A stretch of 50,648 nt of DNA, counting the filler, from a bacterium (GTDB lineage: Bacteria > UBA9089 > CG2-30-40-21 > SBAY01), in NCBI GenBank assembly GCA_040757115.1. It is 3 parts of 3 records of this genome, joined end to end, with 100 filler letters (N's around TTAATTAATTAA, not from the genome) between each part and the next. Parts side by side here need not be neighbours in the genome. Positions count along the whole stretch, not along the records: positions 17,033 to 33,804 come from JBFLYA010000076.1; 2 more parts are not named here. One strand, given 5' to 3'. Below the pieces are notes generated by a model, which did no database searches, had not been told where the DNA came from, and was given only the letters and a program-made list of their open reading frames with translations. Shown piece after piece: positions 1-50,648 of this stretch (positions are counted from its first letter, which is position 1; each line of letters opens with the position of its first letter). A program made the position numbers and the translations under genes.

Positions 1-170
1 TTATAGTTTATGGTTTATGGTTTATAGTTTATGGTTTATGGTTTATAGTTTATGGTTTATGGTTTATAGTTTATGGTTTATGGTTTATGGTTTATGGTTT
101 ATAGTTTATGGTTTATAGTCTATAGTCCTTCAACTATAAACTATCAACTATAAACTATCAACTATCTACT
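1..170. repeat. Heptamer tandem array (TTATGGT/TTATAGT) followed by short inverted copies
   Basis: About 17 heptamers from 1 to 120, then complementary AACTATA/AACTATC units to about 170; cut by the window start. Confidence 0.9.
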
Positions 171-275
171 ACATTTCAGCGTTAAAATACTTGAAGCAAA
201 GATATTACCAAATTCCTCCAACTCTTTGAGAAACCCTGCTACTTCCTCTTTGAAATTTGATTTGTAATTTTGCAT
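162..275 (-). pseudogene. Internally deleted four-helix-bundle (23S rRNA IVP-like) gene, 37 codons
   Basis: Manual translation MQNYKSNFKEEVAGFLKELEEFGNIFASSILTLKCSR*. Both ends resemble the termini of four-helix-bundle proteins; flanked by heptamer repeats. Confidence 0.6.
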
Positions 276-396
276 TTTGATATCTAATATTTGATATCTA
301 ATATTTGATATTTATTTATTGTCTCTCCCAAATCCTATTTTGCAGAACCCTATTGGAAAATGGTAAATAAGCAAGCAAGCACCATTACCCCTTTCG

Positions 397-1854
397 TTAT
401 TTTGCAGATATTACCCTGTTTTTCCCTTCTTCTTTAGCCCGATAGAGTGCCTTGTCTATTTTTTCAACAAACTCAAATTTACTACCGACATCTAACTTTG
501 GATATGTTCCAATACCAATACTCATTGTAACTGAGGTGTTAGGTGGAAGTCCGGAGAAGATATATTCTTCGATTGAGCATCTTATCCTTTCTGCGGTCTT
601 AAAGGCGCCCTCACTATCTGTTTCTGGCATAATCACTGCAAACTCTTCACCACCATAGCGTGCCACAACATCCATATCTCGAACACACCTTTTTAATAAA
701 GACCCTATCCCTTTTAAAATCATATCCCCGGTTTGATGTCCATAAGTATCATTTATCTTTTTGAAATTATCTATATCCCCAATCAACAGAGAAAAGGTTA
801 ATTTATATCTTTTTGCTCGTTGGAATTCAGTTTCCAGGACTTCCTGAAAATGACGATGATTATAACATTTAGTTAAACCATCCGTAATGGCTAAGAGTTT
901 AAATTGGTCATAAAACATCGCATTATTAATCACAATTGTGGCTTCATCCGCAATAATATTGAGTATTTCTATTGTTTCTGGATTAAAGGCATTTTCAAAG
1001 GCACTGGCAAAATATAAAATGCCTATCACTGATTTGTGTGCCCGCATGGGAATACTCAAGGAAGACCTCACCTTTATCGGAGCATCCTTTTTCCCTTTTT
1101 GTGCTGTTGATTTAATCGTTGTTACCCGTAGATTATCCTGACGGACAGTAAAGTCAGCCTTTGTCATCCCTTCAGTTTTTATTTTTGCAATGCACTCGGT
1201 TAAAAAGCTTTCAGATATTGATTGATTTATATAGACCATCATATTTATTGTTTCATCCTGTTCTATCATCACTGAGGCTAAATGATAGTTAACAACCCTT
1301 GTGAGCAACCCTAAAATTTCCTTGATGACATCCTCACAATTATCACAGGTTCTCGCAATTCTATTAATTTCATTTAACAGTGTTGTTTGAAAGAGTTTTT
1401 TATCTAATAGCCCATTGAGGCGATACAGGATGTTATCAATTGTTGTCTTGGGGATTTCTACTGGTTTTTTCTTTCTTTGTTCTTCAGTTTTCTCAAGGAC
1501 ACGAACAATCGCATTAAACAACTCATCAGATTCAAAGTCTTTGATAATATATTCATCTGCCCCGGTCTGTAATCCCCAGAATTTGTCTTTGGGTGCATCT
1601 TGAGAAGTAAGCATAATTACCGGGATGTAAGAGATATTTTCATCGCCTTTTAATAATCTGCAGACCTGGTAGCCATTCATTTTTGGCATAAGCACATCCA
1701 ATAACATTAAATCTGGTAATTCGAGATATGCCTGCTCGATGGCTTCGATTCCATCTTTTGCGACAACGGTTTCATATCCTTCCTTCCCAAGGAAGAATCT
1801 TAACATCTCAACAATGGTTGGACTATCATCAGCAATCAAGATTTTATCTGCCAC
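397..1854 (-). CDS. Response regulator diguanylate cyclase (REC-GAF-GGDEF)
   Basis: N-terminal receiver (ILIADD, LLDVLMP), central GAF-like region, RYGGEEF active site with RDMD I-site. Confidence 0.93.
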   Translation of the reverse strand: MADKILIADDSPTIVEMLRFFLGKEGYETVVAKDGIEAIEQAYLELPDLMLLDVLMPKMNGYQVCRLLKGDENISYIPVIMLTSQDAPKDKFWGLQTGADEYIIKDFESDELFNAIVRVLEKTEEQRKKKPVEIPKTTIDNILYRLNGLLDKKLFQTTLLNEINRIARTCDNCEDVIKEILGLLTRVVNYHLASVMIEQDETINMMVYINQSISESFLTECIAKIKTEGMTKADFTVRQDNLRVTTIKSTAQKGKKDAPIKVRSSLSIPMRAHKSVIGILYFASAFENAFNPETIEILNIIADEATIVINNAMFYDQFKLLAITDGLTKCYNHRHFQEVLETEFQRAKRYKLTFSLLIGDIDNFKKINDTYGHQTGDMILKGIGSLLKRCVRDMDVVARYGGEEFAVIMPETDSEGAFKTAERIRCSIEEYIFSGLPPNTSVTMSIGIGTYPKLDVGSKFEFVEKIDKALYRAKEEGKNRVISAK

Positions 1855-2908
1855 TTCGTGATTTTATCCTCCTCATTATTTCATCTGGTATTTCATCCAG
1901 GGGTAGAATTTTGTCCACACCACCCATTTCAATAGATACTTTTGGCATACCAAATATGGCGCAGGTTTTTTCATCCTGGGCGATAGTGAATCCGCCGGCG
2001 TCTTTAATTGCTTTTATACCAATTGCTCCATCATCACCCATACCTGTAAGAATTATACCCATCGCGGAATCCTGATATGCCTGGGCTACGGATGTAAGTA
2101 AGACATTCCCGGCGGGTTTATGACCACCAACAGGCGGCGTATCTTCTAATTTTATCCGCTCGTTTTTAGTTACAGTCATATGGACAAAAGACGGAGCAAC
2201 ATATACTGTTCCTTTATTAAGTCTCTCCCCATCTTTTCCTTCTCGAATTTCTATGGCACATTCATTATTCCACCAATCAACTAATCCTTTCGTAAATCCA
2301 TCAGAGATATGTTGAACAATGACGATTGGTATCGGGAAATCAACAGGTAATTTAGATAATATTTTCCGAACAGTTTTAGGTCCACCAGTAGAAGAAGCGA
2401 TGCCAATTATCTTGAATTTTGCCTCAGATGGGGTAGGTGTAGATTCTAAAAACTCTTTTTCCTTTTTGAGGAGTCTACCGCCAAGATGAGTAATTACCTT
2501 TACATTTACCAGGATTTTTACTTTATCTATAAGTTGTTTTCTTTTTTTTGAGGCAGGATTTAACAATTCTGAGATATTTGGTCTTTCGATAACATCTAAT
2601 GCCCCAGAATTTAATGCTTTAAATGCAATCTCCATATCTTTTGGAAGTAAGGAGGTAATGACGATAATCGGGGTAGGATGGTAAGCCATAATATGTTCGG
2701 TTGCCTGGAGTCCATCCATAATCGGCATAACTATATCCATCGTGACTATATCTGGTTTTAATTCGGGTATGAGGTCAATTGCCTCTTTACCGTTAGTCGC
2801 CGTGGCAATGACTTTAATCTCTTCTTCACTTTCTAAGGCACTGATAATTGCATCACGGATAATCGCTGAATCATCTACAACTAAAACTTTTATTGGGTTT
2901 TTCATCAT
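1844..2908 (-). CDS. cheB: Chemotaxis protein-glutamate methylesterase
   Basis: REC domain plus methylesterase motifs ASSTGGP, VQHI, LTGMGDDGA, IFGMP. Confidence 0.95.
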   Translation of the reverse strand: MMKNPIKVLVVDDSAIIRDAIISALESEEEIKVIATATNGKEAIDLIPELKPDIVTMDIVMPIMDGLQATEHIMAYHPTPIIVITSLLPKDMEIAFKALNSGALDVIERPNISELLNPASKKRKQLIDKVKILVNVKVITHLGGRLLKKEKEFLESTPTPSEAKFKIIGIASSTGGPKTVRKILSKLPVDFPIPIVIVQHISDGFTKGLVDWWNNECAIEIREGKDGERLNKGTVYVAPSFVHMTVTKNERIKLEDTPPVGGHKPAGNVLLTSVAQAYQDSAMGIILTGMGDDGAIGIKAIKDAGGFTIAQDEKTCAIFGMPKVSIEMGGVDKILPLDEIPDEIMRRIKSRSGR

Positions 2909-2918
2909 AATGTGTCTC

Positions 2919-3233
2919 CTAATATTTTATACGGAGTAAGACGCGGTCAAAACTTACACCTTTAACGAATGGATGAATATCTGTTTCCACAGCATACTGA
3001 CGAATCAATAATTTTTTTTGTAGCAAATCTTCTATTTTAATATCAGTAACATCGTATCCAAACTCTTTTAATGCCTGCCATACCCGTTCGGCATTAATTC
3101 TATCAGGTCTCATAAAAATATCAATATCTAATGTTGCCCGCGCATAACCATGCACAGGAAAAGCAGTTGCCCCGATTATTACAAAATCCACTTTATGTTC
3201 TTTTAATGATTTCAAAAGGCTTTCTGTATCCAC
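2919..3233 (-). pseudogene. Minimal nucleotidyltransferase, probably C-terminally truncated
   Basis: IIGATA..VHGY.RAT.DIDI motif; only 104 aa and ends abruptly just before cheB. Confidence 0.6.
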
Positions 3234-3378
3234 TTTTCTCCAATAATTCTCTCATCTCTTTTGATTTTTTAAACATCATCTCAAATCGCTGACGAGTGGT
3301 AAGAGATAAGAGATACTTTAATTCAAACTCCATTTCTTTTTTTTCATTATCTTTATCTAATTTTAATATTGGACTCAT
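3193..3378 (-). CDS. Small protein paired with the nucleotidyltransferase (toxin-antitoxin-like pair)
   Basis: 61 aa, AAGGAG RBS, overlaps the NTase start. Confidence 0.65.
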   Translation of the reverse strand: MSPILKLDKDNEKKEMEFELKYLLSLTTRQRFEMMFKKSKEMRELLEKSGYRKPFEIIKRT

Positions 3379-3396
3379 AACGCTCCTTCAGACCAA

Positions 3397-3645
3397 GTAA
3401 CTGTTCACCGCAAGATGCCACAGAGACGCAGAGAAAAAATTAAAATCTATTCACCAGAGACAGAAATTTTCTTTTTTTTGTGCATTTCGGGTCTTTCGTT
3501 GTTTATTAATCTTTTAATACGGACTTTGGACTAACTGTTTTTAAGCCTTTTTAAACACCGAAAAACGCGAAAAACACAAAAAAAAGATATTTTCCTCTCT
3601 GCGAACTCTTGCGTCTCTGCGGTAAATTACCACCTGAACGGTTAC
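3397..3645. mobile_element. Miniature inverted-repeat element, GTAAC..GTTAC family
   Basis: Ends GTAACTGTTCA / TGAACGGTTAC; exact 8-bp direct repeat CAGACCAA at 3389-3396 and 3646-3653. Confidence 0.85.
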
Positions 3646-3708
3646 CAGACCAAAGATTCTCATAGATAATTTTTAAAAGTCTGTCGTATGTTCCCTCTCT
3701 TCTCTTGT

Positions 3709-4686
3709 TTATTTCACCACTGCTGGCATAAATTCTGTAGAGCCATAGATACCGTAGATGCCGTGTTCATTGAGCCATTTTGCCCGTTTAAGATAACCCA
3801 GTGCCGGCCCAATGACATTTGCCGCCATTGTTGTTTCATCACCGAGTATAAATTTATGGCTTGAGATTTTCCCATCAAAGGTCTTACCGGTTAATGTCAT
3901 TGTTGTCGTTACTGGTTTTTTAGCATGTCGGGTATCCAGGACTCCACCTACTTCAACCTTATCTCTTAAATCGACTACACCTGCTTTTTGGAGAAGTAAA
4001 TCATCGGCATGTTCCATCTCATGCAATTCTAATATCCCATTTCGTTCGTCTAACAACTTTGTTACATCTTCATCCGAGAGTGCCTTTGCTTTTTCAACAG
4101 TAAATCCGGGTAAATGGGCAATATCTTCACGAATAGTGGCTTTATATGCCTCCCAATTGGCTATTCCGACACCCCACCAGATGATCACTTTTGAAACTTC
4201 AATAAATGATTGAGCGGCTATGACCGCCGCCGCAGTTAATAAGCCTGGTGTTGCCCCGGCGCCAGTAATGTAAGTGTTCTTCGTTGATTTTAGCCCTTCG
4301 TTTAGTTCAAACATCAATTCCATCGCCTGGGTCCTTTTCAGGGCATCAGTCCATACCCCCTGGTATCCAGCATCAATAAACCGTTGAGTAACTCCTGGAA
4401 TGAATTCATTTGGCAAATTAGGCAAGGCGACAAATATGCCATCAATGTCATTACTTAGTTTTATAATCTCGCCAATTGAGTCATCAGACATTTTCCCATC
4501 AGGCATTTTACCCACGGTTGAACCTATTTTAATCTCTTCAATTTCCGCACAATTAAGTCCATCTGGATTAAAGGCAAATCCCTGATGGTCGCAAATAGCG
4601 ATTAATCTCATCTCTTTTTTCAAACTAATAATTTTCCCCGCGGCTTTACCTAAACCACCTGCACCTAACACGGCTATTCGCATCAT
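3709..4686 (-). CDS. bioU: BioU-type saccharopine-dehydrogenase-like biotin synthesis enzyme
   Basis: GAGGLG Rossmann motif, ALPNLPN, DALKRT, GAGATPGLLTAAA, MEHADD, TTMAANV.GPA.GYLK match BioU. Start moved to MMRIAV, downstream of AGGAGG. Confidence 0.8.
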   Translation of the reverse strand: MMRIAVLGAGGLGKAAGKIISLKKEMRLIAICDHQGFAFNPDGLNCAEIEEIKIGSTVGKMPDGKMSDDSIGEIIKLSNDIDGIFVALPNLPNEFIPGVTQRFIDAGYQGVWTDALKRTQAMELMFELNEGLKSTKNTYITGAGATPGLLTAAAVIAAQSFIEVSKVIIWWGVGIANWEAYKATIREDIAHLPGFTVEKAKALSDEDVTKLLDERNGILELHEMEHADDLLLQKAGVVDLRDKVEVGGVLDTRHAKKPVTTTMTLTGKTFDGKISSHKFILGDETTMAANVIGPALGYLKRAKWLNEHGIYGIYGSTEFMPAVVK

Positions 4687-4709
4687 TTTCTTTTTTAGCC
4701 TCCTGCTCA

Positions 4710-4866
4710 TAGTGTCGTGTTGAACAAATAACGCACTGAATTTGATTCTGGTAACTGGTGATTGGTAACTGGTAATTAAATACCGTTTGGCTAAGCTCAG
4801 GACGAAACTATTTAACCAATTACCAGTTACCAATTATCCGTTTGTAGGTTACTCAACACTACACTA
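4710..4866. repeat. Inverted-repeat element with internal GGTAACT heptamers
   Basis: TAGTGTCGTGTTGA ... TCAACACTACACTA ends. Confidence 0.55.
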
Positions 4867-4934
4867 CACTATTATAATATAAAAAATACTTCTCTTGCAA
4901 CTATTTTTGGAAAATCACAAGCAAAATGCTTGTG

Positions 4935-5831
4935 TTACCTGATTTCAACTGGAAACATCACCTTTAATTTTTTATGTAATAATTTAATCTGATATGTAGT
5001 TTCTTTTAAAATCTCTCCATCGACATGGGCTATTAATGACATTGGGAAACTGACAATAATTTCTTTCGCTCGATACATTTTTACCTCTGGGAGCAAAATA
5101 TGGGTTCCTTTTAATACCTTTGGTAGATTACATAGTGCCTTTAATTTACCTATTCCCTGGACAATACATACATCAAATAATCCATCGTCAAGAATAGCGT
5201 TGGGAGTAAGTAAAAATCCTCCACCACACCTTTTTCCACATCCTATGGTTATAAGCAAAGGAATCAGGTTAATAGTCTCATCATCTAAATTAACATTTGC
5301 CTGAATAGGTTTATATTGAAATAATGTTTTTATGACGGCATATAGATACACGGCAACGCCCGTTAAAATTCCTTTATATTTTAAGCGGTGATATGCTACC
5401 TGGGCATCAAATCCTATTCCCAGACCATTAATAAAATATCTGTTATTTACCACGCCGACATCAATCTTTTTAACTATTCCATTAACTAATGTTTTACATG
5501 CCGTTTCAATATCTTTTGGAGAAAGTCCCATCATCCAGGCAAAATCATTACCTAAACCAATGGGGATGATACCTAAAATAGCCTCCTGCTCAAAATCAAT
5601 TATTCCATTTACTACTTCATTTATCGTTCCATCTCCACCAACAGCAACTATTAGATTAAAACCTTCTTCTACAGCCCTTTTGGCTAAAGAGATACCCTCA
5701 CCAGGTTTTTGAGTAAAGGCTGAATCAAACTCTAATCCTTGTGCCGTCAAGTTTTGTTTTATTTTGTCGATTTCTTTATCAAGTCTTCTTTTACCCGCAT
5801 AAGGATTCAGGATTAACTTTAATTTACCCAT
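4935..5831 (-). CDS. Diacylglycerol/lipid kinase family protein (YegS/DagK)
   Basis: ILNPYAG, GGDGTINEV, G.GNDFA, G.GFDA, DDGLFD, HVDGE. Confidence 0.92.
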   Translation of the reverse strand: MGKLKLILNPYAGKRRLDKEIDKIKQNLTAQGLEFDSAFTQKPGEGISLAKRAVEEGFNLIVAVGGDGTINEVVNGIIDFEQEAILGIIPIGLGNDFAWMMGLSPKDIETACKTLVNGIVKKIDVGVVNNRYFINGLGIGFDAQVAYHRLKYKGILTGVAVYLYAVIKTLFQYKPIQANVNLDDETINLIPLLITIGCGKRCGGGFLLTPNAILDDGLFDVCIVQGIGKLKALCNLPKVLKGTHILLPEVKMYRAKEIIVSFPMSLIAHVDGEILKETTYQIKLLHKKLKVMFPVEIR

Positions 5832-5832
5832 A

Positions 5833-6171
5833 TCACTTCCGTTTAGCGTTGATGATAAAACCTAAGACAATTCCCAGTATAGCCAATAAGAGTAGCCCAC
5901 TAACTAACAAGCCTTTTAATTTAATAAAAGATGGGGATTGTTGTGGGGATGGAAATTTTTCTTTTGCCTGAACCTTTGTTTCTTGTAATTCTTCTGGTTT
6001 TTTATACTTTTCCTGGATAATTTTTTGTTTTTCCTGCTTTTGTTTTAAGATTAATTCCCGTATCTGGCTGGGTGGGCCCTGTTCAAATTGCACCGCAGAG
6101 AAAACATACCCGGGAACCAATAATAAAACAAAAATAAAACACCAGGTTAAAACACACATTTTTACATTCAT
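5833..6171 (-). CDS. Small exported/membrane hypothetical protein
   Basis: Signal-peptide-like N-terminus and C-terminal transmembrane helix; abuts the lipid kinase gene. Confidence 0.7.
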   Translation of the reverse strand: MNVKMCVLTWCFIFVLLLVPGYVFSAVQFEQGPPSQIRELILKQKQEKQKIIQEKYKKPEELQETKVQAKEKFPSPQQSPSFIKLKGLLVSGLLLLAILGIVLGFIINAKRK

Positions 6172-6180
6172 ATTGATTAT

Positions 6181-6209
6181 ATTTTAACACAAGATTATGA
6201 GAATGTCAA
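6181..6209 (-). promoter_or_regulatory. Sigma70 promoter
   Basis: TTGACA-17-TAAAAT, about 10 nt from the ATG at 6171. Confidence 0.65.
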
Positions 6210-6229
6210 CTTTTTTATGTTAGCAATTG

Positions 6230-6525
6230 GTAACTATTCACCACGAAGGGCACGGAGAGCACGAAGTGAAATTTGATGAATTATCGAATAGAGTCATTGG
6301 ATGCGCGTAACTATTCAGCCACAGATGGACACGGATGAGACACGGAAAATCCGTGAACCGTGTCCGGGAGCCGTGTCCGTAATTAGGCTGATGGTTTTTC
6401 CTCCTGTTGTCCTTTGCCCTCTGCCTTCTGCCCTCTGCCCTCTGCCCCCTGCCCTCTGCCCTCTGCCCCCTGCCCTCTGCTATTTATCTGTGCCAATCCG
6501 TGTCAATCAGTGGTTGAATAGTTAC
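6230..6525. mobile_element. Nested GTAACTATTCA elements containing a GxxExxY 5' remnant
   Basis: Outer end at 6230; second element 6307-6525 (GTAACTATTCAGCCAC..TGAATAGTTAC) with CCCTCTG heptamers. Confidence 0.75.
6266..6310 (+). pseudogene. GxxExxY protein N-terminal remnant
   Basis: Reads (M)KFDELSNRVIGCA*, a typical GxxExxY start, cut by the element beginning at 6307. Confidence 0.65.
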
Positions 6526-6533
6526 CTTTAAAT

Positions 6534-7649
6534 TTAGAATTGCTGGATTGTAAAGGTATAAACATTATTTTTTCTACTTTCCTCAATATTAGATTTTCGG
6601 TGAGTAGCATTGTAGTTTAAGTCAAAGGAGATTTTTTTAGTGAGTTGATAAGATAACCCCGAAGATATGGCTTGAAGTTTATCCTCACGAGTGCTATCTT
6701 CCCAATTGCCCTTCATAGAAGTAAAATTTAAATTAAAATTAGTTTTTCTATTCAATCGGCGGTAAAGTCCTATTTTTGCCATTTTTACCTCCACGGGCTC
6801 AATTACCGAACGGGTGAAATTCGTATCCTTCCCGAATGTAAGATTAAGTGATGTCTTTTGATTAATCTGGCGATTAAAGTTTGTCGTAAATGCAAAGGAA
6901 TGAGAATCTCCACCTGCCACTTTTCTGTTTTCCAGTTTAACGATTAATTCACTGTTAATCTCTGGACTCAGTTCGTATTTTATCCCCACCCCCAGAGAGT
7001 CAATGTTCTGGTTAGAAGAGTTTTTATATGCCCTCTTTTTATCTTGATATACCAATCCTGTCTTTAATCGTTTCGTTAAGGTATAATAAATATCAAAAAG
7101 TATTCGATTCTCTTTACTATCGTTTTCATCTTTCTTTCTAAAATTAAAGTCTTCGTATTGATACTTAATGTTAGTTTCAAGTGGAGGTTTTGGGGAGATA
7201 AATTTTATTGTTGTGTCAAAGGTTTGTTTTAAATATTCCCGCCTGGTTACTGAAAAATCCTCTTCGAGTGTTTCTTCTTTATCTTCGATGAAATTTCCTT
7301 GTATCGAAAGAATAAGTTTATTGGAAAATCTATGCCAACCTGTAAGATTAAGGTTATGTTGAACACTTTTTTGCTTAATATCCTTATAATCTAAAAATTT
7401 CACTCTATAGTCTATCTCAGATAGCCATTTTTGAGCAATTATTTTAGTATTTATTCCTGGAATAATTGTAGTTATAAATTCGGCTTTCGGCTCAGTCTCA
7501 AAAAATATATTGTCGTTATATTCAGTTTTTAGAGTAATAAAAATATCAGGTTTAGCTTTATCTAAGGCATAAACTCCTGACGGGGATATAAAGATTACTA
7601 ATATTAGAAGCAGATTACTGATTAATTTTTTTCCTATTTTCATCAACAT
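6534..7649 (-). CDS. Outer-membrane beta-barrel protein
   Basis: Signal peptide, YNDNIF motif, amphipathic strands, C-terminal Phe. Confidence 0.8.
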   Translation of the reverse strand: MLMKIGKKLISNLLLILVIFISPSGVYALDKAKPDIFITLKTEYNDNIFFETEPKAEFITTIIPGINTKIIAQKWLSEIDYRVKFLDYKDIKQKSVQHNLNLTGWHRFSNKLILSIQGNFIEDKEETLEEDFSVTRREYLKQTFDTTIKFISPKPPLETNIKYQYEDFNFRKKDENDSKENRILFDIYYTLTKRLKTGLVYQDKKRAYKNSSNQNIDSLGVGIKYELSPEINSELIVKLENRKVAGGDSHSFAFTTNFNRQINQKTSLNLTFGKDTNFTRSVIEPVEVKMAKIGLYRRLNRKTNFNLNFTSMKGNWEDSTREDKLQAISSGLSYQLTKKISFDLNYNATHRKSNIEESRKNNVYTFTIQQF

Positions 7650-7667
7650 CCTTAATTATAATTTATC

Positions 7668-7696
7668 AGTATATCCTAAATTTGGAGTTATGTCAA
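7668..7696 (-). promoter_or_regulatory. Sigma70 promoter for the beta-barrel gene
   Basis: TTGACA-17-TATACT. Confidence 0.6.
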
Positions 7697-7726
7697 GAGG
7701 CTGACCGAGAATTTTTTAAAAATATC

Positions 7727-8180
7727 GTAACCGTTCAGGTAATCCTTTACCGCACAGACGCAGAGGAACAGAGAAGACATAGAAATAAAGTAACTATTCA
7801 GCCACTGATTAACACGGATTAGCACGGATAAATACAGAGGGCAGAAGATAGAAGGCAGAGGACAGATGAGAAAGGGGGAAACGGAGAAAAGGAGAAACAA
7901 ATGGAGAAGAAGAGGAGACACGAGGCACTATACCTGAATTTTCAGCCATCAGCCTTCAGCCTAATTACGGACACGGAAAACGGACACGGATTATGAATTT
8001 TCACTGTTTCATCCGTGTCCATCTGTGGCTGAATAGTTACTTTTAATGTTGTTGTACTCAAGAGATTGCCCTGATGAAAATCAGGGATGTTAAGCGTCTC
8101 GTCCATAGATTTTCCCCTCTTGAGAGGGATTAGGGATGTGTTTTTCTCTGCGTCTTTGTATCTCTGCGGTGAACGGTTAC
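7727..8180. mobile_element. Nested miniature inverted-repeat elements
   Basis: Outer GTAACCGTTCA..TGAACGGTTAC; inner 7790-8040 GTAACTATTCAGCCAC..GTGGCTGAATAGTTAC. Confidence 0.8.
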
Positions 8181-8216
8181 AAAAACGACTTTTTCAACAC
8201 CCTCGAAAAAAAATAC

Positions 8217-8245
8217 TTGACAAACTAAAAAGATTATGTTAAAAT
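8217..8245 (+). promoter_or_regulatory. Sigma70 promoter upstream of the HTH/KaiC-like cluster
   Basis: TTGACA-17-TAAAAT with extended -10 TG. Confidence 0.7.
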
Positions 8246-8288
8246 ATGAATAATTAGGTATAAATGGAATAAGTCAGTAAAAATATTG

Positions 8289-8401
8289 GTAACACCCAAA
8301 TGAAGTATTATGGAAATCAACTGAGCAGTTATCGGTAATCAGGCAATCAGTAATTCAGATAAATCGTTAAAACCGATTACTTCAGATGGCTAAATGGTTA
8401 C
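8289..8401. mobile_element. Short GTAAC..GTTAC element
   Basis: Exact 8-bp direct repeat AAATATTG at 8281-8288 and 8402-8409. Confidence 0.75.
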
Positions 8402-8443
8402 AAATATTGATATACTGACTACGGCAAAATGGGGTGATTTAAA

Positions 8444-8734
8444 ATGTTAGAGGATTTATTGACCACCAGGCAGTTAGCTGATTATTTAAAGGTACATGAA
8501 ATGACCATTTATAAGCTCCTTCAATCTCAAGAAATCCCTGCTATCAAGGTGGGTAGAAAGTGGAGATTTAGAAAAACTACTATTAAATTATGGATTGAAG
8601 AGCGAGAGGCTGAGAGCGTCAAAAGATGGACTCCTCAAACTACTAAACCAAAAAGATGGAATGCACAGATAGAAATGATAGAAGTAGAAGAAAGAGAGAA
8701 GGAGTTGTATGATATTTTTAAGGTGGAGATTTGA
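8444..8734 (+). CDS. Excisionase-like helix-turn-helix DNA-binding protein
   Basis: LLTTRQLADYLKVHEMTIYK...IPAIKVGRKWRF pattern. Confidence 0.88.
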   Translation: MLEDLLTTRQLADYLKVHEMTIYKLLQSQEIPAIKVGRKWRFRKTTIKLWIEEREAESVKRWTPQTTKPKRWNAQIEMIEVEEREKELYDIFKVEI

Positions 8735-8782
8735 TAAAAGATACCACGAAGGCACACGAATGGACTCTAATAATGTCCCACT

Positions 8783-9014
8783 GTAACCGTTCAGGTATAG
8801 ATAAAAAGACAGTAATTATTCAGCCACTGATTAACACCTATGGGGTCAAATGACACTATCACGGATTGGCACAGATAAATAGCAGAGGATAGAGGGCAGA
8901 AGGCAGAGGATAGAAGGTAGAGGACAACAGGAGGAAAAACCTTCAGCCTAATTACGGACACGGTTCACGGATTCTCCGTGTTTCATCCGTGTCCATCTGT
9001 GGCTGAATAGTTAT
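8783..9014. mobile_element. Composite GTAAC element
   Basis: GTAACCGTTCAG..CTGAATAGTTAT; exact direct repeat GTCCCACT at 8775-8782 and 9015-9022. Confidence 0.8.
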
Positions 9015-9114
9015 GTCCCACTGGTGATTAATCAGTTACCATTTAACCAATTACCAATCACCATTGTATAAATTCGTGTTTATTCGTAGCTAATAATTTA
9101 AGAGGAAGAATATC

Positions 9115-10503
9115 ATGGAAGAGATTAAAAGAATAAAGACAGGTATTGAAAATTTGGATGACAAAATCCTGGGAGGAGGAATACCTACATACTCTGTAAA
9201 TATCATTGGTGGTACCCCTGGTAGTGGCAAAACTATCCTTACTCAGCAAATTCTCTTTAACAACGCCTCTCCTAAAACAAGGACGATTTACTTTACTACC
9301 GTCTCTGAGCCTACTGCCAAGCTTATTCATTATCAAAGAAGTTTTGATTATTTTGATGAACAGAAGGTCCGGGATGGTGTAGTCTCCTATGTTGATATTG
9401 GACATATTATTCATAGAGATGGTTTACAGGCGGGTATTGAAGCAATTACTGCGGCTATTGATAAGCACTCTGCTTCTATTGTAGCTATTGATTCATTTAA
9501 GGCAGTAAATGAATTAGCTGAATCTATTTCTGCCTTCCGTCAATTTGCCTATAGGTTATGTGTAGAATTGATTGCCTGGCGTTGTACTTCTTTTTTAGTA
9601 GGTGAATATAATCAAGAGGCTTTAGAAAAAGAACCAATATTTGCCGTTGCTGATGGTATTATTCACTTAGATAATAAGATTCAAGGGGTACAAAACCGCA
9701 GGACTCTTCAAATAACCAAGATGCGTGGTGTGAACTATTTTGATGGTATTCACTCACTTAGTATCTCTAAAAAGGGTATTGATGTCTTCCCTCGAGCTAA
9801 AACACCACCTAAACTATCATTTGAGCATCTTGGAGAAAGAAAAATATCCACAGGCGTTTCGGGATTAAATGAAATGACTGCTTCAGGGTTACCACTTGGT
9901 TCATCTACATTGGTTGCAGGAGGGGCTGGAACGGGTAAGACTACCTTAGCACTTCACTTCCTTATGAATGGAGTAAAAAATAAAGAACCAGGATTGATGG
10001 TTACCTATCAAGAGACTCCAGATCAATTGGAGATTATAGGTAAAGGTTTTGGCTGGAATTTGAAAAAATATGAAGAAGAAGGTTTGCTAAAGATTATCTA
10101 TACCTCTCCGGTTGAGTTAGATATAGATGAACATGCCATTGCTATTAAAAAAGCAGTTGAAGAGGGTAGTCTTAAAAGGGTAGTTATTGACAACCTGAGA
10201 GATATTGAAATTGTTGCTAATAACACAGTTCGCTATCATGATTATGTCTATTCATTGGTTAATTTCTTTAAGTCTAAAACGATTACTTCGATATTGACTA
10301 CTGAGACAGAAGAGCTTTTTGGTGTACCAAGACTATCCAGTGGTATTTCGTTTATTGCTGATAATGTCATCTTGCTAAATTATATGAATGTAGAATCTGT
10401 TATCAAAAGAGCGATGACAGTCTTGAAGGTAAGAGGTAGTGACCATGATAAGGAGATAAAAGAGTTTGTGATTACATCTGCTGGAATGGAAGTAAAAATC
10501 TAA
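9115..10503 (+). CDS. Double-domain KaiC-like (RecA-fold) ATPase 1
   Basis: Two Walker A motifs (GTPGSGKT, GGAGTGKT), Walker B VAIDS/VVIDN, KMRG/KVRG motifs. Confidence 0.92.
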   Translation: MEEIKRIKTGIENLDDKILGGGIPTYSVNIIGGTPGSGKTILTQQILFNNASPKTRTIYFTTVSEPTAKLIHYQRSFDYFDEQKVRDGVVSYVDIGHIIHRDGLQAGIEAITAAIDKHSASIVAIDSFKAVNELAESISAFRQFAYRLCVELIAWRCTSFLVGEYNQEALEKEPIFAVADGIIHLDNKIQGVQNRRTLQITKMRGVNYFDGIHSLSISKKGIDVFPRAKTPPKLSFEHLGERKISTGVSGLNEMTASGLPLGSSTLVAGGAGTGKTTLALHFLMNGVKNKEPGLMVTYQETPDQLEIIGKGFGWNLKKYEEEGLLKIIYTSPVELDIDEHAIAIKKAVEEGSLKRVVIDNLRDIEIVANNTVRYHDYVYSLVNFFKSKTITSILTTETEELFGVPRLSSGISFIADNVILLNYMNVESVIKRAMTVLKVRGSDHDKEIKEFVITSAGMEVKI

Positions 10504-10617
10504 GAAGATTTAGCATTTCTACGCCGTTCCCGACGATCCTGAATGTGAAATACTAAAAGAAATACACCAGCAACAATAGAAAAACTGAAAAGTACAAGAG
10601 TAGCCGCTTCCATCAGT

Positions 10618-10812
10618 TTATTCCTCCTTGTCTTTAGGGATTAAAAAGTAGGCTCCTATTGTCAATAGGATAGCACATATTATTCCACTCATTAAGTAAA
10701 GAGGTTTGAAAATACCTGTTATCAAACTACCAATTATACCGACAGTTAGGATAAACTTTACTATATCAAAAAATAAATCAGCTAATTTTTCACGACGCTT
10801 GCGATTATACAT
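10618..10812 (-). CDS. Small two-helix membrane protein
   Basis: 64 aa, two hydrophobic segments, own consensus promoter. Confidence 0.7.
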   Translation of the reverse strand: MYNRKRREKLADLFFDIVKFILTVGIIGSLITGIFKPLYLMSGIICAILLTIGAYFLIPKDKEE

Positions 10813-10830
10813 AGTTTTTTCTCTTATTTA

Positions 10831-10859
10831 ATTATAACCAATATTTCTATGAATGTCAA
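10831..10859 (-). promoter_or_regulatory. Consensus sigma70 promoter
   Basis: TTGACA-17-TATAAT. Confidence 0.75.
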
Positions 10860-10892
10860 GAAAAAAATGCTACAAGAGGGAGGTAAGTAAGA

Positions 10893-11312
10893 ATGAATGA
10901 AAAAAAGTATTCAGAAAAGGAAGTAGAGACGAAAATCAAACAAGAGATAATAGGTCTCTATGAGGAATTGTTTAAAACCCTCTGGGAGAAGATTGCTGTT
11001 ACCTTAGGCGGGATAACTTTAGTAGCTTTATTCCGACGAATTATTAGAAAGGTCTCTTTAAAATACACATGGATGAAAAGAGTAGAGGTAGGAGAAGAAG
11101 GACTTGATTTTAAAAATTTACACCGTAAGATGTGTGAGAGTGATAAAGAGGTAATGAAAGAGGGATTTAATACTGTTATTGCTGAATTATTCTCCTTCTT
11201 AACACAAATGACCGGTGATATTTTAATAGGTGAGCTGGAAAATATAGTTGAGAAATACATACCAGAAATGAAAGAGGAATCACGCACTACGAATAAGGAA
11301 TTAATTTTTTAG
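10893..11312 (+). CDS. Small helical hypothetical protein, KaiC-like partner 1
   Basis: GGAGGT RBS; clear paralog of 13066-13449. Confidence 0.85.
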   Translation: MNEKKYSEKEVETKIKQEIIGLYEELFKTLWEKIAVTLGGITLVALFRRIIRKVSLKYTWMKRVEVGEEGLDFKNLHRKMCESDKEVMKEGFNTVIAELFSFLTQMTGDILIGELENIVEKYIPEMKEESRTTNKELIF

Positions 11313-11345
11313 AATTTCATCTGACTAAAAAGGAGGAATAAAGTC

Positions 11346-12770
11346 ATGTCAATAAGAATTAAAAAATCAGTTTCTACAGTAGATTTAAAACCTCTCCATA
11401 CAGGCTTAAGAGGTTTTGATGAGATTATCTTGCCAAATGGCTTACCACTGTATTCTCTTAACGCCATCACCGGCCATCCAGGTAGTGGTAAAACTGTATT
11501 TACTTACCAACTGCTGTTTAATAATGTTAGCAAAGAGAATAAAGCCTTATACTTTACCACCATCTCAGAGCCACCAATTAAGGTCATTCGCTATTTGCAG
11601 CAGTTTAAGTTTTTTGACAAAGAGAAATTCTTCAAGTATATTAAGGTGATAGACCTGGGAAGTGTCTTAAGGAAAGAGGGATTAGAAAAAGGTATTAAGT
11701 TTGTCATAAATAAGATTGATGAGGAGGAGGCAAAGATTGTAGCTATAGATAGTTTTAAAGCTATTCATACTCTACTTGGGTCTGAAGAAGAGATTCGTAA
11801 ATTTACCTATGATTTAGGGGTTGAACTTCTTGCTTATCAATGCACATCATTTTTAGTTGGTGAGTATACAGAAGCGGAGACAGAGCAAGAACCAATATTT
11901 GCCATTGCAGATAGTATCATCAATATCTCATCCGATACCAAAGGATATTTACGCAGACGCTACTTAGAGATACACAAGATGCGCGGCTCTGGTTACTTTG
12001 CTGGTAAACATCGGTTCTCAATTACAAAGGATGGAATTATAGTTCATCCAAGACTTATGCCAAAGCAGAAAATGGTCAAACCTGATATAGATGTTTCCTG
12101 CCCAAAAATAAAGACAGGGATAAAAGGTTTAGATAAGATGCTTAATGGCGGCCTCTTTACAGGTTCATCTACACTAATAGCGGGTAATTCAGGGACAGGA
12201 AAGACTACTTTAGCTCTTAAATTTCTACAGGAAGGAGCTATAAATGATGAGCGGGGACTTTTAATATCATTTGAGGAATCACCTAATTTGATATTCAGAT
12301 TAGCAAACTCATTTAATATCCCGTTGGCAGAGTTGGTAAAAGAAAATAAGATTATCATCTTACATTACTCCCCAGTAGAGCTAAATGTAGATGAATTTCA
12401 TGCAAAGATTATGGAGGTTACACATCAACAACAGATACAACGAGTGGTTATAGATTCAATAGCGGATATTGAGGTATCCATTGGAGACCCTACACATCTT
12501 AAAAATTATATACTATCTTTAATAGACTACTTTAATGAACAATCTATAACCAGTATTTTGACATCAGAATCAATTGAAGGGACTACCTTTGGTATTACAG
12601 AAACTAAACTTTCAGTGATTATTGATGTCATCATCCAATTAAGATATAAGGAGGAAGAAGGGAGGATAAATAAATATATTACTATTCTCAAGATGCGCGG
12701 TTCTGACCATGATAAGGAAATTAAGAAGTTTGAGATTACAAACTCTGGGATGGTAATTGGTAACTGGTAA
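11346..12770 (+). CDS. Double-domain KaiC-like ATPase 2
   Basis: GHPGSGKT and GNSGTGKT, SFEES, VVIDS, KMRG twice. Confidence 0.92.
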   Translation: MSIRIKKSVSTVDLKPLHTGLRGFDEIILPNGLPLYSLNAITGHPGSGKTVFTYQLLFNNVSKENKALYFTTISEPPIKVIRYLQQFKFFDKEKFFKYIKVIDLGSVLRKEGLEKGIKFVINKIDEEEAKIVAIDSFKAIHTLLGSEEEIRKFTYDLGVELLAYQCTSFLVGEYTEAETEQEPIFAIADSIINISSDTKGYLRRRYLEIHKMRGSGYFAGKHRFSITKDGIIVHPRLMPKQKMVKPDIDVSCPKIKTGIKGLDKMLNGGLFTGSSTLIAGNSGTGKTTLALKFLQEGAINDERGLLISFEESPNLIFRLANSFNIPLAELVKENKIIILHYSPVELNVDEFHAKIMEVTHQQQIQRVVIDSIADIEVSIGDPTHLKNYILSLIDYFNEQSITSILTSESIEGTTFGITETKLSVIIDVIIQLRYKEEEGRINKYITILKMRGSDHDKEIKKFEITNSGMVIGNW

Positions 12771-13048
12771 TTGGTAACTGGTGATTGGTGATTGGTGATT
12801 GGTAACTGGTGATTGGTAACTGGTAATTGGTAACTGGTGATTGGTAACTGGTAATTGGTAACTGGTAATTGGTAACTGGTGATTGGTAACTGGTGATTGG
12901 TAACTGGTGATTGGTAACTGGTGATTGGTAACTGGTAATTGGTAACTGGTAATTGGTAACTGGTGATTGGTAACTGGTAATTGGTAACTGGTAATTGGTA
13001 ACTGGTGATTGGTAACCATTTAACCAGTTACCATTTAACCAATTACCA
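12752..13048. repeat. Heptamer array GGTAATT/GGTAACT/GGTGATT with short inverted tail
   Basis: About 38 units, starting inside the last codons of KaiC-like 2. Confidence 0.95.
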
Positions 13049-13065
13049 AATAAAGGAGGACTTCA

Positions 13066-13449
13066 ATGGAAAAGATAAGGGAAGAGGAAATTTTGACAGC
13101 TAAAAAGGAAGAGGTGGTAGATATCTATGAAGATTTGCTTAAGAAGGTGTGGGATAGGATTGTACTGACATTAGGGGCGGTTACTGTAGTTGCTCTGTGG
13201 CGTAGAGTGATTAAACGGACTGCTAAAAAATATACGATTCTTCAGTACTTAGATGTTACCACTGAGGGAATTCAGTTCCAAAAATTAAAATCCAGAATAT
13301 CTGAGCAGGAAAAAAAGATTATCAAGGATGGGTTTGAAGAGTTGATATTGGATCTATTTGATCTATTAGCTGAATTGACCGGGGATATGATTGTTGATAA
13401 ATTATTTAAGAATGAAGTTACAACCAGGCTGAAAAGTATCCCAGAATAA
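13066..13449 (+). CDS. Small helical hypothetical protein, KaiC-like partner 2
   Basis: AGGAGG RBS; shares YE.L...W..I..TLG..T.VAL.RR...KY, EG..F, K.GF, TGD with 10893-11312. Confidence 0.85.
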   Translation: MEKIREEEILTAKKEEVVDIYEDLLKKVWDRIVLTLGAVTVVALWRRVIKRTAKKYTILQYLDVTTEGIQFQKLKSRISEQEKKIIKDGFEELILDLFDLLAELTGDMIVDKLFKNEVTTRLKSIPE

Positions 13450-13487
13450 CAAAAGTAGAGAGTAGAAAGTAAAGAGAAATAAAGCTG

Positions 13488-15080
13488 ATGCAGGAGGAAA
13501 AAATGATACAAGAAAAAAGTAAATCTTATTTAGAAGAACTTTATAAAATCTCGGAGTTGATGAGTTCTACATTTGACTTAGAAGAATTGTTAGAATTGAT
13601 TATGGACTCAAGTATTAGAGTAACTAAGGCAGATGAAGGCTCCCTGATGCTTTTAGATGATAAAGAAGAAACTCTACAGATTAAGGTTGCAAGAGGTCTG
13701 CCAGAAGAGGCTAAGAAATCAGTCAGAATCAAAGTTGGCGAGCCAATTGCAGGCCTGGTAGCTAAAGAGGGAAAACCATTGCTTCTTACACACCAGAGTA
13801 TTAGACAAGACCCCAGACTTTCAGCCCTTCAGGAAAGAGGAGCTATTAAATCAGCTCTTTCTATCCCCTTAAAGACTAAGGATAAGGTCATTGGGGTACT
13901 TAATTTGAATGTCATTATTACTGAGGCTACTTTTACTAAAGAAGATGTAGCACCTCTTACTATTTTTGCTGCACAAGCTGCCGTGGCGATTGAAAATGCT
14001 ATGCTTTATTCTACTGCACAGCGTCGTACTGGAGAACTTATCATACTGAATAGAATTGGCAAAATGCTTAGTTCTACATTTGAGCAAGACCAGGTGTTAA
14101 AATTAATGTCAAAAAGTCTTGAGGAGATGATAGAGTTTGATATATTGACTTTACTTTTGTTAAATAGTGAGCGAGCAATGTTAAATATAATTTCACAAGA
14201 GCCTATTTCAGATGAATTAGTGGAGAAGGCTAAATTTCATCTGATTGATATACTTTGTGAATTTACAAATTGGAATTTTGATAAAAATCCAATCATTATC
14301 AAAAAAGCATTTAGAAAAAAGAGGCGAAAGGTTGTTTCCCATCCAATCAAATCTACCTTGAGTCTTCCTTTAGTGGCTAAAGATGAGACAATTGGTGCAG
14401 TAAGTATTTCAAGCTTTCAACCCAATGCCTTTACTCAGGATAACTTAAGAATGTTTTCTACCTTAACACCACAGGTGGCGATTGCCTTAGAGAATGCACG
14501 CATTTATATAGATATGCAAGACCTTTACACTGGTACGGTCGAGGCGTTGGCTTCGGAGATAGAAACTCGGAATCCATACACTCGGGGTCATTCAGAGCGG
14601 GTAACTCATTATGCGGTTAAAATGGCTAAAAAATTAGGATTTAATCAAAAAGAGATTGAGGTGATGAGATACGCAGGACTTCTACATGACCTGGGTAAGA
14701 TTGGTATCAGTGACCAGGTTTTACTTAAACCAGGTAAATTAACTGATGAAGAATACGACACAATGAAACATCATCCAATCAAAAGTGAATCTATTTTACG
14801 GGTAATTGCATTTTTACGACAGATATTGCCCATTGTTCGCCATCATCATGAGCATTATAATGGGAAAGGCTATCCCGATGGATTAAAGAGTAAAAAGATA
14901 CCATTAGGTGCTCGGATTATTACTGTAGCCGATGCCTTTGATGCTATGACTTCTGATAGGCCTTATCGAGAGGCAAAATCTGTAGAAGAAGCTATAGAGA
15001 TATTAAAAGAATGCTCAGGTACTCAGTTTGACCCAAAGATAGTCAAAACATTTCTGGAAATAGTAGCAGAGGAAAAGTAG
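13488..15080 (+). CDS. GAF-GAF-HD-GYP phosphodiesterase
   Basis: Two GAF-like domains; YTRGHSERV, LLHDLGK, HHEHYNGKGYP, DAFDAMTSDRPY. Confidence 0.93.
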   Translation: MQEEKMIQEKSKSYLEELYKISELMSSTFDLEELLELIMDSSIRVTKADEGSLMLLDDKEETLQIKVARGLPEEAKKSVRIKVGEPIAGLVAKEGKPLLLTHQSIRQDPRLSALQERGAIKSALSIPLKTKDKVIGVLNLNVIITEATFTKEDVAPLTIFAAQAAVAIENAMLYSTAQRRTGELIILNRIGKMLSSTFEQDQVLKLMSKSLEEMIEFDILTLLLLNSERAMLNIISQEPISDELVEKAKFHLIDILCEFTNWNFDKNPIIIKKAFRKKRRKVVSHPIKSTLSLPLVAKDETIGAVSISSFQPNAFTQDNLRMFSTLTPQVAIALENARIYIDMQDLYTGTVEALASEIETRNPYTRGHSERVTHYAVKMAKKLGFNQKEIEVMRYAGLLHDLGKIGISDQVLLKPGKLTDEEYDTMKHHPIKSESILRVIAFLRQILPIVRHHHEHYNGKGYPDGLKSKKIPLGARIITVADAFDAMTSDRPYREAKSVEEAIEILKECSGTQFDPKIVKTFLEIVAEEK

Positions 15081-15183
15081 AGAGTAGAGGGTAGAAAGTA
15101 GAGAGAAAAGAAAACCATGCAAAAGATTAGCCAAAAATCTCTCTACTCTCTACTTGCTACTTATGATATAAGGAAGTAATCTA

Positions 15184-16758
15184 ATGCAAATAACAAAGGA
15201 TGATTTAGAGAAAAAACTAAATATGCTTGCTTTACTTTACCAAAAGACGGAAGTTTTCTTCTCTTTCTTACACATAGACAAGTTAGCATTAGAGATAGTT
15301 AAGAAGGCAAAGGGATTTTTAGAAGTAGAGATTTGCTCTTTAATGCTTAAAACAGACGATACACTATACATTGCCGCTGCAATAGGTTTAGTTAATGATA
15401 TAATCCAACAGACAAAAATAAAATTAGGTAAAGGGATATCAGGCTGGGTAGCTAAAACAGGGGAGCCCCTACTAATCAAAGATATAGAAAAGGATAAAAG
15501 AGTTCGGAAAAAACACCAATCCAAATATTATACTAAATCTTTATTATCAGTACCACTTAAAAAAGATAATAATGTCCTGGGCGTCCTTAACCTGAATAAT
15601 AAGAAAACTAAAGAGATTTTTAATGAGGATGATTTAAAATTAGCTACTATATTAGCTAATCAAGCAAGTTTGGCAATCGATAGAATTCAACTCATACAAC
15701 AAGAAGATGAGCAAAAGAGGATGGTAAAAAAGAGGACTCAAGAGTTAAATTCATTGTATAAATTAGGCATCAGATTAAGTTCTTCACTTAATTATATTGA
15801 GATAATACAAATCCTTGAGGAGGAGTTACATAAGATTTTCTATTCACCAATAATAGTCTTGATGCTATTTTGGGAAGGGATAAAGAAGGTAATAGTCAGC
15901 AGCCAGTATCGAATTACAGATACTATGATTGAAAGGGTTAAAAATGAGCTAACACATAAATTACCACTATTTTATGATGAAGAGGTAAATTTAGATAGTT
16001 TTGAGTTTACTATACATCAAAAAGAGGAAATTCTACCTGTATCTAAAAAGGAATTAGCTAAACATAAGGTCACTTCATTACTTTTACCGTTAGTCTCAGC
16101 AGATAATGTAATTGGGGTAATTAGCTTAGGAAATAATGTATCACATCCTTTTACCAAAGAAGACCTGAGGTTATTCAATATTATTGCGAATCATGGTGCT
16201 GTAGCTATTGAGCAGGCATTATTGCATAAAAGGGTAGAGGAATTAGCTATCACTGATGGTTTAACTGGATTATTTAATCATCGCCATTTTCAAGAATGCC
16301 TGGATACAGAATTTAAACAAGCTCACCGTTATGGTGGGCCGTTTTCGTTAATTATGTTAGATATAGATGATTTTAAGGATTATAATGATACTTATGGACA
16401 TATAGAGGGGGATGATGCATTAGTAAAAATGGCGAAGGTAATGAAAGAGAGCTTCAGGGAAGTAGATATTATTGCTCGTTATGGCGGTGAAGAATTTGTT
16501 GTCATTTTACCTCAGACGGATAATAAAGCGGCTTACTTAGCTGCTAATCGACTACGAGTGGCTGTAAAACGAACGAAGTTTATACAAGAGTCTTCTCTTA
16601 CTATTAGTCTTGGTGTAGCTACTTATCCACAACACGGTGCTCAAAAGATAGAATTAATTAGGAATGTTGATGAGGCGCTATATCAAGCTAAAAGTCGTGG
16701 GAAGAATCAAGTCTGTATTGCCGCTACATCCTCGCAGGTTACTCTAACAATAAACTAA
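15184..16758 (+). CDS. GAF-GAF-GGDEF diguanylate cyclase
   Basis: TDGLTGL, RYGGEEF, REVD I-site. Confidence 0.93.
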   Translation: MQITKDDLEKKLNMLALLYQKTEVFFSFLHIDKLALEIVKKAKGFLEVEICSLMLKTDDTLYIAAAIGLVNDIIQQTKIKLGKGISGWVAKTGEPLLIKDIEKDKRVRKKHQSKYYTKSLLSVPLKKDNNVLGVLNLNNKKTKEIFNEDDLKLATILANQASLAIDRIQLIQQEDEQKRMVKKRTQELNSLYKLGIRLSSSLNYIEIIQILEEELHKIFYSPIIVLMLFWEGIKKVIVSSQYRITDTMIERVKNELTHKLPLFYDEEVNLDSFEFTIHQKEEILPVSKKELAKHKVTSLLLPLVSADNVIGVISLGNNVSHPFTKEDLRLFNIIANHGAVAIEQALLHKRVEELAITDGLTGLFNHRHFQECLDTEFKQAHRYGGPFSLIMLDIDDFKDYNDTYGHIEGDDALVKMAKVMKESFREVDIIARYGGEEFVVILPQTDNKAAYLAANRLRVAVKRTKFIQESSLTISLGVATYPQHGAQKIELIRNVDEALYQAKSRGKNQVCIAATSSQVTLTIN

Positions 16759-16932
16759 AAACCTGTCACAACTTCATACTAAATTGGTCATTTTGACCTA
16801 TAGCGGTTATTAACTGGAAGTTTACATAGGATAATATCCATAAATAAGGCATGAGAATAATCGTTCCGTTAGGAACATAATATCGGTAGGAATAGATAGA
16901 CAAATCAATCAGTTCCGTAGGAACGATATATT

Positions 16933-17032
16933 NNNNNNNNNNNNNNNNNNNNNNNNNNNNNNNNNNNNNNNNNNNNTTAATTAATTAANNNNNNNNNNNN
17001 NNNNNNNNNNNNNNNNNNNNNNNNNNNNNNNN
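16933..17032. other. Artificial contig linker
   Basis: N-run containing TTAATTAATTAA, 100 nt. Confidence 0.97.
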
Positions 17033-17277
17033 AATCAAAACGTGTTGTCTTTCACTTTCTCCCAAAACATGGCTCATGGCTCAACCAGATTGAAATTTGG
17101 CTAAGTATCCTCTCAAGGAAATTGCTCCGTCGAGGAATCTTTGAATCCTTACACGATCTTGAAGTAAAAATACTCGAATATATCATGCATTGGAACAATT
17201 TTTGGGCTCATCCATTTGCATGGACGTATAATGGCAAACCCCTTAAACTGTGAAAGAACTTAGCTAACACGGTACTA
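17033..17277 (+). mobile_element. IS630-family transposase C-terminus and right end
   Basis: HFLPKHGSWLNQIEIWLSILSRKLLRRG...HPFAWTYNGKPLKL* (stop 17253); end GGTACTA fits a TA target. Confidence 0.88.
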
Positions 17278-17888
17278 CTCAGTCAGGTGTTTATGGGGTG
17301 AGTTTAAATTATTTGAGTATAGATGACATAAAAGGTAGAGATAAAAATGGGAATCCAACAGGGGATTTTGGGGCAAAGGATTTAGCCTTTCAATTAGCTT
17401 ATAGTTTAATGGCTAATACAGACTTATCAGTAGGTGCCTCTGTAAAACTTATAAAGCAAAGGATTGAATGTGAACAAGCTTCTGCATTAGTAATTGATGT
17501 TGGACTTTTATACTTTGAACCAGGTCTAAAAAACTTTAACACGGCTTTTGTTATTCAGAATATTGGGACACAACTTAAATTTATCAATAAACGAGAGGAC
17601 TTACCAATTATCTATAAAATAGGTGCATCTTATAAAACAGATAGACTGATTTTATCCACAGATTTAACTAAGCCAGCAGATAATGATTTTCGAATAAACA
17701 TTGGGACAGAATATTTACTCAGCCCAACTTTAGTCGTAAGATGCGGTTATACTTCAAAGAATGATTTAGATAATGGGTTTAGTTTTGGGACAGGATTTAA
17801 ATTCAATACCTACCAAATTGACTATGCCTATGTCCCTTATGGCGATTTAGACAATAGCCACCGTATTCCCGTCTCATTCTACTTTTAA
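17278..17888 (+). pseudogene. PorV/PorQ-family beta-barrel, 5' truncated by IS630
   Basis: D.G, QNIG, G.EY, IDYAYVPYGDL...HR, terminal Phe; no signal peptide; frame stays open back to the IS end. Confidence 0.75.
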
Positions 17889-17953
17889 GCATTTTCCCGC
17901 CCGGTGTTGACGCCTTGCACATAAATTAACAATAACTATTCAGCCGCAAAGTA

Positions 17954-18101
17954 TAGTAGTTATTAACGAAAATTTCTCATAGAACAGATAGAGCAACATG
18001 GTTGATGGTTGATAGTTTATAGTTTATAGTTTCATAGACCATCAACCATCAACCATCAACTATCAACAATACTAATGTGAACTTTTGGTTAATACTTACT
18101 A
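17954..18101. mobile_element. TA-ended inverted-repeat element with heptamers
   Basis: TAGTAGTTATTAACGAAAATTTC ... GAACTTTTGGTTAATACTTACTA; a similar left end occurs at about 16801. Confidence 0.6.
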
Positions 18102-18320
18102 TATTAAGGAATCTCTGGATTGTCTGTGATTAACCTGAAATCGGCAAGTGGAGAATGAGGGATGGGTAAAAGTGGGTAGAAAAAGGGGTATTTTTGACGA
18201 ATTGGGGGGAAATTGAGAAGAAAAAGAGGAATTAAAGGAAAAACGTAACCGTTCAGGATATAGCCACAGAGAACACAGAGGGAATATATAACCACGAATG
18301 AACACAAATACAAAAAGATT

Positions 18321-18655
18321 CGACCTGTGCGGTTAGAAATTATCAAGGGCAATGGAATAAGAAGTATGATACCATGTGTCCCCCGCTGGCGGGGGTTAGG
18401 GGGTGGAATGTGAAATCTGACAAATCTAACAATTACGCATCCAATAAGGAATTTCAACCATTCGCAAAGAGGATTTAGAGTATTGAGATTTGCGGATGAT
18501 GAGGTATTAAATCAGATAGAAGATGTGACAAGAAATATTGAAATGGTGATTGAAGAGATTTCCACCCCCTTAATCCCCCGCCAGCGGGGAAGATTTCAGA
18601 TTCCATCAGTGGGGGGAACTCAAATTGGCAGTCTATAACCTAACCGCACAGGTCG
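18321..18655. mobile_element. CGACCTG-ended element carrying a deleted DUF559-like endonuclease gene
   Basis: Perfect 16-bp TIR CGACCTGTGCGGTTAG; direct repeat AAAAGATT on both sides; internal GC-rich inverted palindromes. Confidence 0.85.
18410..18565 (+). pseudogene. Internally deleted DUF559/Vsr-like endonuclease
   Basis: N-terminus VKSDKSNNYASNKEFQPFAK joined out of frame to C-terminus GFRVLRFADDEVLNQIEDVTRNIE. Confidence 0.7.
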
Positions 18656-18663
18656 AAAAGATT

Positions 18664-19210
18664 CAACCTGTGAAATAGGAATATTTTGATCGTGGTTAGT
18701 GTAAGAAGGGGGATAAGGGGATAAAGGAGATATGGAGATATCAGAAGAATATCAAGAAAATCTACTTACTGAGATAATAATTCAATGTATTATCAAGACA
18801 CACCAGACACTGGGTCCAGGCTTCCTGGAAAGTATTTACCGCAGGGCAATGGTAATTGAACTTACAAAACAGGGATTGAGAGTTGAGACAGAGAAAGAAA
18901 TACTAATCTACTACGAAGGAGAAGAAGTTGAGAAACACAGATTGGATATTCTTGTAGAAAGCAAGGTAATAGTAGAACTAAAAACGGTGGAGGAATTAAG
19001 CAAAGCTCATTATGCTCAGGTTCGCTCATATTTAAAAGCTACAGGTGTAAAGGTGGCTCTTCTTGTAAACTTTGCTAAAGAAAAGGCAGATTTTAGAAGA
19101 GTGGAATTAGAATAATATCCCCTTATCTCCTTAATCTCCCTATCTCCTTTTCTTACACCAAATAGTGTGGTATAATTTTATTTTCCCAGTTCGACCTATT
19201 TCACAGGTCG
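18664..19210. mobile_element. CGACCTG-family element containing a GxxExxY gene
   Basis: CAACCTGTGAAATAGG..CCTATTTCACAGGTCG; inner GTGTAAGAA..TTCTTACAC (18699-19158). Confidence 0.8.
18732..19115 (+). CDS. GxxExxY protein (PD-(D/E)XK-like)
   Basis: LGPGFLESIY, RLDILVE, VELK, AQVRSYLK, LLVNF. Confidence 0.93.
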   Translation: MEISEEYQENLLTEIIIQCIIKTHQTLGPGFLESIYRRAMVIELTKQGLRVETEKEILIYYEGEEVEKHRLDILVESKVIVELKTVEELSKAHYAQVRSYLKATGVKVALLVNFAKEKADFRRVELE

Positions 19211-19439
19211 AAAAATTTCGACCTGTACGGTTAGGTTTAGGGGGACCGTTCAGGTGGGTGAAACGCAAGATGTTTGGTGATAATTGCTGGTGCCCCACTA
19301 CATATATTAACCACCTCTTTTTATAGGCTCAAAAAAGGAAGCAAAACAGTCTCTCAAAATACTATATTTTGTGTTTTGTAATTCCTAAAAGCCCAAATGT
19401 AGTGGCTGAACGGTTACTAAAAATGTAAGCCTGCTCCTG

Positions 19440-19687
19440 ACAGGTTTACGGAGGTTGGGATTTTTCCATATCTATCAGCCAGCTCTTCTTCAATTTCTTG
19501 TAAGGATTTAAAATCTTGGGTTAAAGATATTTTTATAGATGGCATACCGTTGAGTAGTATCCTTGATATATTCTTCTGGGATATAGGTATCACAGAGCAA
19601 ATCCATTATGGGCAAGGTATCATCAGGTATTTGTTCGTCTTTTAATTTATCTATGGTTTCTTGAAGTAACCTACAGTACAAGTCAAA
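19440..19687 (-). pseudogene. mfd: Frameshifted fragment of the Mfd C-terminal (TRCF) region
   Basis: FDLYCRLLQETI...TYIPEEYIKD..QRYAIYK, frameshift, then LQEIEEELADRYGKIP. Confidence 0.75.
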
Positions 19688-19697
19688 TCTCCGCTAC

Positions 19698-20690
19698 CTA
19701 CAAATACCCGTACCTTTTAAACCAGTAAAATGCTTTTTTAATTGATTCATCAATAGGTGTTTGAGGGGAAAACTCTATTCCCTTGATTGCTTTTTGAGGG
19801 GTAAAATAATGGTTAACATAGCCCATCTTTGATAGACCTACCGTAATCATAGGTTCTTTTTTAGAAATGTGTTTACTCCATTGCTCAGATAAATAACTCA
19901 TTCCCATAGATAGTGAATAGGGTATTCTCATCGTTGGAGGTTTTACACCTACTATCTGAGCAATCTTTTCAAATATCTCTCTATAGGTTAAATTCTGACT
20001 CGCTAAAATATACCTTTCGCCCACTTTGCCATTTTTAAGCGCTAAAAAGTGTCCCTTGGCTACATCCTCTACATCAACAAAATTGTTCCCTCCTGGAGGA
20101 TAACCTATAATCTTGCCTTTAGCCATCTCTAATATCATTCGTCCTGAGGTAGGTTTTATATCCCACTCTCCAAACATATACGAAGGATTTACTATAATTA
20201 ATGGAAGTCCTTTTCCCAGTATCTGTTGAGCTTTTATTTCCGCCTCATACTTACTATTAATGTAATCTATGTCTAAATATCCTAAATTGAAAGATGTAGT
20301 TTCATCCGCAGGTTCTCCCTTTTTAATCCCAATAGTCGAAACAGTACTTGTATATACTACTTTCTCCACATTACTTTTAAGGGCTTCTTCAAGCACATTT
20401 ATTGTCCCTCCGACATTAACATCCCACATCATCTTTTTAGCCTGCTTATTCGGAACCCATAAGGAAACTATTCCGGCGGTATGAAACACCACATCACATC
20501 CTTTTAAAGCGTTGGCAATAGATTCTCTATTCAAAACATCACCATAGAATTTCTCAATATCTAACCTCTCCAGCCCTAATGTATTGCTTGTATTTCTAAT
20601 GAGGGCTCTTACCATTAGTCCTTCTTGAATAAGTCTTCTTACCAGATTTACCCCTAAAAACCCAGTTGCTCCTGTAACTAATACCTTCAT
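19698..20690 (-). CDS. NAD-dependent epimerase/dehydratase (extended SDR, HpnA/DFR-like)
   Basis: TGATGFLG, YTST, YINSK catalytic motif. Confidence 0.9.
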   Translation of the reverse strand: MKVLVTGATGFLGVNLVRRLIQEGLMVRALIRNTSNTLGLERLDIEKFYGDVLNRESIANALKGCDVVFHTAGIVSLWVPNKQAKKMMWDVNVGGTINVLEEALKSNVEKVVYTSTVSTIGIKKGEPADETTSFNLGYLDIDYINSKYEAEIKAQQILGKGLPLIIVNPSYMFGEWDIKPTSGRMILEMAKGKIIGYPPGGNNFVDVEDVAKGHFLALKNGKVGERYILASQNLTYREIFEKIAQIVGVKPPTMRIPYSLSMGMSYLSEQWSKHISKKEPMITVGLSKMGYVNHYFTPQKAIKGIEFSPQTPIDESIKKAFYWFKRYGYL

Positions 20691-21890
20691 TTACTCATAC
20701 CGTAATGCGACAATAGGGTCTAGATTTGATGCTTTGTAGGCAGGATAAATCCCGGAGAACATCCCTATTCCTAATGAAAAACTTACTGCCAGAATGATTG
20801 AATTTAACGAAATTACAGTTGGTATTTTGATAAATATAGAGGCAATATTTGCCAGAAGGATTCCTCCACCTATTCCAAGACACCCTCCAATGGTGGATAT
20901 TGTTACCGCTTCAATTAAGAATTGTCCCATAATGTCTTTGCCCCTTGCACCAATTGCCTTTCTTATCCCTATCTCCTTTCTCCTTTCCAAAACAGCGGTA
21001 AGCATCATATTCATTATACCAATCCCACCAACTAATAATGAGATACAGGCAATTGCTACCCCAACTAAAGTAAGGGTTTGGTTTATTTGGGTATAAGTTT
21101 TTATAAATTCTTCTGAAGATTCTGCATTATACTTTCCTCTATTCTGGTGTCGTTTCTTAAGAAAATTAATAATGAAAGAAGAAGCCTCTTCAACACTTAT
21201 AGAGGGGATAAATCGAACCTGTAAAAAATCTATGACCTCCTTTTTGTCTTTCTCAGCTATTCTAATAGCAATGTTATAAGGGATAAAAATTGCGTCTCCA
21301 ACCCAACCTCCAATAGTCATTACTCCTATGTGCCTCCAGGCCATTACTCCAACCACTACGAATTTTTCCCTGCCTATTCTTATAACCTTTCCTATCGGAT
21401 TTTCTTCTTTAAAGAATGTCTCTGAGATATCTTTTCCTATTATGCAGACATGATGTTGTAATTTTATATCCAAATTATTAATTAATCGTCCCATAATGAG
21501 AACACAACCTTCACCATGGAAAAAGTCAGAAGAAGTTACACCATGAATACTCACTTTATCTTTAACCTTACCTTTCGTCACTATCTTTTCTATGTTAATT
21601 CTTGGTTTACTGCTTTCTACAATAGGCAATCGTTCAATTGCTCTTGCATCTTCTAATGTTATCCTTCCTTTCTGATTTGTATTGGGATCATACTCAGAAT
21701 ATATATCTATAGTATTGATACCTAACTCTTCCAACAGGTTAAGAACCTGTTTTTTTGTTCCATTCCCTATGGATATAAGGGAAACAATCGCTCCTATTCC
21801 AATAAATATACTTAATATGGCTAATATAGAACGTGTTTTATTTCCCCAGATGCCTATAAAGGCTATCCTTACCCATTCTCTAACTTTCAT
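20691..21890 (-). CDS. MacB/FtsX-type ABC permease
   Basis: VGGIGIMNMML..V.ERRKEIGIRKAIGA, ALRYE end. Confidence 0.93.
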   Translation of the reverse strand: MKVREWVRIAFIGIWGNKTRSILAILSIFIGIGAIVSLISIGNGTKKQVLNLLEELGINTIDIYSEYDPNTNQKGRITLEDARAIERLPIVESSKPRINIEKIVTKGKVKDKVSIHGVTSSDFFHGEGCVLIMGRLINNLDIKLQHHVCIIGKDISETFFKEENPIGKVIRIGREKFVVVGVMAWRHIGVMTIGGWVGDAIFIPYNIAIRIAEKDKKEVIDFLQVRFIPSISVEEASSFIINFLKKRHQNRGKYNAESSEEFIKTYTQINQTLTLVGVAIACISLLVGGIGIMNMMLTAVLERRKEIGIRKAIGARGKDIMGQFLIEAVTISTIGGCLGIGGGILLANIASIFIKIPTVISLNSIILAVSFSLGIGMFSGIYPAYKASNLDPIVALRYE

Positions 21891-22567
21891 CTATTTCTTT
21901 CACCTATTATTTTCCCATCTTGAAGGTAAATAACTCTTTTTGCAAAGGAGGCAATATGTTCATCATGGGTAACCACTAAGATAGTCTTCCCTTCTTGAGA
22001 TAGGGAAATGAAGATGGCCATAATTTCATTTCCACATTTAGTATCTAAATTACCTGTTGGTTCATCGGCTAAGATTAGTGTCGGGGTATTGGCAAGTGCT
22101 CGCGCAATAGCTACTCGCTGTTGTTCTCCACCAGATAACTCATTAGGTCTATGATTTCTTCTATCAAAAAGTCCTACCTTCTCCAATAAATATAAACTCC
22201 TTTCTCTACACTCTCTTCTCACCGCCCCTCTATAAACAAGAGGTAATTCAACATTCAAAAGGGCAGAATATTGTGGCAGTAAATTAAAACTTTGGAAGAT
22301 AAAACCTATTTTTTTATTTCTGGTCATAGCCACTTTGTCTCCATTGAAATTATTTACATATTCACCTTCAAAATAATGAAATCCTGAACTTGGAACATCT
22401 AAAAGTCCAATGATATTAAGTAAAGTTGACTTGCCAGAACCTGAAGGACCCATAATAGCTGTAAATTCCCCAGAACTAATTTGAAGCGAGATACCAGCTA
22501 AGGCACAAATATCCACACTACCCATTTTGTAAATCTTAAAGATATCCTTTAATTCTATTATTCTCAT
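21887..22567 (-). CDS. ABC ATP-binding protein (LolD/MacB type)
   Basis: [25 protein letters not shown]. Confidence 0.95.
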
Positions 22568-22573
22568 AGCCTT

Positions 22574-23824
22574 CTATAAATTCCTTTCCCTTACCTTTAC
22601 CCCAGCGGATATTTTCTCCTTATTTGAAGTAATGATTTTCTCTCCTTCTTGCAATCCCTTTTTTATAACCACCTCTACTTCATTACTTACGCCAATTTCT
22701 ACCTTTTTCATCCTGGCAGACGAACCTTCTACCGTATAAACAAAGTATCTTCCATCTTTGTTTATTAAGGCATTTTGAGGAATAACTAATACATCCTTCA
22801 TTTTGTCAATAGTTATCTCTATATCCGCCGATAAATTGGGTATCAAAAGTAAGTCCGAAGGGAATTTTTTTAATTCAATAATTGCTTCCATATAAGGATA
22901 TTCTCCGGATGTAGCACATGGAATAATCTTCATAATTTCGCCTTCTAAATAATTCCTATCCGCAGGTAGCCACTCCCCAGTAATAGTGGCTTTCAGACAT
23001 GGCTTTACTCTATTTATATCTAACTCCTCAATCTTAGCTTTAAGTAATGGTTTGTCTAAATTCATTATTTTAAATAGAGTTTCTCCAACCAGGACATATT
23101 CTTTTAAACCAACTATGTCTTCTATTATTACGCCATTAATTGGCGAGATTATTTCTGTCTCTTTTAACTCATTCTCCGCCTTCTTAAGAATTTCTTTATC
23201 TAATTTTAATTTCTTCTCTACTTCAGACAAATCATCCTTCCATACTTTCTCATAGTGTTCTATATCTACCTTCAATTGTGTTACATGGAGTTGTGCATCT
23301 TTAATTTCTTTGGTCAAAGAATCTAATTCAGGTAAAGAGATACTCTTTTTTTCATATAGCTCTTTGTAAATACATTCTTTCTTCTTAAGGTATTCCAAAT
23401 TAGTATTTGCTTTGATGAGTTCATTTTTTGCCTTTGTCAGTTCATAAGGAGAATCTTTTAATCTATTTAATGAATTCTCATCTTTGATGAGGTTAAACTC
23501 TGCCTCTTTTAATGCTACTAGATATGGGGTTTTATCTATTTTTAAGAGCACCTTATCTTTCTTTACATATTCACCCTCTTTTATTGTTTTGAGGATTATC
23601 TTTCCTGAGACAGATGTTTTAATTTCTACGGATTCTTCAGGAATTATTCTTCCTGTGGTAGATAAGGTAGAAATAAAATCCTTCTTTTTTACCGATGTTA
23701 CATCTACATTACAAATAGGTGATTTTTTAATGGTTGTAAAGATAAAAATGGGTATAAGTAATAGGATTAGTAGCCCAATTATTAAAATAGAAACTTTTTT
23801 ATGAAGATTGATTGATTTTTTCAT
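22574..23824 (-). CDS. Periplasmic adaptor / membrane fusion protein (MacA-like)
   Basis: N-terminal anchor, SG.I and SPING lipoyl halves, coiled coil, GLQEGEKI. Confidence 0.9.
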   Translation of the reverse strand: MKKSINLHKKVSILIIGLLILLLIPIFIFTTIKKSPICNVDVTSVKKKDFISTLSTTGRIIPEESVEIKTSVSGKIILKTIKEGEYVKKDKVLLKIDKTPYLVALKEAEFNLIKDENSLNRLKDSPYELTKAKNELIKANTNLEYLKKKECIYKELYEKKSISLPELDSLTKEIKDAQLHVTQLKVDIEHYEKVWKDDLSEVEKKLKLDKEILKKAENELKETEIISPINGVIIEDIVGLKEYVLVGETLFKIMNLDKPLLKAKIEELDINRVKPCLKATITGEWLPADRNYLEGEIMKIIPCATSGEYPYMEAIIELKKFPSDLLLIPNLSADIEITIDKMKDVLVIPQNALINKDGRYFVYTVEGSSARMKKVEIGVSNEVEVVIKKGLQEGEKIITSNKEKISAGVKVRERNL

Positions 23825-25209
23825 TTTTCCTCCGGTCCACTAATTTCAAAAAATTCAATTTTAGCTATTTGGTGGTCAAATAGAGTTTCTATCTTCTCTA
23901 AGATAATTTTATCCAAAGTAATTTGTTTATCACACAAATCTTCCTCTGCAATTATTTTTGCATCATATTGAGTTTGTGCAATGATAAGGTCTTGGCAGGC
24001 TATTTTTTCACTTTCTTGAAGCAGTTCAATTTGTCTTTCAAGATTTTTTATTTTAAGATACTTTTGGCGTGTAATAGATGTTATTTCTTTTTTTAGTGCT
24101 TCAAGGGTAAGTTGAGCGGCAGAATATTTATTTAAAGATGCTTTTATGTCAGAAGTAACCTCTCCACCAGTGAAAAAAGGTAAGGTAATATTTATTCTGA
24201 CATTCCATTCTTTATTAAAATCATCAAGACTTTTTTTTAAGTTTTCATCAGATCTATCATAACCATAATTCCCAGTAATCATAGCAGAAACCTTTCTGCC
24301 ACTGCGAGCTAAATTAATCTCTTTTTCTTTCAACCTAATTTCTAATTGCTGAACTTGAATTTGCAGGTTATCTTCTAATGCTTTAGAAATTGCTTCTTTT
24401 AACTGTCCTTCATAAGGGATATAGTCAGGTATAATATTAAAGTCAAATTCAGGTAAAGTATCAACATCAAGTAATTGTAAAAATTCTTCTCTTTTTCTTT
24501 CATAGATATCTTCAATCTTCATTAAATCATTTTTTGCAGTTAGAACCTCTAATTTTTTATTTAAGAGTAGAGAAGTGGTAATTATGCCCGCATCTAATTT
24601 AGATTCATACTTTTTTAGTTGTTCTTCTTTGATGTTTAATAACTTTTGATTTAATTCTATCATCTTCCTATATTTAAGTAATTCATAATAATTTCTTGAA
24701 ACTTGATAGACCAATTGTTTTTTTATTGATTCAAGATTAATTTTGGCTATTAAATATTGAATTTGTGCGATAGAAATATTGGTTGAAATCTGACCATTAT
24801 CAAGTAACCATTGGGTTAGTCCAATATTTATGTTATTAGTATATTTTTTGGAATCTTCAGCATAAAATATATTCTTATATACCTCACGGTAGTCTTGTGG
24901 TATCCAACTTGGAACATCCTCTACTGACTTTTGATATGGGCTAAATTCTGTCTTGTTGTAGCCAGAATCTATATTGAGATAAAGATGTGGTAACCATTTT
25001 GCCCATGCCTTTTTAATATTGGCTTCTAAAGAAGCAATCTCTTTTAATGCTGATTGAAGTTTTAGACTATTCTTCAAGGCAATTTGAATACCATCCTCTA
25101 AAGTTAAAGGTTGGTGATTTTTAGCTTCTTGAGCTAAATTTTCTTTTGGTGTTAATATTAAAATAAATATTAATATTAATCTTCCTAAAAAAAAGATTCG
25201 ATACAGCAT
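23821..25209 (-). CDS. TolC-family outer-membrane efflux protein
   Basis: Signal peptide, LTLED.IQIALKN, LPFFTGG, two-repeat layout. Confidence 0.88.
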   Translation of the reverse strand: MLYRIFFLGRLILIFILILTPKENLAQEAKNHQPLTLEDGIQIALKNSLKLQSALKEIASLEANIKKAWAKWLPHLYLNIDSGYNKTEFSPYQKSVEDVPSWIPQDYREVYKNIFYAEDSKKYTNNINIGLTQWLLDNGQISTNISIAQIQYLIAKINLESIKKQLVYQVSRNYYELLKYRKMIELNQKLLNIKEEQLKKYESKLDAGIITTSLLLNKKLEVLTAKNDLMKIEDIYERKREEFLQLLDVDTLPEFDFNIIPDYIPYEGQLKEAISKALEDNLQIQVQQLEIRLKEKEINLARSGRKVSAMITGNYGYDRSDENLKKSLDDFNKEWNVRINITLPFFTGGEVTSDIKASLNKYSAAQLTLEALKKEITSITRQKYLKIKNLERQIELLQESEKIACQDLIIAQTQYDAKIIAEEDLCDKQITLDKIILEKIETLFDHQIAKIEFFEISGPEEK

Positions 25210-25222
25210 TTATTCTTAGTAT

Positions 25223-25708
25223 TTAGAAAAAGATATCCTTTACCAAATCGAAAAATTTCTTTGATAAACTCTTTTTCTCTTTTTCCCCTTTCGTGATGAT
25301 AATAATTATAGTTACTACCACGCTGATAATTATAGCCAGAGTAGGGATAAAAAAACCAAAAACCCTATAGCTTATAGAAATTAATGCGTAACTTCCTATC
25401 AAAGTAATAAAAAGACCTATAAATATGGCACATATAATAAGTGGCTTGATAATAAGATTTAAGATAGTGTTATAGATGAGTTTGAGAATCTCTCCGCTCT
25501 TGAGTATATTTTTTTCTATGGTGGTAAGACTATCTTTTCTAAGACGAACTCGATAAATAAATATACCCACTAATATCCCTAAGGCAATAAAAAATATATC
25601 CCTTAGTGTAATCCAATGAGTGATTATATTTTCGATTAATATCTTTAAAGTGGCAATGCAATTGAACCACCATGGTAAATAATGATTGATGACATCATTT
25701 AACAACAT
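25223..25708 (-). CDS. Small multi-pass membrane protein
   Basis: Three or more hydrophobic helices; first gene of the efflux module. Confidence 0.65.
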   Translation of the reverse strand: MLLNDVINHYLPWWFNCIATLKILIENIITHWITLRDIFFIALGILVGIFIYRVRLRKDSLTTIEKNILKSGEILKLIYNTILNLIIKPLIICAIFIGLFITLIGSYALISISYRVFGFFIPTLAIIISVVVTIIIIITKGEKEKKSLSKKFFDLVKDIFF

Positions 25709-25789
25709 TTAACTATTCCAGACAGAAACAGATTTTTCTGCTTCTGTTAATTTGAAATTTGCTCTCATCCCTGATTTGAACCTACCTAC

Positions 25790-25818
25790 ATAATACTCGA
25801 ACTTAAAGCAAAAGTCAA
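25790..25818 (-). promoter_or_regulatory. Possible internal promoter for the efflux module
   Basis: TTGACT-17-TATTAT in the 137-nt intergenic gap. Confidence 0.45.
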
Positions 25819-25845
25819 CTGTTTTCTACATTGTTTTATAAAATT

Positions 25846-27618
25846 CTAACTAAAGTTATAAGAGCATGTGGCATCTTCTATTCTTTGAAACTGTCTTTGA
25901 AACAGACGATAATAATATCCCTTTTCTTTAATTAAATCAAAATGTGAGCCCATTTCTACAAGTTTACCCTGATGTAATACAATTATTTTCTCAGCGTTTA
26001 TAACAGTTCCCACACGATGGGCAATAATAATAGTGGTTTTCCCTTTAATAAGATTTATTAATAAGTTATGGAATTCTATTTCTGCTTTTGGGTCTAAAGA
26101 TGAGGTAGCTTCATCTAAGATAAATATATTGGGATTCTTTAGCAGGGCTCTAGCAATTGTAATAAATTGTCGTTCTCCTCCAGATAATTTTATTCCTCCT
26201 TCTCCAACCATTGTCTGATATTTATTGGGAAGGGCAGTAATAGAGTTATGAATCCCTACAGTTTTTGCCACTGCAATAATTTCTTCTTCACTTGCGTTTT
26301 TCTTACCAAAGGCAATGTTATCATAAATAGAGCCATTAAATAAAATTGTCTCCTGAGGGATATATCCAATCCTTTCTCTTAAAGAGCTAATAGTAACATC
26401 TTTAATATCCCGATTGTCAATTTTGACCTTTCCATTAGTTGGATCATAAAATCGAAGGAGGAGGTTTATCAAAGAGCTCTTGCCTGAACCATTAAGTCCT
26501 ACCAAAGTTACAATTTCCCCTGGTTTTATCTCTAAATTAATATCCTTTAAAGCAAAAAAATTATCTTCATAGCGCAGGGAAACTTTTTCAAATTGAATAT
26601 GTCCTTTTATTCTATTAGTGAAGGGGAAAGCATCAGATTTATCTTTTATTTCAGATTCAATAGATAAAATCTCATAGATTCTATCAAGAGAGGCTAATGA
26701 TCTTTGAAAATCAATATAAAAATTACTCACACCAGTTAGAGAATCTGTCAATAGATATAAATAGAATAATAATCCTCCCAGCGTTCCTGGAGTTAATAAC
26801 CCTTGATTAATCTCATATCCTCCATACCAGATAATGAGTATTAGGAAAAATGGATTTAAAAAATTTATTAAAGAACCAAAACCAGCATATATCTTTTCTT
26901 CTTTTAAAGAAGATGAAAGGAGATGACTACTTTCTTTTGAGAATCGGTCAATCATCTTATTTTCTTGAACAAATGACTGAATAATCTTTATGGAAGGGAA
27001 AAGTTCCTGAAAAAGGGCATTTATCTTGCCTGTTTTTACCCGGATATCATAGCTTATTTTTCTCATTTTTTCTCCAATTTTAACCGTAAGAAAGGCTATA
27101 ATTACTATTCCAGATATCATAATTATTGATATTTTCCACGAAAGTATAAAAATAATAACCAATCCTCCTATTGAGAATAGTGTATCTTTCAAAAAATAGA
27201 GGAAATCTAAAATGACTCCATATTGGATTTGGTTGAGGTCGTTAAATGCTCGAGAGCAAATCTCTCCTGACTGTCTGTTTTTAAAGAAACTGAGTGGTAG
27301 ATTAATTAAGTGAGAATAAAGGTTTTCCCTCAGATCTACCGTAATCCTTTCTCCAATATATCTTGCCAAATAATTTAGACAATATTGGAACAATTCCCTA
27401 AATAGTATTATGATTAGGCAAAGTAAACATAATTCTGAAATAACCCATATCCTTTTTCCTTTTTGCAATATACCATCAATAATTTCCTTTATTAATAAAG
27501 GAAACCATAAGTTCAAGATAGTTATAAAAATAAGGAATATAGAAACTATTACCATCTTAATTTTATATTCCTTCAGATAAATTAATATTATTGAGAATAA
27601 TTTTGTTGTATTATTCAA
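25846..27618 (-). CDS. ABC exporter, fused permease + ATPase, no peptidase domain
   Basis: TM domain, GLNGSGKS, LSGGERQ, LDEATSSLD. Confidence 0.93.
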   Translation of the reverse strand: MNNTTKLFSIILIYLKEYKIKMVIVSIFLIFITILNLWFPLLIKEIIDGILQKGKRIWVISELCLLCLIIILFRELFQYCLNYLARYIGERITVDLRENLYSHLINLPLSFFKNRQSGEICSRAFNDLNQIQYGVILDFLYFLKDTLFSIGGLVIIFILSWKISIIMISGIVIIAFLTVKIGEKMRKISYDIRVKTGKINALFQELFPSIKIIQSFVQENKMIDRFSKESSHLLSSSLKEEKIYAGFGSLINFLNPFFLILIIWYGGYEINQGLLTPGTLGGLLFYLYLLTDSLTGVSNFYIDFQRSLASLDRIYEILSIESEIKDKSDAFPFTNRIKGHIQFEKVSLRYEDNFFALKDINLEIKPGEIVTLVGLNGSGKSSLINLLLRFYDPTNGKVKIDNRDIKDVTISSLRERIGYIPQETILFNGSIYDNIAFGKKNASEEEIIAVAKTVGIHNSITALPNKYQTMVGEGGIKLSGGERQFITIARALLKNPNIFILDEATSSLDPKAEIEFHNLLINLIKGKTTIIIAHRVGTVINAEKIIVLHQGKLVEMGSHFDLIKEKGYYYRLFQRQFQRIEDATCSYNFS

Positions 27619-28777
27619 CTACCTTTATTCCTCCTTTAAACACTTTATTTATTAAGAATAAAACAAGCAAAGTAAATATTCTTATGACATCTCGAATATT
27701 CTCTGCCATAAAAATAGACGCTCCTATTGGAATACCATCTCTTCCCATTTTACTGAGTAACTTAGGCAAAAATTTATCATCAAAAAAATTCTCAACATCT
27801 TTAAACAATTTAAAGAATAATATTCTTTTAATCCTCCAAGGTTTTAAATCATCTAAAATTTTTAAAGGAATTGGAGCATCAAGTAATCTTTCGGCAAAAT
27901 AAAAAGTAAAATACATAGAATTTTTTATTCGATACTCATAAGATTTCTTAACTACATATTCCCAGTTTATCGTATAATAGGTAACAATATTTGTTATATC
28001 GCCTATAAGTTTCAATTCAAAGTTATGGTTAATAGATAGATGAGGACAGAGACTCAATAACATATCTTCGGGTGAAAGTATAAGTGTATTAACTTCCCCT
28101 AATTGAGAAAATTGGGCATTTTCCCATATATCTTTCATTTCTATTTTTTGAAATAAAACACCTTCAAATACTGTAGTATGAATCTCTAAAGGTATTTTTA
28201 CCTGTGGATGGATATACATAGGATGTAGCAGAATCTTTCTTTTTCTTTCTCTAAAAAGGACCCATAGTAGCCACTCTGCAATTTTTGAGACATTAATTTC
28301 TTCTTTATAATAAAGGACATAACCTAACTCATCTAACATTTTCTCACATTTGAACATATCCTCTTTGCGAACTAAAAGATCAATATCTCCAACTCCTCTT
28401 AGATATATAAGATTAGAATAGACTTTCTCTAAAGAATACCCTTTAAAAAGAATAACTTTTAGATTATTTTTATAGAATTTTTCTAAAATTCTATTTAGTT
28501 CCTTCTCATACCTTAAAGATTCAATAATGTACCTTTTATATAAATTCTCCAATTTCATTATAACTTCACATGATAATATCTCTTTTAGATTAATTCTCTT
28601 TAAATTGTAATATAGTAAAGCCTGAATATTATGAACCTTGGCCTTTTCTAATATATATCTCCAATTTAATTTTTCTTTTAAAAGTTCTATAACTTTATCA
28701 GATATATCCTTGTTGATTGTTACTCTTGTACAGTAGAGTAAAACTAAATTTTCTTTTAAAAATTTCTTTACTTTCAC
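27611..28777 (-). CDS. Nucleotidyltransferase family protein of the type found in lasso/PqqD clusters
   Basis: ILFKG..L..VY....R..GDIDLLV and LEIH motifs. Confidence 0.82.
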   Translation of the reverse strand: MKVKKFLKENLVLLYCTRVTINKDISDKVIELLKEKLNWRYILEKAKVHNIQALLYYNLKRINLKEILSCEVIMKLENLYKRYIIESLRYEKELNRILEKFYKNNLKVILFKGYSLEKVYSNLIYLRGVGDIDLLVRKEDMFKCEKMLDELGYVLYYKEEINVSKIAEWLLWVLFRERKRKILLHPMYIHPQVKIPLEIHTTVFEGVLFQKIEMKDIWENAQFSQLGEVNTLILSPEDMLLSLCPHLSINHNFELKLIGDITNIVTYYTINWEYVVKKSYEYRIKNSMYFTFYFAERLLDAPIPLKILDDLKPWRIKRILFFKLFKDVENFFDDKFLPKLLSKMGRDGIPIGASIFMAENIRDVIRIFTLLVLFLINKVFKGGIKVVE

Positions 28778-28801
28778 TGGTCAAATTTTCCAATTTTGAT
28801 A

Positions 28802-29428
28802 CTACAAAATTTCCCTCTTATTTTTCAGGAGTGTAGGATAAGGTAATTTTTTACTGCTGATTTTACTATACATGTTATAAATACCAAAGATAATTACCCA
28901 GGGGATTATAGTAATTATTTCGCCTATTTTACCTATAATCAGTGGGAAGTAGGATATTAAACATACCCTTTTTAATAAAGATATACATATCGCTACTGCA
29001 AATGAATATTTTGCTGTTAAATAAGAAAATATTTTTACTCTCTTATTCTCTAAATCTATTTTTAGTCCATTTTTTTTTATTATTTCTCTTACCTTACCTA
29101 TTACTTTTTCTTCTTCGACTAATTCATCAATAAAAAAAACAAAATCTCCTTTCGTTAAGAAACTTTTTCCCTTTATCTCTTGTTGTATTCTAATAACTCT
29201 ATGGCCAATAAACATCTCTTCTTCACCATAATGAACTACAATAATATCTCCTACTTTAATTTCCTCGGTAGGAATTTTCTTAATCAAGATCTTATCTGAA
29301 TAATTAATCCATGGAAACATACTCCACCCTTTTACTCCCGAATATAAAATTGCTCCTTTTTCTAAGCACTCTTTAGCTAATTCCAATTCAGTTTTTGTAT
29401 ATTTTTTGTTTTGTTGGACAAAATTCAT
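28802..29428 (-). CDS. S24/S26-family (signal-peptidase-like) peptidase
   Basis: GWSMFPWI (Ser), GDII, HRV (His), TKGD. Confidence 0.85.
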   Translation of the reverse strand: MNFVQQNKKYTKTELELAKECLEKGAILYSGVKGWSMFPWINYSDKILIKKIPTEEIKVGDIIVVHYGEEEMFIGHRVIRIQQEIKGKSFLTKGDFVFFIDELVEEEKVIGKVREIIKKNGLKIDLENKRVKIFSYLTAKYSFAVAICISLLKRVCLISYFPLIIGKIGEIITIIPWVIIFGIYNMYSKISSKKLPYPTLLKNKREIL

Positions 29429-29478
29429 TCTTCTCCTCTCCAGTAAGATTATAGTAAAGTACTATCTCCCACCTTTCT

Positions 29479-29522
29479 AAAAAGTCGCAGTTTACTTTGA
29501 TGAGTAAACTGCGACTTTTTTT
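29479..29522 (-). terminator. Perfect hairpin downstream of the precursor gene
   Basis: AAAAAGTCGCAGTTTACT-ttgatg-AGTAAACTGCGACTTTTT: 18-bp arms including the A/T tracts. Confidence 0.85.
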
Positions 29523-29539
29523 GTTAGACTACTTCGCTG

Positions 29540-29674
29540 CTACGACTTAGAGTTGACCTTACATCCATTCTTGCACCGACACGGCTTAGTTTTAATAGTC
29601 TTATTGCACCACAAAGCAGTCTCCTCAAATATTTTTTCTGAAATAATTTGAGGCGTTTCATATTGCCGTTTCAT
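29540..29674 (-). CDS. Putative RiPP precursor peptide, 44 aa (absent from the ORF track)
   Basis: MKRQYETPQIISEKIFEETALWCNKTIKTKPCRCKNGCKVNSKS*. RBS AAGGAGGTGA 6 nt upstream; start overlaps the end of the rSAM gene; YxxP leader motif; 4 Cys. Confidence 0.88.
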   Translation of the reverse strand: MKRQYETPQIISEKIFEETALWCNKTIKTKPCRCKNGCKVNSKS

Positions 29675-30731
29675 TTCTTATCACCTCCTTTCTCATTTCA
29701 GCTATCTCCTTGTCGTAAGGAGAACAGGCTAATAATCCATATCCTTCCAAAAATGTAGCTCCCATACATTTCCCACACAGATTAGCAATATCACAATTGT
29801 AACATTCTTCATCAATAGCACGCAAGTTTCTTATTTCAAAAAGTTTTTCTGATGTCCACCAGATATTATGAAATGTATCCTTTCTTAGATCTCCTACTTC
29901 TACCGGCATCCCTATACAAGGGAAAACTTTTCCAATTGGAGAAATTGCACATTGAATCGTTCCTGTTCCACAAAATTCTCGATATGGTCTTTCTTTAATA
30001 CTTTCCTTTTCTTCTCTTGGTATACACGCTTTTTCTTCTATCCATATACCAGTTCCCCTTTCTTTCTCATACACATTTTTAAGAAAAACAAATAATTCTG
30101 ACCTATTAAGTCTATACTTTGCGGGTTCAGAATCCCCATCATTTTTATAAGTGATATATACATCTGGCCTGGTTAATATTCCTAATTTTTCCCCCATTTC
30201 TTTTATTAATTTATATTCTTTAAAATTCTGCTTCATATATATAGTTTTTAAGATAACCTTTATTCCACTATCTTTCAATAATCTAATAGCATTCATAGTT
30301 TTTTCAAACGAACCATTTGTTCTTGTAATTTTATCATGAGTTAACGCTGTAGCCCCATAGAGACTAATTTCTACTGAAGAAACATGCAGTTCTTTTATCT
30401 TTCTTACTATTTCTGAATCTATTAAGGTTCCATTAGTATATAGAATAACATCAAACATATTTTCTCTCGCATAACTTATTATGGTAAATAAATCTTTTCT
30501 TAAAAAAAATTCACCGCCGGTAAATGTAATGGTAAACACTTTTTCTCCCGCCAGTTGGTCTATAATATTTTTAATCTCTTCTGTAGAAAGTTCCTCTTCT
30601 GGAGATTGAGAATATTTTACTACATAACAATGGATACATTTCAAATTACACCAACAAGTAAGTTCAATTGCTGCTGTAAGTGGAAAGCCCTTTTCCATAT
30701 ATTTTTTTGCTAATTCATCTTCAAGACCCAT
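29658..30731 (-). CDS. Radical SAM/SPASM peptide maturase
   Basis: CNLKCIHC, FTGGE, TNGT; SPASM cysteines CGTG...VFPC...CYNCDIANLCGKC...C. Confidence 0.93.
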   Translation of the reverse strand: MGLEDELAKKYMEKGFPLTAAIELTCWCNLKCIHCYVVKYSQSPEEELSTEEIKNIIDQLAGEKVFTITFTGGEFFLRKDLFTIISYARENMFDVILYTNGTLIDSEIVRKIKELHVSSVEISLYGATALTHDKITRTNGSFEKTMNAIRLLKDSGIKVILKTIYMKQNFKEYKLIKEMGEKLGILTRPDVYITYKNDGDSEPAKYRLNRSELFVFLKNVYEKERGTGIWIEEKACIPREEKESIKERPYREFCGTGTIQCAISPIGKVFPCIGMPVEVGDLRKDTFHNIWWTSEKLFEIRNLRAIDEECYNCDIANLCGKCMGATFLEGYGLLACSPYDKEIAEMRKEVIRNETAI

Positions 30732-30761
30732 TTGAAATCACCTCACTTTATCCAAGAAGAT

Positions 30762-31037
30762 TCAAATCATCTCTAAAACTATTAGTTTCTTATTGCATAA
30801 TTCTTTTACAAAGTCACAAACTTCTTTTTTAGCCACATCCTCTTCAACATTATACTCATTACAAATGATGTAAATAATCTCTTTGATAGTCATTTTCCCA
30901 TCTGCAAGTTCCCATATTCTAGTTCCTACTTCATTTAAGGAATGTAGAATTCCTTCTTCTGGAGACAAAATCGTGGCATTATTGTCAATTATCCTAAATG
31001 CTGTATTCATACTTCTAACTACATAACTATTGATCAT
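30762..31037 (-). CDS. PqqD-family RiPP recognition element
   Basis: 91 aa, LNEVGTRIWELADG, EYNV, F..EL. Confidence 0.92.
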   Translation of the reverse strand: MINSYVVRSMNTAFRIIDNNATILSPEEGILHSLNEVGTRIWELADGKMTIKEIIYIICNEYNVEEDVAKKEVCDFVKELCNKKLIVLEMI

Positions 31038-31878
31038 TTTTTATACACCTCCAAAAAGATTTATTAGGTAAGAAATGTAGTTCATAACAGGGAATTTTTT
31101 CTACCAAATTACAGCATAAAGTAAACAATTTGTTACTTATCTCACTTCTATGAGAAAAAAATATGATATTTGGCATAATTTCTACTACAGCCTTATATGG
31201 AGATAATTTTTTTAGATATACATCTTTATCTTTTTTTAATAGGAAAATTTTCTTAATCTCCGAAGAAATGTTAACATTATTCCCTTCCTCCCATAACATC
31301 CCCCAAAATGGAACTCCAAATATTTTATATCTTCTATTAATGTTGCGAATAAGAGTTATTTCATCGGTCAACAAAATTGTATCATCTTTTAATAAGTTAG
31401 CTATTGTTGACTTTCCTGCTTCAGAGGGGCCACAAAATACAAATCCTTCCTTGGAATCAATTACACTTGATGCATGTAACAAGATTCCTTCATAATATTT
31501 TGGGAATAACCAACCAGCACACATCCGTAAGAAATTTTCTACTCCCTCTATCTCTATTTCCTGAAGTTTTAATTCTCCTTCATTTCTTCTAAAATCTATT
31601 ATTCCTGAAAAATCCCACCTAAAAACGAAAATTTTGTCTTTTTTAGAGATAATTTTCAATTCCCGAAGTTCCTTCAATTTAATGTTCTTTTTAACTTGTA
31701 CATCTATTATAAAATTAGGTTCTTTCATTGATAAAAAAGTATTATATTTTCTTTTAATTAAATCCATCAACTCATAATTATCACCTCTAAAAACAAAACA
31801 TATTTCTCCAATTTCTATAGTTACCTTATTATAACCACAAATTTCATTTTGAAGTTTATAACTCTTCACTTCTTGCAT
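31027..31878 (-). CDS. HPr-kinase-like P-loop protein
   Basis: LLHASSV, GPSEAGKST, TDE, G.PFWG, C-terminal PCYEL.F. Confidence 0.82.
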   Translation of the reverse strand: MQEVKSYKLQNEICGYNKVTIEIGEICFVFRGDNYELMDLIKRKYNTFLSMKEPNFIIDVQVKKNIKLKELRELKIISKKDKIFVFRWDFSGIIDFRRNEGELKLQEIEIEGVENFLRMCAGWLFPKYYEGILLHASSVIDSKEGFVFCGPSEAGKSTIANLLKDDTILLTDEITLIRNINRRYKIFGVPFWGMLWEEGNNVNISSEIKKIFLLKKDKDVYLKKLSPYKAVVEIMPNIIFFSHRSEISNKLFTLCCNLVEKIPCYELHFLPNKSFWRCIKNDQ

Positions 31879-31901
31879 TTATGACCTTCCTTTCTCCTTA
31901 A

Positions 31902-32999
31902 CTATATTTTCATCTCATAGATTCGGTATCTTTTATATAACTTACCTCCCATTTTCTCTGCTGCTCTTTGGGTTAATATATTATCCTCCAGGATCCATGA
32001 AAACTCACATTGCTGATAACCTTTTTTTAAGGCTATTTTTAACGATTCTAAGTAGAGCAACGCCTCAAATCCTCTTCTTCTATATTCGGGTTTAACTCCC
32101 ATAGCTATCACACGCAAACTCTTAATCTTTCGGAGTCGCCATAATAATTTTATTGTATCCCACCAGTGTTTATTCAAATTTCTTAACGCCTCGTTATAAT
32201 TAGGCAAAGTCATAACAAATCCTGCAAAATTGCCTTTCACTTCTAAAATAAGTAGTAACTCTGGAACAAGTAAAGATTTTAATCGTTTTGCCATATACAT
32301 AATCTCTTCATCTGTCATTGGGACGAAACCCCAGTTGTCACGCCAACTGGTATTATAAATCTCTTTAATTATATTTATCTCTTGCGCAAAATTTTTCAAG
32401 TTTATCGGTCTAACCCGAGCTCTTTGTTTTTCCACTCTCTTAGATATTTTCTCCATATTTCCAATCTGTGCTGGTGTAATTTCAAAAAGATAGGCATATA
32501 AATCTTTACACTTTTCTAACCCATATTTTTCTATGTAGTCAATATAATACCGAGGATTATATGGCATCATTAAAAATGGTGGGGAATCAAAACCTTCAAC
32601 TAAAAAACCACATTCATCATTCATAGATGGATTTACCGGTCCTCGGATTATCTCAATATCTTTTTCTCTTAACCAATCACAAACTTCATCCAGCAACCTT
32701 TTAGCAAAAGCATAATCCCTTGAACACTCAAAAAAACCGAAGAAGCCACATTTTTCATTATGAAAACTGATATGATTATAATCAATAATTCCAGCAATCC
32801 GTCCTACTATTTTCTCTTTTTTTCTTAGTAAAAAGAGCATTCTTTCGGCATGATTCCACAAAGGATTCTTATTTCCAAGGATAAATTTGTACTCCTTAAT
32901 TTGAGGAGGAATCCAGTTCATATCACCTTTATAGACTCTCCAAGGAAACCTTACAAAATCAGTTAGGGATCTATCTTCCTTTACTACTTCAATATTCAT
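31902..32999 (-). CDS. Tandem-GNAT acyltransferase, bacterial ceramide synthase (bCerS/YghO)-like
   Basis: FP..VY....WIPP, GRI, GFFGFFEC, IRGP, G.LVEGF, MPYNP.YY, NWGFVP, SWILEDN; directly downstream of an SPT-like gene. Confidence 0.75.
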   Translation of the reverse strand: MNIEVVKEDRSLTDFVRFPWRVYKGDMNWIPPQIKEYKFILGNKNPLWNHAERMLFLLRKKEKIVGRIAGIIDYNHISFHNEKCGFFGFFECSRDYAFAKRLLDEVCDWLREKDIEIIRGPVNPSMNDECGFLVEGFDSPPFLMMPYNPRYYIDYIEKYGLEKCKDLYAYLFEITPAQIGNMEKISKRVEKQRARVRPINLKNFAQEINIIKEIYNTSWRDNWGFVPMTDEEIMYMAKRLKSLLVPELLLILEVKGNFAGFVMTLPNYNEALRNLNKHWWDTIKLLWRLRKIKSLRVIAMGVKPEYRRRGFEALLYLESLKIALKKGYQQCEFSWILEDNILTQRAAEKMGGKLYKRYRIYEMKI

Positions 33000-33015
33000 A
33001 TCAACTTGTATTTTT

Positions 33016-33678
33016 TTATCCTGGGATTAAATTTAATTTCTTTCCTACAGATTCGAATATTTCAAGAGCCTTATCTAACTGTTCATCTGTATGAGTAGCC
33101 ATATAAGTAGTTCGAATACGCGATTGCTCTTTGGGTACTGCTGGAGTAATAACTGGATTAGTAAAAATACCATTATCAAAGAGCAATTTCCACATTTGAA
33201 AAACTTGAAAATTATCACCAATAATAATAGGAATGATTGGAGTTTCACTCTTTCCGATATTAAATCCTAAAGTTTTAAGTTCTCTTCGCATCTTGTTCAC
33301 ATTCTCCCAAAGTCTCTGTCGTCTTTCTGGCTCCTTCTCGATAATTTCTATTGCTGTACTAATTGAAGCTGCCAAAGATGGAGGTAAACTTGCACTAAAC
33401 ATTAAACTTCTAGCATGATGTTTCAAATAATGAATTACTTCTTCATCTCCAGCAATAAATCCTCCTATTGAAGCCAATGATTTGCTACAAGTACCCATAA
33501 CTAAATCAACTTCATCTTCTAGCCTAAAATGTTCTAAAGTCCCTCTGCCATCCCTTCCTAAGATACCTGTACCATGGGCATCATCAATCATAATGCGGCC
33601 ATTATACTTTTTAACCAGGTGAACCAATTCAGGAAGTTTAACAATATCTCCTTCCATACTAAAAACTCCTTCACTCAC
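33016..33678 (-). pseudogene. C-terminal part of a serine palmitoyltransferase-like alpha-oxoamine synthase, cut by an IS
   Basis: EGVFSMEGD, DDAHG, MGTCSKSLASIGGF (PLP Lys), MATHT; similarity stops at the IS end at 33679. Confidence 0.8.
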
Positions 33679-33804
33679 TGTTAATGGCAAACCAAAATTG
33701 ACCCACTTTTGGCAATGGAAATTGACCCACCCATGTAAAAAAATCAGATCAAAAATGAACAAATTTGGCAATGAGAATTGACCCACCCCCGGATATAAAG
33801 ATTG
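33679..33804. mobile_element. IS21-family end
   Basis: Begins TGTTAATGGC; three subterminal repeats GGCAA-n-AATTGACCCAC at 33686, 33711 and 33767; runs into the contig end. Confidence 0.8.
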
Positions 33805-33904
33805 NNNNNNNNNNNNNNNNNNNNNNNNNNNNNNNNNNNNNNNNNNNNTTAATTAATTAANNNNNNNNNNNNNNNNNNNNNNNNNNNNNNNNNNNNNNNN
33901 NNNN
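33805..33904. other. Artificial contig linker
   Basis: N-run containing TTAATTAATTAA, 100 nt. Confidence 0.97.
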
Positions 33905-33905
33905 T

Positions 33906-34025
33906 GGGATAGTGGAATGGGATTGCCGTAATTCTGCTGGTGAGAAGGTTGCCTCTGGAATCTATATTTATTTCATCCGTGACGATATAAGTTCAAAGAC
34001 AGGTAAACTGGGAGTGATGCGATAA
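33906..34025 (+). CDS. 3' end of a protein with an FlgD-Ig/T9SS-like C-terminal sorting domain (partial)
   Basis: IVEWDCRNSAGEKVASGIYIYFIRDDISSKTGKLGVMR*. Confidence 0.75.
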   Translation, partial: GIVEWDCRNSAGEKVASGIYIYFIRDDISSKTGKLGVMR

Positions 34026-34060
34026 ACTAATTAGTGGATTAAAGAGCACGAAGAAAACAC

Positions 34061-34279
34061 GTAACCGTTCAGGTGGTAACTTACCGCAGAGACGCAGAGG
34101 AACAGAGAAGACATAGAAATAGAGTAACTCTTCAGCCACTGATTGACACGGATTAGCACGGATAAATAGCAGAGGACAGAGGGCAGAAGGAGGAAAAAAC
34201 CTTCAGCCTAATTACGGACACGGAAAACGGACACGATTTACGAATTTTCAGTGTTTCATCTGTGTCCATCTGTGGCTGA
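34061..34279. mobile_element. Truncated nested GTAAC element
   Basis: Close copy of much of 7727-8030; right end lost and overlapped by the prmC stop. Confidence 0.75.
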
Positions 34280-35149
34280 GGGGGTGTTTTTCTTTACTGC
34301 CAAGATTACCCTTTTAATCTGTGCATAATCTTTAACTGTCTTTATCTCGCTAAATTTTTCAGTTTGTCTGATTTTATCACTTATTATCTCCGCCTGGTCA
34401 TATCCAACCTCTAATCCTAAACAGCCACCCTCTTTTAAATAATTTAAAGAATCGTTGATTATCTTATCATAAAAGTTTATGCCATCTTTTCCGCCGTCTA
34501 AAGCAATTTCTGGTTCAAATCGGACATCCATCGGAAGAGATTTCAGTTCTGAAGTTGAAACATAAGGTGGATTAGAAATGATAAAATCTACCTTCTGGTC
34601 TAAATTAAACTTTTTCAAAGAGTTGAGCAAGTCTCCTTTTAAAAAGGTAATTTTATCTTTGACCTTTAATCTATGGGCATTCGTTCGGGCTATTTTTAAT
34701 GCTGATGAAGAAATATCCAGGGCGTAAACCACTGCGTTCAATGACAGTGCCAGGCTAATGGCTATTACCCCACTGCCTGTGCCAATATCCACAATGAGTG
34801 GAGGAGATTTAAGTTTTTTTCCAATATTTATTATCTCTTCAACTAAAATTTCTGTTTCTGGTCTTGGGATTAAAACATTTTCATTGACCATAAATTCCCA
34901 GTTCATAAATTCTTTTTTGCAAAGGATATAGGCAATGGGTTTATAAGATGCCCTTCGCTTAAGTAATTTCCAATAACGCTCTAATTTATTTTTAGTTAAG
35001 GGAATTTTATCATTCAAATAAAGGTTAATTCGCTCATCGCCGATTAAATTACTCAACAAGATTTCAGCATCAGTTTTTGCGGTAGGGATATTATTATCTT
35101 CGAGATATTTAGTTGCTTGAAGTAATAATTCTCTCATTTGCACCGTCAT
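34256..35149 (-). CDS. prmC: Release factor glutamine methyltransferase
   Basis: LIPRPETE, DIGTGSG, SNPPY; follows prfA. Confidence 0.96.
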   Translation of the reverse strand: MTVQMRELLLQATKYLEDNNIPTAKTDAEILLSNLIGDERINLYLNDKIPLTKNKLERYWKLLKRRASYKPIAYILCKKEFMNWEFMVNENVLIPRPETEILVEEIINIGKKLKSPPLIVDIGTGSGVIAISLALSLNAVVYALDISSSALKIARTNAHRLKVKDKITFLKGDLLNSLKKFNLDQKVDFIISNPPYVSTSELKSLPMDVRFEPEIALDGGKDGINFYDKIINDSLNYLKEGGCLGLEVGYDQAEIISDKIRQTEKFSEIKTVKDYAQIKRVILAVKKNTPSATDGHR

Positions 35150-35217
35150 AATTTTTCTTTCATAATTTCAATAATTTAAGCAATCCACCCCATTTTTTAT
35201 CCATTTTAAAATACCAG

Positions 35218-36279
35218 TTACTTATTTTTAGTTTTCAGCTCTTTTGAAGCAGAGATTAATGCAAAGACAAGTTCGTCTAAATCGCCATCCATAATAGTTT
35301 CAAGTCTGTGCAGACTTAAGCCAATGCGGTGGTCTGTAACGCGGTTTTGTGGGTAATTATAAGTTCTTATCTTTTCGCTTCTATCACCAGAGCCAACCTG
35401 AGATTTTCGTTCTTGAGATTGTTCTTTTCTTGCTTTTTCCTCTGCCTGGGCTAATAATTCAGCCCTCAAGACACGCATTGCTTTTGCCTTATTTTTATGT
35501 TGTGAGCGTTCATCCTGGCAGGTAACGACAAAACCTGTTGGTAGGTGTGTAATTCTAACTGCAGAATCTGTAACATTGACATGTTGTCCGCCAGGCCCAC
35601 TTGACCTGAAGGTATCAATTCTCAAATCTTCTGGTGAAATTTCTATATCTACTTCTTCAGGCTCTTTCAGGACGGCGACGGTCACGGCTGAGGTATGAAT
35701 TCTGCCACTGGCTTCTGTTACCGGAACCCGTTGGACTCGATGGGTGCCACTTTCAAATTTAAGTTTTTTGTATGCCTCATCGCCTTCCACACCAAAGATG
35801 ATTTCTTTAAATCCCCCGATACCAGTAGGATGAGAATTGAATATCTCTAATTTCCAGCCCTGTGAAATAATATATTTACTATACATTCTAAATAAATCAG
35901 CTACAAATAACCCGGATTCCTCTCCACCTGTGCCGGCACGGATTTCCATAATTATATTTCTATCTTCTTCTTCCTCATCTTTAGGGGCTAATAAATCTGT
36001 TAGTTTTTTTGCGATGGATTCTTTTTTTACTTGCAGGTTATTCAATTCTTCTTCTGCTATCTCTTTTAATTCTGGCTCAAGTGCCTCATTTAACATTACT
36101 GATAGTTTTGCTATTTCTTCTTCTACTGTTTTATATTCTCGAAATTTAAGCACAAAAGGTTCTATTTTCGCCCTTTTTTTCATAATTTCTTGATATAAAG
36201 AGAGGTTGGTTACATTTTCTTCTATCTGAGAGGTTAATTTTTCATATTCGGTTTCTAACTCTTTTAACTTTTCAAACAT
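35218..36279 (-). CDS. prfA: Peptide chain release factor 1
   Basis: GGQ motif, PVT discriminator, [11 protein letters not shown]. Confidence 0.97.
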
Positions 36280-36303
36280 AATTCATCCTTTTATTAAATC
36301 TCA

Positions 36304-36642
36304 TCATTCAAGACGATTTACACGAATGAGTTGACCAGAAATTTGGTGTTGTGAATTAATGGCTTTGTGGATTCGACGAGCCTGACCTACAAAATCAATA
36401 TCAAAACTACACGCAATTATGCCTGCATGATTTGGTTGTCCATTGTGCAAACGAATAAAATGTTTACGGTTTAGGGTTAAGAGAATTCGGTTTTCATCTC
36501 TGGCAAAAGTCAATACATCTTTATCTGGTATGGATTGTCCTGCTTTACCCGTTTCATAAATAGTGATAACATCGTGCCCTAATTGTCGGAGTTCTTCAAC
36601 AACAGGCAAAGGGAAGTTCTCATTAGCATACAATCGTGCCAT
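36304..36642 (-). CDS. PIN-like (DUF5615/Mut7-C-like) toxin
   Basis: LYANEN, GHDV, D..VL..A....RILLT, HAGII. Confidence 0.85.
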   Translation of the reverse strand: MARLYANENFPLPVVEELRQLGHDVITIYETGKAGQSIPDKDVLTFARDENRILLTLNRKHFIRLHNGQPNHAGIIACSFDIDFVGQARRIHKAINSQHQISGQLIRVNRLE

Positions 36643-36648
36643 TTTCCT

Positions 36649-36978
36649 CTAAGCCTCCTCGTTCTCACGAATTTGTTGTTCGATTTCATCCCGATGAGAG
36701 CGAAAATATGCCCAGGCATTAGCTAAATCTTCGGCTCGTAAAGTTGGATAACACCTTAATAAATCTGATTCGGTTGCACCCAATCGCTTTGCTTGAACCA
36801 ATACCCATACTGGAATTCGAGTGCGAACGATACATGCCTCTCCACCACAAACATTTGGAGTGCTTTCAATATCAGGAAAGGCATCACCAATATCACACAC
36901 CACCCATTGAAGCACCTGAGCCTTTTCTGCCCGTGTCATAGTGGATAACAATTTCTCTGCTTCCTGCAATGTAGTCAT
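36649..36978 (-). CDS. DUF433 antitoxin-like protein
   Basis: P.VCGG.ACI.RTRIPVW, YP.L..EDL..A. Confidence 0.88.
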   Translation of the reverse strand: MTTLQEAEKLLSTMTRAEKAQVLQWVVCDIGDAFPDIESTPNVCGGEACIVRTRIPVWVLVQAKRLGATESDLLRCYPTLRAEDLANAWAYFRSHRDEIEQQIRENEEA

Positions 36979-37688
36979 TTTTTATTATCACCTTTCCTTT
37001 GTTTTATATCGTCTAATACTTCCTCTCTCTTTGGTGGTTTTCCACAAGACATTTTATTTTCTGGACATGGACCTCGCCAGCATCCCGGGCCAGCATCTGA
37101 AAATAACACAGGAGCCACTTTTAATACTTCACTCAACATCTTATAAGCCATCCTGCGAATTTCCCATTGGGCGCGGTTACAACACCGTAACCTAAAGAAA
37201 TGAAGTAATTCTCTGGCATTCATCGTTACAATTATCTTTGTCTCGCAAGCCTCCGGGAAGACATATCGAGCATCTTCAACTGGAATTCCTGATTTTAACA
37301 GTTGTTTATAGGCATTTTTTGCCGTTTCCATCACTTCTATGAATAGCCTTTCTATGTCTTTGTTTTTCTGAATAGTATGTGGGGTTATATATTTTAACTC
37401 GTTATACTTGACATACCGCTGAGATTGTTGTGAATAGGAGGCAATTCGGTGTCTAACCAATTGATGGGTAGTTACTCGTGAAATTCCTTCTATGCCAAAG
37501 GTAAAGCTTATATGTTCAAAAGGTGAGTGATGTCCCATTACCATCAATTTATTGATAAAATCACTCACCTCTTTTTTCTTCATTTCCTTCCATAAATCAT
37601 CAATAGTCGATTCGGAATAACATAATTTAGCCGCCATAGCGACTAAAATTTCAGGATTGGGTGTATATTTAAGCAATTCTACCTTCAC
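36975..37688 (-). CDS. thyX: Flavin-dependent thymidylate synthase
   Basis: GH.SPFEH, QLVRHR.ASYSQQSQRYV, AQWEIR. Confidence 0.96.
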   Translation of the reverse strand: MKVELLKYTPNPEILVAMAAKLCYSESTIDDLWKEMKKKEVSDFINKLMVMGHHSPFEHISFTFGIEGISRVTTHQLVRHRIASYSQQSQRYVKYNELKYITPHTIQKNKDIERLFIEVMETAKNAYKQLLKSGIPVEDARYVFPEACETKIIVTMNARELLHFFRLRCCNRAQWEIRRMAYKMLSEVLKVAPVLFSDAGPGCWRGPCPENKMSCGKPPKREEVLDDIKQRKGDNKK

Positions 37689-37904
37689 TTATTTTTCCTC
37701 TTTTTCTTCTATTTTATATTTTTTGCGGAATCTTTCTACCCGACCTGCAGTATCTACTAATTTCTGTTTACCCGTAAAGAAAGGGTGGCAGTTAGAGCAA
37801 ATCTCAATCCGTAAATTAGGCACGGTTGAGCGAATCGGGAAAGCCGCTCCACAAGCACATCTAATAGTCGTTTCGACATAATTAGGATGGATGTCTTTTT
37901 TCAA
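37689..37904 (-). CDS. rpmE: 50S ribosomal protein L31 (Zn-binding type)
   Basis: [24 protein letters not shown]. Confidence 0.97.
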
Positions 37905-37932
37905 TTTTCTTCACCTCCAGGAATATTTTCTA

Positions 37933-38110
37933 AACTTTGGCAAATTTGCAAACTTCTTTGAAAAACTTAACGTTGATAGTTGATAGTAGATAGTTTATAG
38001 TTGATAGTTGAAGGACTATACACTATACACTATAAACTATAAACGAGTTTTGCATTTTTAGTTTTAAATTTTAAGTTTTTTCCTGCCATCTCTTATTTTT
38101 TGCCAAAGTT
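37933..38110. mobile_element. Inverted-repeat element in the rpmE leader
   Basis: AACTTTGGCAAA..TTTGCCAAAGTT, flanked by GAATATTTTCTA / GAATATTTTATA (11 of 12 identical); heptamers inside. Confidence 0.7.
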
Positions 38111-38125
38111 GAATATTTTATAAAA

Positions 38126-38154
38126 ATTATACCACATCATTCTTCTTTTAGCAA
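38126..38154 (-). promoter_or_regulatory. Promoter for the rpmE operon
   Basis: TTGCTA-17-TATAAT. Confidence 0.55.
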
Positions 38155-38164
38155 GGGAAATGTT

Positions 38165-39190
38165 TTACAATAATTCTTTCACAGCTTCCAACACCTCATT
38201 ACTTGAAATAAGTCGCATACAGTCAAAGGTTTTTATTGGACATTTAGAACTACCTTTCGTGGAACAGGGTCTACAGGGTAAGTCTTTAGAAATGACTCGG
38301 TTAGCCCCTCGATACGGATAATAGCCAAATTCTTTAACCGTAGGCCCAAATATTGCTACGACTGGTGTTTTCACGGCGACACTGATGTGCATTATCCCGG
38401 TATCATTAGTGATAAGCACTTTGCATCTTTTAAGTAAAGCGGCTGTCTCCATAAGAGAAAGTCTGCCGGCGGCAACAATAGGTTTATTAAATAATGCCAA
38501 TTTTATCTCCTGACTTAATTCTACCTCATCCTTACCACCAAAGATGACTATTTTTGATTTCTTGTTCTGGATAAGCCAATTAGCTAATTCAATATATCGT
38601 TCTTTGGGCCATTTTTTGGTTGCCCAATATGCACCTGGCGCTATACCAATTAAAATATCTTCTTTGCTTATTCCCTCACTCCTGAGTAATTCTAATATAA
38701 CTGCTTCTTTTGAAGGAGTTATATAAAATTCTAATCCCTGTCCTTCATCTTCAACACCAAACCTCTCAATAGATTTTAAATAAAGATTAGCCATATAAGG
38801 TGTGTTTGAATAGCGATTTATTTTAAACTTAACTAATAAGAAGCGAAGAAAGGAATGTTTATTGTAAGATACCTTTTGTTTTGCACCACTTGTCAGGCAA
38901 ATCACGAGACTGCGTAGTTTCTTGTGAATATCAACGATTAAATCATATTGTTTTTCCTTTATCTTTTTACATAATCTCAAAAGTCCTCTTATCCCTGTTT
39001 TACGGTCAAACAAAATAACCTGGTTTATATTAGGATTGGCAGAAACCAATTCCTCAAATTCTGCACAGATAACCATATCAATTTCTGCATCAGGGAATCT
39101 TTTCCTGATGAGTCTAATTAAAGGAGAACTTAAGAGAATATCACCTATGGAACTAAGGCGAATGATTAATATTTTTCTATAATTTTCCAC
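38165..39190 (-). CDS. Glycosyltransferase family 9 (LPS heptosyltransferase, WaaF-like)
   Basis: RLSSIGD, PGA...KKWP, NDTG.MH, AIFGPT. Confidence 0.92.
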   Translation of the reverse strand: MENYRKILIIRLSSIGDILLSSPLIRLIRKRFPDAEIDMVICAEFEELVSANPNINQVILFDRKTGIRGLLRLCKKIKEKQYDLIVDIHKKLRSLVICLTSGAKQKVSYNKHSFLRFLLVKFKINRYSNTPYMANLYLKSIERFGVEDEGQGLEFYITPSKEAVILELLRSEGISKEDILIGIAPGAYWATKKWPKERYIELANWLIQNKKSKIVIFGGKDEVELSQEIKLALFNKPIVAAGRLSLMETAALLKRCKVLITNDTGIMHISVAVKTPVVAIFGPTVKEFGYYPYRGANRVISKDLPCRPCSTKGSSKCPIKTFDCMRLISSNEVLEAVKELL

Positions 39191-39200
39191 TTTCTGTTCT

Positions 39201-39551
39201 CTACTTTTTTATCTTAGCACCATTATAGGCATCATAGATGCTGTAAATTCCAAGAATAGCAACCGCAGTAATACTCAAGGCTAAAAGTATAAGCCAGAGA
39301 ATTAACTGGACTATCTGGTGTGGATTTAGCCAGAAGATGTAGACAAGATAAATCGTCGTAATTACGACACAAATCATCAACAAAACTGAGCTTGCCATAA
39401 TGTTAATCCCTTTTCTAATCTGCCCGTTATACACCTGTCCAAGTCCATTAAAGCAAAAAGAAAGAACAGCCGCTACCCCGGGGTCCCGAACACTTCTCTT
39501 TAAAGACTCCTCTTCTATAATCTCTTGTTTTTTTTCCTCTGATAAAATCAT
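39201..39551 (-). CDS. Small membrane protein
   Basis: P.VAAVLS....GLGQVYNGQ..KG and IYDAY motifs. Confidence 0.8.
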   Translation of the reverse strand: MILSEEKKQEIIEEESLKRSVRDPGVAAVLSFCFNGLGQVYNGQIRKGINIMASSVLLMICVVITTIYLVYIFWLNPHQIVQLILWLILLALSITAVAILGIYSIYDAYNGAKIKK

Positions 39552-39969
39552 TTTTTTATCCCTCCTTCATTTTGGTAATTGGTAACTGGTGAATGGTAAT
39601 TAGTTACCAGTTACCATTTAACCGCTTACTTACTTTATAGTTTCGTGAAGCCCTATATATTATATGCTACATAGCATAAAGATTCTCCTGAAAATAGGAA
39701 GTAGAGAGTAGAAAGTAGAAAGTAAAGAAAACATCACTCCTCACGCCTATCTCCTTACTTCCTACCTTCTATCTCCTATCACTATTTTCATCTTCCTTTG
39801 TGAGCCGTAGGTTCATGTCCGGTTCTCCTGAAAATAGTTTTTTCACGCAAAGGACGCAAAGGTAAATTTTTCCTTTATTCCCCTTTGCGTTCTTTGCGTG
39901 CTTGGCGTGAAACTTCCTTTCTTCAAAGAACACAAAGGTTACAAAGTTCTTTCGTTTACCCTGAAGACC

Positions 39970-40056
39970 TGGTGCGAGAGGCGGGAGTTGAACCCGCAAG
40001 GGGAATCCCCACTGGATCCTAAGTCCAGCGCGTCTGCCAGTTTCCGCCACTCTCGC
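39970..40056 (-). tRNA. tRNA-Leu (anticodon TAG)
   Basis: GCGAGAG acceptor stem, CTGGA-CTTAGGA-TCCAG anticodon arm, long variable arm, GGTTCAA, encoded CCA. Confidence 0.96.
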
Positions 40057-40071
40057 TTTTACTATATTTTA

Positions 40072-40170
40072 ATAATACCATACCAGGCGATTTTTGTCAA
40101 TCCTCTTTTTGAATGGACAGCAATTCTAATTATAAATTTACTTGCAATATTTAAAACTATACTGTATAAT
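40072..40170. promoter_or_regulatory. Divergent promoters for tRNA-Leu and hemA
   Basis: Minus strand TTGACA(40095-40100)-17-TATTAT; plus strand TTGCAA(40142)-17-TATAAT(40165). Confidence 0.7.
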
Positions 40171-40179
40171 GAAGTAGAA

Positions 40180-41436
40180 ATGGAGATTATCGTTGTTGGC
40201 GCAAATCATAAAACTATGCCCATCGAATTGCGTGAAAAACTCGCTATCCCGCAAACAAAACTTATAGAAGCATTAAAATCACTCAATCAATCTATCAAAG
40301 AAAGGGTGATTTTATCTACCTGCAATCGGATAGAAGTATATGCGGCTACGACTTATGTAAAAGAGGCAAAGATAAAGATAATAAATTTCTTACATCAATA
40401 CTATCAGGCGAATTTGGAAAATTATCTCTATGTTCATCAAGACAAAGAAGCAATAAGGCATTTATTCGATGTCGCCGCAAGTTTAGATTCGATGATTATT
40501 GGTGAGCCGCAAATTTTAGGACAGGTTAAGGAATCTTATGAACAGGCGTTTAAAATTAATGTTACCGATACTTATCTGGATAATTTATTCCAGAAGGCAA
40601 TATTAGTTGGAAAACAGGTAAGAAATCAGACCGCGATTGGTAAAGGAGCTGTTTCGGTAAGTTTTGCCGCCATAGAATTAGCTAAAAAGATATTTGGTAA
40701 ATTAGACGGTAAGCGGGTCTTAATTATTGGTGCAGGCAAAATAAGTGAAGATACTGCAAAGCACCTATTTGCAAATAAAGTCAGCACAATTTTAGCCACT
40801 AATCGTACCTACGAAAAGGCAAAAGAAATTGCGGATAAATTCTCAGGTCAGGCAATTAAATTTGATGACCTTATTCAAACTTTACCTGAGATGGATATTG
40901 TCATTAGTTCAACATCCGCCCCACATCTCATTATCAAAAAAGAGGATATAAAAAACCTTATGTCCTTACGCAAACATAAACCCATATTCTTTATCGATAT
41001 TGCTGTGCCACGGGATATTGACCCGGGAATCGGCTCTTTTGATGGAATATACCTTTATAATATTGATGATTTACAGACAGTCGTCCAATCTAACATTAAA
41101 TCAAGACAAAAAGAGATAAAAAAATGTCAAATGATTATTGAAAAAGAAACCGAGAAATTCTGTCATTGGCTTAATTTTAGACAACTTTCTCCGATTATTT
41201 CATCATTACAACAAAAAATGGAATCTATTCGAGAGGAGGAATTAAATAAGACTTTTCTCAAGGAAAAAAATCTTACCCAAAAGGAAAAAGAAAGACTAAA
41301 ATTAATTACCGCTAAACTTACTGAAAGATTCTTAAAAGAACCAATTATTGCCTTGAAGAAATATGCCTCATCCGATGACCCAACTTATGGAAAGATATTA
41401 ACCGATTTATTTAATCTCAATAACGACGGACGCTAA
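40180..41436 (+). CDS. hemA: Glutamyl-tRNA reductase
   Basis: STCNR.E, GEPQILGQV, IGAG, DIAVPRD; start corrected to MEIIVVG. Confidence 0.95.
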   Translation: MEIIVVGANHKTMPIELREKLAIPQTKLIEALKSLNQSIKERVILSTCNRIEVYAATTYVKEAKIKIINFLHQYYQANLENYLYVHQDKEAIRHLFDVAASLDSMIIGEPQILGQVKESYEQAFKINVTDTYLDNLFQKAILVGKQVRNQTAIGKGAVSVSFAAIELAKKIFGKLDGKRVLIIGAGKISEDTAKHLFANKVSTILATNRTYEKAKEIADKFSGQAIKFDDLIQTLPEMDIVISSTSAPHLIIKKEDIKNLMSLRKHKPIFFIDIAVPRDIDPGIGSFDGIYLYNIDDLQTVVQSNIKSRQKEIKKCQMIIEKETEKFCHWLNFRQLSPIISSLQQKMESIREEELNKTFLKEKNLTQKEKERLKLITAKLTERFLKEPIIALKKYASSDDPTYGKILTDLFNLNNDGR

Positions 41437-41493
41437 ACAGATACAAATCGTGGAGTTCTCCATAATCAAATTACTGCAACAACGAAAAAATCA

Positions 41494-41523
41494 TTGACAA
41501 TATCTAAAGTGATATGGTATAGT
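41494..41523 (+). promoter_or_regulatory. Promoter for glmS
   Basis: TTGACA-18-TATAGT with extended -10 TG. Confidence 0.55.
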
Positions 41524-41560
41524 GATAATCATACAAATCTTATGAGAATGGAGGGATATA

Positions 41561-43387
41561 ATGTGTGGAATTGTAGGTTATGTTGGTCCGAAAGATGCAA
41601 CGCCAATACTAATTGATGGTTTAAAAAGATTAGAATATCGAGGTTATGATTCAGCGGGGGTTGCGGTTATGAGCAATTCCCATATTGAGTTAAGACGCAG
41701 TGTGGGAAAGATATTAAACTTAGAGGAGATTATCCGTAATGAACCTCTTTCTGGCAATTTAGGACTTGCCCATACCCGCTGGGCAACTCATGGCAGACCT
41801 TCAGAAGAAAATGCCCACCCACATCGCGATTGCAAAGAGCAACTAATTGTAGTTCATAACGGAATTATTGAAAATTACACCCACTTAAAAGAGAAATTAA
41901 TTCTCAATGGCCATCAGTTCAGGTCACAAACCGATACTGAGGTAATTGCCCATTTGATTGAAGAATATTTAAAAGATGACCTGAGTTCAGCAGTCAAAAT
42001 AGCACTAAGTAAAGTAGAAGGTGCTTATGCCCTGGGGGTAATTAGTTGTAACCAACCTGACCGCATCGTTGCGGCAAGATTGGCCAGTCCATTGGTCATA
42101 GGTTTAGGAGATGGAGAGTTTTTTATCGCCTCGGATATACCGGCTATTTTACCATACACTCGGCAGGTTATATTTTTAGATGATGAAGAAATGGCTGTCC
42201 TGAGTCAAAATGGAGTAAAAATTACGACAATAAAAGGCAAACCAGTTAAAAAAACAATGACTTATGTAGATTGGGACCCCATTATGGCTGAAAAAGGTGG
42301 CTATCGACATTTTATGTTAAAAGAAATCTATGAACAACCCCGAGCGATTGAAGATACCATTCGAGGTCGAATAATAGAAGACGAGGTTTATTTAGACGAG
42401 TTGAATTTAAGTCAAGAGGAAATATCGAATATTGATAAAATAGTTATTGTTGCCTGTGGCACAGCTTACTATGCCGGCGTAGTTAGTAAATTTATGTTAG
42501 AAGAATTAACCCAAATCCCAACCGAGGTGGATATAGGTTCTGAATTTAGATATAAAAACCCAATTTTATCTAAAAATACCTTGCTTATTGCTATCTCTCA
42601 ATCAGGTGAGACCGCAGATACATTAGCCGCAGTTAAAGAAGGGAAAAATAAAGGGGCAAAAATTATCTCTGTTTGTAATGTTATTGGCTCCTCGCTTACC
42701 CGTGAGTCTAAAAATGGCGTTGTTTATACCCGTGCCGGAATAGAAATAGGTGTAGCTTCCACTAAGGCATTTACTTCACAATTAACTGCACTTTATTTAT
42801 TAGCAGTTTATCTTGGTCGTCAACGCAAAGTTATTGATTTAAGAAAAACTAAAGAATTACTGGACCAACTTCGACTTATACCAATGGAAGTAGAAAATAT
42901 CTTAAATGAGGCAGGAAAGATTGAAGACATAAGCCACAAATTTCATACTTATGAAAATTTTCTTTATTTAGGTCGAGGAATTAATTACCCAATTGCCTTA
43001 GAAGGGGCACTGAAATTAAAAGAAATATCCTATATCCATGCCGAAGGTTATCCGGCAGGTGAGATGAAACATGGTCCAATCGCCTTAATTGATGAAAATA
43101 TGCCAGTGGTGACTATTGCGACACAAGGACAGCTTTATGAGAAAATTATGAGTAATATTGAAGAGGCAAAGGCAAGAGGAGGAATTATTATTGCCGTAGC
43201 CACGGCTGGTGATAATAAAATAACCAAAAAGGTAGCCCATACCATTCATATCCCAAAAACTACACCTCTTCTTAGTCCTATCTTAGCCGTTATTCCATTA
43301 CAATTATTAGCCTATCACATCGCTCATCATCGTGGTTGTGATGTTGACCAGCCAAGAAATCTGGCTAAAAGCGTCACTGTCGAGTAG
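41561..43387 (+). CDS. glmS: Glutamine--fructose-6-phosphate aminotransferase
   Basis: MCGIVG, HTRWATHG, SQSGETADT, PRNLAKSVTVE. Confidence 0.98.
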   Translation: MCGIVGYVGPKDATPILIDGLKRLEYRGYDSAGVAVMSNSHIELRRSVGKILNLEEIIRNEPLSGNLGLAHTRWATHGRPSEENAHPHRDCKEQLIVVHNGIIENYTHLKEKLILNGHQFRSQTDTEVIAHLIEEYLKDDLSSAVKIALSKVEGAYALGVISCNQPDRIVAARLASPLVIGLGDGEFFIASDIPAILPYTRQVIFLDDEEMAVLSQNGVKITTIKGKPVKKTMTYVDWDPIMAEKGGYRHFMLKEIYEQPRAIEDTIRGRIIEDEVYLDELNLSQEEISNIDKIVIVACGTAYYAGVVSKFMLEELTQIPTEVDIGSEFRYKNPILSKNTLLIAISQSGETADTLAAVKEGKNKGAKIISVCNVIGSSLTRESKNGVVYTRAGIEIGVASTKAFTSQLTALYLLAVYLGRQRKVIDLRKTKELLDQLRLIPMEVENILNEAGKIEDISHKFHTYENFLYLGRGINYPIALEGALKLKEISYIHAEGYPAGEMKHGPIALIDENMPVVTIATQGQLYEKIMSNIEEAKARGGIIIAVATAGDNKITKKVAHTIHIPKTTPLLSPILAVIPLQLLAYHIAHHRGCDVDQPRNLAKSVTVE

Positions 43388-43458
43388 AACAGGATGATGA
43401 CTAAAATTAGAGAAAAAATATCAGCGATAATCTACGGTAAAATCTTGCAGGAGGTAAT

Positions 43459-44274
43459 ATGTTAGCCAAAAGAATTATTCCCTGCCTTGATGTAGATAAA
43501 GGTCGGGTAGTTAAAGGTGTAAATTTTGTTAATATCCGTGATGCTGGCGACCCGGTGGAAGCGGCAGCGTTGTATGACCAGGAAGGGGCAGATGAATTAG
43601 TTTTTTTAGATATTACTGCCTCTTATGAAGATAGAAATATTATGATTGATGTTGTTCAAAGGACAGCAGAAGTCGCCTTTATGCCACTTACCGTCGGTGG
43701 TGGAATAAGGACTCTTGATGATATTGAGGCTCTATTGAGGGCAGGTGCGGATAGGGTATCGATGAATACAGCCGCGGTGAATAGACCCGCCTTTGTCAAA
43801 GAAGCCGCCGAGCGTTTTGGTAGTCAGTGTATCATTGTCGCTATTGATGCTAAAAAACATCGCACCGAATCAGGATTTAAAACCGAAGGTATGGGCGACC
43901 TTATTGTTGGCTATCAGGCTCAAGAATGCTGGAAGGTATATATTAATGGTGGACGAACCCAGACAAATATTGACGCCCTGCAATGGGCAAAAAAAGTAGA
44001 AGAATTGGGCGCCGGCGAAATTTTATTGACCAGTATGGATAAAGATGGCACTAAAAATGGCTATGACCTTGAGTTGACAAAGGCTATCTCAGATTTAGTT
44101 AATATCCCAATCATTGCCTCAGGCGGGGCTGGTAAATTAGAGCATTTCTTTGAAGTATTAACCTTAGGTGGAGCAGATGCCGCCTTAGCCGCTTCCCTCT
44201 TTCACTACCGTGAGTTACCTATCCCTCAGGTTAAACAATACCTCAATTCTAAAGGAGTCGTGGTAAGAATTTAA
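43459..44274 (+). CDS. hisF: Imidazole glycerol phosphate synthase cyclase subunit
   Basis: [35 protein letters not shown]. Confidence 0.97.
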
Positions 44275-44480
44275 CTAATGGTTCAAATAACTGACCCATT
44301 ACTGTTTTTGTTCTGTCTTAGATGAAAATGAATAATTGAGAAAAAAAGTGGTAGAATATTAAGGGAAAAAATATAAGTCCTTACCTGACTATCTTATACT
44401 GGTTTAGCTCCGCATTCCATTTTTACACTTTACCCACAAATTTTACATACACCCGACCTAAAAAAACACTCTTAAATTAC

Positions 44481-44509
44481 TTGACAAATTATCTGTTTTA
44501 TGTTATAAT
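44481..44509 (+). promoter_or_regulatory. Consensus sigma70 promoter
   Basis: TTGACA-17-TATAAT with extended -10 TG. Confidence 0.8.
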
Positions 44510-44757
44510 TAAAATATGAAAATTAATGATGGAGAGGTCCAAAAAATGTTTATTCCAACTAATCAAGGAAATATTCAGGCAATCCAGGAGATAAAATCTA
44601 TCTGTAGAGGATTGCCTTATTTTTATTAGGTGAACAGGTAGTTAGTTAAATCTGTTCCTGATAAAGGTCTGCTCCTGACAGGCTCAGGAGTTCAAGAATG
44701 GTAAGTGGCTAAATAGTTACCAGTTACCAAAAAAACGAGGGGGGAAATAAAAAAATG

Positions 44758-44940
44758 CGACCTGTATGGTTAGAATAAACCACGAAGGGCAGGGAGAAAA
44801 ACTGTTCGTAGGTAAAGGATTAACAGCGAAATTTCCATCAAGAGACAGGCTCCGTGGATGAAATTGAAAAATTTATTTTATAATTGTGTCCTTAGTGGTT
44901 TTTAAAGAGATGTGTAAAGTTAGTCTAATCATACAGGTCG
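44758..44940. mobile_element. CGACCTG-family element
   Basis: CGACCTGTATGGTTAG..CTAATCATACAGGTCG. Confidence 0.75.
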
Positions 44941-44949
44941 AAGTTTTTT

Positions 44950-45428
44950 GTAGCCGTTCAGGTGTAAATAAGGGAAAAGGGGAAATAGAGGAAAAATGGA
45001 AAAGGAAGAAAGAGAAATACTAATCAATAAAATCATAGGTTATTGTATAGATGTACATAAAGAGTTAGGTCCGGGATTTATTGAAACTGTTTATCACAAA
45101 AGCTTAGAGAGCAAATTTAAAGATGAAAAACTAAACTTTGAATCTCAGAAGGAGATACCAATATATTATCATAATAGATTTGTTGGAATACATAAGTTAG
45201 ATTTCTTAATAGAGAATGAGATTATTTTGGAAATTAAGACAGTTGAAGAAATTCATAACAAGTATTATGCACAGGTAAGATCCTATCTGAAAGCAGTAGA
45301 TAAAAAGATGGGTTTGTTGATCAACTTTGCTGATTTTAAACTGGATATACGGAGAGTGGAAATAAATAAATAATTTTCCCTTTTCCCCAACTTTTCCATT
45401 TTCCCTTCATTACACCCTGAACGCTTAC
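44950..45428. mobile_element. GTAAC-family element containing a GxxExxY gene
   Basis: GTAGCCGTTCAGG..CCTGAACGCTTAC; purine- and pyrimidine-rich inverted flanks around the gene. Confidence 0.75.
44996..45373 (+). CDS. GxxExxY protein
   Basis: VHKELGPGFIETVY, LDFLIE, LEIK, AQVRSYLK. Confidence 0.93.
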   Translation: MEKEEREILINKIIGYCIDVHKELGPGFIETVYHKSLESKFKDEKLNFESQKEIPIYYHNRFVGIHKLDFLIENEIILEIKTVEEIHNKYYAQVRSYLKAVDKKMGLLINFADFKLDIRRVEINK

Positions 45429-45521
45429 CTGTTATCCAGGATTTACATTTATGTTTTATCGGATGGCAAGACGATAGAGACGCAAAGGGTGCTATGAGAA
45501 AAAACAGGAGGTAGAAAATAA

Positions 45522-46040
45522 ATGTTAGATGGTGTAGCAAATGTTTTAAATAGAATACAACAAATAAGCAAAAAATTTACAGAAATCGCTGGAGTCAGTG
45601 GTGATGGTAGTCCTTCTTTTCAACAAACATTAGATGAGGCGATTGAAGAGACAAAAAGTGCCCCTTTTTCTGAATTGATTGATACTTATAGTGAAAAATA
45701 TGGAATAGACCCTAAATTAATCAATTCTATTATCAAGGCAGAATCAAATTTTAATCCTAACGCCGTCTCTAAAGCCGGGGCATCAGGATTGATGCAGTTA
45801 ATGCCTGAAACTGCTAAGGCATTAGGGATAACTAATATCTTTGCCCCGGATGAAAATATCGAAGGGGGAATCAAATATTTTAAAACGCTATTGGATGAAT
45901 TTAATCAGAATCTACCTTTAGCCTTAGCCGCTTATAACGCAGGACCTGAAATAGTTAAAAAAACTAATAATATCCCCCAAATTGATGAGACTAAAAATTA
46001 TGTGGAAAAGGTATTAAATTTTTATAAGGAGACTAAATAA
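45522..46040 (+). CDS. Lytic transglycosylase (SLT domain)
   Basis: AESNFNPNAVS, GLMQLMP, ALAAYNAG. Confidence 0.93.
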   Translation: MLDGVANVLNRIQQISKKFTEIAGVSGDGSPSFQQTLDEAIEETKSAPFSELIDTYSEKYGIDPKLINSIIKAESNFNPNAVSKAGASGLMQLMPETAKALGITNIFAPDENIEGGIKYFKTLLDEFNQNLPLALAAYNAGPEIVKKTNNIPQIDETKNYVEKVLNFYKETK

Positions 46041-46041
46041 G

Positions 46042-46620
46042 ATGTTAAAAAACCAAACAGGAAAAGGGAATTTACCAATGGTATTCTTACTTTTATGTAT
46101 ATTGATTGGGCTATTAGCTGGGAGTGTCTATCTTTTTGATGTCTTAGGAATATTTGATAAAGAGAAAATACTCGCTAAAGTTCCTGGAATAGGTATGTTT
46201 TTTACACCACCTAAAATTACTTATGAGGATGTCCAAAAAGAGGAATTACGGAAATTAAAAGAGTCAATTGACCTTAAACTACTTGAGTTAGAAGAGAAGG
46301 AGGAAAAATTAGCCCAAAAAGATAAAAAGTTGAAAAGCCGTGCAGAAGAACTTCTTTTGGCAGAGGAAGAATTACACCGTAAAAAACAAGCAATGGAAGA
46401 AAAACAAAGAATGTATGATGACCAGGAGGCAAAATGGGAGAAATTAGTTACCTATTATGAAGGAATGAAACCAGATGCCGCCGCAAAGATTCTCGCTGAA
46501 ATGGATGACCAGATAGTCGTAGAGATATTCAAAAGAATGAAAAAATCTCAGGTAGCTATTGTCATGATGAAAATGGACCCAAAACGAGCCAGTGAAATAT
46601 CCAGGAAAATGAGTAGATAA
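46042..46620 (+). CDS. Flagellar MotE/FlbB/YlxF-like protein
   Basis: N-terminal TM helix, coiled coil, YEGMKPDAAAKIL..MD...M.P..A. Confidence 0.8.
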   Translation: MLKNQTGKGNLPMVFLLLCILIGLLAGSVYLFDVLGIFDKEKILAKVPGIGMFFTPPKITYEDVQKEELRKLKESIDLKLLELEEKEEKLAQKDKKLKSRAEELLLAEEELHRKKQAMEEKQRMYDDQEAKWEKLVTYYEGMKPDAAAKILAEMDDQIVVEIFKRMKKSQVAIVMMKMDPKRASEISRKMSR

Positions 46621-46684
46621 ATTGGTAACTGGTAATAGGTGAGCGGTAATTGTTTAACCAATCACTAACGAAAAGGGTGAAAAA

Positions 46685-49600
46685 GTGAAAGTATTATTTT
46701 CAAAAGCAGGTTTGCAATTTAATAAGTTTCTTGATATTCAAAATGAAGAGAATTTAATTATAAATAAAGGCTCTTTTCTATCTCATCTTGTTCAATCGGC
46801 GATGAAAGAAGATAGAAGAATCTCTCTAAACAACCTGTCTTCTTTTAAAACTCCTGCATTACCAGATTTATTTAAAAATATGCCCGGCGATGTGCCATCA
46901 TCTAAAATCTATATTACTTCAATGGAAAAACTCCCTCAGAAAGTAGTTGAGAAATTTCTTGGATTAAAAAAAGATGTTCCGCAACTTATAATTACTGAAG
47001 TAATTGACCATCCTAATCCTTTATTTGGACATCCAAAACCAGTATTTGCTACCCCGGATGTTAATTTAAGAACAATTGAAAAAAATCCGCTGATAAAAGA
47101 AAGAGAGATTAAAGATAAAAGTAGCGAGGTAAAAGAGAAAAGTGTTAGTGCTGAGTTAAGAGGTAGCGACCGATTACCGATTACCGACCAGGAATTACCC
47201 ATTACCGCTAATCCGAAAGTAGTAATAACTAAGCCGGATGTCCATGGAGTCCCGAGTCCCGAGCCCCGAGCCCCGAGCCCCAATCCAAAAGTAATAATAA
47301 CTAAGCCGGATGTCAATGAGCGAGTGATAAAGGGAGGCGAGGTTAAGGTTGAGGTTAAAGGTAGTGAGATAAAGGGTCAGGAAGTTATTGCCAAATCAGG
47401 AGTTAGTGACCAATTACCAATTACCAATTACCAATTACCGATAACCGACCAGGAATTACCTGTTACCGCTAATCCGAAAGTAGTAATAACTAAGCCGGAT
47501 GTCAATGAACGAGTGATAAAGGGAGGCGAGGTCAAGGTTGAGGTTAAAGGTAGTGAGATAAAGGGTCAGGAAGCTACTGCCAACCAGGGATTACCAATTA
47601 CCAGTTACCAATTACCAATTACCAATTGTGAGATAAAAGGTCAGGAAGTTACTGTCAAATCAGGAGTTAGTGACCAATTACCAATTACCAATTACCAATT
47701 ACCGATAACCGACCAGGAATTGCCTGTTACCGCCAATCCGAAAGTAGTAATAACTAAACCTGATGTTAATGGGATCCCGAGTCCCGAGTCCCGAGCCCCG
47801 AGCCCCGAGTCCCGAGTCCCGAGCCCCAATCCGAAAGTAGTAATAACTAAGCCGGATGTCAATGAACGAGTGATAAAGGGAGGCGAGGTCAAGGTTGAGG
47901 TTAAAGGTAGTGAGATAAAGGGTCAGGAAGTTACTGCCAAATCAGGAGTTAGTGACCAATTACCAATTACCAATTACCAATTACCGATAACCGACCAGGA
48001 ATTACCCATTACCGCTAATCCGAAAGTAGTAATAACTAAGCCGGATGTCAATGGAATCCCGAGTCCCGAGTCCCGAGTCCCGAGCCCCGAGTCCCGAGCC
48101 CCGAGCCCCAATCCAAAAGTAATAATAACTAAGCCGGATATAAATGAGCGAGTGATAAAGGGAGGCGAGGTTAAGGTTGAGGTTAAAGGTAGTGAGATAA
48201 AAGGTCAGGAAGTTACTGCCAAATCAGGAGTTAGTGACCAATTACCAATTACCAATTACCAATTACCAATTACCGACCAGGAATTACCCATTACCGCTAA
48301 TCCGAAAGTAGTAATAACTAAGCCGGATATCAATGAGCGAGTGATAAAGGGAGGCGAGGTTAAGGTTGAGGTTAAAGGTAGTGAGATAAAAGGTCAGGAA
48401 GTTACTACCAAATCAGGAGTTAGTGACCAATTACCAATTACCAATTACCAATTACCGATAACCGACCAGGAATTACCTGTTACCGCTAATCCGAAAGTAG
48501 TAATAACTAAGCCGGATGTCAATGGAGTCCCGAACCCCGAGTCCCGAGCCCCGAGCCCCGAGCCTCGAGTCCCGAGTCCCGAGCCAAAAGTAATAATAAC
48601 TAAGCCGGATATCAATGAGCGAGTGATAAAGGGAGGCGAGGTTAAGGTTGAGGTTAAAGGTAGTGAGATAAAGGGTCAGGAAGTTATTGCCAAATCAGGA
48701 GTTAGTGACCAATTACCAATTACCAATTACCAATTACCGATGACCGACCAGGAATTACCCATTACCGCTAATCCGAAAGTAGTAATAACTAAGCCGGATG
48801 TCAATGGAATCCCGAGTCCCGAGTCCCGAGTCCCGAGCCCCGAGTCCCGAGCCCCGAGCCCCAATCCAAAAGTACTAATAACTAAGCCGGATATAAATGA
48901 GCGAGTGATAAAGGGAGGCGAGGTTAAGGTTGAGGTTAAAGGTAGTGAGATAAAGGGGCAGGAAGTTACTGCCAAATCAGGAGTTAGTGACCAATTACCA
49001 ATTACCAATTACCAATTACCGATAACCGACCAGGAATTGTCTGTTACCGCCAATCCAAAAGTAGTAATAACTAAGCCGGATATAAATGAGCGAGTGATAA
49101 AGGGAGGCGAGGTTAAGGTTGAGGTTAAAGGTAGTGAGATAAAAGGTCAGGAAGTTATTGCTAAATCAGGAGTTAGTGACCAATTACCAATTACCAATTA
49201 CCAATTACCGATAACCGACCAGGAATTACCTGTTACTGCTAATCCGAAAGTAGTAATAACTAATCTGGATGTCAATGGAATCCCGAGTCCCGAGTCCCGA
49301 GTCCCGAGTCCCGAGTCCCGAGTCCCGACCCCCGAGTCCCGAGTCCCGAGTCCCGAGCCAAAAGTAATAATAACTAAGCCGGATGTCAATGAGCGAGTGA
49401 TAAAGGGAGGCGAGGTTAAGGTTGAGGTTAAAGGTAGTGAGATAAAAGGTCAGGAAGTTATTGCTAAATCAGGAGTTAGTGACCAATTACCAATTACCAA
49501 TTACCAATTACCGATAACCGACCAGCAGTTACCCGTTACTGCCACTCCAAAAGCAGTAATAACTAAGCCGGATGTCCATGGAGTTCCGAGTCCCGAGCCC

Positions 49601-50648
49601 CGAGTCCCGAGTCCCGAGTCCCGAGTCCCGACCTCCGAGTCCCGAGTCCCGAGTCCCGAGCCAAAAGTAATAATAACTAAGCCGGATATAAATGAGCGAG
49701 TGATAAAGGGAGGCGAGGTTAAGGTTGAGGTTAAAGGTAGTGAGATAAAAGGTCAGGAAGTTATTGCTAAATCAGGAGTTAGTGACCAATTACCAATTAC
49801 CAATTACCAATTACCGATAACCGACCAGGAATTACCTGTTACTGCTAATCCGAAAGTAGTAATAACTAATCTGGATGTCAATGGAATCCCGAGTCCCGAG
49901 TCCCGAGTCCCGAGTCCCGAGTCCCGAGCCCCGAGCCCCAATCCGAAAGTAATAATAACTAAGCCGGATGTCAATGAGCGAGTGATAAAGGGAGGCGAGG
50001 TTAAGGTTGAGGTTAAAGGTAGTGAGATAAAGGGGCAGGAAGTTACTGCTAAATCAGGAGTTAGTGACCAATTACCAATTACCAATTACCAATTACCGAT
50101 TACAATAGAATCTGTAAAAGTAGAAATTCCAGAAAATGTAAAATTAGATAAAAAAGAGAACTTTAGTGTATCAACAGAGATATCGATAAGGGAAGAGAAG
50201 ATAGAGATGATGCCAAAGATGGAACAACCAAAACATAATATATCACCAGAGGTTAAGGTCAAAGAGCCTGAATTAAGAGACGGCACGACGATAAAAGATG
50301 AGAAGATAGAGATGGAAATAAAGCAAGAACAACCAAAACATAATATGCCAGCAGAGGTTAAGGTCAAAGAGCCTGAATTAAGAGACGGCACGACGATAAA
50401 AGAAGAGAAGATAGAGATGGAAACAAAGCAAGAACAACCAAAACATAATATGCCAGCAGAGGTTAAGGTCAAAGAGCCTGAATTAAGAGACGGCACGACG
50501 ATAAAAGAAGAGAAGATAGAAATGGAAACAAAGCAAGAACAACCAAAACATAATATGCCAGCAGAGGTTAAGGTCAAAGAGCCTGAATTAAGAGACGGCA
50601 CGACGATAAAAGAAGAGAAGATAGAGATGGAAACAAAGCAAGAACAAC
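46685..50648 (+). CDS. Very long repeat-rich protein, probable flagellar hook-length control protein FliK (partial; absent from the ORF track)
   Basis: GTG start after a GGGTGA RBS-like site; frame appears open to the window end (at least 1321 codons); all repeat spacings are multiples of 3. FliK call rests on position after motE/ylxF only. Confidence 0.7.
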   Translation, partial: MKVLFSKAGLQFNKFLDIQNEENLIINKGSFLSHLVQSAMKEDRRISLNNLSSFKTPALPDLFKNMPGDVPSSKIYITSMEKLPQKVVEKFLGLKKDVPQLIITEVIDHPNPLFGHPKPVFATPDVNLRTIEKNPLIKEREIKDKSSEVKEKSVSAELRGSDRLPITDQELPITANPKVVITKPDVHGVPSPEPRAPSPNPKVIITKPDVNERVIKGGEVKVEVKGSEIKGQEVIAKSGVSDQLPITNYQLPITDQELPVTANPKVVITKPDVNERVIKGGEVKVEVKGSEIKGQEATANQGLPITSYQLPITNCEIKGQEVTVKSGVSDQLPITNYQLPITDQELPVTANPKVVITKPDVNGIPSPESRAPSPESRVPSPNPKVVITKPDVNERVIKGGEVKVEVKGSEIKGQEVTAKSGVSDQLPITNYQLPITDQELPITANPKVVITKPDVNGIPSPESRVPSPESRAPSPNPKVIITKPDINERVIKGGEVKVEVKGSEIKGQEVTAKSGVSDQLPITNYQLPITDQELPITANPKVVITKPDINERVIKGGEVKVEVKGSEIKGQEVTTKSGVSDQLPITNYQLPITDQELPVTANPKVVITKPDVNGVPNPESRAPSPEPRVPSPEPKVIITKPDINERVIKGGEVKVEVKGSEIKGQEVIAKSGVSDQLPITNYQLPMTDQELPITANPKVVITKPDVNGIPSPESRVPSPESRAPSPNPKVLITKPDINERVIKGGEVKVEVKGSEIKGQEVTAKSGVSDQLPITNYQLPITDQELSVTANPKVVITKPDINERVIKGGEVKVEVKGSEIKGQEVIAKSGVSDQLPITNYQLPITDQELPVTANPKVVITNLDVNGIPSPESRVPSPESRVPTPESRVPSPEPKVIITKPDVNERVIKGGEVKVEVKGSEIKGQEVIAKSGVSDQLPITNYQLPITDQQLPVTATPKAVITKPDVHGVPSPEPRVPSPESRVPTSESRVPSPEPKVIITKPDINERVIKGGEVKVEVKGSEIKGQEVIAKSGVSDQLPITNYQLPITDQELPVTANPKVVITNLDVNGIPSPESRVPSPESRAPSPNPKVIITKPDVNERVIKGGEVKVEVKGSEIKGQEVTAKSGVSDQLPITNYQLPITIESVKVEIPENVKLDKKENFSVSTEISIREEKIEMMPKMEQPKHNISPEVKVKEPELRDGTTIKDEKIEMEIKQEQPKHNMPAEVKVKEPELRDGTTIKEEKIEMETKQEQPKHNMPAEVKVKEPELRDGTTIKEEKIEMETKQEQPKHNMPAEVKVKEPELRDGTTIKEEKIEMETKQEQ
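47165..50105 (+). repeat. Intragenic composite repeats, 11 units
   Basis: Anchor GGGAGGCGAG spaced 189, 357, 282, 189, 282, 282, 189, 303, 303, 282 nt; embedded CCAATTA and GTCCCGA heptamers. Confidence 0.95.
50195..50648 (+). repeat. Intragenic 105-nt (35-aa) tandem repeat, more than 4 copies
   Basis: Unit EKIEMETKQEQPKHNMPAEVKVKEPELRDGTTIKE. Confidence 0.95.

Follow-up and report, generated by a model that had tools for sequence, protein, structure and literature searches.

A radical SAM/SPASM peptide cluster that probably carries the accessory toolkit of linear polyphosphorylated and phosphorylated lasso peptides

Two described systems come closest to the locus analysed here. Linear polyphosphorylated peptides (LPP) are RiPP products of Bacillota, described for the lpp cluster of Paenibacillus alginolyticus DSM5050, which encodes LppA/K/B/S/D/N (Popov et al., Nat Commun 2026;17:6633; PMC13381572). 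LppS is a signal-peptidase-like leader peptidase that depends on the RiPP recognition element (RRE) and cuts after FET, LppK is an HprK-like polyphosphorylating kinase that targets core Ser3 and not the C-terminus, and LppN was inactive in a heterologous host (PMC13381572). In the paeninodin and pseudomycoidin lasso systems, PadeK and PsmK phosphorylate the C-terminal Ser; between one and three phosphates are attached there, followed by hexose(s), and PsmN is required for the phosphate to gain a further +162 Da (Zyubko et al., Chem Sci 2019; PMC6993621). Our literature search found no papers on the SynChlorMet and GeoRSP cassettes. SynChlorMet comprises ScmC/ScmD/ScmE/ScmF (TIGR04249, 04248, 04250, 04251) and GeoRSP corresponds to TIGR04302 and 04303; both are bioinformatically defined, and we know of no product of either.

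In the window, that is, the whole 50,648-nucleotide stretch of DNA that was analysed (filler included), seven co-oriented and tightly packed minus-strand genes were read from the sequence between positions 31878 and 25846 (Table 1). The intergenic gaps are, in gene order, -11, 30, -17, 111, 24 and -8 nt: the precursor gene overlaps the stop codon of the radical SAM (rSAM) gene by 17 nt, and the ABC exporter gene overlaps the nucleotidyltransferase (NTase) stop by 8 nt. A preceding sequence-only reading had described this co-oriented, packed gene set; all seven genes are present, and the precursor is now placed. Judged from their sequences, all enzymes of the cluster keep their catalytic residues. 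We propose, with a probability of about 0.68, that the operon directs the biosynthesis of a RiPP and combines the accessory toolkit of LPP and phosphorylated lasso peptides with a radical SAM/SPASM maturase. A hemA (GluTR) gene is located ~9 kb away on the opposite strand.

Table 1 Features of the cluster and its surroundings (positions in the window)
Feature	Position	Strand	Evidence
ScmC-family / HPr-kinase-like P-loop protein, putative peptide kinase, 283 aa	31027..31878	-	NCBIfam, PF27840, Atlas
Stand-alone PqqD-type RRE, 91 aa	30762..31037	-	PF05402
Radical SAM/SPASM enzyme, putative peptide maturase, 357 aa	29658..30731	-	Pfam Radical_SAM + SPASM
Cys-rich precursor peptide gene, 44 aa	29540..29674	-	RBS + leader HMM
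Perfect hairpin, 18 bp, A-tract + U-tract, terminator/attenuator-like	29479..29520	-	Folding energy
SipW/archaeal-type signal peptidase I homologue (S26), putative leader peptidase, 208 aa	28802..29428	-	TIGR02228
PF14907 (NTP_transf_5) nucleotidyltransferase-fold protein (NTase), 388 aa	27611..28777	-	Pfam
MsbA-like ABC exporter, fused permease + ATPase, 590 aa	25846..27618	-	ABC_membrane + ABC_tran
Tripartite efflux pump genes (OEP/TolC-like, HlyD-like adaptor, MacB-type ATPase, permease), possibly associated	20691..25209	-	Pfam

The peptidase, RRE, kinase, NTase and exporter of the window correspond to the LPP toolkit, and in the window leader the YxxPx[IV] motif for the RRE is present and the last residues, F-E-(E)-T, resemble FET (PMC13381572). 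However, the window adds a radical SAM/SPASM enzyme and a Cys-rich core, whereas the available text of the LPP paper names no radical SAM enzyme (PMC13381572). In addition, the window core has Trp and not Ser at position 3, its family has a conserved C-terminal Ser, and YxxP lies two residues closer to the cleavage motif than in LPP. According to the same text, LPP are restricted to Bacillota and their precursors are 35-200 aa long with highly variable C termini (PMC13381572), whereas the window family, with precursors mostly of 40-65 aa, occurs in many phyla and the host here is an uncultured bacterium from an unclassified lineage outside Bacillota. The paeninodin and pseudomycoidin clusters share with the window an HprK-like kinase, a PF14907 NTP transferase, a discrete PqqD RRE, an ABC exporter, and a precursor having a [Y/W]xxP leader and a C-terminal Ser (PMC6993621). 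Unlike them, the window has rSAM and S26 genes instead of those for a lasso cyclase and a B2 cysteine protease, and its core is without an acidic acceptor.

The precursor gene is preceded by a strong ribosome-binding site (GGAGGTGA, 6 nt upstream of the ATG) and is the sole leader-HMM match in the window (E 1e-10, 918 frames). The predicted leader, residues 1-19, contains Y5-x-x-P8-x-I10 (Y5-E-T-P8-Q-I10) and ends in F16-E-E-T19. The predicted core, residues 20-44, is a cationic stretch of 25 aa with four Cys, seven K/R, no D/E and a C-terminal Ser. By analogy with LppA, which is cut after FET, the precursor would be cleaved after Thr19 of F-E-E-T. This leader end has one residue more than FET. 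The window precursor has a Y-to-first-Cys distance of 18 and belongs to type I, the consensus of which, YeKP.IvSEkiFETlALaCGKC, contains the LPP-like FET. A profile search of 1.84 billion proteins gave 840 precursor-like representatives at E <= 1e-3, and exact FET occurs in 18 of the best 150 of these 840. With the leader HMM, 51 matches were obtained at E <= 1e-4 in 20,825 frames. The same genes flank the closest rSAM homologues (loci L013, L016 and L017), and there too leader homologues sit after the rSAM gene. A lack of any conserved peptide in homologous loci had been named beforehand as an argument against a RiPP pathway; the homologous loci do carry one.

Directly 3' of the precursor stop codon, the hairpin has a minimum free energy of -27.7 kcal/mol (z -6.55), with 0/200 shuffles equally stable; a simple terminator scan did not call it. 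A hairpin also follows the L013 precursor (z -3.61), and the feature is not family-wide (z <= -3 in 2/43 loci).

The RRE matches PF05402 (3.6e-17), its best NCBIfam match being the sub-cutoff lasso_PqqD_Bac. Its family profile retrieves TbiB1 (1.9e-19), LppB (9x8z_B; 3.2e-14) and PqqD proper (1.5e-8), and LppB N33 and D70 have retained equivalents in N35 (N in 26/35) and E72 (D in 32/35 and E in 3/35). The S26 peptidase scores 59.6 bits with TIGR02228 (archaeal-type signal peptidase I), whose cut-off is 51.85. S36, H76, D95 and D101 are found in 24, 27, 27 and 22 of its 27 homologues, respectively, and the S36-H76-D101 spacing of 40/25 is close to the 39/25 of S29-H68-D93 in LppS. The protein has no N-terminal hydrophobic segment and shows a hydrophobic stretch at 141-186.

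The rSAM enzyme matches Radical_SAM (3e-28) and SPASM (4.4e-8). Both the stand-alone PqqD-type RRE and the SPASM enzyme of the sequence-only reading are real. The CX3CX2C motif (C28/C32/C35) is present in 29/29 homologues, and the SPASM cysteines C254, C272, C310, C313, C319 and C322 are kept in 28-29/29. SPASM enzymes catalyse many different reactions. Modification of the precursor by this enzyme in some form is highly probable; as to its chemistry, thioether bridges of the sactionine or ranthionine type are the leading but tentative candidate. By its rSAM and SPASM domains and, by inference, its Cys-rich substrate, the enzyme resembles the sactipeptide and ranthipeptide maturases SkfB, AlbA, StsB, CteB and PapB, with sub-cutoff matches to the StsB, AlbA, SkfB and PapB models. 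On the other hand, the RRE of the window is a separate protein of the lasso/LPP type and not an N-terminal domain, and the enzyme reaches no NCBIfam equivalog cut-off. To our knowledge, kinase, NTase and S26 peptidase do not occur in sactipeptide or ranthipeptide pathways.

A less probable alternative, though the strongest of those considered, is that the rSAM enzyme makes a non-thioether change (a C-C or C-O cross-link, an epimerisation or an MftC-like oxidative decarboxylation) and that the cysteines form disulfides or bind a metal. Besides the variety of SPASM chemistry, this is suggested by the CGKC motif, which resembles a redox or metal-binding motif, by MftC being the best peptide-maturase match (140 bits, ahead of StsB at 118 bits, both far below cut-off and behind AhbD and NirJ2), and by the name given automatically to the top Atlas feature cluster, 'mycofactocin radical SAM maturase family'. 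However, three Cys are the family norm, seen in 29/50 locus precursors and in 112 of the best 150 of the 840 representatives, and because this number is odd, disulfides alone fit poorly. Moreover, the best PDB match by sequence is the thioether-forming SkfB (5.4e-18), all library matches being sub-cutoff and none of them diagnostic. The rSAM tree comprises homologues without characterised reference enzymes, and the type of cross-link is therefore a guess.

The ScmC/HPr-kinase-like protein has no match in the local Pfam copy and only sub-cutoff NCBIfam matches to ScmC (1e-7), HprK_rel_A (2.2e-5) and HprK_rel_B (6.1e-5), yet it carries precomputed PF27840 (large protein database), a family that the Atlas calls 'ScmC' (Pfam 38.1). 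By TM score, its Atlas model reaches 0.89 with ScmC clusters and 0.82 with one named 'HPr kinase/phosphorylase C-terminal domain'. Since the protein belongs to the Pfam ScmC family, the SynChlorMet-like layout recognised earlier is a genuine resemblance. SynChlorMet and GeoRSP also combine an ScmC (HprK-like) protein, a PqqD homologue and one or more PqqE-like rSAM/SPASM enzymes. Nevertheless, all equivalog cut-offs are missed by far, both for SynChlorMet (ScmC 31.6/125, ScmD 37.6/100, ScmE 104.9/400 and ScmF 86.9/400 bits) and for GeoRSP (PqqD 43.6/100 and rSAM 107.3/400 bits), and the window has one rSAM gene, not two, as well as S26 peptidase, NTase and exporter genes.

The assignment as a kinase is putative and relies on distant similarity: in the ScmC-like family, Hpr_kinase_C is matched by only 2/40 members and PEPCK_ATP by 6/40. 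Phosphorylation of the peptide, with the C-terminal Ser44 as the most likely site, is somewhat favoured by analogy with PadeK and PsmK and by the conserved terminal Ser. Ser ends 35/50 distinct locus precursors (Thr 6/50), against 9.4% (1402/14882) of control small ORFs; it also ends 132 of the best 150 of the 840 representatives, a count that is partly biased because the search profile included the terminal column. Alternatively, and rather improbably, the protein would target an internal Ser/Thr, activate a residue transiently or act as a scaffold for the rSAM enzyme. LppK does act on Ser3 (PMC13381572), and the window core offers Thr7, Thr10 and Ser23 besides Ser44. In addition, 13 of the 15 precursors (of 50) lacking a terminal Ser come from loci having the ScmC-like gene, and in five loci (L080, L081, L086, L091 and L092) this gene is fused to that of the rSAM enzyme. 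The enrichment of terminal Ser nevertheless argues for Ser44, as does the fact that paeninodin and pseudomycoidin are phosphorylated at their C-terminal Ser (PMC6993621). The conserved P-loop and the invariant His and Asp also speak against an internal-site or scaffolding role (H135 and G155-K156 in 47/47 homologues, T158 in 46/47 and D172 in 45/47).

To evaluate recurrence, untruncated loci were defined as those in which the rSAM gene has 4 kb or more of sequence to either side (n=36), and neighbours were counted within 6 kb. ScmC-like and PqqD genes both lie beside the rSAM gene in 27/36; among these 27 loci, S26 is found in 22, a leader-HMM precursor in 22, the NTase in 10 and an ABC gene in 9. 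Chance does not account for this grouping of genes. Further fusions join S26 to NTase (L039, L049 and L069), ScmC to PqqD (L076) and PqqD to rSAM (L067 and L068). In the rSAM tree, the window enzyme pairs with that of L013 (SH-aLRT 96) within a 10-row clade in which all 10 rows have PqqD/ScmC context.

These data make it very improbable that the rSAM enzyme is a cofactor maturase (AhbD/NirJ-type heme or other) unrelated to the adjoining LPP-like cassette, a grouping that the sequence-only reading had regarded as fatal to its proposal. AhbD and NirJ2 are the top NCBIfam matches, and the hemA gene ~9 kb off lies on the other strand; yet these matches reach just 180 and 163 bits where the cut-offs stand at 500, the precursor gene overlaps that of the enzyme, and both PqqD and ScmC occur fused to it. 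The wider clade is tied to PqqD/ScmC (60/73 rows); this context label requires 6 changes on the tree, compared with 18.8 when shuffled. Least probable of all is a lasso peptide cluster with cyclase and B2 protease encoded elsewhere in the genome, suggested by the lasso-like RRE (lasso_PqqD_Bac as best NCBIfam match, TbiB1 as closest to its family profile), by the TfuA leader as best PDB match of the precursor profile (E 0.12) and by the HprK and PF14907 genes that accompany paeninodin-type clusters: as first noted from the sequence, neither an Asn-synthase-like cyclase nor a transglutaminase-like B2 domain was detected by Pfam in the 38 window ORFs, the cassette recurs with rSAM and S26 replacing cyclase and B2, and the core contains no Asp or Glu and therefore no isopeptide acceptor.

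The NTase matches PF14907 (1.1e-45) and has D131 and D133 in 21/21 homologues, comparable to the catalytic D134/D136 of PsmN. The exporter matches ABC_membrane (7.9e-46) and ABC_tran (9.4e-36), with a sub-cutoff match to MsbA_rel (5.9e-132). It is 72% identical to its L013 counterpart, whereas the biosynthetic genes are just 28-41% identical, a difference that may place it with the conserved efflux genes and outside the cassette. Those genes match OEP (7.7e-49), HlyD_D23/HlyD_3, ABC_tran and MacB_PCD + FtsX. The same four follow the cluster in L013 (56-72% identity), and OEP and HlyD were not detected beside the other 84 loci; the pump may be tied to the peptide.

Under our proposal, the 44-aa precursor would be made and its leader motif bound by the RRE, a role suggested by the RRE homologues LppB and lasso B1. 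The rSAM/SPASM enzyme would then receive the Cys-rich core from the RRE and install at least one intramolecular cross-link at core Cys. The ScmC/HprK-like enzyme may phosphorylate the Ser44 side chain, possibly several times, and, more speculatively, the PF14907 protein could attach another moiety to that phosphate, such as a nucleotide or the kind of hexose seen with PsmN. By comparison with LppS, the S26 peptidase and the RRE would cut between F-E-E-T and A-L-W-C, releasing the strongly cationic 25-aa core. The MsbA-like exporter would carry the product over the inner membrane and, speculatively, the adjacent MacAB-TolC-like pump could serve outer-membrane passage or self-protection. The product is most likely a small, Cys-cross-linked, phosphate-tagged exported peptide.

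Overall, the view of this locus as an rSAM-SPASM RiPP pathway with RRE, kinase-like protein, S26 peptidase and NTase is supported and sharpened by its likeness to LPP. The earlier statement that no product is characterised for the enzyme set, rSAM included, agrees with our full-text literature search, which found no publication on the rSAM-bearing cluster family. The non-rSAM part of the set, on the other hand, was already characterised experimentally in 2026 as the LPP pathway (PMC13381572). The cluster is a member of a large and very widespread cross-phylum family.

The cluster is a real, complete RiPP-type operon. Its seven ORFs share a single orientation, and ORF calls together with NCBIfam and Pfam models recover the co-oriented, tightly packed gene set of the sequence-only reading as it was described there, with gaps of −11, 30, −17, 111, 24 and −8 nt between successive genes. 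The rSAM/SPASM gene is placed between the RRE gene and the precursor gene, and the S26 peptidase gene is found about 1.3 kb from the RRE gene within the same operon. The G+C content of the biosynthetic genes is 26.5-32%, as compared to 35-37% in the MacB and epimerase genes.

Features of the operon, of the rest of the window and of related loci (positions in the window unless a locus is named; L013 is the nearest relative's locus, other L numbers are homologous loci found via the rSAM gene)
Feature	Location	Strand	Match or remark
Seven-gene operon	31878 to 25846	-	
P-loop protein, 283 aa	first gene of operon	-	sub-cutoff NCBIfam: ScmC 1e-7, HprK-related kinases A and B
PqqD domain protein, 91 aa	operon	-	PF05402 3.6e-17
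Radical SAM/SPASM enzyme, 357 aa	operon	-	PF04055 3e-28, PF13186 4.4e-8
Precursor ORF, 44 codons	operon	-	17-nt overlap with rSAM stop codon; GGAGGTGA 6 nt 5' of ATG
Hairpin, 18-bp perfect, flanking A- and U-tracts	directly 3' of precursor stop codon		dG -27.7, z -6.55
Archaeal/SipW-type signal peptidase I, 208 aa	operon	-	TIGR02228 59.6 bits, above cut-off 51.85
'Uncharacterised nucleotidyltransferase', 388 aa	operon	-	PF14907 1.1e-45
MsbA-like ABC exporter, 590 aa	last gene of operon	-	
GNAT gene	32999..31902		5' of cluster, ends 23 nt before kinase-like gene
161-aa membrane protein	25708..25223		3' side of cluster, followed by efflux genes
OEP/TolC-like, HlyD-like, MacB-type ATPase and permease efflux set	20691-25209; L013 8137-11998	- (window)	
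S26-NTase fusions, ~520-540 aa	L039 5128-6744, L049 9141-10706, L069 4261-5868		
ScmC-rSAM fusions, ~650-674 aa	L080 358-2346, L081 7926-9893, L086 3299-5323, L091 650-2602, L092 4839-6851		
ScmC-PqqD fusion, 410 aa	L076 25-1257		
PqqD-rSAM fusions	L067, L068		
Armatimonadota rSAM/SPASM sub-clade	L018, L020, L021, L022, L025, L029, L031, L032		35-36% identical to the window's; no PqqD or ScmC-like neighbours
Two tandem KaiC-family ATPase genes	9115-10503, 11346-12770	+	
GAF/HD-GYP and GAF/GGDEF proteins	13488-15080, 15184-16758	+	3' of KaiC genes
Two small PD-(D/E)XK_3 family genes	18732-19115, 44996-45373	+	1.3e-39 and 1.6e-35; ~26 kb apart
Two pairs of 44-base N runs	16933-17032, 33805-33904		
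Aminotransferase-like ORF	33016-33786		probably cut by second N-run pair
tRNA gene	39973-40056	-	54.7 bits; opposite first codons of GluTR ORF
GluTR (hemA) ORF	39898-41436	+	Pfam match from residue 100 onward
ORF of at least 1321 aa	46685-50647	+	exceeds window end; weak Big_7, PDU_like matches; only very large ORF; G+C 44-47% around it vs ~33-37% before

The cassette recurs well beyond the window. A one-genome-per-species scan with a 7-row alignment gave 149 confirmed relatives, from which 80 loci were kept, and iterated HMMs were run on the six-frame ORFs of 86 loci in all (the window, L013-L017 and L018-L097), many of whose contigs end early. ScmC-like genes occur at 58 of these loci and PqqD genes likewise at 58, S26 peptidase genes at 39, PF14907 genes at 26 and ABC genes at 19. 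In 36 loci the sequence extends 4 kb or more in both directions from the rSAM gene. There, this neighbourhood analysis, which the earlier note had proposed, places ScmC-like and PqqD genes together in 27; these 27 loci also contain the S26 peptidase (22), a precursor (22), the NTase (10) or an ABC gene (9). Counts in these untruncated loci therefore define a conserved core of ScmC, PqqD, rSAM, precursor and S26 peptidase. The NTase and the exporter are frequent accessories, and the window carries the full set. In addition, gene fusions tie the cassette parts together, S26 to NTase, ScmC to rSAM or PqqD, and PqqD to rSAM.

The predicted leader of the window precursor (residues 1-19) carries a Y5-E-T-P8-Q-I10 motif and ends with F16-E-E-T19. 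The predicted core (residues 20-44) has 25 aa, with four Cys, seven Lys/Arg, no Asp/Glu and a pI of 9.85. In most loci the rSAM gene is followed by small ORFs that begin rich in K/R and carry a [Y/W]xxPx[ILV] motif, with a Cys at a distance of 17-21 residues after it. A leader-only HMM was made from 50 curated candidates, 10 of 60 regex matches having been discarded by eye. At E <= 1e-4, it matched 51 ORFs among 20,825 stop-to-stop frames, corresponding to 50 distinct sequences from 44 loci, so that a conserved peptide is indeed present at homologous loci; its sole match among the 918 frames of the window is the 44-codon ORF (E 1e-10). When a profile of 47 precursors was run against 1.84 billion proteins, 840 representatives scored E <= 1e-3, and the family, with at least this number of representatives, extends over many bacterial phyla and some archaea. 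Peptides of this family matched no NCBIfam or local Pfam model.

Three types were distinguished among the top 150 representatives: type I, which includes the window precursor (42; consensus YeKP.IvSEkiFETlALaCGKC), type II (89; consensus Y.KP.l..V.LrpEEAVLG.CKt) and type III, with a W-type motif (11). At multi-rSAM loci the leaders are W-type (WxxPxL), and a locus may contain as many as three precursors. Three Cys are the norm (29/50 locus precursors, 112/150 top representatives). Of the 50 locus precursors, 35 end with Ser and 6 with Thr, as compared to a Ser end in 9.4% (1402/14882) of small ORFs taken from these loci as controls. A C-terminal Ser is also found in 132 of the top 150 representatives, a count that is partly biased because the search profile contained the terminal column. 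Thirteen of the 15 locus precursors without C-terminal Ser sit in loci having the kinase-like gene, and therefore the terminal-Ser rule is strong, not absolute. The hairpin 3' of the precursor is also found in L013. We rejected it as a family-wide feature, since it is strong in only these two of 43 loci (z <= -3) and is therefore lineage-specific.

The kinase-like protein of the window (P0121) belongs to the Pfam family PF27840 (Pfam 38.1), named 'ScmC' by the ESM Atlas, according to a precomputed PF27840.1 assignment in a large protein database. Its Atlas model resembles ScmC clusters (TM, the structural alignment score, 0.89) and an 'HPr kinase/phosphorylase C-terminal domain' cluster (TM 0.82). 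The local Pfam scan, whose model set lacks PF27840, returned nothing useful for this protein, and sequence comparison with the PDB gave P-loop matches and weak PEPCK matches only. Among 40 ScmC-like family members, NCBIfam matches were to HprK_rel_B (28), HprK_rel_A (21) and ScmC (19), all sub-cutoff, and Pfam matches to PEPCK_ATP (6) and Hpr_kinase_C (2). Altogether, our searches found 765 ScmC-like proteins.

The RRE family profile matched TbiB1 (1.9e-19), LppB (9x8z_B, 3.2e-14) and PbaB1 (9x90_B, 1.8e-12), with PqqD itself ranking behind. Asn33 of LppB, at the Pro kink, has N35 as its counterpart in the window RRE (N in 26/35 family members), and the Tyr-binding Asp70 corresponds to E72, a position that is D in 32/35 and E in 3/35. 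The S26 peptidase retains S36, H76 and D101 at LppS-like spacing; it has no N-terminal membrane anchor, its sole hydrophobic stretch being residues 141-186. D131 and D133 of the NTase are kept in 21 of 21 homologues.

The rSAM enzyme has no close relative, its best non-self match being 40% identical. It contains CX3CX2C and six conserved SPASM Cys, and its closest solved-structure relative is SkfB (5.4e-18). Among 3802 candidates, 151 proteins matched at E <= 1e-30; their source MAGs belong to many phyla, and a PqqD fusion is seen in some of the proteins. The Atlas neighbours of the window rSAM are generic and have no diagnostic value. In a maximum-likelihood tree inferred by a quick search from 81 rSAM homologues only, the window enzyme pairs with that of L013 (SH-aLRT 96). 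This pair lies within a clade of 10 rows, most of them Omnitrophota/PVC MAGs, and all 10 have PqqD/ScmC context. In the enclosing 73-row clade, this context is found in 60 rows and absent in 13, of which 8 form the Armatimonadota sub-clade.

Several known systems resemble the operon. One is that of the linear polyphosphorylated peptides (LPP), in which five of the operon parts have an experimentally characterised counterpart. As described in the LPP paper (Popov et al., Nat Commun 2026, PMC13381572), these Bacillota clusters encode LppS (SipW-like peptidase), LppB (discrete RRE), LppK (HprK-like kinase), LppN (NTP transferase) and LppD (MsbA-like pump). Their leaders follow YxxPxVLxHQxIxFETxxS, LppK adds up to four phosphates to core Ser3, and LppS, only with LppB, cleaves after the Thr of FET, with F-3, E-2 and T-1 required. 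No activity was seen for LppN, and both LPP and paeninodins are described as restricted to Bacillota. In the window, likewise, the genes of a SipW-like signal peptidase and a discrete RRE lie together, and an HprK-like protein, a PF14907 NTase and an MsbA-like exporter are present, matched at family level. However, its leader reads YxxPxI plus F-E-E-T, with a spacing two residues shorter and without the H/Q, and the third core residue is Trp instead of Ser. LPP are linear products with no other class-defining modifying enzyme, whereas the window has the rSAM/SPASM protein; radical SAM is mentioned nowhere in the LPP paper (PMC13381572). The window differs from LPP by the rSAM, a Cys-rich core, a shorter leader and another host range.

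An rSAM with a SPASM/twitch domain and a Cys-containing core, here with four Cys, are also features of sactipeptides/ranthipeptides, whose products are defined by thioether bridges from Cys S to an acceptor carbon. Strict SynChlorMet or GeoRSP membership was rejected. For SynChlorMet, the window proteins score well below the cut-offs (ScmC 31.6 vs 125 bits, ScmD 37.6 vs 100, ScmE 104.9 vs 400, ScmF 86.9 vs 400), and the window has one rSAM/SPASM protein where SynChlorMet has two. For GeoRSP, PqqD reaches 43.6 of 100 bits and the rSAM 107.3 of 400. The multi-rSAM relatives L080, L089 and L077 miss the cut-offs as well. A possible source of both definitions is Haft and Basu (2011).

A lasso peptide would be suggested by the discrete RRE together with the [Y/W]xxPx[LVIAF] leader. 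We rejected this reading: as had been noted from the sequence, the 38 window ORFs scanned hold no Asn-synthase-like cyclase and no transglutaminase-like B2 protease, and the core has no acidic residue, hence no Asp/Glu acceptor at positions 7-9. In the pseudomycoidin work (PMC6993621), PsmK, likewise PadeK in paeninodin, phosphorylates the C-terminal Ser, and the PF14907-type PsmN (D134/D136) is required to add hexose onto the pseudomycoidin phosphate.

A heme or cofactor maturase was rejected on score and genomic context: the strongest library matches of the rSAM are the generic AhbD, NirJ2 and MftC, all far under cut-off (179.9 and 163.1 bits for the heme-pathway equivalogs AhbD and NirJ2, vs 500), and in the tree of homologues the enzyme sits in a clade tied to PqqD/ScmC context. 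The PQQ pathway cut-offs are missed as well (rSAM 97.6 vs 381.35 bits with PqqE, RRE 34.3 vs 46 with PqqD TIGR03859).

In the open full-text literature, outside which subscription journals largely lie, we found no paper joining HprK, HPr kinase, ScmC or SynChlorMet with radical SAM, SPASM or PqqD, and, as the sequence-only reading had claimed, no characterised product of the full enzyme set. One related search gave only a genome-mining paper of 2014 in which HPr kinase is mentioned for lasso clusters. The rSAM-bearing family is widespread, and no characterisation of it was found.

The window release factor is closest to those of unclassified MAGs (75-83%), with one Nitrospirota-labelled at 78%, while Candidatus Desantisbacteria reaches about 62-64%. 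This makes the host a member of an uncultured lineage outside Bacillota. Among the sequencing runs listed as containing this DNA there is a single DNA run, which may be its source, and no RNA run. Between the window and L013, which share a taxonomic family, identity is 56-72% for the ABC exporter and the four efflux genes, as compared to 28-41% for the biosynthetic genes, and the peptidase/NTase order is swapped. The cassette seems to be located at a conserved efflux site. Of 24 genomes examined from the host's phylum, only 2 contain ScmC-like genes. This identity contrast, the G+C content and the rarity in the phylum would fit a mobile cassette inserted beside a conserved efflux operon. The GNAT gene and the 161-aa membrane protein flanking the cluster have no homologue at any of the other 85 loci and were left out as cluster members; a lineage-specific role is conceivable for them. 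Elsewhere in the window, the KaiC-family genes and the GAF/HD-GYP and GAF/GGDEF genes look like a KaiC-linked c-di-GMP signalling module. The tRNA gene beneath the 5' end of the hemA ORF and the late Pfam match of the latter indicate that the true GluTR start is probably further downstream.

Overall, the interpretation of the sequence-only reading is supported, with the pathway chemistry inferred from gene content, conservation and homology. In our proposal, the RRE would bind the leader motif Y5xxP8xI10, and the rSAM/SPASM enzyme would cross-link core cysteines, most likely through thioethers. The ScmC/HprK-like enzyme would add phosphate to the peptide, with the terminal Ser44 as the likeliest site, and the PF14907 protein could extend this phosphate. 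The S26 peptidase would cut the leader after Thr19 and the exporter would secrete the 25-aa core. More generally, the window may represent an undescribed RiPP class, namely the products that ScmC/'SynChlorMet-like' cassettes have long lacked, a reading to which we give slightly less than even odds (about 0.45). In such a class, a lasso-type leader would direct three steps on a core of about 25 aa: the rSAM would cross-link three or four Cys, an HprK-like kinase and its partner of nucleotidyltransferase fold would build a phosphate-based tag on the C-terminal Ser, and a cytoplasm-facing SipW-like peptidase would cut after (F)ET. With a short precursor and explicit predictions of where it is cleaved and phosphorylated, the hypothesis is directly testable.

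At its plainest, the window is one more family member that brings no new principle, with a product of interest to specialists. If the proposed chemistry holds, two rare modifications, cross-linking by a radical SAM enzyme and (poly)phosphorylation of serine, would occur in one small exported peptide, to which phosphoglycosylation may be added; its role could be antimicrobial, signalling, or envelope- or biofilm-related. ScmC/SynChlorMet-type cassettes, so far defined by bioinformatics, would gain a precursor and a testable product. Finally, the LPP logic, RRE-guided leader removal by a signal peptidase and HprK-type phosphorylation, would extend far past Bacillota, mostly uncultured phyla included.

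Follow-up and report, generated by a model that had tools for sequence, protein, structure and literature searches.

A short gene overlaps the end of a radical SAM gene

Does the short open reading frame that overlaps the 3′ end of a radical SAM gene in this locus encode a substrate for that enzyme, and what would the neighboring genes then do to the product? We analyzed a stretch of 50,648 nucleotides, filler included (the window), for which a preliminary description had reported an unannotated 44-residue peptide with a YxxP leader beside a PqqD-type RiPP recognition element (RRE) and a radical SAM gene, and we found the frame present as described. We consider it likely that this frame is a RiPP precursor and that the cassette around it (Table 1) unites a tailoring module of the kind seen with linear polyphosphorylated peptides (LPP) and phosphorylated lasso peptides with a radical SAM/SPASM maturase, acting along the pathway proposed below. 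The earlier reading of the peptide as a precursor holds, but the LPP-like nature of the cassette, visible in its downstream peptidase, nucleotidyltransferase, and exporter genes, had been missed.

Table 1. Features of the cassette and its surroundings, in window positions
Feature	Position	Strand	Remarks
161-aa membrane protein, TolC-like protein, HlyD-like adaptor, MacB-type ATPase, MacB-type permease	20691..25708	(-)	
MsbA-like ABC exporter, 590 aa	25846..27618	(-)	ABC_membrane + ABC_tran (permease + ATPase)
PF14907 (NTP_transf_5) nucleotidyltransferase, 388 aa	27611..28777	(-)	1.1e-45
Archaeal/ER-type signal-peptidase-I-like protease, 208 aa	28802..29428	(-)	TIGR02228, 59.6 bits (cut-off 51.85)
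Perfect 18-bp hairpin, 6-base loop	29479..29520	(-)	Begins 19 bases past the precursor stop codon
Precursor peptide gene	29540..29674	(-)	44 aa + stop
Radical SAM/SPASM enzyme, 357 aa	29658..30731	(-)	Radical_SAM 3e-28, SPASM 4e-8
Ribosome-binding site AAGGAGGTGA	29681..29690	(-)	Within the 3′ end of the radical SAM gene
Discrete PqqD-type RRE, 91 aa	30762..31037	(-)	PF05402, 3.6e-17
HprK-related P-loop kinase, 283 aa	31027..31878	(-)	GPSEAGKST
GNAT-domain protein, 365 aa	31902..32999	(-)	Acetyltransf_1, 1.2e-10; directly upstream of the kinase gene

Translation of the frame gives MKRQYETPQIISEKIFEETALWCNKTIKTKPCRCKNGCKVNSKS, identical to the peptide quoted in the preliminary description, which had also claimed a strong ribosome-binding site and a start overlapping the end of the radical SAM gene. 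Both are there: the site lies 7 bases from the ATG, and the two frames overlap by 17 bases. The same decamer stands 5′ of homologous frames in a genome of the same genus (G001) and in one of the same family (G002). Over the first 23 codons, the window and G001 share 5 identical codons and differ at 7 synonymous and 11 nonsynonymous ones. To judge from these comparisons, the 44-codon frame is a real gene under selection. An alternative-frame ORF that overlaps the precursor (29524-29661) is not conserved; it has stops in G002 and no start in G001. Among sequencing runs, the sole one listed as containing the sequence was a DNA metagenome from groundwater, possibly its source, and none of RNA was listed.

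Residues 22 to 44 contain four cysteines (C23, C32, C34, and C38), one Trp, six Lys, one Arg, and a terminal Ser, with Asp and Glu both absent, as previously reported. The region before the TAL, which had been called acidic, is so only mildly, with 4 Glu against 3 Lys/Arg in residues 1 to 21 (net −1). This N-terminal part carries two leader motifs, Y5-x-x-P8-x-I10 (YETPQII) and IFEET.

A peptide family accompanies the radical SAM and kinase genes

The precursor matched nothing in Pfam or NCBIfam, and single-sequence searches with it or with the radical SAM enzyme found no relatives; alignments were required. We therefore worked with 88 loci ascertained through radical SAM homologues, among which related genomes are nonindependent samples, and with a profile of 26 peptides. 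These peptides were taken from loci that were later scored, so that only the extra matches and the empty controls are independent in the following counts: the profile matched 26 of the 29 loci with an HPr-kinase-like gene and 3 of the 59 without a detected one, and those 3 end at a contig or locus boundary. The other 56 loci without such a gene gave no match in 20,601 frames. Small frames of the same architecture follow or lie beside radical SAM genes whose products are 37 to 42% identical to that of the window (G001, G002, and G031), and in G001, as in the window, the peptide start overlaps the radical SAM stop. Homologous YxxP peptides do, then, accompany related radical SAM genes, as the preliminary description had anticipated.

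The peptides share a Lys-rich start, a [Y/F/W]xxPx[ILVM] motif, an invariant Cys, and usually two further Cys, with a distance of 18 or 20 from the aromatic residue to the invariant Cys in most of them. P8 and C23 are the sole invariant columns of the 26-peptide alignment. W22 varies across it, which makes the Trp cross-link proposed earlier unlikely to define the family, and we have ruled it out as a family trait. A database search with the profile recovered 283 relatives at an E value of ≤1e-3; among the best 120 of these, every listed source name is "hypothetical protein," 118 peptides end in Ser, and 116 have 3, 5, or 7 core Cys. In the PDB, the profile did not find the LPP leader LppA, and its weak top match was the fusilassin leader TfuA (E value, 0.25).

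A quick, midpoint-rooted tree of the radical SAM enzymes, with 24 of the 88 rows left out for short matches, placed all kinase- or peptide-adjacent rows on one side (27 of 34, versus 0 of 30 on the other), with 6 label changes compared with 20.9 in shuffles. These enzymes, confined to one part of the tree, span many phyla, and on this sequence evidence the precursor gene is coinherited with the radical SAM and kinase genes across many phyla. Some loci fell outside the pattern or were incomplete: no peptide was found in L033, the candidate in L011 was weak and Cys-free (E value, 0.37) and was rejected, L004 (G025) has a 40% identical radical SAM enzyme with no cassette in its surroundings, and the contig of L003 stops within the radical SAM gene. 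Within the host phylum, a kinase profile search was positive in 3 of 25 genomes (G000, G001, and G002). For RF1 of the host, the best identity was 59%, with matches scattered among many phyla.

The recognition element and leader resemble those of LPP and lasso systems

LPP are linear products of Bacillota, made by LppA/K/B/S/D/N, and are described as restricted to that phylum (Popov et al., Nat Commun 2026, PMC13381572; statements on LPP here follow that paper). The window has in common with their core set an archaeal-type SpI-like Ser/His/Asp peptidase, a discrete RRE, a kinase resembling HprK, an NTP transferase, and an exporter resembling MsbA. Its leader, with YxxPx[V/I] and IFEET, resembles the YxxPx[V/I] and the I-x-FET before the cleavage site of LPP leaders, but the His and Gln of the full consensus, YxxPxVLxHQxIxFETxxS (PMC13381572), are absent from it. 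Furthermore, the window family adds a radical SAM/SPASM enzyme translationally coupled to the precursor, whereas the LPP set as described there is without one; its cores, unlike those of LPP, are short, rich in Cys, and end in a conserved Ser; and its hosts belong to diderm or uncultured phyla rather than to Bacillota. The word "radical" is absent from the text of PMC13381572, and "Radical_SAM" occurs once in its supplement, in a list of domain names. The accession PF14907 was not found in the supplements, and the likeness of the window nucleotidyltransferase to LppN is one at the level of NTP transferases.

The RRE scored 52 bits against lasso_PqqD_Bac (cut-off, 80). Compared with solved structures, its family profile matched TbiB1 best (9e-16), followed by PbaB1 (6.5e-9) and LppB (9x8z_B; 7.7e-9), and it retains the LN, EY, and D/E-xxx-F residues with which solved lasso and LPP RREs contact YxxP. 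In particular, N35, Y62, E72, and F76 of the window RRE correspond to N33, Y60, D70, and F74 among the YxxP-holding residues of LppB (9X8Z). These matches support the earlier proposal that YxxP is the RRE-binding motif, and in the first step of the pathway the 91-residue RRE would bind Y5-x-x-P8-x-I10 and present the peptide.

The radical SAM enzyme probably acts on the core cysteines

The radical SAM enzyme has its CxxxCxxC motif at C28/C32/C35, too near the N terminus for an RRE domain to precede it, and eight conserved C-terminal Cys from C254 to C336; the discrete PqqD protein that adjoins it is the only RRE of the cassette. Its closest solved structure is SkfB (8.7e-28), followed by PqqE, CteB, anSME, and SuiB. 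SkfB and CteB form thioethers. In the second step, we propose, the enzyme would cross-link the core via the invariant C23 and other Cys, and the links are most likely thioethers, an assignment that we make with modest confidence.

A full set of SPASM Cys and a Cys-rich core (4 Cys) in the presumed substrate liken the window to sactipeptide and ranthipeptide systems. The maturases of those systems (SkfB, CteB, AlbA, and PapB) have a fused RRE, whereas that of the window is discrete. To our knowledge, kinase, nucleotidyltransferase, and SpI peptidase genes are not part of known sactipeptide or ranthipeptide clusters. No NCBIfam model, the curated sactipeptide and ranthipeptide maturase models included, was reached at its cut-off by the window enzyme: the top scores, for the heme enzymes AhbD and NirJ2 and for MftC, were all below it, as were those for StsB (117.9 bits; cut-off, 625), AlbA (92.5; 850), SkfB (83.4; 300), and PapB (75.9; 340).

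These scores, together with the presence of anSME and PqqE among the closest solved relatives, speak for a different chemistry: the enzyme might act on a genuine precursor by Cys oxidation (anSME-like, to formylglycine), a C-C or C-O cross-link, epimerization, or an MftC-like C-terminal reaction. One Cys keeps a constant distance from the leader motif and the positions of the others vary, which would suit a single-site reaction. Even so, we regard a nonthioether product as rather unlikely. SkfB and CteB rank first and third among the solved matches, and the cores keep several Cys, mostly in the odd numbers given above; disulfides alone do not fit an odd number, and a single-site reaction would leave the additional Cys without a role.

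SynChlorMet cassettes share with the window an HprK-related protein, a PqqD-like protein, and a radical SAM/SPASM enzyme, but they have two radical SAM enzymes where this cassette has one, and all four Scm cut-offs were missed by far (ScmC TIGR04249, 31.6 bits versus 125; ScmD TIGR04248, 37.6 versus 100; ScmE TIGR04250, 104.9 versus 400; ScmF TIGR04251, 86.9 versus 400). We found no mention of SynChlorMet in the open literature searched, nor a paper on a hybrid of radical SAM and LPP-type genes; subscription papers, such as radical-SAM RiPP atlases, lay outside the search. One paper joined HPr kinase, RiPP, and radical SAM, and its HPr-kinase passage concerns lasso clusters. PMC12710340 makes no mention of kinase, nucleotidyltransferase, signal peptidase, Nitrospir, or Omnitroph.

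The C-terminal serine is the favored target of the kinase

Members of the kinase family matched, below cut-off, HprK_rel_B (26 of 28), HprK_rel_A (18 of 28), and ScmC (17 of 28). The predicted structure of the kinase (pLDDT, 91.6) resembled ATP-PEPCK (5e-9) and HprK/P (1knx, 2e-6; also 1ko7 and 3tqf) in Foldseek. In clusters of phosphorylated lasso peptides such as paeninodin (PadeK) and pseudomycoidin (PsmK/PsmN), the kinase targets the C-terminal Ser and the nucleotidyltransferase glycosylates the resulting phosphate, according to PMC8498205. The window shares with them a YxxP-type leader, a discrete PqqD/RRE, an HprK homologue with a nucleotidyltransferase, and a precursor that ends in Ser. 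Among the 14 cluster proteins scanned, Pfam and NCBIfam revealed neither a lasso cyclase (Asn-synthetase-like) nor a B2 cysteine protease; the radical SAM enzyme and the signal-peptidase-like protease occupy their places in the cassette.

The locus peptides end in Ser in 26 of 33 cases and in Thr in 3, and terminal Ser prevails likewise among the best database relatives. With an HprK-like kinase gene adjoining, these counts lend plausibility to the phosphorylation of the terminal Ser suggested in the preliminary description. By analogy with paeninodin, we think it reasonably likely that, in a third step, the kinase would phosphorylate the Ser44 side chain. The nucleotidyltransferase, which has homologues in 12 of the 87 other loci and is fused to the peptidase in L010, may then decorate that phosphate, as in pseudomycoidin.

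LppK, however, targets core Ser3, 18 residues past the motif Tyr, and not the C terminus (PMC13381572). The window kinase could in the same way act near the cleavage site, or at several sites, with the C-terminal Ser serving the radical SAM enzyme, the nucleotidyltransferase, or export. For the window peptide and for six relatives, the distance to the invariant Cys is exactly 18, and in three cases (L012, Val; L016, Cys; L031, His) the C-terminal residue is neither Ser nor Thr, with the P-loop of the neighboring kinase intact. We nevertheless hold action near the cleavage site to be unlikely: no Ser or Thr is conserved around the predicted site, and the sole conserved hydroxyl is the C-terminal one, the target of lasso-cluster HprK homologues (PMC8498205). 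In L027, a second, truncated peptide copy ends in Val.

A signal-peptidase-like protease is a candidate leader peptidase

The SpI-like leader peptidase of LPP requires the RRE, its LppS residues being S29/H68/D93, and LppA is cleaved between FET and A (PMC13381572). The window protease has S36, H76-R77, and G94-D95, all of them conserved across 13 homologues, as well as a hydrophobic C-terminal tail, and is a candidate leader peptidase. By analogy with the LppA site, cleavage by this Ser/His/Asp enzyme is expected after T19 or A20 in a fourth step, so that the leader would comprise about residues 1 to 19/20 and the core about 20/21 to 44. The boundary after L21 guessed in the preliminary description probably lies one or two residues too far toward the C terminus. 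In the last step, the cationic product would leave through the ABC exporter, which scored 441 bits (below cut-off) against TIGR02204 MsbA_rel, and perhaps also through the adjacent MacAB-TolC-type pump.

Since the five core genes of LPP are all found here and need no radical SAM enzyme, and LPP products are linear (PMC13381572), the peptide could also be a plain linear LPP-type product, with the radical SAM enzyme an unrelated neighbor acting on another substrate. This is very improbable given the overlap of peptide start and radical SAM stop in two genomes, the grouping of kinase- or peptide-adjacent radical SAM enzymes from many phyla in a single part of the tree, a radical SAM enzyme without an RRE of its own next to the only RRE of the cassette, and an invariant Cys in place of the LPP Ser. 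An untranslated chance frame, which the shortness of the ORF, its lack of a Pfam or NCBIfam match, and the empty single-sequence search might suggest, can be dismissed almost outright in view of the conserved ribosome-binding site, the synonymous substitutions, the frame-specific family, and its 283 relatives.

A possible new class of RiPPs

The invariant Cys of the window family (C23, 18 after the Tyr) corresponds to the phosphorylated Ser3 of LPP. Because of this shared register, LPP and radical SAM products may be alternative outcomes at one ancestral RRE-guided site. Tentatively, the family could form an undescribed class of thioether-bridged RiPPs, C-terminally phosphorylated or phosphoglycosylated, with hundreds of members. 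The hosts proposed for that class are above all Nitrospira, in which the family occurs most often, and also Omnitrophota, Acidobacteriota, Thermodesulfobacteriota, and further uncultured lineages of diderms.

If the precursor reading is true, the LPP and phosphorylated-lasso tailoring module extends beyond Bacillota, and in many environmental phyla, that of the nitrifier genus Nitrospira among them, it has been combined anew with radical-SAM chemistry. The cassette would offer a small, defined system of a 44-residue substrate and five enzymes that bears on how one RRE can work with three or four different enzymes, on recognition by a signal-peptidase-like leader peptidase, and on the role of terminal phosphorylation or glycosylation in a cross-linked cationic peptide.

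Flanking genes and an intergenic hairpin

The genes at 20691..25708, of which that for the 161-residue membrane protein has no family match, possibly provide an outer-membrane export or immunity route, and whether they belong to the cassette is uncertain. A MacB-type permease frame terminates directly upstream of the kinase gene in G001. The GNAT-domain gene is probably not a cassette member, with homologues in 0 of the 87 other loci. A consensus terminator scan of 28700-33300 listed none and passed over the hairpin between the precursor and peptidase genes. This hairpin folds at −27.3 kcal/mol (z = −6.0; equaled by 0 of 200 shuffles) and is probably an intrinsic terminator or attenuator or an mRNA stabilizer.

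The probable precursor ORF and its relatives

Translation of the minus strand downstream of the radical SAM/SPASM (rSAM) gene yielded the 44-residue peptide of the preliminary description, identical in sequence. As that description had it, the peptide's start overlaps the end of the rSAM gene (by 17 bases) and is preceded by an RBS, AAGGAGGTGA, which ends 7 bases 5′ of the ATG. The composition given for the core also held, residues 22 to 44 comprising 4 Cys, 1 Trp, 6 Lys, 1 Arg and no acidic residues, with Ser at the C terminus; the N-terminal region, described as acidic, is acidic but only mildly so (4 Glu versus 3 Lys/Arg in residues 1 to 21). The peptide stop codon is followed, after 19 bases, by a perfect 18-bp hairpin, and a consensus terminator scan called no terminator in the peptide/hairpin region. 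An alternative-frame ORF overlapping the peptide (29524-29661) was rejected, not being kept in relatives. The cluster sits on contig C437 (window offset 17029) of a 4.3-Mb genome in 462 contigs; positions 1-16932 of the window, a join of contigs, are C436.

Features of the precursor cluster, from upstream to downstream; all surrounding genes are on the minus strand
Feature	Position	Strand	Basis
GNAT-domain protein	31902-32999	-	Pfam Acetyltransf_1
HprK-related P-loop protein	31027-31878	-	weak NCBIfam matches: ScmC, HprK_rel_A, HprK_rel_B
PqqD	30762-31037	-	PF05402 3.6e-17; best NCBIfam match is lasso PqqD of Bacillota, below cut-off
Radical SAM/SPASM enzyme	29658-30731	-	no equivalog model at cut-off
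Peptide	29540-29674	-	translation, 44 residues
Hairpin	29479-29520	-	folding, -27.3 kcal/mol, z -6.0
Signal-peptidase-I-like protease	28802-29428	-	TIGR02228 (archaeal type), 59.6 bits vs cut-off 51.85
PF14907 nucleotidyltransferase	27611-28777	-	1.1e-45
MsbA-like ABC exporter	25846-27618	-	TIGR02204, below cut-off
161-aa membrane protein	25223-25708	-	no family
TolC, HlyD adaptor, MacB ATPase, MacB permease	20691-25209	-	

Single-sequence searches with the peptide or the rSAM gave no matches, whereas an rSAM-based genome search did retrieve relatives. In a genome of the same family (G002; rSAM 42% identical to that of the window), a kinase-like gene and a PqqD gene are followed by the rSAM gene, a 41-aa ORF with the N terminus MKKTYKTPQI and a terminal Thr, and a PF14907 gene. 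In a genome of another phylum (G031; rSAM 37% identical), the order is rSAM, a Ser-ended 52-aa ORF containing YGKPKL, peptidase, kinase-like gene and a PqqD. A genome of the same genus (G001) has a 49-aa ORF overlapping the rSAM stop codon and, past it, a peptidase, a kinase-like gene, PqqD, a PF14907 gene and an ABC exporter. This 49-aa ORF shares with the window the leader M-x-x-x-Y-x-x-P-x-I-x-SEK-x-FE-x-x-AL-x-C; the core is very different from that of the window, yet likewise ends in KS. Over the first 23 codons of this pair, 5 are identical, 7 differ synonymously and 11 nonsynonymously, and the RBS decamer is kept in all three of the window, G001 and G002. The check proposed earlier, a search for YxxP peptides beside related rSAM genes, thus found them in all three genomes and in further rSAM-ascertained loci. 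On sequence grounds, the small ORF is a real gene.

G001 carries two kinase-like genes, one between the peptidase and PqqD genes on contig C755 (neighborhood L094, C755 1-7859), which opens with the 3′ part of an rSAM gene, and one 5′ of the 5′ part of the rSAM gene at the end of contig C132 (neighborhood L095). The two contigs may be adjacent.

Distribution of the peptide family

With an rSAM alignment (A1), we retrieved 80 further loci from species-representative genomes, for a total of 88. Window proteins were compared with six-frame ORFs of these loci by single-sequence phmmer (E ≤ 1e-3), and, since this search is a single-sequence one at that threshold and the loci are limited in length, the counts are lower bounds: the kinase-like gene occurs in at least 29 loci, PqqD in at least 23, the PF14907 gene in at least 13 and the peptidase in at least 12. 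A GNAT homologue was found by the same search only in the window's own locus.

Family peptides, located by regex scans and then with a 26-peptide profile (A3), were present in 26 of the 29 kinase-positive loci and in 3 of the 59 kinase-negative ones, a comparison in which only the additional A3 hits (L015, L025 and second copies in L018, L027 and L068) count as independent support because 26 of the loci later scored had supplied the peptides of A3. The three kinase-positive loci lacking a peptide are L003 (the contig ends inside the rSAM gene), L033 (the locus ends at it) and L011; the three kinase-negative loci with one (L013, L015 and L025) are each truncated at a contig or locus boundary. 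The other 56 kinase-negative loci served as a control and gave no profile match (20,601 frames in all). L011, which has kinase, PqqD and rSAM genes, contains a single peptide-like ORF, a weak, Cys-free candidate (7208-7303, plus strand; E 0.37) with KYQKPQI and a GS end. Two precursor genes per locus were seen in L027 (3656-3974), L018 (2620-3996) and L068 (3-1950); the second copy in L027 is truncated, keeping the leader and ending in Val shortly past the first Cys.

Only P8 and C23 are invariant in the 26-peptide alignment. The first Cys stands 18 residues away from the motif aromatic in the window peptide, the G001 peptide and five more; for most of the remainder the distance is 20. Of the 33 peptides seen in loci, the last residue is Ser in 26 and Thr in 3; the four exceptions are L012 (Val), L016 (Cys), L031 (His) and the truncated L027 copy (Val).

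A profile search of a 5.8-billion-protein collection returned 283 proteins at E ≤ 1e-3. The best 120 of these, far from independent because most belong to one Nitrospira-type subfamily, include none with a Pfam domain, and their listed source names are all "hypothetical protein"; a terminal Ser is present in 118, YxxP in 119 and the 20-residue spacing in 118, and the Cys number is 3 in 76, 5 in 21 and 7 in 19. Within the best 120, the Nitrospira-type subfamily almost always has an odd number of Cys and a conserved C-terminal DSGxRxS. Going by record titles, hosts include Omnitrophota, Nitrospirota, Acidobacteriota, Thermodesulfobacteriota, Verrucomicrobiota, Cloacimonadota, Fermentibacterota, Bdellovibrionota, Elusimicrobia and Bacteroidota.

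The cassette enzymes

In a quick maximum-likelihood rSAM tree with a midpoint root (64 rows, 24 of the 88 having been dropped for a matched stretch of <250 residues), the 27 rows labeled for a kinase or peptide all fell within one of the two sides (34 rows; SH-aLRT 86), whose counterpart of 30 rows had none. This label required 6 changes on the tree, versus a mean of 20.9 on shuffling (0 of 500 shuffles as low), and two of the seven unlabeled rows on the 34-row side (L015 and L025) were later found to carry a peptide. Judged by this tree, the rSAM is co-inherited with the cassette. Its CxxxCxxC motif already lies at residues 28-35, so it lacks an N-terminal RiPP recognition element (RRE) domain, and its eight conserved C-terminal Cys make up a full SPASM set. 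The closest solved relatives of the A1 profile are SkfB (8.7e-28), PqqE (3e-17) and CteB (2.5e-15), followed by a cytosylglucuronate decarboxylase, anSME (1e-13) and SuiB.

The kinase-like protein has a high-confidence predicted fold (pLDDT 91.6) that matches ATP-dependent PEP carboxykinases (best E 5e-9) and HprK/P (1knx 2e-6, 1ko7 and 3tqf), structures of one common fold. Among 28 family members, HprK_rel_B was matched by 26, HprK_rel_A by 18 and ScmC by 17, all below the NCBIfam cut-off, and Pfam Hpr_kinase_C by 7; a P-loop (GxxGxGKS/T), a D after it and H135 are conserved. The RRE (PqqD) family profile matches lasso TbiB1 (9e-16), PbaB1 (6.5e-9), LppB (7.7e-9), PqqD proteins and TfuB1, and its alignment keeps LN, EY and D-xxx-F (N35, Y62, E72 and F76 in the window). 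Peptidase residues S36, H76-R77 and G94-D95 are conserved across 13 homologues. In L010 (4219-5895, plus strand), one open frame fuses a signal-peptidase-like domain (match 4246-4701) to a PF14907 nucleotidyltransferase (4705-5694), which argues that both act in one pathway; B2-nucleotidyltransferase fusions have been reported in lasso clusters (PMC8498205).

Known systems and a proposed pathway

The linear polyphosphorylated peptides (LPPs), described as confined to Bacillota, are defined by a set of five: LppS, an SpI-like peptidase of archaeal type; LppB, a discrete RRE; LppK, an HprK-like kinase; LppN, an NTP transferase; and an exporter resembling MsbA (Popov et al. 2026, PMC13381572). 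Their leader consensus is YxxPxVLxHQxIxFETxxS, in which Y-16 and P-13 are required for binding; N33, Y60, D70 and F74 of LppB contact the motif, LppS cuts after T-1 provided that LppB is present, and core Ser3 is polyphosphorylated (PMC13381572). All five LPP accessory genes recur in the window cluster, together with a similar leader (YETPQII ... IFEET). The cluster differs in having an rSAM, a host outside Bacillota, a short, Cys-rich, Ser-ended core and an invariant Cys where LPPs have Ser, in the window's subgroup also at a spacing of 18 from the Tyr. A term search of the PMC13381572 text found no "radical," "rSAM" or "SPASM," and its supplement has "Radical_SAM" once, as a name within a domain-name list; rare rSAM neighbors may occur within that data set. 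Searches of the openly accessible literature gave no description of a cassette in which an HprK-like kinase and an SpI-like peptidase occur together with an rSAM.

The comparisons show a co-inherited gene set, a conserved leader motif and retained RRE contact residues. In the pathway that we propose, the RRE would bind the precursor at Y5-P8-I10, the rSAM would cross-link core Cys, and the kinase would phosphorylate Ser44, the phosphate possibly being decorated afterwards. The leader would be removed after T19 or A20, where the preceding residues are E-[E/Q]-[T/A] in the family versus FET in LppA, and the mature product would be exported, as gene order suggests perhaps via the MacAB-TolC-type genes.

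For the kinase, Ser44 is the probable site, with moderate confidence, because it is the sole conserved hydroxyl residue and has a lasso precedent: for paeninodin-type lasso peptides, HprK homologues act on the linear precursor, phosphorylating its C-terminal Ser, and in pseudomycoidin a nucleotidyltransferase attaches hexoses to the C-terminal Ser phosphate (PMC8498205). Against Ser44, LPPs are phosphorylated on an internal Ser (PMC13381572), and kinases with an intact P-loop adjoin three peptides whose last residue is neither Ser nor Thr. For the rSAM, we lean slightly toward thioethers as the product, because the peptides retain several Cys, usually an odd number, and SkfB and CteB are among the enzyme's close relatives; the enzyme may instead perform other chemistry. 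Assignment to a lasso cluster was rejected since there is no cyclase or B2 protease in the window cluster, and assignment to a SynChlorMet cassette since every score falls well short of its cut-off and the cluster has a single rSAM.

Other features of the window

The minus-strand ORF at 33016-33786, of the serine-palmitoyltransferase/KBL-type aminotransferases, aligns to no more than positions 175-395 of a 395-position model, and the ~35 residues at its start seem unrelated; it is probably a 5′-truncated gene. A DUF433/DUF5615 gene pair (36304-36978, minus strand), which may be toxin-antitoxin-like, is flanked by a thyX-like gene (36975-37688) and prfA (35218-36279). The large ORF closest to the cassette begins about 14 kb away from its nearest gene, past housekeeping genes; located at 46685-50647 (plus strand), it spans at least 1321 aa, has a Big_7 Ig-like domain and is open at the window end.
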